A stretch of DNA of 56,734 nt, filler included, from Bipalium vagum (lineage: Eukaryota), in the NCBI GenBank assembly GCA_037834085.1. It is 3 parts of 3 records of this genome, joined end to end, with 100 filler letters (N's around TTAATTAATTAA, not from the genome) between each part and the next. Parts side by side here need not be neighbours in the genome. Positions count along the whole stretch, not along the records: positions 39,162 to 56,734 come from JBBMKC010060789.1; 2 more parts are not named here. One strand, given 5' to 3'. Below are positions 1-56,734 of this stretch, piece by piece. The stretch's first letter is position 1. Each line of letters begins with the position of its first letter. Below the pieces are notes generated by a model. It searched no databases. It had not been told where the DNA came from and was given only the letters and a program-made list of their open reading frames with translations. Made by a program: the position numbers and the translations under genes.

Positions 1-69
<69 letters not shown>
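1..69. repeat. (ATT)n microsatellite at the window start
   Basis: Pure ATT run, about 23 units. Confidence 0.98.
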
Positions 70-71
<2 letters not shown>

Positions 72-479
72 CTAATTGGTAATCACAGTGAACTTTTACA
101 TCAAGGACAGAAAGAAGCTTTTCAATGCTTTACCAAAACAAATACAGGAGTTATTAACTTTTGAGCTCCTTCGATTTAACAGACGTGGCTCAGTTGAATC
201 AGAACGCTGATAAAGGAAATCAAAAAATGGTTTAGTCTAAACGATCTATATTTGATTTGTGTTTTGATCTTTTATTTTTGAAAGAAGCTGTTGTGTTATG
301 GAAAACTTTATGGAAAAGCAGAACATACGACGAAAGAAAAAGTAAGAAACCGGTTTAATGAAACATTTGTGATGAAAAAGTAATTTATATTGTAATGGAG
401 CTGGTATAAATTAAACAAAACGTGGATTAAAAGTTAGAACCTTTTAAGCAATACAATGGATTCCGTGTTATCAGTAGAA

Positions 480-1260
480 AAAATGATTACAGAATTCCTG
501 AATAAAAAATACAAGAACCAGTGGACTTAATAAGAAACTTACGAAAAAATCTAATATGAAAGTAGAAAATGTCAGGTGTTAGGCAAAATTTTATGAGAAT
601 AAGAAGAAATAGAGTTCTCAAAAGATGTATATGTGAGTAAATGCAGTGTCCATTTAATAATATATATTTAATATATGGGAAGCAAGGACATCGTTTTCGG
701 TTTTACCCATTTTTGGAAATTGGTACGCAGATATTTAAACCAGTGTTCTATATGTATGAGGAGATGGGCTGAATATTTTCAAACTGAAGTTTATAAAATG
801 ATTCCAATGATAACATAAAAAAAAATTTTCTCATTTATTCTGTGACATCCAGCCAACAACTCAGAATAGATGTGTAAATGATTTACGGATGTTTAATAAA
901 GATAATGGTATACAGTGGAATTTGGTGAAGATAGGTGGACAGAGGTTTGAAATGTTGTGGGATTCTGAAGCCTCAGCTGTATTGTTGAGTGAGGAATGCT
1001 AGAAGATATGAATTCAGAAACTGTCTTCGAGCAAAATGCAGCTGAACGATGTCATTTTAAAATGACGTAAAAGGCTGTTAGGGCCTTTACAATAAGAATT
1101 AGTTTGGAAGTCATACAGAGTATTTGTGATTTTCATTAAAAAAAATTACTTGCTAATGTCATTAGTGGTGTTGACATGATGAAGAAGTTCGGTTTGCGGT
1201 TAAGTTAGATCAACAACATTAAAGAGAAACCAATGATGAATACTTTGAAAATTTTTTTAT
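480..1260 (+). mobile_element. Decayed Ty3/Gypsy gag-protease remnant
   Basis: Broken frames contain LWDSEASAVLL (~895-930; retropepsin D-S-G-A-like) and VISGVDMMKKFG (~1158-1193; resembles the ILGMDFL motif); many stops. Confidence 0.45.
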
Positions 1261-1419
1261 GTTCCTAAAAATATATTTTGAAGAGTCGTTAAAAAATTAG
1301 ATTATTTGTTACTAGATATACATACATTTATATAGATATATATTATATATAATTTATCTGGTTTTATTATTCGTTTACATATACTGTTTTTCTTGTAAAG
1401 TTTTGGTTGAATAATACTA

Positions 1420-2546
1420 TATTAATACTATTCCATAAGTCTTTTTGGACAAAAGATTTCAAACAAAAATGTATTTTATAAAAAAAATTACTTTAATCAG
1501 TTATATAATGTTCATATAGAAGTTCGATTCTGTGGTTGAAAAACTGTTGATCCGATTCGGCGAAATAAGCGGAGATAGTATTTTTGATCTCACATTTTTC
1601 ACTGAAAACCTTTTCCTTCAAGAGCAATGCAATGATCTGAACAGATGATAATTTTATCGTTTTCATATCTGGACTTTGAGTGATTTAGGAGTTCCAAATA
1701 AAAGTCATTCAGCTTACTTCTGTTTTTTTTAGATGCTTGTGCTTTAACGTTACCTTATTGCAGAATAGCCTTTCGGTTTAGCAGAAATAGTCTCGTACTT
1801 TTTAATCTATCACGTAGTTGATCTAATTTTTCGGATGGAATCATACTTTAGTCGCTAGAATCAGTTGTTGACCAACATTTAACTACTTTTTTCGGTCAAC
1901 ATTGGAATAAAGAACCCATTTCCCATTATATGCTATAATTCTTTCAAGAAATGAGTCTAAATTTAGCGGGCGAGCAAGGACGTACATATTGTGACTCAAT
2001 TTAAAGGTAAAGGGTGTGGATTCCATTTACTCCACATAAAAGAGATTTCCATCTTCAGTCAGATTTCGATAGACAGGCGTTTTGGAAGGGTATCCATGAG
2101 TTTGGCCAATTCAAACATGTTTTGACGGAGAATTTCATGCACAAGTGCTTTTAGGTCATCGTTTTTTGATTTTATGGGTCGACCCGATCTTGACTTTTCC
2201 TTAAGATTGTAATCTTTGTTGCGAAACTTTCTGAACCATTTTTTACATTTATTTAGACACAGAAGAGCGACCAGTACCTCGCATTCCTCTAATATGGCTG
2301 TTTTGTGTTTAATCAACATTTTAAGTCATATAGCATACATGTTCTAATCATTTCTTCTGTAAAGAAAATTTCTAAAATTAATAAGTAATGTAGTTCTCAT
2401 AAAAACTGTTATTGATATGAATAATATTATTTGATTACATGTAATTTCAAAATTTTGATGTATCAATAAATCAAATAGATTTAAGATAAAACTACATTAA
2501 ATATTAGTCAATGAAAAACCATATAGACTTGTTGGAATGACCTGAT
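1420..2546 (-). mobile_element. Defective mariner (DD34D) transposon
   Basis: ORF 2059-2319 has the mariner HTH region WFRKFRNKDYNLKEKSRSGRP; the rest of the transposase is frameshifted; degenerate TIRs (TATTCCATAAGTC ~1429; GACTTGTTGGAATGACCTGATA ~2527-2546). Confidence 0.8.
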
Positions 2547-2779
2547 ACTTATTATTTATCTTTTAATTTGCCACATATTTTTATTTTATTTTCTTCTAAA
2601 TAGTCTAAGGTAAAATAATTTTTAAAAGCGTATTTCGAAGATATAACAAAACATTGTATAGAATATTTTCTTAATTAAGAATATTTATAAGTTTTTCTTT
2701 ATTCAATTTAACACACTTAATTTATTTGCATATGAAATGTTTACAGGAAAAATAAATAAAATTTTGGGAAAGTAAATAT

Positions 2780-3400
2780 TTTTATCTTCTCAAAAAAGAG
2801 ACCGGATAATTTCAAAATGATTTTGATAGAAAATCTATAAAGATTGATAACACTTCTTCTTAATTTGTTATTTGCCAAATAAATCATGATATCTCATGTT
2901 TTTCTCTCTATAAATCTGGTTTGTTTATCACCTTATCCATAATAAAAATGATGACTGCACTAAAATGGAGTTCTAAAGACTTGAAAATAATTATTAAACT
3001 AAATGTTACGTAATGTTGTCGAACAAGAATCGAAGACGCTAATTTAATTCCGAATAAAAATTAATTTGGTATTACTACCAAGATATTTTCTTTTGGGAAT
3101 TAAAATACTTCAAGTGATTTTTGTTAATTTAAAATATTTCTTTGACAACATTTTAATGTAATAATTATCTTTCGAATGTCTTTCGCTAACAGAAATCAGC
3201 CATTTAACTTCACAGTCTTTACAGTTTTTTTTCGTTTTTCTTGGACTTGCAGCACCAGGGTATTTTCTATTTAGAATCTAAAAACCTTGGGTCCTAAAAA
3301 TATCTGTTTCTTTGAAGTCTTGAAAACTTACTAAAATCAGTTCTTAAACAATAAAACTTTGAACTTCAAAAAAGGATGGTTACATAATGGATGTGATATG
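2780..3400 (-). mobile_element. Possible MULE-like transposase remnant
   Basis: Minus-strand fragment RKTKKNCKDCEVKWLISVSE...YYIK resembles a MULE/FAR1-type zinc-ribbon; heavily decayed. Confidence 0.25.
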
Positions 3401-4092
3401 AATATTTTTTGTGATTTTTTTATAAATTGAATTTTTCTATAATGTTTTGCTCCAAAATAAAGATATTTTTATTTTTATTTAAATGTTGATTGTCGTAATA
3501 AATTAATTTATTAAGTAATTTTTATTTTTAATTAACTGAATTTACTTACTTAAATTAACGTTAGTTATTTACAAAAATATTGAACGTTTTCAAATTTTTC
3601 TTTATTAGAACTATCATAAAAAATTTCTTGGTGTGTAATTTTCTTTGTAAAAAATTTACAAAATAATATTACTTTTGAATTATTTATTAATTTCTTTTTT
3701 TACGAGTTCATCATAAAATATCATTTTAAAAAATGTAATCTGTTTTTTAAGATAATATTCATAAAATCTTTATTAAAAACCGCAATTAAATACTTGATGA
3801 GAAGAGAACCTTATATTTTCATCTTTAAAATAATGGTCAGAGTGACATCAAAAATTAATATTACCTTATTAATATTTAGATTTGAAGACTTCAATTTACT
3901 CTTAATTTTTGAACAAACTGTTTTAATCTTTATCTATCACATTAGAGAATATATGAAAGAATATAGAAACTAAAAAATCATCAATTAATTATGAACCTTA
4001 AAAATTGATCAAAATAATATACAGTCAAAGTTGTCTATAATGAGCTTCAGAAAGCAAAAACTGCAAAATAAAATAATTACACTTCATGTAAA

Positions 4093-5531
4093 ATTGATGG
4101 TGAGTTAAAAGTTCATAAATAAAAGATTGTTCAAACTTCCTACAGGTAATGAATTCATGAAAATTTTACATTTTCATAAAGATCAAAAATGCGGATTTAT
4201 TTTTTTAACTAAGTTGAATTACAAGATATGTTGTATTTTATCAAAATAGTTACAAATATGATATGTACATAAATCATATTTTTATTCGAAGTGTCCACCC
4301 TCATTTTCTAAGCATGCTTCCACCCTATGAGTGACATTTTCCACGGTTTCATGAAGGTTAATTTCTGTCACAATCTGTACAGCTTGGATGATATTCCTTC
4401 AGTATTTCACGACTATTTGGGCGATTGCCGCCTGAATAAACTTTTTCTTTCAAGAATGACCATAACCAGATCAGGGTTTTGGGCAGGCCATTTGTCAAGA
4501 AATCCTCTTGAAATTATTTTTCCAGAACCGAAAGTGTACCCTTGCTTGTTTGGCAATATGGGGAGCAGCACCATCTTGTTGGAAAATTAAACGGTTAAAT
4601 CTTGGCATTGATTTGAGACTCGGAATAAGATAGTGAATAAGCATATCCAAATATCGTTCCCTATTTATAGACTGACTATTGCCATTATCCTCAAAGAAAT
4701 ATGGTCCAATAAGAAAGGAAAACGACATCGCAATGAATACGTTGACCTTTGCCGAGAATGTTAAGTATTATTGGGCTTTTGCGTCCCCAAAATCGAAGAT
4801 TTTGCCTGTTCACCTATCCATTGAGATAGAATGAGCATTCATCACTCCATACAATTCTGGATAAAAATGTATCATCCTTGGATATATTTGACAGCATCCG
4901 TTTGCAAAAGGCATAACGATTTACCTTATGTTTGTCTGAGAGAGACTGCCCAATTTTGACTTTATAGGGAAATAATTTCAATTCACGTCTGAGATACGTA
5001 TGAACTAATCCAATAGAGGAACCTGAAGCGGAACTTAGTTTCCTTATGCTAGTAGATGTTCCCTCTGCTTTTTAAAACAGTATCAATATCCTTTTGTTTC
5101 TCTTCTGAAGCTCTAGGAGATCGCACATTGTGATCTTTATTAATGCAATCAGTTTGCTGGAATTTAAAAATAATTTTTCTTATTTGCTGTATAGAAGGTG
5201 TGTCACTCTTTCGTTTTATTTTTTTTTCGGTTTGAAATTTTCTCTGAGTATCAGCGAAACTCTCAGTTTTACAAAATAGCTCTACCAGCCTAATTTTATC
5301 CGATTTTGATGATATGTAAGGCATATCTAAAAATAAAATATAATTTTAAACAAGTACATTTATTTATTGTCATTATTTATGCATTTAAACAACATAAGTT
5401 TATATATAAAGCAGGATTTACTAAATCCGCAATAAAGGTTATTCGATCAAATAAATTTATTTTCAATAAAACTTTACAGCATAAAAAATATTACGCTTTT
5501 ATTTATGAACTTTTAACTTGAACACCCGGTA
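4093..5531 (-). mobile_element. Tc1/mariner-superfamily element with DUF4817-type HTH and DDD transposase, pseudogenised
   Basis: ORF 5049-5324 (VELFCKTESFADTQRKF) and ORF 4495-4728 (IGPYFFE...FQQDGAAPH); exact 23-bp inverted match AGTTAAAAGTTCATAAATAAAAG at 4103-4125 vs 5496-5518; right end reads ...AACACCCGG-TA. Confidence 0.88.
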
Positions 5532-5939
5532 TTTTGGAAAATGGAAAAATGGCTTACCATTTATGATATTCCTACAAGAACCTCATAAATAAATGGGAAC
5601 AATTTGTTTCTTTAAAAAAGGCAAATTTTTGCACCTCCTATATAAATAATATGTTTTGGAAATAATAACTTTTAATATTTACTCGATCTGTTTTGAATTA
5701 AACTCTAAAAGGTTTTATAGAAAAAGGAACTTTAGGGATTTTTCATCTCAATTTTTAAAAAATTGAACAGTTCAAAGAAAATTTTTAAATTTCAAAGAAA
5801 ATGTTAGGATTCTCCTTAAAAATGGAATTATCATAATTCCTTTTGATTTTCCATATCTATTTTGTAAATTATCTTTTTAGTAGTTTTGTTTTTGTGAGAA
5901 TGTGCCTTTTATCTCTTGTTAAAATAAACTTTCTTACAG

Positions 5940-8900
5940 AATCAGAGTTTTGATGAAAGTTTTGACAGTGGACCATCAAATCCTCGCCCTTATATTGTTA
6001 AATCAGAGCCCAAGCCAGCTCCTTATCATAACAATAATGCACCAAGAATGTCAATACATGACCAAGTTCTTGATAACAAAGGATTGCCGTTTTCAAGTGG
6101 ACCACCACCTAGTAATAAAATGCCAAATCGATCAGTTAAGTCAAATGTTGACCATAGGGGTAGTCTTGATAAGCCAATTCACAGAACCCAGCCTCCTATG
6201 AATTTGCCACCCAGGGATATTTCGCCTCCTCCAGCTATGGAAACCGATGATATGCCAATAGTAATGGACCTTGCTCCATCAAAAGAAAATCAGGTTAGCA
6301 TACTGTGAAAGTATATCAACTAAATTATTATTTCTATTTTTAATTCAATTTAACTACAGAAGTTAGTAAAGACGAATGTTATAAAAATCCCTGTAAATAT
6401 ATTTCTTAGAACGGGCTTTGTTGATCACCATATAATATTTTGAAATTGTCATGTGCAATATATTTCTTATAATAATTTTCATCAATGAAAATTAATCTTA
6501 ATTAATTACTGGGCACTTTATAATATAATACCATTTTAAAGCTGCTCTGCATAATCATTAATTGTATCAATTATTATTTCTCTGTCAAATATTAAAAGAA
6601 ATTTATATATTGCTTATTTAGTTTAACAATTTAATACTCTCAATCAATTTTTAAACTTTTTACTATTACTATTATTATTTATTTATATTTTTATTATTAT
6701 TTATTATTATAATTATTATTTTCATATTCAATTACAGTATTTATGGGATTATGATACTGTCTGACTACTTAATCTATTTGGATTTAATAATGTTTCACTT
6801 CAAGGCTTCGAAAAAATATTAGCCAGCTCGGATTTCTTGCAATTTTTCCACAAAATAAATCATTATTAATTACTATTCAGAGTCTTAATATAATAAAACT
6901 ATATTTTTTAATAGAAAATCTTTTTGCTAAGAAAAAAAAACAATTTATCTCATTAGTTAATAAAAGTATTATACCGTAAAATTAGTTTTTTTTATAAACC
7001 TTTAATATTAAAAAAAAATATGATCAAGAATGAAACATGAAAATTTTCTCATTTTCAAGGAATAATAAACGACTTTTTCTATAATTTTTGAAATAACTTG
7101 TGGATAAATTAAAAAACAATTATTCTGCATAGCTTTGCAGACTTTGACAATTTTAGAGCTTAATTGTTCGCAACTCAATCATTCATTGCCTATGATTTCT
7201 TGTTTTCGTCAAATAAGTTTTTTTTAATTTTAATATGAATAAAATTAAATCTGATTGTGCATTGAGAAAATTGATTTTTCTCATTTCCATTATTTTTAGA
7301 TAACGTTATGCACTGTGAATCTCTTGGTTTAATGTTCGGCCGAATGTATGACTGAAATCCTATAATTTTCAATTTGTATCTTAACATGTTCATCGTGGGC
7401 ATTTCATGAACGAAATATTCGTATTGACAGTGCGTAATTAAATGCAGAGAAACCATTTTAAGCCCACGATTGGTTTGAAAATAGAAAATAATTCTCCTCA
7501 TTTTCTAATTCTTGTGGGCTGAAATAAGGAGCTTAACGAATTGATCTTCACGTTGAGTATTTCAAAACTCTTGTAGAGAGCTAAGTTTTATTGATTTAAT
7601 GGATTTTTCTAAAAATATATCGTTATTATTGTAAAATGATCTCTCATCCTTTTCTCTATTTATATCAAATCTGAAAATAAATAAATGTTTTCCAATTTTA
7701 ACGAAATTTACTTGATTAATTGGCTCGTATTTAACGATCCTTGGTCCATAATTAATTGCCTTTCTTTATTATTTAATTTAATTTAAGCTAATTAATCATT
7801 TATTTAATTTTGTTTCTTCGAGACTTAAACTGGTTTCGATAAAGTTACTATTTAATATAATTTATCATACTCTGGTCAATGGTTTGTGTATTTTAATATT
7901 TCAGAAAATATTTCTCAAGCCTGGTTATATTTAAGTTAGCGATAAATACCTTACATTACATCTGAATATTCTTGTTAATTACTTAAAGGTAAATAAAAAC
8001 TTAAATAAAACAAAATAATTTAATTAATTGGGAAAACGGGGAAGATTGAAAATTCATTTCAATCATTTTTAGTTGGAAAGTAAACTTAGAAATATGAATA
8101 CAAAAATACAAAATTCGTATTTTATGTGGTATGATTTCAAACATGGAAAGACTTCCACAGAATCATTCCCCAACAATATGTGGTGTGTTTGGTAATATTT
8201 TCATTATTAATAATCAATATCGAAAATGGTTTCAATAATATAAACATGGAAATGTAGATGGACGATATCCTTAAACGGTAGATAATGATGATGACTTTTA
8301 AAAAGTCATTGAGGTACGTGTAGATCCTCGAAAAATTACTCAAGAACTTGTTAAGAGGTTCAAATGCACCCCTGCGGAAAATTGGTCTACATCAACTAAG
8401 TCTTGAAAACTAGCATTTCTAACTTTACCCAATCTAATATCTATTAATTTTTTATAAAATTATTTAATCTGTAGACTTTTAATTAATCTTAAACAAGCTG
8501 TATTAAAAAAGCATTAATTTTCTGGTGCACTGAAGAAAAAACAAAAACCGATTCATTTTGGCTTGAAGTCTTTTCTTCAAATACCTTTCTCTCCAAATAT
8601 TGCGTCATTGGCTTATCATTTCTTTTGTCTCTACAGAATTTGATAACTGAGAAAACACTTTTTAAAGGATCTAATGAAAGTTACACGTTGTCTGATATTT
8701 TGGAAAGAAAAATTCTATAGTGATGAAATTGCCAATTTACCAATTACGTGAATTAGAAAAACTTTGCTCATAAATTAATAATGATCATAATGGTTAATGA
8801 AATTTGGATTGCTTTGTCTAATTTTGTTTCTGGCACTTTCAGAGATTTTTAATTATTAAAGAACTCAAAAGTCAATTGTTAATGAATGTATTCATTTCCA

Positions 8901-9093
8901 TCTCACTCTTTTAATTTAGAAAAAGAAGAAGGTTTTGTCAAATTCCGAAAACTATCGATCAAATGTTTTTGAAAACCAGGAAAATTATGGCAATAACGAA
9001 AATCTGTACGCTAACTCCAATTCAGTCATGTCAGACAATTTGGAGAGAAAGAGGTCGGTTTTCAAAAATCCTTTCAAGAAGAAAAAGTCTTGA
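5940..9093 (+). CDS. Last two exons (5940-6293, 8920-9093) of an unidentified Pro-rich protein with a polybasic C-terminus
   Basis: TTACAG acceptor; open frame NQSFDESFDSGPSNPRP...APSKENQ; CAG|GT donor; phase-0 acceptor TTTAG at 8919 continues KKKKVLSNSENY...ENLYAN...FKNPFKKKKS-stop (TGA 9091-9093). Upstream exons not identified. Confidence 0.7.
7030..7760 (-). mobile_element. Highly decayed Tc1/IS630-like remnant in intron
   Basis: Fragmented transposase-like frames only, no intact motif. Confidence 0.25.
8520..8800 (+). mobile_element. Mariner 3' fragment
   Basis: IPFSPNIASLAYHFF (~8581-8625) is a degenerate YSPDLAPSDYHLF motif. Confidence 0.6.
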
Positions 9094-10049
9094 TTTTCTC
9101 TTTTTACGGATTGTTCGAATCATCAAAACAAAGATTTCTCATTGCTGACCGACCTTCATTTGTTATTTAAGATTATTATCGTTATTATTATATGATATAT
9201 GACAATTTCTATTTAATGTAATGGGATTTTTTTCTAAATTTACAATTATATTTTATTTGTCTATTTTGTTTTGATAATCTCTTATTGGATTATAATCAAA
9301 TGATACTTTTTTTTCATTGTCTGTAAATTAAGTTTATTGAGAAAATTAATTAATTAGTAATATATTAATTAATGTGTTCTTATATTTTGTTTCTTTAAAT
9401 TGAAAATCTACCTGCACTGAATATTTATTATTGATACCTTAATTTTTATGTCTTAGGAAGAACACAAAAATTCGCAAATCACGTTTTATATTCATATTGT
9501 TCTTAGTACAGGTATAAATCTTCAAAAGCTGAAACTTTCAATACTTTATCATGGACAAAAAAATAAAATCAAAACATTGCCTGTGTTCGGCATTTTTATT
9601 AATTTCACTTATTTTATACTGATACTAATGTGCATAAAACTAAATAAAACTAAATCAAATGTTATTAAATATAAAATTATTATATATAAAATATTAAAAG
9701 TAATATTTGAATAGTTTACTTTGAAATGAATTTATTTTTATGATATATATCTTATAGCATTTACAAATCTAGTAAGAATAATAATAAATAGCATACTGAA
9801 TAGTAAACTTTAGCTGAGTACTCATAACTTAGCATTATTAGTATAGTAGAAATAGTAACTAAATATTGAGTGACCTAAAAATTTCCGCCGTTTTCGTTAA
9901 GGATTGTTTTAAGTTGAACTGCTAGCGACCTGTAAGTTATAAATGCAATATTATTATTAATTCTAATATAAAATAAATTAACTTATTTTAATTACTCGAA
10001 AAAAATCATTGATATCATTTTTTTAATAAACTAAATAAATTTCTGAAAA

Positions 10050-10545
10050 ATTCAAAACAAGAAAGAAATTACTTATATTCTTAAATTTTATTTCTTGAAA
10101 GGGAAAATGTCACCCAAGCTAACCAAAAAGATATGTGGTGTCTATGGAGCTAATAAAATATCAGAGAAAGCAGTCTGTGAATGATTTGGTCGTTTTCGCG
10201 TTACCAATTTCGATGTCACAGATGCACTTGTTCTGGAAGACCAATAGTAGATAAGGACGTCAAAATCTAGAAAATAATAGAAAAATATCATCATATAATC
10301 AGTTATGACATTGCAGAATCTCTTGGCATCTGTCAACAAACTGTATTAAAACATTTGGAAAACCTCGGATACAAAAAGAAGCTTGATATTTGGATGCGTC
10401 ATAATTTATCGGGAAAAAAACTTAATTGAAAATTTATTGAAACGTCATGAAATGGAACCATTTCTTGATAACGATCACTATTAATAACCAGTGATGAAAA
10501 AATGGATAAAATATGATAATAATATGAGGAAACGATCCTGGTAAT
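10050..10545 (+). mobile_element. Mariner 5' half, truncated
   Basis: Frameshifted KKEITYILKFYFLKG...QKICGVYG; WMRHNL (WVPHEL-like); ITSDEK/WIKYDN (first catalytic D). Confidence 0.8.
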
Positions 10546-12403
10546 TAGTAGAAATTTAGTAATTAAATATAAGGATAGTCCATAATGCTTAGTTAGTTAC
10601 CAATTTGTTCTTTATTTTAATATTATCATACATATTATTATTATTATTATTATTATATTATTTTAAAAATTTTGTATTTAGCTCAATAGTTACCTTTTTA
10701 ATAATTAGCAATTTCAAAGATAATATAATATTCATAAAAATTTAAATATTATTTTAATAATTTTAGAGACAAATTTTAAAAATTTAACTACATCTTTAAA
10801 ACTAGTAACATTAATTTAAAATAATATATGTATGCATGTATATTCATATTACAAAGAGCAGTTGAGAGCTACAAAAATTAAAATTTCTAAATCTGATCAA
10901 TTTAACTCAATTTTAAAATAATATAAAAATCATTTAACCCTTTCATTAAATTAACTAAACAAATATCAAATTTTTTAAGTTCATAAATAATTTATTATAT
11001 TTTATTAATTATATGTTTTGTATCGTTTCATTGATTTTCTTTTCTCAAAATCTGTCAAATATTTTTTAATTAAATCAATTTACTCATGATAAGAATTATA
11101 GCACTAAAAATTGAGATAAAAATTAAAATATATGAATTTAAAATTTTTATTTTTAACGCCGATCGAAATTAAACATCAATTGGGACAGATTTAATAAGAA
11201 AATTATTTTCATTCCTGAAATAAACTGGACTTTGAACTTAAAACGTTTCCTGAAATTCAATTCAATCTCGTAAAATATGATTACACAAAAATGAATAAAA
11301 AAATTATTTTTAAGGAAAATATTCTAAGACCAAAATTATTTCACAATTTATAAATCGTTTATTTTCCTTTAAAAACAATTTTAATTTTGTCAAAACTTAG
11401 AAAATTTTAAGTAATCAATTGAGAAAAATGGATTTTTTTCACAATTTTGACTAATAATTCAAAAAATAGTTTAATCCTTTTTAAAAAATTCTTATTATTA
11501 TTTCTCTTCATATCAGATGCTTATGCTTTAATTCTGTTTTACCAGAATATCTGGTTACTGAAATATTAATTTGATTACCACATTGATTTCAAAATTTCTG
11601 CCATTTTCGAATTTCTTTAATTAAGTGAAATTCTATCATATGTAAATATAAATGTTATGAAGAATTGGAATTAATTTTCAAGTATTTAAAATAGATTTCG
11701 ATGTTTTGGCTTGCTGGTATTACAATTCTATATTATATTCACCCTTCGGAATATATTTAAAACTAATAAATTATAAAACTTTACAATAAATATTATATAA
11801 TACTTATAAGTAAATTTTAAAAGTAAAACGTCTCATAGTCTGCTTATACTTATAATAAATAGTACTTATAAGAATAAATTCAATCATAAAAATGAAAAGT
11901 AAAATATTAAAAAATACAAAAAAATGTCATTTTTAATATTACTGAAAAAATAGATAAAATGTAACTGTTACTAATTCAAAAGAAAACAAATGATACAAAT
12001 TATAAAAATATTTTCTGAAATATCATCATACTGAAAAAGAAATTAAAACATGATATCCCTGTATTTCAATTAATTGTAATGAATCAAAACTAATCACAAA
12101 ATAAACTCAAGTCAGTGTAATCAAATAACAAATATATACGAAATCACACGGATGACAGTAAATAATATCTAATTGAAATTTTCCAGTTGATGACAATAAT
12201 TGAATACCAAAACGAGCACTAATACTGTGGGGACTCCCAGGCACAGACAAGCTGTCAGGACTGCCAGGAAAGGGGAAACAAAATTAACCTTTGAACACTT
12301 TTGTGATCCAAATTAATTTTTGTGGTGATCCCAATTCTCTTGTAAAAAAACATTTTTAGTTATACAATCTTTGTGTGTACAAAAACCTTTTATCCTTGCA
12401 TGC

Positions 12404-12483
12404 GAAATATTATTGAATGTTAAATTATTAGAAATATTATTGAATGTTAAATTATTAGAAATATTATTAAATGTAAAATTATT
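12404..12483. repeat. 27-bp tandem repeat x3
   Basis: GAAATATTATTGAATGTTAAATTATTA repeated three times, third copy with 2 changes. Confidence 0.9.
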
Positions 12484-13155
12484 GTTGATAAGTCCTGAAA
12501 AGTTGTAAATTATAAAAAATTATAAAATATATAAAATAAATAACAATAATAAAATATAATTTTTAAGAAAATAGTACTTTAATTAAAATACTAAATTCAG
12601 AATGATTAGTAAAAATAATTACTTAAAATAAAAATAATTACTAAAAATAAAAATAATGGCTTAAAATAAAAATAATTTAAAGAATATATATTAAAAGAAT
12701 TCAAATTAGTAAATGAAAATTACTAATTATAATTTAAAAAGAAAATTTTGTAGTATAAATTAAGTCGTTCGCAATTACGACTCAGAACATCAAAAATTTT
12801 AAATTGACAAGAATATTTGAGAAGAAGAGAAATTCGGTCATTTCAGTCAACACAAATTATTCAAGCCTCAGCAAAAGATGTCAAGTGTCTAACCAGCCAT
12901 CAAATCAACCAGAAATCGGATATTCTAACAGACGCCCAGTGACTATAAAAGCAATTGATAAATCATTCAAAAAAAAGAGAAAACAAAAGCAACCGAGTCG
13001 CGTCAAAAGCAGATATACCAGATTCAGAGTGTATCAACATTTATCCAGAACTGAGATCATTTAGACGTATCTACAAAGACAAAGATTCAGGTACAACCAA
13101 GTGTACCAATATCTAATTCCGGATCAAAACAATCTTCCACTCACAGACGAGGTCC

Positions 13156-13233
13156 CCGTTATTCACAGGATAAATCAAGAAAGGAACACTTGTCACCGTT
13201 ATTCACAGGATCAATCAAGAGAGGAACACTTGT
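13156..13233. repeat. 40-bp tandem repeat x2 in an LTR-like block
   Basis: CCGTTATTCACAGGATAAATCAAGAAAGGAACACTTGT repeated with 2 mismatches. Confidence 0.9.
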
Positions 13234-14620
13234 AAAAAGTTACTGTAGTTATATGCTTTCTTTATTTTACTATTTCAATTTGACTACATATTGAAAATTG
13301 TAAATAACTCTAACTGCTTATTAAAATCATACCGGAATTAAACAATTGGATAGCTCGCCAATTGTTATTCCAATATCAAAATCACCTTTTTATTTTATTT
13401 CTTTTTTATTTATTTTTGCTACCTCTACGTCAAGTAGGGCTGAGGAGCGCATTTTGAGTATCGAGGGCTCTTTTAGCAAGGATTACAAAGAGCATATCCT
13501 AATCTTTTACGGGACTTATCATTGATAATTGCGTTGTTGTTTTGAAATTTGATTTTGTTCGACAAAGTGTTTTTAAAAGGTTTTGAATCGTTAAAAAAAT
13601 AAAAGTATTTCGATTAAAATTAAAATTGTTTTGATTTGACTTAGTGAAATACAGTTTTATATTTTTATCACAGTTGCATTTTGAGTTATATTTATCAATC
13701 GCCATTACCCAGTCGATTTTAAAATAAACATATTTATAAACACAACCTTTCACCAAATCTGAACGTTACACTCAGTAAAATCCTTCTGATCTTAATACGA
13801 GTCCGTTAAGTTTTGGAACGACAGTTAAAATTGAAATTAATTAAACTATAACATTTATATTATAACCAAAAATTAACACTATTTTATTGGGCCTATTATT
13901 ATTTAATGAGTTCCCGGACTATTTTTGTGGTAATTATATTCGACTCTTTTATATTGAATTTTTATTGTTTCACATAGAAATTAAAAATTATTTAATTATT
14001 TCCATCTTGCACCTTAGATTTTAAAGGTAAGATTATTATTAAAGCGTTCTAGTGTAGCTTCAACAAATCTCTTTACCTCAAAAAGCCTCATGATTAATCG
14101 AATATAAACGGTATTTTCAGTTTACATTCTGATTTATGATGATGTGGGATAAAGAGAAAAATTATTTTTTGTGGGGAAAATTTTGATCACAAATCTATTC
14201 TGAATAAATCTACATATTCATTAAATAATATTGAACTACAACTGCAAATTATCAATGCTAATAACATAAAAATTATGTAGGTTTAGAAAACTCTGGGAAA
14301 AAGATATAAAGAATCAAACGAAGGCTATTTAAAAGGAAAAAATATTATTTTAAGCTAAGGTAACACTGAGTATAACATAGAATTATACCTTTTATGGGTT
14401 ACATTTATTACTAAGTAATTAATAATAAAAAAATGTAATTTTATTTCAAAAGAAAATAATTACTTTTATAAAATTGAGCAATAATATTTTATTTAGATAT
14501 CAAATTACCATACGATTATACTGAAAATAATAAAATTAAATAAGTGTTTAACTAAATCATATAATATTTGATTTTTAAAGATATTTTAAATAGTTATCTG
14601 TGTTCGTGACATCTGCAATT

Positions 14621-17600
14621 ATGATTGTGAGACTTTCGTTATTCAACAAAAGTGTAAAGGTTTAAATTATTATGGGATTAAAATTTTTAATGAATTTATT
14701 AGTTGTCAAATAGCTTAAATTTTTTTTCAACTCAACAACCTCTTCATCCTGGTTGGATTGAATTAGCTAAGAAGCAACTTAAAGGAGTTGATCCAAAAGA
14801 AAAATTAATTTGGCATACATTAGAAGTACTTAGTGATAATATTAAAATTATGTTTGATTTGTATTTCTATTAATACATAAGAAATAATTCATTAGTTTAG
14901 GATAATTAATTAAGATGGATATTTTATTCTTTAAATTTAATAATTCATATTCTTATCATTTATTGATTGAAAATAATTATTTTTATGTTTATAAGAAAAT
15001 TTTTAATATTCTATTAATTGATTGAATATTTTCTTTTCTTTCAGGGTATAGATATTAAACCTGTCTATACAAAGCAAGATACTCTGGAATTGCAAGAGGA
15101 ACTACCAGGAGTATTCCCATATACTCGTGGTCCATATCCGACTATGTACACACAAAGGCCTTGGACAATTAGACAGGCATTGGTCTTTTTATTGATTATT
15201 AGATATTTACATTTATATAGTATGCTGGATTTTCTACTGTAGAGGAGAGTAACAAGTTTTACAAAGAAAATATAAAAGCTGGTCAACAGGGATTAAGTGT
15301 TGCATTTGATTTAGCAACTCACCGAGGTACATCAGTGAAAAAACCCATTGAATCTGTTTTGATAATGGTTTTCAGGGTATGATTCGGATAATCCTCGGGT
15401 TTTCGGAGATGTTGGGATGGCTGGAGTGGCCATTGATTCTGTAGAGGATATGAAAAAGCTTTTTGATGGAATAGAACTCAAAAAGATCTCTACGTCCATG
15501 ACAATGAATGGGGCAGTTCTCCCTATTCTTTCCATGTTCATTGTTGCTGGAGAAGAACAAGTATTCAATTGTATTTTGTATTTTATTTTTAATAAGCACC
15601 TTAACGAAAAATAAAATAAAACATTAAATATAACTTGCAAATCTTTCCTTTTCAAATATAAAACTTTAAAATCAAAATAAATATTAGATGGATAACATAT
15701 TCAGTTGTACAACTGAAAAGTGTTTAGTTACCATATGAAAAAATGTAAAATATTTTAAATTAATCTTTTTGTTGACATTCGAGTTTTATTTAGAAGACTT
15801 ATCAACTCAACTCATCTCCAAGTTTCATCTTCTTGCCTTTGTTTTTAATACATATACATTTATAAATGAAAGTGATAAAAAAGTGACCAAAGTGATCCCT
15901 TTGATAAAAAGGCACGAGGTAATTATCTGTATACTATATCCAACATTAATTAATAGAGAGTTCTACATCTGAAAAATAGAATTGAAAAAAGTGTTAGTAT
16001 GTTCTTTATCAATCTTTATGTTTTCAAATGAAACACATTTTAGACTATTGATATTGAAAATGCATGTTCTCATTTCTGTTACGTACTCCGTCTGATATCA
16101 AAATAGGATTAAACGACTTTGAAAGATTGTTGAAGAATTTTGAGAATTGTGGTTTGTATATTGATGATCAAGATCATTACTTGAAGTTGCTTTCAATAAT
16201 TTTTCAATAAACCTTTGGTGCACTCTAATAATAAAGATATATATTTATGTTATTTTGAATTTATACGTGTTTCTGTTATACATTTCTTTGCAATGTCCGA
16301 TTTAAAAAATTGTATAACTCCGGTTTTCTGGACAGTGTTTTCAATATTTTAAATCGAGTGCTTTAGTTGATATTTTAGGGTTCTAAACAAAGTGAACTTA
16401 CTGGTACCATTCAAAATGATATTCTCAAGGAGTTTATGGTCAGAAACACATATATATTTCCTCCGGAGCCGTCAATGAAAATAATCGGCGATATATTTGA
16501 ATATACGGCTAAGGTATTTCTATTAGTTTTCGAATAATAAAAATAATATAAATGAGACAGCATATGCCAAAATTTAATTCAATTTCAATATCCGGCTATC
16601 ACATGCAAGAAGCTGGAGCAAATGCAGTATTAGAAATGGCATACACAATAGCTGATGGATTAGAATATTGCCGTACTGGACTTAAGGCCGGTCTTCACAT
16701 TGATGAATTTGCTCCGAGATTATCATTTTTCTGGGGAATTGGAATGAATTTCTATATGGTACTGCTTTTTTAAAAATATTTTCTTATTAAATTTCTTTTT
16801 AGGAAATTGCTAAGATGAGAGCAGGCCGTCGATTATGGGCAGAGCTAATCAAATCTAAATTTAATGCGAAAGACGAAAAGTCACTTTTATTACGTACTCA
16901 TTGTCAAACATCGGGATGGTCTTTAACTGAACAGGTATTTAAATACTTTTTTAAAATTGAAAATTAAAAAAAATTATTGGAAAAAAAGTTACAAATAATA
17001 TAAAATAATAATAAATTTAAAAAATAATAAAAGTAATAAAATACATGGTAAGTATCAGACTTCAAAGCAACGTAAGACATTTAAAAATAAATGTTTTGTA
17101 AGCAATTGTAAGCAATTGTGTTTCAGTTATTTTGATTTTGTCATTGTCAAAAAGCTTTTGTTAGCAAGTGTATTGTCTTGCAGACAAAAGATTTTTTTCT
17201 TCTGCAAACTTAGTTTTTCATGAATTTTCTCATCCAATTGGTCCAATATGCTTACATAATTCTAATACATGATAGTAATAATAAATTTAGAGAACTCAAC
17301 CGTTTAATGCAATTATCCCAAGATGAAAAAAGTAAATAAAAAAGACGATAATAATAATTACAGATTTCTGTTTCATAGTAAAATAAAATAACATGTTTAT
17401 AACTTTATTGAGTAAGATTAATGAATTTATAGGATCCTTATAACAATATAATGAGAACAACTATTGAAGCCATGGCTGCGGTTTTCGGAGGGACACAGTC
17501 CTTACACACCAATGCTTTTGATGAAGCCCTTGGTTTACCAACAAAATTCTCTGCTCGTATTGCTCGTAACACTCAAATTATAATTCAAGAAGAAACTGGA

Positions 17601-19399
17601 ATTACGAAGGTATTTTTTGCTCTGAAAAAATTTTTTTAATAATTGTATGATAATCTTTTTTTGTAAAAATTTTATATATTTTTTATAATGTAATATTATA
17701 ATGTTTGAAAAATAATCTAATCATTTGTTTTTTAATTATTATTCGAAAATATTAATTAAAATTTTTCTAATATTTGCACTCATTAATAAACTCAATAAAT
17801 CAATATTTGTCATGTTTTACAGATTTACTATCATTATTATTATTTTTCATCCATGTACTACAGTATTATTCATATGTAAATCCCATTTTTTGTTTTACTT
17901 GTACATTATTATGATCTAGTTTTATTTATAAAATAAACATAAGAATAAACAGATTTTAACACATTTTTCTGTATTAATGAGAAATTTACAAGTAAAGAAA
18001 AATAATTTTCGACTTATATCAAATATTAAAAGAAAATGAGAATTACTCATCTATTTGTTAATCAAACTTTAAGGTTTTTATAAATTTCTTCATCTTGCAT
18101 TAACTTTTCAACAATTTACAGAATATCACGAAAATAAATTATAATATTATATTTAAATACTTATTACTTAAAATTTTACTTATTTTTTCAACAAATCCAT
18201 TCAGATTTTATATACATGAGGTTTTCATCAAATTTATGTAAAAACGAGAAATTTTTTTTCTCTCATTGGTCATTTAAAAAGGATATAGAGAAAACATTCA
18301 TTATTAGAAGCTTTTATAATTAATAATATAAAAATATTTTGATCTAAAAAAAATTCCGTTTATATCTTAAGCTTAGTAGTAATAACACGATATGTATCAC
18401 ACATGAGTCATGAGCTTCAAATTGGAAAGGAATACGAAAGGAGTCGAAATAATTTTTTTAGAAATGAAATCACATTTTGTAAGTTTTTCAAAATTGCATA
18501 TTATTTGTAAAAATGCAATTTTTATGTGTCAATTCCCAAAAGCGTCTAGTAATAATAATACTAAAAAAAAGAGAAAATTCTGTCTTTACATATTTATTTA
18601 AGCATTTAATAGCGGTATATTTCAGTGAAAAATAAGTTTTAAAGTTTTTAATTCGACAAAAAACATAAAGGAAATTTATTACAGGTTGCCGATCCGTGGT
18701 CAGGGTCCTTTATGATGGAAACCTTAACAAATGAAATTTATTTGGAAGCCAAGAAAGTCATAGATGAAGTGATTTGGATAATGAGGTATATTACAGGCCA
18801 CGTTTAATCAAATAATCATTAAGGTTGAATCGATGGGAGGAATGGCTAAAGCTGTTTCAGAGGGTATTCCAAAATTGAAGATTGAAGAGTGCGCTGCTAA
18901 AAGACAGGCTCATATTGATTCGGGAAAAGGTCTGTTATGAATTTAATTTCAATTGGTAGTTCTTATCAGTGAAACAGAAGTTATTGTTGGAGTCAATAAA
19001 TATAAAGTCCAGGATCAGGAAAGAGTTGACGTTCTTCACATTGACAATACCAAAGTACGCGAATCGCAAATAGCTAAGCTTAAAGAACTTCGGGCCACAA
19101 GAAACAATTTAAAAGTAACAATTTGATTTTTAAAAATATTTAAATTTAATTTTGTGAAACACTTTTTTCAGGTCGAAGAAATTCTTAAAAAAATCGAGGA
19201 GTCCTGTAAATCTAATCATGGTAATCTGTTAAGTCTTTCAATTGAAGCTGCAAGAGCCCGTTGCTCTGTTGGTGAAATTACGGATGCCATGACCAATGTG
19301 TTTGGAAGGCATGTCTCAGTTGATCGATTGGTCAGCGGAGCATATCGATCGGAGTTTGGTGACGATAAAGAATTCACAGCTGTTTTAAATAAAGTAGAA
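14621..19399 (+). CDS. MMUT: Methylmalonyl-CoA mutase, mitochondrial (adenosylcobalamin-dependent); 5' part, C-terminal B12-binding domain missing at contig end
   Basis: Exons 14621-14659, 14703-14825, 15045-15176, 15221-15326, 15376-15560, 16379-16513, 16561-16758, 16803-16934, 17433-17609, 18685-18768, 18824-18929, 18978-19114, 19172-19399 splice in phase. Motifs: [27 protein letters not shown]...[112 protein letters not shown]; colinear with animal MUT. Confidence 0.98.
15682..16231 (+). mobile_element. Internally deleted mariner-like remnant in MMUT intron
   Basis: Ends with a mariner-type TIR AAACCTTTGGTGCACTCTAATA; weak C-terminal transposase similarity. Confidence 0.35.
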
Positions 19400-19437
19400 G
19401 TAAGTGACCTACCAAATCACGCATTATTATTAATATA

Positions 19438-19540
19438 CCGAAGATACTCGAATATAAGTCGACCTCGTGTATAAGTCGAGGGGGAAAATTGGGAAATTCT
19501 GTGAAAAACCGTATGACTCTAATATAAGTTGAGGTAAAAA
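19438..19540 (+). mobile_element. pogo/Tigger(Tc2)-type terminal sequence
   Basis: TA followed by CCGAAGATACTCGAATATAAGTCGACC with reiterated TATAAGTCG subterminal motifs; runs toward the contig end. Confidence 0.55.
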
Positions 19541-19605
19541 TATATGTCTGGGTAGTTTCCTCTTTCGTACATTTGGAAAATAACATAAAATAACAAGGAA
19601 AAAAT

Positions 19606-19705
19606 NNNNNNNNNNNNNNNNNNNNNNNNNNNNNNNNNNNNNNNNNNNNTTAATTAATTAANNNNNNNNNNNNNNNNNNNNNNNNNNNNNNNNNNNNNNN
19701 NNNNN
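19606..19705. other. Artificial contig spacer
   Basis: N44-TTAATTAATTAA-N44 (stop codons in all six frames), exactly 100 nt. Confidence 0.97.
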
Positions 19706-19869
19706 GATTCCAAGAATTAAAAATTTAATAATAAATCATTCATTTAAAAAATGTCAGTTACTTATGAAACACCCTGTATTATACAACGCGGGGATTATCA
19801 ATGTATCTCAAAATGGGTTATGTATTTCGTTATGATATTTGAGTGCTACATTATTTAAATGAAAAAAAA

Positions 19870-20490
19870 ATCAATTGAATATTAATTTGAAATTAATTGC
19901 TAAAGCGACATCAGGAATTTCCATTTCTCAAAAGAATTATTACGGATGGAGAAAAATAGATTTTATATAATAATATTGAGATCAAAAGATCTTAAGGAAA
20001 ACGTGGTAAGCTCGCTTGATTTTCACTCAAAAAAGCATTTTTGTGTATTTAGTGTGATTTATAAACGAGTTGATTAAATCAAATGAAAAAATAATATCCA
20101 GCTCAATTATTTGAAGGCAGCAATCGAAGAAAATCGACCGGTATTCATCTATAAATATGGTGTTATCTTTCAACAAGATAACTCGACACCACATGTTTCT
20201 TTAGAAACCAGATAAAAGTTATTGCAATTTGGTTGGGATGTTATGTCCTAACCAGTTTTTTCGCCAGATTTTAATTTGTTCCAATCTTTACAGAATTCTT
20301 TTTTATAGAAAAAAGGATTACCTTATGCACTTGGAAATTCTGGAAGGATAGGATTTCTAAATTACCTTACAGATGGTGAAAAGTCGTTGATTTAAATTGT
20401 GCATATATTGTTAAAAATTTTATTATAATAATAAAAAATCGACTGAATTTTCCTTAGAAATGCGAAAAAAACTTTACTCAATCCAATAAT
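19870..20490 (+). mobile_element. Defective mariner, 3' part
   Basis: RIITDGEK, FQQDNSTPHV, GWDVM..FSPDF motifs; TIR-like end AAACTTTACTCAATCCAATA. Confidence 0.75.
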
Positions 20491-20794
20491 TTAACATTTG
20501 ATTTATTTTTGTCAATGGCAAATTTTAGATTTGAATAATTAAGATGACGGTTTAATTATTTTTTGATTTGTGAAAAATAGTAAGATAAGTCTATATTTTA
20601 ATAATTATTATTGAAAAATTAATTAAAGATTTATTATTATTATGGAATTTATGTAATATTTTTTTGTGTGAAAGAATATTTCAGAATGATTTAGAATTCA
20701 TTTAAAACATATGATGTAGAGCTTTATAAAGCTTTTTTGCTTTATTCCTTAATATCTTATAGTTAACAAAATAAACAAGATGTTATACTTTCAG

Positions 20795-23700
20795 ATGGGA
20801 TCTGCCTTCTTTAAGTGAAGAAGATCGAAAATTAGCAGATATAACACCTAATAAATACTCGAAAATAAAATTTCATCCAAAATTGGAAAATGGTCTTAGA
20901 CCTGACATAAAACAAGAAGAAACTAATGAAAATGTAGATGAATTTCTTCAACAGTTCAAAGTTCATCCACATATAGTGGTAGCATTTACTGGTTTATTAC
21001 CAGAGCAAAGAGACAAGTTGACAGACCTTGTAGTCAGTCTGGGTGGTGAAGTGACGGAAGATATGAATTCGTTTACCCACTTAGTTGCAAAAAGTATTGT
21101 GCGAACTCCAAAATTTTATTTTGGCATATTACGTGGTTGTCAAATAGTTACTATAAAATGGATACAAGCTTGTGTATATAGACAACAATTTATTGGTAAT
21201 TATTTTTATAAAATATTTTTTCATTATTGTGTTTCTATGGATGTTTTTGAATAATAATGGAAAATATTCAATAGTTTATAATTTTTTTATTATTTGATAG
21301 CCAGTTTAGATGAAAAACGAAAGAATTAAATCAGCCAATGATTATTTAATATTTATTAATATCATTATTATCAATCTTAATTTTCTTTAATTAATTGATT
21401 TTACATTCCACGGAAAACATGGTTGATGTGAAAAAAGGACAACTTGTAAAATTTGGAAACTTATTCAAAATATAATCCTTAAAATTTAATATAGCTTAAA
21501 AAGAAATTAAATATTTTTAAAAGCAATGATAATTCTCTTTAGATATCTCAAAATCTCTCTTACTGTCTTTTGGACTTCCTAAATAATATTGATGCGGTTT
21601 CCATTCGTAGTCTTGAATATTCAAATTTGGTGAATAAGTAGTTGGCACCGTAATTTCTTTTCTGACAAAGTCAAACTTTACTTTGTATATGTTTGATCAT
21701 CAGAAGATATTCATCTTTTGGTTTGGTGGTTTGTCAGTAGCTCTATGGCTTCCAATGAGTTTTTGTCTTAATTTTTATGTCAAGACAATAGACCAATCAA
21801 AGTTCTTTTTGATCACTTGTCAGCAAGTGAGGAACAAAACGCCTGCAGTTTTTCTGTTGTTATAAATGTATTCTGAGAATATTAGTGATTTATTTATTGA
21901 GTTTGGTAGATATATATTTACCTTGATCCTTTACATGAATTTTAAACACTGAACAGTATGTGACAAAAATCTTTGTGAACAGTTTTCTCCATTCTGCAAT
22001 CTTGAATACCACTGTCGAATACATTCTGTCGATTCAATGGATCTAAAATTAGCTTTTAAATCACCAGAAATATTACATTGACACAACCTAATTATTTTAC
22101 ATTTAATTGTTAAAATCTAAAATAAATACTGTCATTAGATATATAAGAAAGGAACAAGACAACCTTGAAATTTTTAATAATAACCAGATATTGAGCACAT
22201 AAAATGAAATTAATCATTAAGAGTTACCACTGTCATCTTTCATATTTATCACTAGTCACCTTTAGTATGGGTACTTACTGTATATATTGAAAACTAATAT
22301 TTAAATTTAAATCGATTTTAGTCAAATTTTGCAAAATAAAAATCATAAAATTTCAACATAATATTTTTGAAACTTTTTAATTTTTGTCTTTGATTTACAT
22401 ATATAAAAGTCTGACATCAATTTAAAACTTAATAAAGAAAATTTAAAACTAATGTTGAAATGTATTGGTTTTGACAGATGAGAAACTTTGGAGACTTAAA
22501 GATAAAGAAGGTGAGTTACAATATGGATTTTCGCTTCAAGAATCCTTAGCAAGAGCTCAAAGCAGATTAATAAATCAAATGAAGCCGCTATTCGACTCTT
22601 TGGAGTTCTTTTTGTCCCCACGCGCAAAGCATCGTCAGGTTTGTATTGATTTGATACGTGCGTGTGGTGGCACAATTCGAGAGAAGAGACCTATCCAGAA
22701 AATGGCTCTTATGCCTGAACCAAAACATTTGATTATTTGTCATGAAGATGATAGTCATCTTGCAAATTATCTTACCAGAACCAAGACCGGTAATAAAGCT
22801 GTGCATCACGAAGAATTTGTTTTGAGTGGAGTAATGCGACAAGAACTGGATTACTATTCCTATCAAATCCAATATGTCAGTGTGATGAAAAATGCTTATA
22901 ACAATCATGCTGCTCTATCAAATTCAGTTGAGGTTAAAAAATTTTTTTCTTTATCACATCAATATGACTCCTTGATTATTTATTTATTCATTTAAATTCT
23001 ATTAATTAAAAATGACTTTTGATAGTATTGGATGATTTTATAAAAATACTGTTTTTTAAGGATTACTTTTAATGAAAAATTATTAGCATCTGTTTACAAT
23101 TGTATTCCTTTAACTAGCGATAAGCTAGTAAGATCTTAAAAATATTAATTGAACATTTTTATGTCGTGTGTCATCGTTAACCTAAAATGATTATTTCAAC
23201 GGTTGAACTATTTTTAATTTGATAGTTTTTCTTCAACAAAAATCAGATATTTTACGATTACATGATATTTTTGTAATTTACATTTTTTCATCCCCAGTTC
23301 TCAAAATCGTTTGACTATCCTTATAATATTTATTTATATGTTAGTATTTTTACAATTTATAATTTATTAATCAATGTAAATATATAATTTAATATATTAT
23401 TAAATTAAATTATTATTTTTTATAAACTAATTTATCAATATACATGATAATTTTGTAATTAATTAATTTATAGTTTAAAGTGTTATTTTTACATATGAAT
23501 AAAGATCATTTTATAATGTATTATTTATATAAAGATCTTTTTGTACAGACTTTTTAAGTGTTGATTTGTTTTTATTCTATGTGAAGTATTTTAAGATTCT
23601 ATTCTGAGATTTCGGAAATTAACTTTTTAAATGCATTCTTATAAAAAGAATATTTATCATTTTAAATTAAACTAGGAGAAAGATCATTAATTATTTACAC

Positions 23701-23832
23701 TTTTAAAAAATAAATTAATAAAAAAACTTAATTAGTTATTAATTATGATAAAAAATTTAGATAAAAAATTATTTATCTTTGTATAAAGATTAATCTTTAG
23801 AAAATGATTATAAATACTAATTTTAAAATACC

Positions 23833-23894
<62 letters not shown>

Positions 23895-25578
23895 TAAAAT
23901 TAGAATTAGAATTAGAATGTTCCTTACTTTCAACACAAATAGACATAATCATCGGAATTAATTCATGTTTTTCAGTTTAGTTTTACATTTGAGGACAATT
24001 TAACAATGTTGGTCTTCAAAGATTTGTACCGCCAAGTGTTGTTAAGGTCTAATTCAAGAGCGTTTAAATTTAGTCTGTCTCTTTGGAGAGACAGTGAAGA
24101 GGCTAGTTTATAAAGAAATGCATTTCTTAGAAAATTTGTAGACAATAATCATAGTTCATTAGACCTGTGAGACAAAATAATCTGTTGATATTTCAGTAAG
24201 CTTTTGGAGCTGCAATTTTTCAACAGTTTTCAGGGCGTGCTTTAAAGTAAAACTAAGAGGAAAATAGTAATTTTGGAATACAAGAAATTTAGTATTTACG
24301 AGATAGAAATATAAAATTCAAGAAATAAGTGAGATCATAACAAAAATAAATATTTTCAAGTAGAATTTTTAAGGACTTCATTTTTATAAAAATTGAAAGA
24401 TTATTTATTTAAATCTAAACTTAATATTGAGACCTTATTGACTCAATTGACTTTATTTATCAAGGGAAGAAAATACTTTTTATTTTCAAAAAAATATATT
24501 ATATGTACTCAAATGTTAATGTTATATGTTAAAATGTAAAAATAAAGATTTTTGTTAATATCTTAGTATTGTGAAGTACACATTTTTTGAAGTTGGTACG
24601 TTTTTAAATTTTCACATTTCTTAAGTAAGTACTAAAGATGTGGTATAAAGAAATTCGGTACTCTTTAAAAAATTTTTACAATGATACAAGAATGCTAGCA
24701 AGCTGCAAGAACATTTTATAATTTTAATGAGATGCAATATCAGTATGAGTAGCACAATATTAGTTTATTCTACTTTTAAAAATTCATTTTCAGGGTTTTT
24801 TTATAACATACGAAAAAACATTTTCCCCACCTAATATAACAATATTAAAATATTTATTTTTTATATTTCAGTATAATTCTTCTGGTCAGCAGGATTTTTG
24901 TCTAGGAAGATGTAGTCCATCACGGTCCGTCAAGTCGGACAGTACAGCAGAAACCACAAATCAGGCCAGGGAATTAGATTCTTATGAGCATGAGCAAGCA
25001 GCGTCTACAAATCAGAAAATGGAACAGGCTCCATTCATTGTTAAGTCTGAAGCAACGACTCAAAAATATCCTGATTCTAATATCTTTTCCAAAATCGGTT
25101 TTCCTACAACAAATGTTCCAACATCTTTTCCTATAGTCACAAAGAATATTGACCAATTGACAAATTCATCGAGGGATACTGAAATCTTTAAAGACGTAGA
25201 AGAGATTGTTAAAAAGTCGAGCTCGGATATAAAGATTGAAGAATCTGTGGAGTCTGTTGAAAACAGGCCACAGATAAATCCTTCGATGATTGCAGCAGAA
25301 GCTGTTGTTATGTACTGCAAAGATCAAATTGTTAACATATCTTCTCCCAACCAAGAAGCTTTTGGCATGAAAGTTGACGACACGACGGTTCATGGAAATG
25401 TTATCAGTTCTTCAATGGTTCCCATTAATCTACCGGATAAATATAATGCATCCTCAATTATGGTGCGATTTTAATTGATAAAGGTGATATCTGAACTTAG
25501 TTATTTTAGAATCAGCACAGTCAATCTACAATGGATGAAACTATTGAACTACACGCTGCCTCTCCCACAAATGTATAA
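20795..25578 (+). CDS. PAXIP1: PAX-interacting protein 1 (PTIP), 3' part: terminal tandem BRCT pair plus C-terminal extension
   Basis: Exons 20795-21195, 22478-22932, 24872-25462, 25510-25578 (TAA). VAFTGL...LGGEVTED...THLVAKSIVRTPKF...WIQAC...FIDEKLWRLKDKEGELQYGFSLQESLARA...VHHEEFVLSGVMRQELDY matches PTIP BRCT5-6; MDC1 is the less likely alternative. 5' exons lie beyond the contig break. Confidence 0.85.
21450..22282 (-). mobile_element. Decayed Tc1-like element in PAXIP1 intron
   Basis: TYSPNLNIQDYEW (YSPDLNP-like) near 21600-21645; TIR-like TA-CAGTAAGTACCC at the right end. Confidence 0.35.
23834..23894. repeat. (AAT)n microsatellite
   Basis: About 20 units. Confidence 0.95.
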
Positions 25579-25617
25579 AGAATAACGTAGTTTTTTGATT
25601 TTCCACTGTTATCGATA

Positions 25618-25623
25618 AATAAA
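25618..25623 (+). promoter_or_regulatory. Candidate polyadenylation signal of PAXIP1
   Basis: AATAAA 40 nt after the stop; weak evidence in AT-rich DNA. Confidence 0.4.
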
Positions 25624-25958
25624 ATTGCTATCTATATCTGATTAAAGTTGTTACCTGCTATTTCTTTCTGTAACGACTTGAAATGATTAATCATAAATAT
25701 TTCAGAATTTTTCATCAGTTTATCGGTTTTTTATCGGTCACAAGTTAAAAAAGTGAACAAGTATCATAGAATTTACAAAATTTTAAAATTATTATTATTA
25801 TTAAAAAGAAATATTTGATAAAGGTTTTTAATATAACTGATTCCATCTTAGCAATCAATGATAAAAATGCATTCTTCATTGTACAACATTATTAAAATGT
25901 GAATTTACTGAAATAAATTCAATAACATCGAATTATTAAAACAATTCATCATTTAGAC

Positions 25959-27900
25959 CAGGGTTTCCCAACCTTTTTGGTATCGCGACCACATTTTTGA
26001 ACCAAACAAATGTTGGCGATCCCACTATATATAAAATACAATAACAATTAATTCTACTAATAATTTATTATTAATAACAAAACATTTATTCAATCACCAA
26101 ATCTTAATGAGACTGTTGATATTGTAACTCATTGACTAGCTTTAAAATACCTGGTTGCGTTTGTGTTAATGCCAACATCATTTCGGCATTAACATTGAGT
26201 CGGTTTCTTGCTTTGCTTTTCAATTGCAGAAGTGTTGAAAATCCACTCTCATAGATATGTTGAAGCAAAGGGAAGTAGAATTCTAAACACAATCATTGTG
26301 ACTTTTTGATATGAGTGATACATAGCACACCTGAACTGAGTTAGCCGATTTTCGGCTAATAAGTGGCGAGCCGCAGAAAGTCCAAGAATTCATTTTTCAC
26401 ATCATCAGGAATACTGGATATATCAATGGAATCAAAAAATGAATATCGTACTAGTAAAGTTTCTTCCTTAGTCAATTGAGGGAAATAATACACAAGCTCA
26501 TTTTCAAGAGATTGAAGATGTTTTGTGATCTCTTTTTAAATGGACATTGGTTTCGCATTTAAATTCTATTTTACTGGATAGTTTTTCAAACATTACCATG
26601 TTTCCTGTATCTATTTTACTTCGCCAGTTTTGCAGTTTGGCTATGAATGCTCTAAGATTGTCTTGAAATCCAATGATAGTTAAATCTCTTCCTTGTAATC
26701 TAAGATTCAGGATATTTTGTTGTTCTAATATATCTGATAGATAAGCGATTCTATACAACCAAGACTGATCATCAAAATATGCCGCAAATTCATATTTTCC
26801 ATGAATATTTTGATGTTTTCTTTCAACTCATAAAAACGACCGACCATATTTCTTTTTAATAACCATCGCACTTCAGTAAAATAAAAAGAACCCCGTGATC
26901 AGAGTTCATGTCTTTGCATAATTACTTAAAAAGACGACTAATTAGAGATCCAGATTTTATGTAATTTACCATTCTGATCAAACAATCAAGTGCCTCTTTC
27001 ATTGGAGTTCGAAGAGTTTTACAAGCTAGAGCATATTGGTGAATCATGCAATGTAAACCTTTAGTTTCAGTAGCATAATCTCTTGCTCTCTTTTGAAAAA
27101 CAGAATTGGATCCTAGCATAGCTGGAGCACCATCCGTACAAATTCCACAAACTTTTCCCCAATCCAATCCATTCACTAAAAAGAAATTATTAATCTTATT
27201 CACAATATCTTCTTTTTGAGCAGTAGATTCTGGTTGGCTACAAAATAGCAACTCTTCTTTCATTTCTTTTAAATGAATATACCTTACGAAGACAACAATT
27301 GAGCACATAAAGTTACATCCGTTGATTCGTCTACCTACAATGCAAATAAAGGTGAATTTTTAATTTCCATCAAAATTTGCTCTTCAACATCTTTAGAGAT
27401 ATCAGCTATACGCCTTTGAATAGTATTATTGGATAAAGATATTCTTTGCTTCTTTACTTCCATAGAATCACCTAGAATCAACTTTACCATCTTTAACATG
27501 CAGGGTTTTATCAGAGTTTCTCCAATCGTATGAGGTTTTTTATGCTTGGCAATACTCAATGCGATTTCATATGATGCCTACAGTATTGATGATTGTTCTT
27601 TGTTAAATGTTCCTGTTTGGTCTATTCTTTCTTTTTTACAATAATTCTCATATCTGCGGAAAAAATCGACATCCTTTTTAGAGTGCTTTAGATGTTTCGC
27701 TGGTAAATGTCTTAAAATTTTTGATGGCTTCATAGATTCTGAACTTAGAACTACTTTACATAAAACACACTGAGGTTTTATTATTCCATTATTAGTTATG
27801 GAATTAGATCCATATTTGATATAATCTGGATCATATACACGTTCTCTAATCATAGTTTGTGTTTTCTAAATAGATATGTGATTTATTATAAAATTTTTAA
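25959..27900 (-). mobile_element. hAT transposon (Buster/Charlie, ZBED5/SCAND3-like transposase), pseudogenised, only one TIR visible
   Basis: TIR CAGGGTTTCCCAACC at 25959, preceded by ATTTAGAC (nTnTAGAn-type hAT target). Fragments: BED finger PQCVLC...MKPSKILRHL..KH; KKPHTIGETLIKPC; SLSNNTIQRRI; CTDGAPAMLG; HCMIH; IAYLSDI; ESGFS...KSKARNRLN. Multiple frameshifts and stops. Confidence 0.93.
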
Positions 27901-28323
27901 TTACTAAATATACTTTCATGATAATAAGTTTAAAAAATCCTAAAATATTTGAAATATTGTCTTTACAAAATGAATAATAACACAAACATGCAATTTTAAA
28001 TAATAAGGTCTACCCAAGGCATCACTCTGGTATGATTAATTTGGGAGCAGATAGAAAGTCCGAATAATAGTAAGAATTAGAAATCAATAAATAAAAATAT
28101 TAATAAAAATAAACAATAGTAAAAATGATAATATCAAAGCCAGTAGTGTAAAAATTGTTCGTAGGAACCACACTCATAAAGGATTGAGCGCGGCTATTTT
28201 CACTCTACTACAAAATTAGATAATTTTAATATACTGTTGAGATTTGACTTCTCTCGTTTATTTTTATTTTAATACAGTTATATTCTTGTGTAGTTATTTG
28301 TAAATCAGAATTCAAAGTCGAAA

Positions 28324-28502
28324 TCTGCTGCAATCATCGAAGGATTTATCTGTGGCCTGTTTTCAACAGACTCCACAGATTCTTCAATCTTTATATCCGA
28401 GCTCGACTTTTTAACAATCTCTTCTACGTCTTTAAAGATTTCAGTATCCCTCGATGAATTTGTCAATTGGTCAATATTCTTTGTGACTATAGGAAAAGAT
28501 GT
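28324..28502 (-). repeat. Perfect 179-bp inverted duplicate of PAXIP1 exon sequence 25121-25299
   Basis: TCTGCTGCAATC...AGGAAAAGATGT is the reverse complement of ACATCTTTTCC...GATTGCAGCAGA; no mismatch seen by eye. Confidence 0.95.
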
Positions 28503-28508
28503 AAGCTA

Positions 28509-28950
28509 TCAAATGCATTCCTTGCATATTGGAAAGTAGGCGATGTCTGTCTTTAATAAAATTAATGGTTGAACATCAGCACAAGCTGGACAACAAGTTT
28601 CAATATCTTTGCGTTTAACTATTGGAATTTTAAGAGCTTGATGAGTAATTTTTGGTCTTGCATAAAATGGAGTTTTGTCGAAGAATATTGGTATTTTTGT
28701 CAAAAGTGTGTTCATTGTAGAGAGCACATCATTTTCTGAATCTGATTTGAATTTTATAGAAGGGATCATGTCCAAGTTAAATTCTCTAATATTTCCTTTT
28801 AAAGTTGAAATTTTTTCTTTAAGCATTAATGACAAAAATTTATTTTCTATTTTTTTAATTAAATCCCTCCCTTTAATCTGAATTTTTAAAAAATTTTATT
28901 AGACGCTTTTGTTCATTAATATCGAAACAATTGATTTTGATTTCAAGCAT
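28509..28950 (-). pseudogene. Intronless orphan ORF (~146 aa) with C-terminal CCPAC...CKEC zinc-ribbon-like motif and one frameshift
   Basis: ATG at 28950 (MLEIKINCFDINEQKRLIKF) joins the 28509-28835 frame if one base is removed from the T6A5 run near 28883-28893. Confidence 0.45.
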
Positions 28951-29059
28951 TTATACAGGGTGGCTTTTAATTATAACATATTATTTTTGTTACTATTATA
29001 CTAAAACGTAGCAACGTGTGCTCGTTATTATTATTAATTATTAGTATTATTATTATTCA

Positions 29060-29062
29060 AAA

Positions 29063-29122
<60 letters not shown>

Positions 29123-29123
29123 T
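29060..29123. repeat. (ATT)n microsatellite
   Basis: Direct observation. Confidence 0.95.
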
Positions 29124-29149
29124 TTATTTTTTTTTCTTAAGAATCACCA

Positions 29150-30240
29150 AATGATCTTTGTACTCTTCTAGGTTATTTGGGGCTCTCATGTCTATTTTCA
29201 TCCTTAGTAAATCTTGTGGTCTCTGTGATTGTCTTGGCCTTTCCGGTTCTTTTTCTCCTAACCCTAAAATATTCTTCCATGCTTCCTCATCTATCAATCC
29301 CAATGAATTCAGTAATTGTTCTTGATCATCCGTTATTTCTTTAACTTACCATTCTTCCTCAGGTTGCTTTCGTTATTGATGTACCAATCTGTTTAAATTC
29401 ATTCTCCGAACAACTATTTTTATTTATTTACTAATATTTATGGTGTTTGTAAAATGAAATTTTTTCTCGATCATCCCACAAGATTATTTCATAGTTTGAT
29501 TGCTCTTCATATTCTATTATTTCCAGTGATGTTTCTATTTTTATCATTTTTTGCAAGTTTTCGTGTATTGGATTTTCTGTTGATGACATTTTTGTGAGTA
29601 CTGATTGCTTCTCTTCATCCTTCTATTCTTCCAATATCAATAAGTTTGGGTCTTCAACTTCCGTTCTTGCACTTATTCTACTTCTATTCATTGCGAAAGA
29701 TATATTACTTGTGCCAATAGGTCCTATTTAGTAGTACAACTGTTCTCTGTAAAATTTTGTTGATTTGGTAGTCCAGTTAAGCGAAAATTAATTATTTTCT
29801 TTTATTAGCCTTCCATTCGCAATAGATTATATACTCATTATCCAATTTTTGAGTTAACCATAACTTTAAATTGAAACATTCATTACAGACTACTCTTACA
29901 AATGTCCTTACCATCCTGCAAATTCAAGGTGTTCACTTTCTCAGAAATATTTAATATAAGACTCATTGGAAAGACAAATACTCCGTTTTAAAAAAACTAG
30001 ATTCAAAACGACTTGATGTTGAATCTCGAGGTTCTCAGTGAATTCGTGCTTGATTATATGATTGTATTCCTCATTTTAAGAATAATTAGGTCAACTTTTT
30101 GACATATAGTAAACCTGAACATCTCGTACGTTAAAGAGCACCTTATTTATTTTTTTGATTCGTGATTATCCAACTATTTCTTCCAGAGATTTCGTTAGAT
30201 TAATTTTTCAATCTTTCAAAGGTCTGATATTTTCACTTTA
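29150..30240 (-). mobile_element. Decayed Ty3/Gypsy integrase and 3' remnant
   Basis: Broken purine-rich minus-strand frames with integrase-like pieces; no intact ORF. Confidence 0.4.
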
Positions 30241-30250
30241 AAAATTAATA

Positions 30251-30890
30251 TACCGGATTTTCAAGTTATTAGTTTTAATACAAATTATTGTTCATTCTTC
30301 TTATAGAAAATAAATTCCTAACAATCTTACACTTTCATAAAGATAAAAAATGCGGATTTTTTTTTAACAAATTGACTTACAAAATATTTTTTTTCTATCA
30401 AAAAATTTACAAAAATGTAATATGTACACCAATCAAATTTTTATTCGAAGTGTCCACCTTGATTTTCCAAACATACTTCCAGGCTAAGTGATATTTTCAC
30501 AGCTTCTTTAAGCTTTTGTTCTGTCACGCTCTAAACCGCTTGTATGATACGTTCAGTATTTCAATACTGTTTGGGAGATTACCGTCAGGATAAACCTTTC
30601 CTTTCAAAAATAAACATAACCAGAAATCCTAGGGTGTTAGATCAGTGATGTGACCAGGTCATTAATTTAGAAATCCTCCATAAATTAATTTTCAGAACCG
30701 AACGTGTTTTCCATGATTACTCGTACTTGTTAAGCAATATGAGGAGCAAACACATCTTGTTTGAAAATGATACTATTAAATCTTGGCAATGATTCGAGCT
30801 TCGGAATAAAGTTGTATATCAACATATTCAGATATCTTTCAGAATTTATTGTCTGATTTTTGATATTATGCTCAAAGAAATAGAATCATT
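30251..30890 (-). mobile_element. Second, truncated copy of the 4093-5531 family
   Basis: Starts TA-CCGGATTTTCAAGTT; shares CATAAAGA.AAAAATGCGGATTT and TTTTATTCGAAGTGTCCACC with 4170-4300. Confidence 0.85.
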
Positions 30891-31275
30891 TAAAATAAAT
30901 ATAGAACCATTTTATCAATTTAAACTTAAATTGTCACATTATATTATTCTCAATCATATATTTTGAAGAAACATAATTTCTCACTGAATTATGATAATTG
31001 GTGACTCAAACACATTATCATTAAACATATTTTCTCCGGAAATTCTAAACGATTTAAACAAAAACATTTATATTGTTTAAGAGCCTTGTTCATTTCATGA
31101 TACAAACAAGCTGTGGTGACGTAATTTTTTATCAAACCAGAGGAAAGTTGTTGGCAGTGGGAAGAAAAAATTTCAAAATGATCACAAATTCTGATTAATA
31201 AAATGCCATACTTTAAAATAATTGTGAAAATAAAATTCACGAAATAAAACTACTGATATAATATATTATTAGGAC

Positions 31276-31791
31276 TCAGATGTCTCCTGCCATATTGTCA
31301 TTGGCAAATAATTCAATATTTGAGTCAGTTATATTTTTTGTGTTCTCTTTCGGTAAAAGAGATTGGCTTTTGTTTACTTTCGGTTTTGGATTCATTTGCT
31401 TTCTGAAAAAACCTTTAAGATGATATTATTTCTTTGACTATTACCTGAAAAGTGAACGAATCTCATTCTGTTTCTCAGAGATGTTATTCAGATAAATCTT
31501 GTTATCATTCTCCTGTAAATAGATCACGTTTAAATACTTTTCGGTCTCTTTTCTCTTATCTTCATAGAGTGATTTGGTTAATTGGGAATAATTAACCGGT
31601 AAGTCACATGCTCGTCGCATACGTTGCTTAATACCATATGAGACCAATTTAGATTCATGAGCTGGTGGTAACAGCTGAATATTGTTCCAAAACGTTTTGC
31701 ACAAGCCTTGAGTTTGAGAATTTGAGTTTCCAAATGTCACATTTTGATTTGTGTCCACTGTTGTGTCGACAATCTCAAAAATATTAGCAGC
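31276..31791 (-). CDS. Last two exons (31445-31791, 31276-31402) of an unidentified protein
   Basis: Acceptor TTATAG; frame AANIFEIVDTTVDTNQ...GIKQRMRRACDLPVNYS...SLF; AG|GTAA donor; 42-nt intron; then RKQMNPKPKVNKS...NMAGDI-TGA in phase. Confidence 0.7.
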
Positions 31792-32654
31792 CTATAACAA
31801 TGTTATGGATTAGAGAAATTAAAATTTATTTTAATATATATATATATATGTTCACATTCTTATTATTGTATTACTTAAAAAATAATGTTTGTTTATTTGA
31901 AATTGTGCTGAGTTATTCGTTATAGAAATTAATTTTATGATTATATAAACAAAAATCGAAATTTAACTAAAATATTTGTTAGTAATAGACCGATAAATTA
32001 TTCTTAGAATGAGAAATTAAAGTGAAAAATAGTTTGAAAACTAAATTATGTAAATTTATTTAATGATTTTTGTCAACGCGCAAATTAATGTCTTTATGTT
32101 CTACAATTAATTAATTAATTACTATTTTTAAATTAAAATTAAGACACTGATTAATATTAAACAGAAAATGGGAATTTAATATTTTGACAAAGAAAACTTC
32201 TAAAAAAATTACAAAAGATATTTAAGTTGAATGCAGTTAGCTGTCACAATCAATCTAAAAATATTTTTGTATAATTGAATTAAATTTGTAAATAAATTTG
32301 TTATTAATTATTTTGATTTCACTAATTTAGGAGAATACAACATCGATATTATATAAAAAGTCAGACCGCAACCTCTTTTTATTTATTCATTTATATAAAT
32401 CATTGTGTTATTTTGTGAAAGGATAGTTGAACTACACTAATATATTTTCATTAACTTAATAAATATTACTAAGACTCCAAGAAAATCATATTAATTAAAA
32501 TAATATCTGAAAAAGTATTTTCAAATAAAAAGTAAGCTATTTGCATTTTTCAGACTTTAACGTCTAAATATTTTTACAATATCTCATGTTTACTAAAGAT
32601 CATTACTGCTCAATTTAAAAAAATTGTAAGAATATATTTATTTATAATTATTTA

Positions 32655-34276
32655 TATATTATGGAATGTTTCCGATGATTTATTTCAATAATAAAATCAC
32701 TTAGTTATTTTATTATCAATAATTAATCAATAAATCTGGGTATGATCTTTGTTTTAAAATCATTAAAAAATTAGTTCAACTAACATGGATTTTAAGAGCA
32801 TTTCTTCATGTGACCCTTACTAAAAAATGTGATGCTCTATGAGTTTGGCGAAAGTCTTGTTCGATTCAGAGGAAATAATTTTGCCTTTGAGAATTTAATT
32901 ATTTGGGTTATTCTCAAGTACTAAACAACGATGCCTTGAGACAATAATCGACTGTGGTCCGAAGATAACGTCTCATGGGTTAGGGACATTTCTTGGTCAA
33001 TATCACATAATAGTCTTAATCCATTTGATGTCTCGTGGGAAGTTTTTTGCATAACTCTTGGGTTCCGCGCAAACTGTTTCAACATGGCATAGTATTACCA
33101 AATAGTCTTCACTACTTGACAGTCAAAAATTGTGTCTATTTCTGGATTGAGTGGTGATTGGTGATGAAAAATGGATTTCTTGTGTCAATCCTGAAATTAA
33201 AGATTAATGGATATGCAAAGACCAAGTTCCACTAACTACAAATAAGCCAGATTTACATCCACAAAAGTAATATTGTGTATCTAGTGTGACATACACAGGG
33301 TCATATATTATGAATTGTTAAACATATACCAAACAGTTTGTTCACTAACTAGTGAATCAAATTTATACCTAACTCCAACTCTTAGGTGATGCAAATAAAA
33401 ACAATCAGTAGAGCAACACTTGTATTTATACCACACAAACACAAAAATACACGGAAATACAAAAGATAAGCAGTAGTCTGAGATCACAATTTATGTCCGC
33501 AATGTTACACCAACCTCACACCATCTTATCACAACACAACAATAAAGAATGAATCAAATGTTTAATCAATTACTATCAGTAATAATCAAATATAGTCAAA
33601 ACGGATCAAATGTAGACTTAAATCAAATACTAATAATTAAATATAGTCAACGGTTAATAAAATATTAAAATTTTTAAAAGTATTTCTGAAATAAAAATTC
33701 CTGAGAATTTTAAATTACTTTTCTAGTATTAATTAATTTTAATTATTATTATTATTAATATTTGTACTGTTTTTATGGTTTTTCTTGCTTATTTTTCCCC
33801 GGGGGGGTGTCTGGGGTAAACCCAACAAGTTAATACTAAAATATATTTCCAGAAATAAATCATTTGAGATAGACATTGATTAACAAACAGCTGACGTTGC
33901 TAAATAGAAAATAAATCACACTCCATGAAGACAATGCCAAATCGCATGTTGCCAAAATTACTCATGAGAAAATTATATAAATTGATTGGATCTCCTTCCA
34001 CACAGGCCTGACATTGATTCACCAAACTTTCATTTATTTAAATCGATGTAGCACATTCTGAAAGGGTGGAAATTTAAAGATAAGAGTGCTATCAATAAGG
34101 CACAGAAAGATTTTTTTGAATAAAAAAAGAAAATTCTTAGAGATAGCAGAGTGTTTACCACAAAGATTGTTAATAATGTTGGAAATTATTTTATTGAAAA
34201 AACTCTAAAAGAACTTTAATGTGAATTTTTAAATTATGAAAATAAATCCGCGGAAACATTTCCAGCAACCTAATAT
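32655..34276 (+). mobile_element. Defective mariner interrupted by a ~0.5-kb insertion (~33340-33830)
   Basis: VIGDEKWI, KPDLHPQK, LHEDNAKSHV motifs; TIR pair ..GGAATGTTTCCG (left) and CGGAAACATTTCCAGCAACCTAATA (right). Confidence 0.75.
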
Positions 34277-35120
34277 ATTATTCTCTTACTTTTATAAAAA
34301 AAAATAAATAAATTGATATTTTATTTAGACTAAAAAATGAACAAAAAAAGCAATTGATTTTCACAGACAGAAAGCAATAAAAATTAAAACCATTCATCTT
34401 TATAAATTGATATGAATTCTTTAGACTGAAGAATGTGACATAAGCGCAATGACAAAAATGGGTGACTTTTTGATCCTGTTCATATGTGAATCTGGAGACC
34501 AGGAAGAAAATAGGACTGGGTTTTAACATCTTTTTCTCATATGGCAATTTATCTGGATTATTTACTTTTCGAAGTTTTAGCTCTCCAAATTTATTTTTGT
34601 TTTTTAATAATTTTAATTGAAAACTACCACTCTTTAAGATTATTTTAAATTTAGAATATTTGACAGATTTCCTCCCCGTTTTATGTCACGAAATTGTCAC
34701 TAATTTAATTAAACAATATTTTGCATGTTAAACATTTACAATAATTTTTAATTAAAGTTTCATTTTATAAAAATTTATCAAAAAATATTTTTCGAATAAA
34801 CTTTTATAATAATATGAACACAAAATCACTGATGTTATATTTGATCCGTAGGGTGATTGTTTAAATATACCAATTAAATAATGAAGGAAATAAACATCTT
34901 TTTTATTATAGGGATTCTTCAAATAATTAAAACAAATTAAGAAATGTTAATGTATTGTTTCACTCTGACGTATCCATTCACAAAGTGAATTCTTTGAGTA
35001 TGAAATACTTTTATAATTTAAATCATTTTTATTTTTTATAGTCGGAGCATAACAATCGTGAGTCGTTCATAACCAAACGAAAAGGTTATATATATATATA
35101 GGAATATTTATCTGTAGTTA

Positions 35121-35445
35121 TTAGGTCCACTCGAAAGTTCTTTCTGATTTTAAAATAAGAGAAAATGAGAAGTCTTTAACAGGTTTTTAAATATTTATTC
35201 AATAACATAATGCCCATTATTATTGAAAACTTCTTTCCATCTCGATGTTAACTTTTCTATTCCATTCCTGAAGAGCGATTTGCCCTTAGATTTCAAAAAC
35301 GTCTCCAATGCATTTTCCACATCTTCATCCGTTGTAAATTCTTTTCCATTGAGGAAATTCTGAAGCGACCAAAATAAATGGTAATCGGGTGGCTATATCG
35401 GGGGAATATTGTGGGTGATTTAATATTTCCCACTGAAGTTCTACT
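35121..35445 (-). mobile_element. Mariner 3' fragment with TIR
   Basis: HPQYSPDIA..DYHLFWSLQNFLNGK motif; TA-TTAGGTCCAC terminus. Confidence 0.8.
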
Positions 35446-35446
35446 A

Positions 35447-35668
35447 CAGTGCAACTTCTATTTTGGACCAATCGGACCAAACTTCATATTTTAACCAATA
35501 ATTTGTACTTATCATATTTCTCGATATTTTCATATAAAAAATAAAATTCTTGGTCCAAAAATTTCAATAATTTGTTTAAAAATTTAATAATTTGTTTTAA
35601 TAATATTTTGGTATATAACATTTTCAAAATCAGGAATGAGTAAGAAATTATCATATGAAGATAAATAT
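35447..35668 (+). mobile_element. 5' fragment of the pogo/Tigger family seen at 41297-42960
   Basis: TA-CAGTGCAACTTCTATTTTGGA is the reverse complement of the 42940-42960 TIR; the following ~200 bp are colinear with 41320-41492. Confidence 0.9.
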
Positions 35669-35679
35669 ATAATATACAT

Positions 35680-35995
35680 ATGGTGCTCCGTGCCACAGAA
35701 ATCAGATGGTGACAGATTGGGTTGCCATTAAAGAATGGAATGTGATAGACTTTCCTCTATAAACCACAGATTTAAATCCAATAGAAAGTATGGTTTCTAT
35801 TGAAAAGACTGCTGAAGAAGTCCTTTATGCGTAATGTAAACAGATTGAAGTTACATATTAATGTAAATTTTATGTAATCAGACCCAAAAGCAATGATTAT
35901 CTAATTTAACCCGTTAGATAAAAGCATGACTTCCGGGAATTATCAAAGCTGAAGGAGGTTGTATCAATTATTCATATTCAGATTCATATTTAACA
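35680..35995 (+). mobile_element. Tc1 3' fragment
   Basis: WNVIDFPL*TTDLNPIES matches the Tc1 WP..SPDLNPIE motif. Confidence 0.6.
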
Positions 35996-36424
35996 CCTAA
36001 TAATTATGATGTGTAAATTAATTATTAATTAATGTAAGTTATTAATTATTAATGTTAACCCAAATATTAATAACTTTTGATTTATAATAATTTTAAGATA
36101 GATAAAATTAAAAATTATAATTAAACTATTTTAATAATTTATTAAATATTCTTTTTAAGTGGTACATATTTGAATATAAATAGGGTTGATCAATATCAGA
36201 AAAATATCAGAATTAATTTTTATAAAAAATGATAAATGTATTTTGAAAATATTTCACATTATTTTAGTCTGAAATTTATGTGAATCTCATTAATATTAAT
36301 ATCGTTATTGATTTTGTGTTTAAACGTCAAAGTAAAAATTTTATTATATTCCTCAACATAAAAAATATTTTTATATTTTAAAAGGTAATGTTCAATATTT
36401 TTGTATTCTATGCAAATAGTTTAC

Positions 36425-36456
36425 AATTATTATTATTATACTTATTATTATTATTA

Positions 36457-36517
<61 letters not shown>
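36425..36517. repeat. (ATT)n microsatellite
   Basis: Direct observation; produces the spurious poly-Y/L ORF. Confidence 0.95.
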
Positions 36518-36518
<1 letters not shown>

Positions 36519-36755
36519 CGAATTTTAATAAAAATAATAAATATTCAAAAATGCAAAATAAATTAAAGTACATTAATGACGAATATTTTTAATAATATCA
36601 GCGAAAATAAATGAGTATTTTCTCAAATGGAAATTGATGGCAAGACATGACATTGAAATATTTTCCATTGGAACAAGACTGGAGAAAACCGTGCCCCTTT
36701 TAACTGCAGAGCGATATTGTTCATTAAAATATTGGCAAAAAGTGAACTCTGCCGC

Positions 36756-36980
36756 TCATTTTGGTGGGTCAATTAAAATTATTCTGAAAGCAAGCCATAT
36801 CTTGGCAGATTGAGTGAAAGATAAAAGGGACTTTAGTTAAATTGAAAAGATTTTGCTTTCAAATTAATTGAAAGAGACCTGGACCAATTTCTCCTCTACG
36901 GGAATCACCATTCTGCCCTCATTTGTATATCGGTCCCATTTTATGGAAAAATTTCTCACAAATCCAATAGAATTCTTTCT
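36756..36980 (-). CDS. Putative last two exons (36879-36980, 36756-36830) of an unidentified gene
   Basis: RKNSIGFVRNFSIKWDRYTNEGRMVIPVEEKLVQ | 48-nt GT-AG intron | SLLSFTQSAKIWLAFRIILIDPPK-TGA; in phase, locally higher GC. Confidence 0.5.
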
Positions 36981-37113
36981 CTATATTTGAAATAGTACAT
37001 TTTGAAATTTAATATAAATTTATTTATAAGACGAGAAATAAGATAAATTCTTCGATTTGTTACAATAAACAAGCGGAATCCAATAATTATTATAACAATT
37101 TTAATAATAAGAT

Positions 37114-37114
37114 A

Positions 37115-37172
<58 letters not shown>
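37114..37172. repeat. (AAT)n microsatellite
   Basis: Direct observation. Confidence 0.95.
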
Positions 37173-37199
37173 TTAATAAGTGTGAAATGTATGAAATTT

Positions 37200-37910
37200 T
37201 GTTCACCTTTGAAAATTCATTCCACAATGAATACTGACTATCAAGTCTAATCGGTTGAATGGAAATTGATATAAAATAAGTTCTCTCTTTATTGTTGCGC
37301 TGGGATTAGTTTTTAAGTCGTTTTAGAAAAGTGATGAAAAATATGATCCCTACCATTATCAAAGACGTTTAGCAAAATGGATAAATGGTTGTCAATCTCC
37401 ATCCCCTTACCCGAAACCTGGTTTGCACCCAAAAATAATAATGCGTACTGTCTTGTGGTCTAAGGTTATGTCATGCATTTGTCACTGGTAGATCCTGCCG
37501 AGACTATCACAGCAAACCGATACTGCTCCTATTTAGAGATAATGCTGCAAAAGTTTAGAATTAAGTAGCCTTCAGTAATCCACAAAAAGGAATAATATCA
37601 ATGCAGAAAAGACTTTTCACAATCTATAATTGAACTATGGATAAAAAGTCTGTAGCATCCGCCGTATTCTCCAGATTTGGTTCCAAAGGATTACCATTTC
37701 TTTAAGCGTTTCCTTAATTTTCTGGCCAAGAAAATCATTTCAAATCCAAAGGGTAACAAAAGAATGGGTATTTCCGACTTCATTACTTTTAGAAAATCGG
37801 AATTTGACAAATTAATAAACACAGACAATTGAACATTCCATTTTTTACAATTGTCTCACTGTTTTTTACATTTATGAAGTGATCGGACATTTCATGTGAC
37901 ATAACCTAAT
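37200..37910 (+). mobile_element. Defective mariner, 3' part
   Basis: KPGLHPKIIM and HPPYSPDLVPKDYHFF motifs; TIR-like end CGGACATTTCATGTGACATAACCTAATA. Confidence 0.8.
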
Positions 37911-38984
37911 ATTATTAATATTTTTTTATATTACTATTATTTATTTCATTATATTTTTAAAGAATTAAAATGAAAAGTTGAAACATTCCCAAATTATAAA
38001 ATTTAAAACAAACAAGAATTCTCAAAAGGCCATTACATTATAGAAAGAAATAAAAATAATAATAAAATAATGAACAAACTCACGAGTTGATCGAAACTGT
38101 GAATATTTTATTTTATCTTTAAATGATTTAAAAATATCATCTTGAAAATTATTATTAAAAAATGTATAAAAAAATTATTTTAAAAAAGTTTCATTTAAAA
38201 TTCGCGTAAAAAAATTTTCGGAAAATTGTCTGAAATTTGCAAAAAAAATCATTTTTGTAATTTTTCAATTAATAAAAATTTTTATTTATTTTTTAAACAA
38301 ATTATTTATTTTATGAAAATGTGAGTTAACGTTCTTGTTTTTACAGAGCATTTCATCTTTCGTTAATTAAAACAAATCAAAGAAAAATTAATTTGTTTAA
38401 TCAATTGATTTTTCTAGAAATTAAATCTATAAACAAAATATTTTAATTAAAACAAATTATTAATTTGACATTTTATTCATTTCTTAACTGTAAAATAAAT
38501 TAATTCTTTGTCGTTTAAAACAAAAAAATGAAAATTGTTTCAAAAATATAATTCTTCATGGAATTCTAGTGAGGTTAAAGAAATAATGTTTGATCTCAGT
38601 GATACAAATATCATTTATATTCTGAACACATAAAATTTTGATCTTCCCACGGAGAATTTGAATTTTGTTTTATTAAACAATTTTTTATTTAAAATTTATT
38701 ATTTAAATTATAATTTGAAATTAATAAAATGAATTATGTGAAAAAAATCTGTTTTTCTAAATACCACTATCCATTTATATATATGGCTGACATTAATTAT
38801 TTTAATATTTGTGGGAAAACATGGGATGATTAGTAGAAAATTACCATCCAATTTTATATCTTAAAAGGTATAAAAATAATTAACAATATTTTTGGAAATT
38901 ATCGTACAATATATCATTTTATTTATTTTTAATTTAAAATTAAATTTCATATTTTATAAATTATATGGAGACATGTTTGATGAT

Positions 38985-38985
38985 C

Positions 38986-39061
<76 letters not shown>
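38985..39061. repeat. (ATT)n microsatellite at contig end
   Basis: Runs directly into the spacer. Confidence 0.95.
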
Positions 39062-39161
39062 NNNNNNNNNNNNNNNNNNNNNNNNNNNNNNNNNNNNNNN
39101 NNNNNTTAATTAATTAANNNNNNNNNNNNNNNNNNNNNNNNNNNNNNNNNNNNNNNNNNNN
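39062..39161. other. Artificial contig spacer
   Basis: N44-TTAATTAATTAA-N44, identical to the first spacer. Confidence 0.97.
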
Positions 39162-39283
39162 TTTAAAAAAACTAAATTGAACTTTAAAATACTATATTGA
39201 AGTTTAAAAAAACTAAATAGAGGTTAAAACCCTGTATTGTTCATTACATTTTTAATAAATGGAGAACGAAAGCAATTTATTTA

Positions 39284-40431
39284 TTAAGGTGATTCATAAG
39301 TAATTTCATTTCTTTCTTTATTAGTTCAAAGTAATTTTTTAGTTGATAAAAAATTTTAATATATCGGTGTATATATCAATTTGAAACCTAATAAATTTTC
39401 TAATTAATTTATCTTATATAAATGTAATACCATCTTTTATTTTAGCTGAAATAAAAATGGAAAAAATCGAAATTTGCATTCTGCTTCGAAATTATTGGAA
39501 GCAACAATTTTAAAGAAGTGAAGCTGCCAGAAAAATATGCAAAGTGGAAGGTGAAGGTGTGGTCTCTATTCGTATAGCCAAAATGTGATTCAAAAAAATT
39601 AATAAAGGTGACAATGATCTATACGATCAACCACGTTCCGGTTTACTGATCTAGGTATATCCCAAGAAACAGTTGTCCGACATCTTAAAGCAATCGGTAC
39701 GGTCAACATACAATGTAGAGAAGTATCTCACGATTTGATCGAAGATCAGGCAAGAAAGTTGCTGAAAAATCCACGGCATGCTCGTTTTATTAGACAAATT
39801 GTAACTTCTAATAAAAAGTGGATATTTTTTTACCTATCCTCAAAAAAATAATCAGTGATTGGACTCTGAGCAAGTGGTAGAACCTGTTCAAAAAAGAGAC
39901 CAATTCTCACAGAAGACATTGTGCGTTTGGTGGAACTTCGTAGGCATGATACACTTCAAATTGATTCTAAATAGTATATCACTAGACGCAGACCTATATT
40001 GTTCTCAATTGGATCAATTTTTTTAAAAATTAAAACTGAAATATCCGGCATTGGTCAATCTAAAGCATGTGGTCTTAGAGAAAGATAACGCAAACTGCCA
40101 AGAAAACATTCGAAAAAATCAAAGAATGTGAATCTATTGAACTGTTACCACATCCAGCATACAGTCCTGATCTTGCCCCATTGGATTACCCTATTCTTCA
40201 ATCAATGGCATATTTTCTTCGAGTAATAGAATTAACAACCTTGACGAGATCAAAACGGCGTGCCAAGAGTTTTTCAGGTCCAAGGTCAAGGAATGGTACC
40301 AACAAGGAATCCAACAACTAGCAGATAGATTGCTTAAAACTATTGATTCAAATGATCCTTTATTTTGAAACAATATAATTTTGTTTATATTATTTTAAAT
40401 AATAAACGAAATTACTTATGAATCACCTTAA
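39284..40431 (+). mobile_element. Mariner (DD34D) with both TIRs and TA target duplication, transposase pseudogenised
   Basis: Perfect 24-bp TIR TTAAGGTGATTCATAAGTAATTTC at both ends, TA on each side; ATG 39457 MEKIEICILLRNYWK; PRSG; IVTSNKKWI; HPAYSPDLAPLDY; frameshifts and an internal deletion. Confidence 0.95.
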
Positions 40432-41296
40432 TAAGTTTATATCGATTTGATCTTCAAATTAAAGTTTGATCTGTTTTTTAGTATTGATGTGTTACTCATT
40501 TGGTATTTGTATTGGGTTCCTTATATATGAGACCTCATGTTAAAGGTCAAGATATTCGGATCAAAATCATGTGTAAGGAAGAAACCTCGCCATTCTTTTC
40601 ATTGGTGACACAAAAATAAACTTTGAGCAGATTCTCAAAATGTCTGAGGAATTATTAACTAATTGTATTAAAATAATCATGTTACATACATTTAAAAAAA
40701 TCATTAGGATTTTTATTAATTGCTGGTTTTATTGTTTATATAATATGTAGAAATAGTTTGAACCAGTCAAGTTTAGATGAAAAAGTTTTAAAAATTTTTA
40801 TTTTGTATGAGGCTTATCAGACCTGAGGAGTATTTTAATTATTTATTGTAATTATTTTAAATGTTAACTATTATAAATTTAATTATGTATATATTGGTTA
40901 TTATTTAAAAGTATATGAATGAAATTTTAAATGTAATAAAAAGCAATTTCCAGGTTTGAAAATTTATTTTTTAAATATTTTATTTTTAATCACTTAACAA
41001 ATTTACTCGAGAATGAAAAATTGTATTTTTGATTACAAACAAATTTATATTAAGATTTTTGGAATATTATTTTAAATGTTTTGGTTTACCTTTAAAAGGC
41101 GACACTAGTAAATTACTGTTTACCAAAATTAATCTTTTTAATAAATAATGAAAATAAAATGGGTTTATCGAAATGTAATATTCTAAAAAATGACAATCAC
41201 CTGTTTTAATTTTAAAACGTATTATTTAAAAGTATTATTAAAAGTATGTGAGTGAAAAAAGTTAGTTTTTATATTCTTAAAACTAAAAAAAATCTA

Positions 41297-42960
41297 CATT
41301 CTGAAATGGACCAGTTCTATAATCGGACCAAACTCCATAATAACCAATAATTTGTACTCATCATAATTCTCGATATTTTCATATAAAAAATAAACTTCGT
41401 CCAAAATTTTTAATAATTTGTTTTAATAATATTTAGGTATACAACATTTTCAAAATCAGGATTGAGTAAAAAATTATCATATGAAGATAAATATGATATT
41501 GCCAAGCAACTTCGCAATAAAGAATTTTCCCAGCGAATGCTATGCAAGAAATATAAAACTAGCAAGTCAACAATTCAAAGAATTTATACTGAAATCGAAA
41601 TAAATCCTTTTAAAAATTCAGGAATAGGCTTTGACAGTACTATTTTAGAGATGTTTTAAAGGTTACGTAAGAGAAACTTCCCGATAAATGGTCCGACATT
41701 AAAAAGAATTGCTTTAAATGTAGCAAAAAAACAAATAGAATTCATAGCATTGACAGGTTGGTTGGGTAAATTAAAGAGGTGGCATAAAATCAGTTGGAAA
41801 GTTTCATCCGGAGAAATGAAATCAGCTGATCACTCTCAAACTGAAAACTTCCGAAATATCATGAAAGAAAAAATTAGTCAATATACAGCTGATAATGTAT
41901 ATAACTGCGACGAAACCGCTTTATACTACAGATTAATCAGCAGCAGAAGTTTCGTATTACCACATGAAGAATGTAAAGGCATTAAAATAAAAAAGATAGG
42001 TTAACCCTGTTATTATGTTGCAGCATGACAGGATTGAAAGAAAAACCTTTTATTTTAGGTAAGCATGCTAAACGTCGATGTTTTAAGAATGTCAACGTGT
42101 CAGATCTATATGTCAGATCCGCTCACAATAAAAATGGCTGGATGACGCGTCAAATCTTTCAAGAATGGCTCTCAGATTTTAATAATGATTTAAAAGAAAA
42201 TAAAAGAAAGATTCTTCTTCTGATAGATAATGCTCCATCATATAGCTTTGAAAGTTTCTCCCATTTCAATTCTACAACCTTTGGATATGGGTGTGATAAA
42301 ATCTTTCAAGAATTATTATAATAATAATCTTATTTCAAATTCCATTGAAAAGGAAGTGAATTATATCACGGAAAGCACAAAAAATGTCAGTATATTAGAT
42401 TGCATATACTTTTCTGTAATTGAATGGGATTCAATTAAAACATCAACAATCGTAGTTGTTTTGAAAAAAGCTTTTTCATCTGTAAAAGAAATTGACAGTG
42501 AAATGGACTTAAAAGAACTTACAGATGAAATATTCGAAAATGAATATGAACACATTCAATAGGATATAGTGGTAGAGTCTTGCTCAGATAGCGAGACTGA
42601 TGATAAGATACCCGATATTAATGACGTTTTTAATATTTTTTACCAGGTGGGTGAATTCAAGAAGCATTACCTGCCCCAGAATATAAGGCTCTTTTATGAT
42701 TTTAAAAGTAAGTTCATAATGGGTATACGAAAAGAACATGGGTTAAAAACTAAAATTACGGATTATTTAATTCAAAAACGTTGAAGTATATTGATATTTA
42801 TTGGACTAATTGCTGTTTTTTTAATTTTTATTATTACATCCATATAAGTTCATATAAAACATGTTTTATAGTCTTTTTATGTCTTAACTTCTAATATTGT
42901 ACCAACTTTTATTTTTGGACCACTTTTGAAATTTTGTGATCCAAAATAGAAGTTGCACTG
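41297..42960 (+). mobile_element. pogo/Tigger DNA transposon (CENP-B HTH plus DDE_1), frameshifted
   Basis: GWLGKLKRWHKI, VYNCDETALYY, KNGWMT..IFQEWL, ILLLIDNAPS, LQPLDMGVIKSFK; right TIR TCCAAAATAGAAGTTGCACTG-TA; left TIR decayed. Confidence 0.93.
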
Positions 42961-44039
42961 TAATTACGAATTAATAACGTTTGATAAAAGTAGTGAATAA
43001 TTTCTCATTTTGAAGGTAAATGAAGAGTTTCTGATTTTTGGATAATGAACTTAACAAACCATTTACACACTTCTTAATTGAAAGCCTCTACGATCTTAAT
43101 TATAGGACAAACCGGTTGTATTCCAATTACTGAAATCTGTTATTCCGGCTATTCTGTTTGCCTTTTACTATTTTTATGTTCATGCGTAACTGAGGTAATT
43201 TGAAATCGATCTCCGGAAGTGTTGGATCATTCTCAAATGATCAAAATTGAATGAAGATAGGGAAGCCCATTCAGCATATCAAGACTCTTCATTATCAAGC
43301 TGTCTTTTAAATGATAGTAAAATAAAGGTAAACTGCTCATAGACATTGTATCCTTCAAGGTTATGCATAAACTTCGTTCCTGCCTATTTTTCGAATGATT
43401 GATTCCATAACAACCTTTACTTTAAAATTCCATTACTCGATTATTCGCCGCTGACTGCTTTCCGATGTGAGTATATCGAAATTCCAATGACAGAATCAGA
43501 TAGCAATTTGACTTGATAAACGTTTCAATCCGTTTTCCGAATTCTCACACAAGTCCAAAATGCTACCTTTGGAGCTCGATTTCAATCAAAAGCAATTGAT
43601 GTCGAAATAGAAAATATTATTCCCCACTTTGTGCATTATTAAATTTTTGTTTAATTATTATATCAGTAATTTCTTGTAAGTCCATAATAATTTCAATTAT
43701 CTAAAATTTGTACAATTGTATAAAATATAAAATCTTAAGAAAAGTAATTTACTAATGTTTCCAAAATACTCAGGCCATCTGGAACGTTCTAAAACTAGGA
43801 ATAAAAGGAGAAACACAGAAAATAACATGGGCGATATACAGTATAAAAAAATATTCCGATCTCTCTATCGCTCACTCAAAGTAAAAAATAAGAAAAAGCA
43901 TGTTTTGGTGTTTTGTCCTTAAAGACTGATTTAAAGACTACAATTAACTTATTTTTGCTGGTGAGAATTTTAATTTATTAGATAAAAAAAATTTATCCAT
44001 ATGAATATTTTACTGATTTTGAAAAATCTAATAGAACAG

Positions 44040-46060
44040 AATTGTTGACGCAACTCTTATCTAGCTTACCTAACATACGCTGAGGTTGCTATGAGCTTTT
44101 CTAAAGAGCTCGTATCACACTCTCCAACAAAAACACAAAAGTAACGCTATAACGCTTTATTAAATTAAATGAGGGTAAGACCCTTTACACAAACAAAGGC
44201 AGTCACTCTCAAATCGGCAATCAAACTAAATCACCAAACTGCTCAGGCAGTCTCAACACAAACAACCTCCTTAATTAAAAAGCTGTGCTAGGAAAAACCC
44301 TGGTCAGCAAAAAAAAATTACCAATATAAAACATACCTTTTTATCTGGCAATTTTCTGGGCGAAAAATAATGAATTTTCGGTGGCCTATTTACTATTTTA
44401 TTGTTCGTTTTAGAGTCTCTGATTGGCCAGTTAAGCTATCAATCAGGACGTACTTTCTATATTTAATTACTAAAAATAAAATAAATTTCTAAAAATTTTG
44501 AAAATTATATTTTTAGAAATACATACTATACTGATTACAAATCACTCACCTCTAATCAGTATACCATACATTAATATGGCAGCCATCACCAACTCGGATC
44601 CGATCACTGAACGTCTCCAACCAAAAACGTTCTGTAAGGGTGATGATGTGTAAAAATTCACCACGCAGTGCATAATGTATTTCACGGTGAAAGAGACACC
44701 AGTGAAAAGAAGTGAAACGTTGATCTATTATCTATTAGACTTAGATTTAGTAGAGAAGTATGAAAGCACGGCCGGAAAAGGTATTGGATTCGAAGGAAGA
44801 TTACGATTGGCATTTTCCAAACCAAAAGATATAATGGGTGATTTGGAAAAGTTAATCAACTATCGTAGAGAAGCCGATAATGTGGAAAATTTTCTCGAGA
44901 AGGTCCATAAGATAAAAGGAAAATATCTTGTTACATGAAATGACAATGGAAAGACTTTTGATAAAAGCGCTAATTAGATGCATAAACGATCCAGAAATCG
45001 AGAAGGAGATTGAAATGAGGAAGTTTGGAAGTATTGAAGAAATGGAAGATCTAATTAAATTAATGGATGGAATCCGACAGAAACAGTCTGATCATGTCAA
45101 TATCATCAGGACCTACAGAAACGTAGCGAGGAACGGTAGATATCAAAACGTACGAAGATAGGAAGCAGGATATAAGATTTGATCTGTTGTAGAGAAAGTC
45201 AGACGAGAATCACGTGTTACTAGACCTTTTGCAAGAATGGCAAACAACAAGAATGCAAATAGAATATTGGACATGTAAAAAAGTCGGACATATAAGACTG
45301 TTCAGAGAAGAAAATTCCTACATGTTTTGGATGTGGAAAAGCAGGACACATACGTAGGAATTGCGCAGTTTTCAAATGTCAAATGTGTGGAAGAAATGGT
45401 CACCAAGCTTCAGAATGCTGCACAAATCTAAATAGAGGTCAGAGAAGAAATAAGAATTTTTACGAAAGTAATCAGGAGATGCGTGGAAATAAAAGAAGTA
45501 ATGCGGTTAGTGAAAATATTGATTTAATATCGGAAGGAGATTGCATGAGAGAAGAATGTAAGAATGCATCAGTGTACCCAAAAGACAAGGCTCCACTAGT
45601 AGGAGAGCTAGTGGGAGCCATATACAAGAAATCGAAAATGATTATTTCCAAAGGATTTAGACTGAGGAAGGAGTGACGCGAACAGTAGAGAAAGTTTACA
45701 GATTTTTAAAGAAGCAGTTTGGGATTGAAGATTGTAATCGGGTGAATGCGATTGCAGAAAGTGAAGAGACATTTATTTCGTATGACAGAATGCATGGTCG
45801 TTCAAGTATGAGAGTAAGAGTCCAGGATTTGGAATTGGATATTCTAATAGATACAGAAGCAGGAATTAATATAATGAGTACGAAGATTGCCCAGAAACTG
45901 ACAGTTGTTAAGATTCAACAGTATGGTGAAAAACTGAGATGAGCAACTGACAATTATTTAGAGACAAGAGGGTCAATAAACCTAGAGGTCAGCGTTGGTC
46001 AAGTTTGAAAAGTTGAAAAAAATCGTAGTGGTTGAAAGTTTCATCCCTGAATTGACAGGT
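44040..46060 (+). mobile_element. Ty3/Gypsy LTR retrotransposon 5' part (LTR-like region, gag, protease), degenerate
   Basis: gag from ATG 44576; CCHC knuckles CFGCGKAGHIRRNC and CQMCGRNGHQASEC; protease LIDTEAGINIMS; stops and frameshifts; breaks off at 46060. Confidence 0.85.
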
Positions 46061-46064
46061 GGTA

Positions 46065-46530
46065 TATATATACATATATACAAGCAATATTATTCCTGGG
46101 CAGGGGGAAGCACCGTCTCCAGAGGAGAAGTTAGGTATATATGATAGGACTTCCTGACAGCCTCAGTTAAGAGATTGTGGGCTAGAGCACGTCTCTGATT
46201 ATTAGAGAGGCCATATTTTCAGAGGGCCTCATTTGCAATATCCCAAGATCCAAGGAAGCTCACATTGAGGACATCTAAAAGGACTTTCGAGCGATTTGCT
46301 GCAGTAAGACGGTCTGCAAGGGAGGTATATTTGATGCGATTGCTCCCGGGTGGTGGTAAAATTCTTCATGGAGTCATAAGGGACGTTGATGTCTAGAATT
46401 ACAATAAGTTTCTTGGTTGGCTGGCAAATGATAAAGTCCGGGCGTGGCGTTGATTGTAACTCATATTGTAACTCAACCATATCGGTGTCCACATCAAACC
46501 CGAGTGCTCAGAGATACTCGACAGCCACAT
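46065..46530 (-). mobile_element. 3' fragment of an RLE-type non-LTR retrotransposon (NeSL/Utopia/R2-group endonuclease domain)
   Basis: RPDFII...KKLIVILDINVPYD (PD..D nuclease motif); after one frameshift IKYTSLADRL...VLNVSFLGSWDIANEAL...RKSYHIY; visibly GC-richer than the flanks. Confidence 0.8.
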
Positions 46531-46786
46531 GCAACTTTACAGAACGCAAATATAAGTTCACGTTTCTGTCTTTATTCAATTTAAATTTCCAGATTCTTCT
46601 TTTTGTGTTTAATTCTGACAATTACAATCTGGTAAACTAATTATCAGATTCGATTTTTTACTTCAGGGCATCTACACATTTCTTCGTGTAGATTGACACC
46701 TTCAAATAATTATTGTCATTTTGATTTTAGTGTAAAACCTTTTTAAAAATTTGTAAAAATTGTATTTAAAATAAAAGTTTTAAAAA

Positions 46787-47070
46787 TCATTTTGTTCGCC
46801 TTATTTGTGATAGTTCTTTTTCAGGCTTTATTTTATTTTTAAATTTATTATAAATTTCTTCTTTATATAATCCATTTTCAAAAACATTTCTTATGCATTC
46901 AATTTCTGGTTGAATAAAAGCAGTTTTAGAAAAAATTACAAGATTATTGTAACCTAAATATTTTTCTTGTAAAAGCATATTACATAATAAATTTGTTTTT
47001 CCTGATCCAGAATGGCCAATAAGTAAAATTCTGAAAATTTTGGTAAATTAGGATGATGATTAAATTTTAT
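46787..47070 (-). pseudogene. Polinton/adintovirus A32-like (FtsK-HerA family) packaging ATPase, N-terminal fragment
   Basis: HHPNLPK/FRILLIGHSGSGKTNLLCNMLLQEKYLGYNNLVIFSKTAFIQPE; Walker A GHSGSGKT at 46994-47017; intronless. Confidence 0.75.
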
Positions 47071-47144
47071 TTAACTATCAAAATAAAGATTCTTCACTAT
47101 TTTGTAAAATTTTTAAAATTTATTTAATTTGACTTCGTTTTAAC

Positions 47145-47580
47145 TCAAGCTTGTTTGAGGTGGATAATAAAACTGATTTCTCCATTAAAAATTATTAGTT
47201 CATTTTTGTTATCAAATATCTTAAAGTTTATTTCATTAATAATTTTTATAATTCAAGGATAATAAATTAAAAATTTTGATTTTTCAATAATTCCAGAACC
47301 TCTTCTGTCATTTTTCGAAGGAAAGTCGCAAATAATATTTGTTCTTCACCATCATGAAATTCTCTTTCATCAATATTACAATCAATCTGGGTTCTATTTA
47401 TCATAAGAATTGTAACCATTTTCTAATTCATATCCTTTTGTACAACATTTGTTTTCAAATCCTAACACCTCAGTAATTAAACATGAATTCTGAAGTCGAA
47501 TTTTGAATACACCAGGAGAATCGAATAAAAATTGACTTTAATATGAAATCCATTAATAAATTATTCTTTTATTTATTTGT
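47145..47580 (-). pseudogene. Polinton/adintovirus minor capsid (penton) protein, C-terminal part, frameshifted
   Basis: ITEVLGFE ... VTILMINRTQIDCNIDEREFHDGEE/NIICDFPS...GSGIIEKSKFLIYYP*IIKIINEINFKIFDNKNELIIFNGEISFIIHLKQA-stop follows the recalled penton pattern LGF..I.CNI...NG...I..F...G..I.E.P...IY.P...I.D.....V.F.GE.I...LHL. Confidence 0.65.
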
Positions 47581-48939
47581 TAGTTTATTCATTCACTTAT
47601 TATTTACCCGCGTCTCAAGCCAACTATTACTGATTTAAAATTTGAAGTCAGATCAGAACAAAGAGAGCCCATGAGATCACACTTAATTAAAATGCCACAA
47701 AATATCGCTTGTTTTACTTTAATAAAATTATTTGTATTGTCCCATGTATGATTACTATTGATTTTTTCATTCCTCGAGTTTCTCAAAAAAATACTTGATA
47801 GACGCTCTGGGGAATCATAGTCCTCTCAGATCTCACCTTGAAAAATCTTCTACTAAATAAATCGTAAATGCCTCACAACAGAAACTCAATAGTTCGCAAA
47901 AGCTTACTTCAATCTATAGTTCTCTATAGTTCTCTATAGTTCACTTTTAGTTTTTGGTTCTTACTTCTGAAACCAAAAATAGTTTTTTGTTTTTATTCTT
48001 TAGTTATCTTCTTAGTCAACTTTTCTATTCCATTAATTAGCAGAGTTCATGTGATTTACCAAGAACTATTGCGCCTCAAGATCTTTGAATCAGCCACCAA
48101 TCTAAATTTGGAATTTACGTCATCTTCTCTTCTTTTTTCATTCATCTGATGAGGAAAAAACTCTAAGCTTAATATAGAATCATCTTGAACACGTTCAACT
48201 GAGAGCTTTAAGACCTAAAGAGAATTAATTTTCTCTTCTTATAAATTAATATTCAAAAGAATATTAACCAATTTTATTTTTATCCCATATTCTTACTATC
48301 TATTATTTCCATCTGAGTTCACTGTTTTATTTTGTTTCGTTCGCTATTAGGAAAAAGATAAAAGATTTTCAACAGATTTTTTCGACAACTTCGAAAGGAA
48401 AAATAAACCTAAGAAATAATTATTAAAGGGTCAATCACTTTTAAGAAGGTCAATTCTTCTTTCGAGTTTAATCAATTCACCTTCGAATTCGATTCTATCT
48501 TTAATTTCACTCAATTTTAAGTATAACATTTTAAACTGACTCATGTCTTTTATAGAGATTCTACTACTCCATTACATAGAAGAGAGATTCTCTACCAGTC
48601 AATGAATATTTCTCTTTCCATTAGTTAAATGAGAATCCAGTACCCTTTAATGATTCAACTGATTACGGACGTATTCGCCTGAGCTGAATAATAAATTATC
48701 CTTTAAGACACCTAAATAAAAAATCTGAAAATAAATATTTTATTTTTAATATTGAAAAGGTATAATGAAAAAAATTAGGAATTGTTATAGTTGCATCTTC
48801 CTTGAGTAACATATTAGCTACAACATTATTTGACATTATATTTCATCATCAAAAATCTTCATTCATCAAATCCAGAAAGCAGATTAATTTTCTATCCAAA
48901 AACGATTTCAAAGGATGAGAATTTGATGAAACTTTGTTG

Positions 48940-49312
48940 AGTCGGATTGATTCTAAATTTTATTCTTGACAAATAGATCATGACAGCTCATTTCTTCACT
49001 ACCTCCCTTCAGAAAGGTCGTCAACATATATCGAACGGTACGTATCACTCTTTCCACTAGTCCATTGGATTGATGTTGGTAAGCAAAGCTGAATTCATGC
49101 TTTATCCTCAGGTCTATCCAGTTTTGCTGCAGTCGTTCATTTTTCAAGTTTTTCCCTCTGTACGTTAATATGTTCTTTGGTATTCCGAATTTGTGGATTC
49201 AGTTGTTCATGACCGACTTGAATATTGACTGATTACCAAGTTTGGACAAAGGACTCAGACTTCCTAAATCGCTGAAACGATCAATAATGATAACTAAATA
49301 CTTGTGACTATA
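48940..49312 (-). mobile_element. Ty3/Gypsy integrase core fragment
   Basis: HKYLVIIIDRFS...HKFGIPKNILTYRG...AYQHQSNGLVERVIRTVRYML. Confidence 0.85.
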
Positions 49313-49660
49313 CAAAAATAAAATTATTTTGTTAAGGTGAGACAATGAATAAAAAAAGTGATTGTATAATTCTTTAGCAGTTAAAAATTCTTTAATTATT
49401 TAATGACTTCAAATAATTAGATCTTATAAAAAAGTTAAGAAATGAAGAGTTAATTGAATAAATTTTAACAAAGTAATATTTTAAAATAATAAAATTTTTA
49501 AAAATTAAATATTAATTCATTTATAATGAACGACTAGATGATTTTATATTAAATGCTATAAATTACAAATTCATATTTTACACATTTTACCTTTGTTTAT
49601 AAATTTCAAAATATTACGCATACTCTTACACATAAGAAATTATTTAAATTTAAAAATTAG

Positions 49661-52600
49661 TATAAACTTTGGATGGAATATGATGAATTTTGTATTATAT
49701 GTTTAGAAGATATTTTAAAGGATGATGCGGTATATCATTGATAATTAATTGATCTCAATTATCATATTTTATTTTCAATTTAATAGATATGGAGTTGTTC
49801 CATGTGCTATTGTGAATATCATCTCGTTTGTATCAGTAATTGGATATTTCAGTATCAAAATTCTAAGAAGAAAACGTTAATAGAAGAACAAGAAAGCTTA
49901 GACTTGTCAGAAGGTTATAACATAGCATTAAATAGATTAAATAAATTAATAAACGATGCCGATCAATGGTCTTGCCCAAAATGCAGGAACATGTTTTCCC
50001 ACGAAGATTCACCAAATAAATATTTCTGTTATTGTGGAAAAGTAAAAAATTTTGGAATAAAATAAAACATTCCAACAATAGTTCAGGTTAGTAATCCAAA
50101 AAACAACCACTGGCTGAAGCCTCACACATGTGGAGAAATTTGTGGAAAATTCTTAAAGCCATATTGTGGCGATACTTGCTTGGAATTATGTCATCGTGGA
50201 CCGTGTCCACCATGTCCAAAAATATTGAAAAATTCAACGTGTTTCTGTGGAAAGCGAAGCGAAAGTGTTATTAGGTTTGTAATTTAGGAATTGAAATCAT
50301 TTTCTGTATTTTAATAATTTTCAAAAAAATATAGATGTTGTCAGCGATTCTGGTCTTGTGGTAAAGTATGTGATAAAGCATTGTCATGCGGCATTCATTT
50401 TTGTGATAAAATTTGTCATGTAAATTGTGGCCAATGTGATATGTTGGTAACCAAAGCTTGCTTGTGCAATGAAAATTCGAAAACCGTCAAGTGCTCTGAA
50501 GATTGGCAATGCTCGAAGGTAACTAGGAGATTTTAAATAATTTATTTTAAGGTAATAAGGTAACTGCTTATTATAAGAAAAGTGATTTTTTTCAAAAATG
50601 TTGTTTTATAAATCTGATATTCAAAAAAATCAGTAAAAATGTAATGGAAAAGAAAATTTATTAATTTTGTGGACTGAAATAATGTAAACTCCCGACAATC
50701 TTATCAGGAATTTTAATCATGACTAAGCTGATTTGGATGAACTAAATGTTGGTGTAGTTTTAACGAAATTTCGAATAAAAAATTACTCAAAAGAAATTCT
50801 AATTTAGTTAAATTTAATCGTAAATCAATATAGGTCATCAATAAAATATTAAAAACAGATTGTCAAATGTTGAGTTTGATTAATGACAAAGTATAGTTAA
50901 TTTATAGTACCAAAATTTATCAAAAGAAAAATAGATAGTTTTCTTTAAAAAAAAGTGGACGCGGCTTTTTACTCAACATTCTACCGAAATTGGGAAAAAA
51001 GTTTGTTAAAAAACGATTTTTAAAACATTTCTGAGTAAAGCGAAATGTTATAGTTTTGAATTTTAGTCACAAAAATTGTAATTATTAAGACATGTTTGGA
51101 CATAGTATGAAGAATAAAATGTGATTGGAATAATTATTTCAAAAGTTATTATAAGACAGATCTCTATCAAACTTGATAAAGTATTAAAAATGATCTAATA
51201 ACGATAGGAATTTAATTTTTTGACATAATTTTAATAGTGATAATGAAAAGGAATAGTTATTGAGGAGATGAAGGCGCCCTGATTGTCTTATATTTGAATT
51301 TCAAACTTAGTTAAATTCTATTGTAAATCAATATAATAGTTATCAGTAAAATATATGAAAATAGTATTTTGTTTTCTGTCAATTTTTTAAAAGTACACTG
51401 GATTACAGTCAAATCTCATTTCTATGTCACTCTTGCTTGATCATGACAGGTGGCATAGTTACGAGATTTGACTGTGTTGAATTTGATTAATGCCGAAGCT
51501 TTTTGAGTTATCTTTGCGGTTGAGCTTCAATCATGTGGGATTAGTTTTGGTATGCAATAACTCATTAGTCGTATAGTGGTGACATTGAGAATTCGACCTG
51601 TCATTAATGGATGACCTTCAATGTACAATAGATTACATTTGCTGTCAATCAGTCTACGACTTATTTTTACTAAATCTGTTCAATTTTCAAAAATTTTAAA
51701 AATATTATTTGATGAGCTTAGTTTTGTCTAGTTTTCATTGTCAATTTAATAACAAACGAATTTCTATCGAAAGCTTCGAATTAAAAAAAATATTGACAAA
51801 TTATATTTAGAAATATTCACTAGGATATGTTTATTCAAACAAGACTGAATCATAAAAATTGCGCCAAATAAAAAGGATGTAACACAAGATTTCAGAACTC
51901 CTAAAAATCTTGAATTAAAAAAGGAACTTTGATAATAAACTGTTCTGATTCTTGAAAATCGATTTTTATAAAACTTATTATCGTTAATCTGAATATTTGT
52001 ATTCCGATCGAAATTGGTATTTCGAATTAATTAACGAACGATTACATTTTGATTGCTAAATATGAAAACAAAAATGATTTGCAGAATTGTAAAACTGTCG
52101 ACGAATCACTTCTTAATAAATGTCCTTGTGGGAAAACGAATTTGGAGGATCTTAGTTCCGGTGACGGTTATAAACCGATGACCTGCAAAGACACTTGTGA
52201 CAAAATTTTGGATTGTGGCATTCACAGATGCACTGAAAAGTGTCACCTCGGCGGATGTAGTGATTGCAAACAAGTGGTCAGTAAAACGTGTCGTTGTGGA
52301 GCAACTGTGAATATGGTATATTATTTTATTAAAATATTATGAACAGTCGTTTAATAATCCAAAACAGGCTTTATGTCATAAAAAGTTGACTTGTAACAAT
52401 AAGTGTGCACGTTGGAAAAATTGCAATAAGCATCAATGTAAACGTCGGTGCTGTGACCCTAACCTGGATTGTGCTACGTGTGAGTTGACATGTGGCAATT
52501 TACTAGGTTGTCGTAAGCATCGATGTCAAATGCGGTGTCATTCTGGGCCATGCTTTCCTTGTCGAGCGACTATTGATGTGAGAATTATTTGTTTTCTTAA

Positions 52601-55600
52601 TAATATTTATTTGACATTGATGGTTATCTTAGTTTTATTATTGATATCCGAGATTTTTTTTCCTCTGTGAATATATCATTACTTTATGAATTCATTAAAA
52701 ATTGATATTTGATTAAAGATTAATTGTTTAATTATTATTATCGATTAAATAATGATATTGGTTAATAATTTTAATTGATAACTGATTTTTTATTAATTAT
52801 TTCTAGATGAAATAAATAATTATTGATCTTAATATCTTTCTGTCACAAGTTTCACATTTATTTTGCATTGATAATTGATAATGATTAAAAGTGACAATCG
52901 GTGAAAAATTTATTGTACAACTAAATCTGTCAAATATCGACTTTGAAGTAATTATTTACTTATAAAAATGAAACTTTATTTTCGAGATTATTTATAAAGT
53001 AAGGAAACGCTGATTATGAGATTTTATTAAAAGATATAACTGTGTATAACAGTTAACAAAGAATCACTTTGAAATTTTCTATCATGTAGTTCGTTAATTA
53101 TTTAAATGTGATTGATAATAAAAAATACAGTAAAAATAATTATTAATCATTTTTAAATTTTATTTATAACAAATAATATAGAAAACGTAAAATTATTGTT
53201 CAGAGATCTGTAAATAATTTTTATTTTTAAATTCCGAATTGTATATCTATTTAATATTTAAAAATATGATTTTAGAAATTTTGCCGAGACTTCGTTATAA
53301 ATTATAACATTTCGATTTAATAATTTTTTGTGAAAAATGGTTGAATCTGTTGATCACATTGGAAAATTACTTGCTACTTTTTTGGCCTGATTTTCTCAAT
53401 TGAAATATATTTTTCTTTGTCACTAATTATGGTCTGGTAGTATAGAATTTGGGTTCAGGAAGCGTAAAAAATCCATTTTCACATAGGTCTCATCATCCAT
53501 AACAATAAAATTTGATGAATTAGCATGGAGCTACTTATCCAACTTTCGTGCCCCAAAAATTACCTTTTTCCTTTGACCAAGACTTCGCTTCGGACTTTTT
53601 TGGTTTTTAATATCCATAAATTGCTTCTGTTCTTAACTCTTTGCACCATTGATTGAAATGAACCAAGTCCTTGTGAGATCTTGATTTATCCTTTTCAAAA
53701 CCAATCATTACAGTAATTTCAGTTTTATTGAGACTTTTTGGACGACTATGTCGAAGTTTAATTTCTAATGTTTCAAGATTTTAGATATTATTTAATTACT
53801 CTTTGAACTATTAAAAAAAAAACCAAGTTCTTTTGCAATGTATTTTCTAGAATTTCTTAGATGTTTCTTGTAAGCACGCGCTAGTTTTTGCCTTTTTCTA
53901 CTTCACAAATCATGTTTGACAAACAGCTAAAAATGAATTCAACTTTAACAATAAAATGAATGGCATGAATCATATTTTTAATTGATAAATTAAGAAAATT
54001 GATTGAACTTTGATGAAATAAAAACGACATTACTTTTCGGTTCAGTCCTTTTTTGATCATTGATAATGATTAAGTAAATGAAACATTTATCGTACAAAAA
54101 ATCTATGAAATATTGACTTTGTTAATCAAAGAACTCATTATTTAATTTAAAAACAAAAATCATTCAAATAAATTAAAATATTAGGCTACAAATTTTAACA
54201 TTTTTTATCGTAGTATGGTGATACAAAATTAAGCTGGAAAATCACTTAATTCAGTACATCTAATAAATCTCAATCACTTATCTAACCATGAGTAAAATTG
54301 TCCTTATCTTATGCTTTTATTGCGATGAAGAATAGATTTTTTAAAGATTTCATTGCATTTCTAAAGAGTTTCATAAGTGTCATTCTTTCTTAAAACTGTT
54401 TTTTTATAAAGTCAATGGTTATTATTTAAAGTCAGAATATTTTTCATTGTAATTTCAAAAATGTGCTTTACCATCAGTTTCGGCATTATTCGACTAGACA
54501 CTAAGTAACTTAATTCATCAAAATTATATTTAAAATGAAAAAAATACAAAACCTACATTTACGAAGGAAATTTTACACATTCGCCACTTCCATAATTTAA
54601 ACAGATTATTTACTATTAATTTTATATATTAAACACATTTTAAAACTGCTTGAAAAACAGAAATTTTTATGATCCTAATCTTTATTTTGAAAAAGGAAGT
54701 TAAATTTTTATCAATAAAATGCCTTGTGTTATGAATTCTGAAATGATTTTGAATTTATTTGAATTTTATAAAGTTTATAATATTATTCGATAAATTATTG
54801 ATCAATAAGTTTTTAAGCTTTACTCATTTTATAGAGAAATTTTCTAAATTAAAATTATCAATTTTGCAAACTCTGATTATCTAGGTGTCTTGTTCTTGTG
54901 GAAGTATGATGAAACGGGTTACTTGTGGCGCAAATATTAATAAGATTTGCGAAAATCTTACGAAAATATGCGTAAACCCTTGCAAAGCGGTATCAAAATG
55001 CCATCATGAGAATCGACACAAGTGTCATTCCAGTGAGTAAAGTGTGAATTGTTGTATTATTTCAGTCATGTACTATAGAAATTGAAGATTGCCCACCATG
55101 TAAAGAGATTTGTACAAATGCTTTAAGTTGTGGTCATAAGTGTCAGAAAGTGTGTCATGATTCAATTAAAACCGTAATCCGTTTGGATAAGTCAAAGTTG
55201 GCTGGCCCATGGGAAGCAGCAGATGATGGGAAAATAATTTATGTGTCGCAATCTTGCCCACCATGTGACGTGGAATTATCTTTAATTTGCTTTGGAGCAC
55301 ATGAAGTAATTAAGTTTTCGCCAAAAATAATGACTAATTTAGTTAAACTCGTAAAAACTGATTAGATAATTTTTTAGATAAACTGTTAAGTTAACTAATA
55401 ATCAATGAATCCTCATTTTCTTTTATTATTTTCTACATTTTAGACATCGTAACTTTCCTATCATGTCTCATAAATAATATAAAGTTTTTATAACTTTTTT
55501 CATCAAAAATAAACAAATATCAAATAGACATTTATTAATATAAATAATAATTAATTTTCTTCTTCTTCTTATTTTTTTTATTATTATTATTTTTTCCATA

Positions 55601-56018
55601 ATTTAATCTTAAAACTAATAAATTTTTTAAATGATCTACATTTTGGTTTTTAAAAAATAATTTTTTAATTATTTAATCAATATTTTTTATAATGTGAAAA
55701 AAACCATAATTTTTTCACAGGCTTATTTTTTCATTACTTTTGATCTTTCATGCAAAAAATAACATTTTTGTCATCTTAATACCAATGGTGTTAAAAGACA
55801 AAATAAAATTCTTAGAGTAATCATGGGATTTTTAAATCGTTCTTTTTTCTTGACTATTTCAGCTAATCAAATATGAATGTAGTCGACCGATAATGTACGG
55901 ATCTTGTGGAAAGCAATGTGATCGATTGCTTTCTTGTGGAAATCACACTTGTTCTCTGGAATGTCATCCTGTATCGAATAATAAATGTCCAGATAAATTA
56001 TTAGGAGAAGCAGTCAAG
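49661..56018 (+). CDS. NFXL1: NF-X1-type zinc finger protein NFXL1 (RING/PHD-like finger plus NF-X1 repeats); continues beyond the window
   Basis: Exons 49661(or ATG 49673)-49729, 49787-50041, 50087-50274, 50335-50518, 52085-52315, 52368-52577, 54885-55032, 55079-55305, 55863-56018, all GT-AG and in phase. Motifs: CIICLEDI..DAIWSCSMCYCEYHLVCISNW, WSCPKCR, YFCYCGK, WLKPHTCGEIC, KHQCKRRCC, LGCRKHRC, AGPWE. Confidence 0.9.
51406..51474. mobile_element. 69-bp Tigger-like MITE/hairpin in NFXL1 intron
   Basis: TA-CAGTCAAATCTC...GAGATTTGACTG (12-bp perfect TIR) plus inner CTATGTCAC/GTGGCATAG pairing. Confidence 0.75.
53290..54050 (-). mobile_element. Tc1-like DD37E (ITmD37E)-type remnant in NFXL1 intron
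   Basis: FIVMDDETYVKMDF at ~53470-53510 matches the VMDDETYVK signature recalled for ITmD37E transposases. Confidence 0.55.
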
Positions 56019-56105
56019 GTCAGTTATGAATAATTTAAATCGAAATATTAAAAATTATTATCATTCAATAATATATTAAAAATAACTAAATTGAATTATT
56101 ATATA

Positions 56106-56435
56106 CCAGGGTGTTTCATAAATATGAATACGCGTTTAAACAAATAAAAATTGATCAATTTGTCAATGAACATGAATCATTTTTATATATTATTGGAAAA
56201 AAATATTTTATAGAAATCTGGAAAACATTATGGAGAAATCAGTCTGATTCCTATAGATCTTTGTAAGAATGTTTGCAGATCTGTATTGTCAAGATTACAG
56301 AAATGTATAGATGTCCAAGGAATGCAAACTGAACTATTTTAATATATTTTATTAATATATTAATATATTTTCTGACGAGTTGATCAATAAATTCTCTTGA
56401 AAATTAGTTACTTATTTTTGCTTTAAACGCGGATA
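56106..56435 (+). mobile_element. Short non-autonomous Tc1-like element whose right TIR is interrupted by a second insertion
   Basis: Left end CAGGGTGTTTCATAA...ACGCGTTTAAA; transposase tail VCRSVLSRLQKCIDVQGMQTELF; inner right TIR TTTAAACGCGG. The same TIR family ends at 19758-19778. Confidence 0.65.
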
Positions 56436-56437
56436 TA

Positions 56438-56734
56438 CAGTACCCGCGGAAAGTTTAGGAACACCTATAGAAAAGAAAAAATTAATATTTCATAACATTA
56501 TATAACATTACATTACATAACATAACATTAATTCATAACATTATTTCATAACATATTTCATAACATTTATTTAAAATAATAAGATTAATTATACAAATAG
56601 GTCCTGTAATTAATATTTACAAGCATAGCCTTTGTTTTTAATAACAGATTTTATCCAATTAGGCATTGAACTAACTAAACGTTGACACTGTTCTTCGTTT
56701 ATTTGATTTGTCCAAACTTCATTAATTTTCTCTT
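56438..56734. mobile_element. Terminus of a Tc1 element inserted at TA
   Basis: TA-CAGTACCCGCGGAAAGTTTAGGAACACC (Tc1-type TIR), followed by CATAA/CATTA pentamer repeats at ~56490-56565. Confidence 0.6.

Follow-up and report, generated by a model that had tools for sequence, protein, structure and literature searches.

The window analysed here, a 56,734-nucleotide stretch of DNA from Bipalium vagum, very probably contains a broken internal fragment of a Polinton/Maverick element of 0.7 kb, which is cut by repeats on both sides and likely non-functional, and which belongs to a family that likely spread by self-synthesising, integrase-driven copying and had its arms recombined. The fragment, called the shard below, is located on contig C60789 (window positions 39162-56734, GC content 28.6%) and consists of Polinton-derived DNA at about 46814-47507 on the minus strand, with what remains of two genes, a penton gene (C-terminal half) and a gene for an A32-type packaging ATPase (N-terminal third). 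As a fossil it is ordinary and its kind is known, a dead piece of a Polinton/adintovirus family, and it is unimportant by itself as one dead piece among hundreds. Judged by its reading frames, it is predicted to be unable, as it stands, to encode either the penton or the ATPase.

The penton pseudogene (minor capsid, PX) occupies 47148..47507 on the minus strand and represents profile positions of about 134-256 of 257, with stops in frame. Searching the window with a penton profile of 126 sequences yielded three minus-strand pieces (47507-47430, 47431-47330 and 47345-47148) with iE values of 0.0038, 0.0005 and 1.9e-14, which we tested and found to align colinearly with full-length pentons, and the plus-strand frames of the shard region scored below 0 with the same profile. 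The gene is interrupted by two frameshifts and by stops, and its end is represented by IFDNKNELIIFNGEISFIIHLK at 47148 on the minus strand. The first-pass annotation had described two adjacent, frameshifted minus-strand frames at 46787-47580 as a penton followed by a packaging ATPase, and both of the peptides it quoted were indeed present at that place and on that strand. The lower part of this extent proved to be Polinton DNA, but about 70 bp of its upper end do not belong to the penton, because 47488-47671 is another repeat; likewise, both genes are present as a pair, but just as the C-terminal half of the one and the N-terminal third of the other.

The A32/FtsK-type packaging ATPase pseudogene follows at 46814..47097 on the minus strand, as delimited by matches to Pox_A32 and to relatives from the host. 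Its start near 47097 lies in a different frame; a stop interrupts it at about 47072 and a frameshift follows at about 47042, both placed by eye against the natural frame of copy L028. The peptide FRILLIGHSGSGKTNLLCNMLL...YNNLVIFSK sits in an open frame at 47047-46787 on the minus strand. The Walker A motif GHSGSGKT was located at 46994..47017 on the minus strand, with 86 open codons around it, and appears as GPSGSGKT, GSSGCGKT and similar versions in relatives. The homology stops at about 46814-46826, ahead of the positions of the Walker B and TRGRH motifs present in the relatives, whose alignment columns contain Walker A, a Walker B of the LIIFDD type and TRGRH. The top Pfam match of the window piece was Pox_A32 with an E value of 3.4e-4 and 20.6 bits, which is below the cut-off of 22.8, and its identity to natural host ATPases amounted to 46-63% with E values down to 3e-24. 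The natural host copy L027 scored above the cut-off with Pox_A32 (36.2 bits, E 5.8e-9), which bears out the A32-like identity proposed for the gene at first reading.

Both ends of the shard are bordered by unrelated repeats. A younger repeat outside the Polinton adjoins the ATPase cut at 46533..46811, with copies of 89-95% identity and about 0.8 kb elsewhere, and an apparently non-coding repeat at 47488..47671, with copies of 74-81% identity, lies at the penton cut. The window yielded no further Polinton gene, with MCP, pPolB, integrase and TIR all absent beside the shard, and because of this its family membership rests on homology to copies linked to these parts. The closest DNA relative among the best 40 matches listed was only 81% identical, so the shard is probably an old copy.

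The same contig contains several other features. Positions 44654-45942 (+) contain the decayed remains of a gag of the Ty3/Gypsy-like type, with zinc knuckles (PF00098, E 5.7e-6), and match an aspartic protease weakly; they were rejected as a part of the Polinton. An integrase core fragment at 48953-49198 (-) matching rve_3 with an E value of 0.012, which we take to be Gypsy-like from its motif, was also rejected, as it was unmatched by the Polinton integrase. Positions 46150-46535 belong to a high-copy repeat of about 85% identity, and a frame at 46507-46229 presumably has similarity to the restriction-like endonuclease found in non-LTR retrotransposons, with no match in Pfam. A broken pogo/Tc5-type transposase (HTH_Tnp_Tc5; DDE_1, E 3.4e-18) is present at 41417-42562 (+), and a multi-exon host gene of the cysteine-rich NF-X1 type extends over about 49800-56050 (+), with a zf-NF-X1 match of E 0.038 in one exon. 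Elsewhere in the window, a BRCT gene of the second stretch was recorded at 20775-25474 (+), for which 3 out of 269 candidates matched, all from trematodes at 60-65% and one named PAX-interacting protein 1, which marks the host as likely a flatworm, and an exon at 19127-19474 (+) which we take to resemble methylmalonyl-CoA mutase.

Pfam and PDB sequence searches returned nothing useful for the penton, which was identified by fold search alone. The 260-residue natural penton L069 was folded with AlphaFold2 from a 126-row alignment, resulting in a model with a pLDDT of 96.4 and a pTM of 0.88. Foldseek matched this model to the mavirus penton (6G42) with an E value of 1.9e-11, and the comparison of the two gave a VIA Z of 13.7 and an rmsd of 7.3 over 236 aligned residues. 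Further Foldseek matches were the minor capsid protein of Sputnik and the penton bases of adenoviruses, with TM values of 0.4-0.5 for these and the mavirus match, and PLV, MELD, adomavirus and adintovirus proteins matched as well. The model of this natural relative supports the view that the penton would adopt the single-jelly-roll fold of the mavirus and adenovirus pentons, in agreement with the identity assigned at first pass, and the window pieces match the profile of the same family.

Relatives of both proteins are numerous and mostly without names. L069 had 1247 relatives among cluster representatives. Of 323 database candidates for L027, 37 were relatives, nearly all of them unnamed, with 60-71% for the best. 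Scanning IMG/VR with a single ATPase yielded 0 relatives from 5 pattern matches, and the search with the ATPase alignment retrieved 1 of 155 in IMG/VR and 45 of 596 in metagenomes. No names were attached to the 9 nearest proteins in a cluster look-up, and P0041 led to viral clusters in the Atlas named only 'hypothetical protein'. Three environmental relatives of the penton are close (57-64%) and also unnamed, and they group with the host copies in a penton-only tree (SH-aLRT 96). Because these three proteins fall within the host penton group, the lineage is not confined to the host genome.

The host assembly searched for the family amounts to 441 Mb and is fragmented into 272,664 contigs; all match counts are lower bounds, and the candidate numbers are not copy numbers. 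We obtained at least 150 matches for the ATPase (150 scored, 1065 candidates), at least 151 for the penton (150 scored, 1762 candidates), at least 122 for the MCP with PF21738 (126 scored, 446 candidates), at least 138 for the protease with the protease-like frame of IMG/VR element L096 as query (150 scored, 329 candidates), at least 75 for pPolB with PF03175 (91 scored, 676 candidates) and at least 42 for the TIR (40 scored, 503 candidates). Stops are common in these matches and most open frames are short, 70-140 codons being usual among the 150 ATPase copies listed. The gene order was read on single contigs picked from the top of the match lists and usually runs TIR-INT-protease-three conserved frames-penton-ATPase-MCP on one strand, facing pPolB-TIR. 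The MCP gene lies directly downstream of the ATPase gene on many contigs, the rve integrase is represented by a frame of L030 above the PF00665 cut-off and upstream of the module, and the protease frame sits between integrase and penton. We take the protease-like frame of L096 to be adenain-like from its motifs; it has no Pfam match. A search with Peptidase_C5 of Pfam also found no match for the protease, and because the control was equally silent, we did not conclude from it that the protease is absent.

Evidence for TIRs comes from loci with polymerases of class A (see below). The TIRs of the family measure about 200 bp. Contig C211705 contains an inverted repeat pair of 84% identity flanking the region from integrase to pPolB. 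In 7 loci the TIR sequence recurs about 350-370 bp upstream of the class-A pPolB, and other loci have it beside the integrase. About 9 of the approximately 35 TIR ends listed start with ACACA. As to 6-bp TSDs, the one contig with both TIRs lacked the outer end of one of them, and no examined contig contained both complete ends. The family has every gene that characterises Polintons (six core genes) together with TIRs. Many copies have internal deletions, and no complete intact element of 15-20 kb was seen among about 250 host loci examined in this fragmented assembly. The expectation that intact relatives exist elsewhere in the genome was accordingly confirmed for single genes with full open frames, but not for a whole element within the 272,664 contigs.

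The linked-gene search proposed at first pass recovered pPolB, MCP, protease, integrase and TIRs, all on contigs with related copies, and the shard can be regarded, as suggested there, as a fossil of a capsid-encoding dsDNA virus lineage. The ATPase relatives are linked to MCP and pPolB and did not prove to be intron-bearing host genes lying apart from these. Matches to cellular P-loop proteins only, a complete lack of matches, or a genome without linked copies were not what we found, because related copies are linked to MCP, protease, integrase, pPolB and TIRs.

Some copies deviate from the common type. In L028, L030, L043 and L172 the polymerase arm includes a cysteine-rich frame, which separates pPolB from the capsid module. 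L067 (contig C202218) has a pPolB gene with a GC content of 35% (20-28% in most copies), which is about 41% identical to the common class A and split into frames of 936 and 305 codons; it likely represents a separate Polinton family. The protease-like frames of L140 and L141 (C225724 and C247288) share 44-48% identity with the one in L096, and C225724 also has an MCP match, whereas the other copies showed 30-48% to the L096 protease, mostly over shorter matches and with E values of 1e-9 or weaker; L140 and L141 are likely members of a further Polinton family.

The capsid module of the family is adjoined by three classes of pPolB (A, B and C), whose mutual similarity is weak, local and barely alignable. 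Class A matches PF03175 strongly (113.5 bits), class B is divergent with several subtypes, has a weak PF03175 score or none and shows 37% to IMG/VR element L096, and class C has a weak PF03175 score and gave 110 matches, several per contig. We consider it probable, with moderate confidence, that one capsid lineage has repeatedly swapped its whole polymerase arm among these deeply diverged classes, that it did so at the spacer following the MCP gene, and that the chimeras went on to multiply. Among the 40 closest DNA matches of the shard listed, three (C195907, C202913 and C123335) have class-B pPolB pieces adjoining the module, and C6067, also among the closest matches listed, contains a class-A pPolB and a second penton.

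Module and pPolB were found together on 48 contigs, 36 of which were labelled as convergent and 12 excluded as tandem, rearranged, doubly occupied or tiny. Adding 4 class-C contigs gave 40 labelled rows, of which 6 were dropped for length and 34 entered a combined penton, ATPase and MCP tree. On this tree, which was derived from a quick search with gappy rows and in which several class labels come from short pPolB pieces, the 34 host capsid modules came out as a single clade when rooted with two environmental outgroups (SH-aLRT 100), and 9 class changes were counted (minimum possible 2; shuffled-label mean 13.0, 1 of 200). The exchange was therefore not free, because polymerase class is more clustered than shuffled labels. 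At least 4 class changes each for A and B are forced by strongly supported branches, and a monophyletic class A was rejected with a p-AU of 1.9e-64.

The DNA of individual copies locates the change of class. L189 (class A) shares 89-90% DNA identity with L176 or L181 (both class B) over the capsid arm, ending at the 3' end of the MCP gene, and 81-86% with L036 (class A as well) over the same arm. Among the matches listed, those between classes end about 60-290 bp beyond the MCP end, and copies of the same class match on into pPolB, as seen for L094 and L183 (87%) or L180 and L181 (91%). A class-B polymerase is combined with the class-A-type capsid clade in five separate contigs (L074, L176, L180, L181 and L182), and because this combination recurs, we argue that the chimera was itself copied. 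Short repeated matches common to classes A and B were observed in the AT-rich spacer between MCP and pPolB of L187 and L040, and may have served as a crossover substrate. A segment of the class-A pPolB (L077:2847-3647) presumably resembles a VSR-type nuclease, and one in class B (L047) presumably resembles endonuclease VII; the Endonuclease_7 profile matched in L096 only.

If instead the shard were as described and each active family had one polymerase, the mixing would have to reflect misjoins, nested insertions or recombination of dead copies. We regard this as unlikely. In its favour stands an assembly of so many contigs, in which 12 of the 48 contigs with both parts had to be set aside, many copies carry internal deletions and polymerase class is partly clustered on the capsid tree. 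The five separate contigs with a class-B polymerase beside the class-A-type capsid clade speak against it, as does the DNA shared by L180, L181 and L182 both across the MCP end and within pPolB, which is likewise shared by L176 and L181. Because these copies differ by 10-25%, repeated misjoins at one spot would be improbable.

An origin of the shard from a virophage, a Polinton-like virus, another non-Polinton element or a contaminant contig appears very unlikely to us. The top structural matches of the penton are indeed those of virophages, PLVs and giant viruses, because few Polinton structures are present in the structure set searched, but linked copies carry an rve integrase, an adenain-like protease, pPolB and TIRs, and the MCP matches PF21738, as does that of L096. 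Contamination is contradicted by the multi-exon NF-X1-type zinc-finger gene and host transposons on the same contig and by the spread of related copies over more than 150 contigs. That the host domesticated this penton/ATPase pair, or uses it in a form that still works, an idea for which the 86 open codons around Walker A might be cited, is extremely improbable in view of the two frameshifts and stops in the penton, the stop and frameshift before Walker A, the lack of Walker B, the truncation of both ends by other repeats and the fact that open frames of 70-140 codons are usual among the 150 copies listed.

Among Polintoviricetes, replication of the excised linear DNA starts at its ends and is carried out by pPolB, insertion is the task of the rve integrase, and an icosahedral particle would be built and filled by MCP, penton, ATPase and protease. 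A Polinton parent family would have spread through the B. vagum genome by such self-synthesising, integrase-driven copying, and deletion after insertion, together with later insertions, may have reduced the copy in the window to 0.7 kb, as usually happens to Mavericks. Recombination between co-resident elements while the family was active would have taken place within the MCP gene or just behind it, where the convergent arms meet in a short AT-rich spacer. This may have joined one capsid lineage to three polymerase classes, with some of the chimeras amplified further.

Protein-primed polymerase copying, rve integrase insertion and genes for an icosahedral particle are described for Polintons/Mavericks (PMC4028283, PMC11161782), with which the B. 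vagum family shares all six core genes and TIRs; its penton sits at one gene's distance from the MCP, which is the commoner Polinton layout (PMC4028283). The TIR ends differ, often starting with ACACA as opposed to the (AG)3 or (AGT)2 ends of vertebrate Mavericks (PMC8097293), and the copy in the window differs by being a dead 0.7-kb shard. Degraded copies also far outnumber intact ones in vertebrates, with 134 intact Mavericks versus more than 2,000 without discernible TIRs (PMC8097293). By the descriptions given for adintoviruses, class A fits the 'archetypal pfam03175' PolB of the Alpha group and class B is divergent like the Beta PolB; an Alpha PolB joined to virion genes of the Beta type has been reported there as well (PMC8502044). 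In contrast to the adintoviruses, a single capsid lineage within one genome is combined here with all three classes (A, B and C).

Closely related nematode Polintons differ only in highly diverged polymerases (pPolB1/pPolB2), for which recombination with a resident element was proposed (10.1101/2023.08.22.554363), and frequent switches of the replication module are described for PLVs and group 2 Maverick-Polintons (10.64898/2026.06.19.733378). Because polymerase replacement in Polintons is already published, the exchange observed here extends a known process, and its record in this family is well supported but not unprecedented. Compared to the nematode elements, there are three pPolB classes instead of two, with at least 4 forced changes within one genome, cross-class DNA identity of up to 90% and a crossover zone in the MCP-pPolB spacer. 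The unnamed IMG/VR element L096 (on a 16.9-kb contig) is homologous to the family in ATPase (33%) and penton (30%, E 7e-35), and shares MCP, protease, integrase and a class-B-like pPolB (37% to L047). It differs in having the ATPase before the penton and the MCP further off, in tandem with pPolB, and falls outside the host clade.

Polintons have been reported in another flatworm genome, that of the planarian Schmidtea mediterranea, where they are silenced by piRNAs (PMC8532177). The suggestion that the lineage was possibly undescribed thus holds at the family level, but not for Polintons in planarians as such. The literature searched, outside of which lay most subscription journals and Repbase, yielded no account of the genes or the polymerase exchange of flatworm Polintons; PMC6431247 and PMC11131425 contributed nothing specific, and flatworm terms were absent from the available part of the supplement of PMC8502044.

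The family adds a high-copy flatworm Polinton lineage and provides a within-genome test bed for the trading of DNA polymerases. Polymerase exchange is known from nematodes and adintoviruses; here it appears to have happened repeatedly, to involve three classes and to map to a spacer a few hundred bases long. If this is true, the family would represent a modular virus with two arms, and the DNA of hundreds of copies within one animal genome would preserve its history of recombination. The family also raises the question whether polymerases so different use the same terminal repeats.
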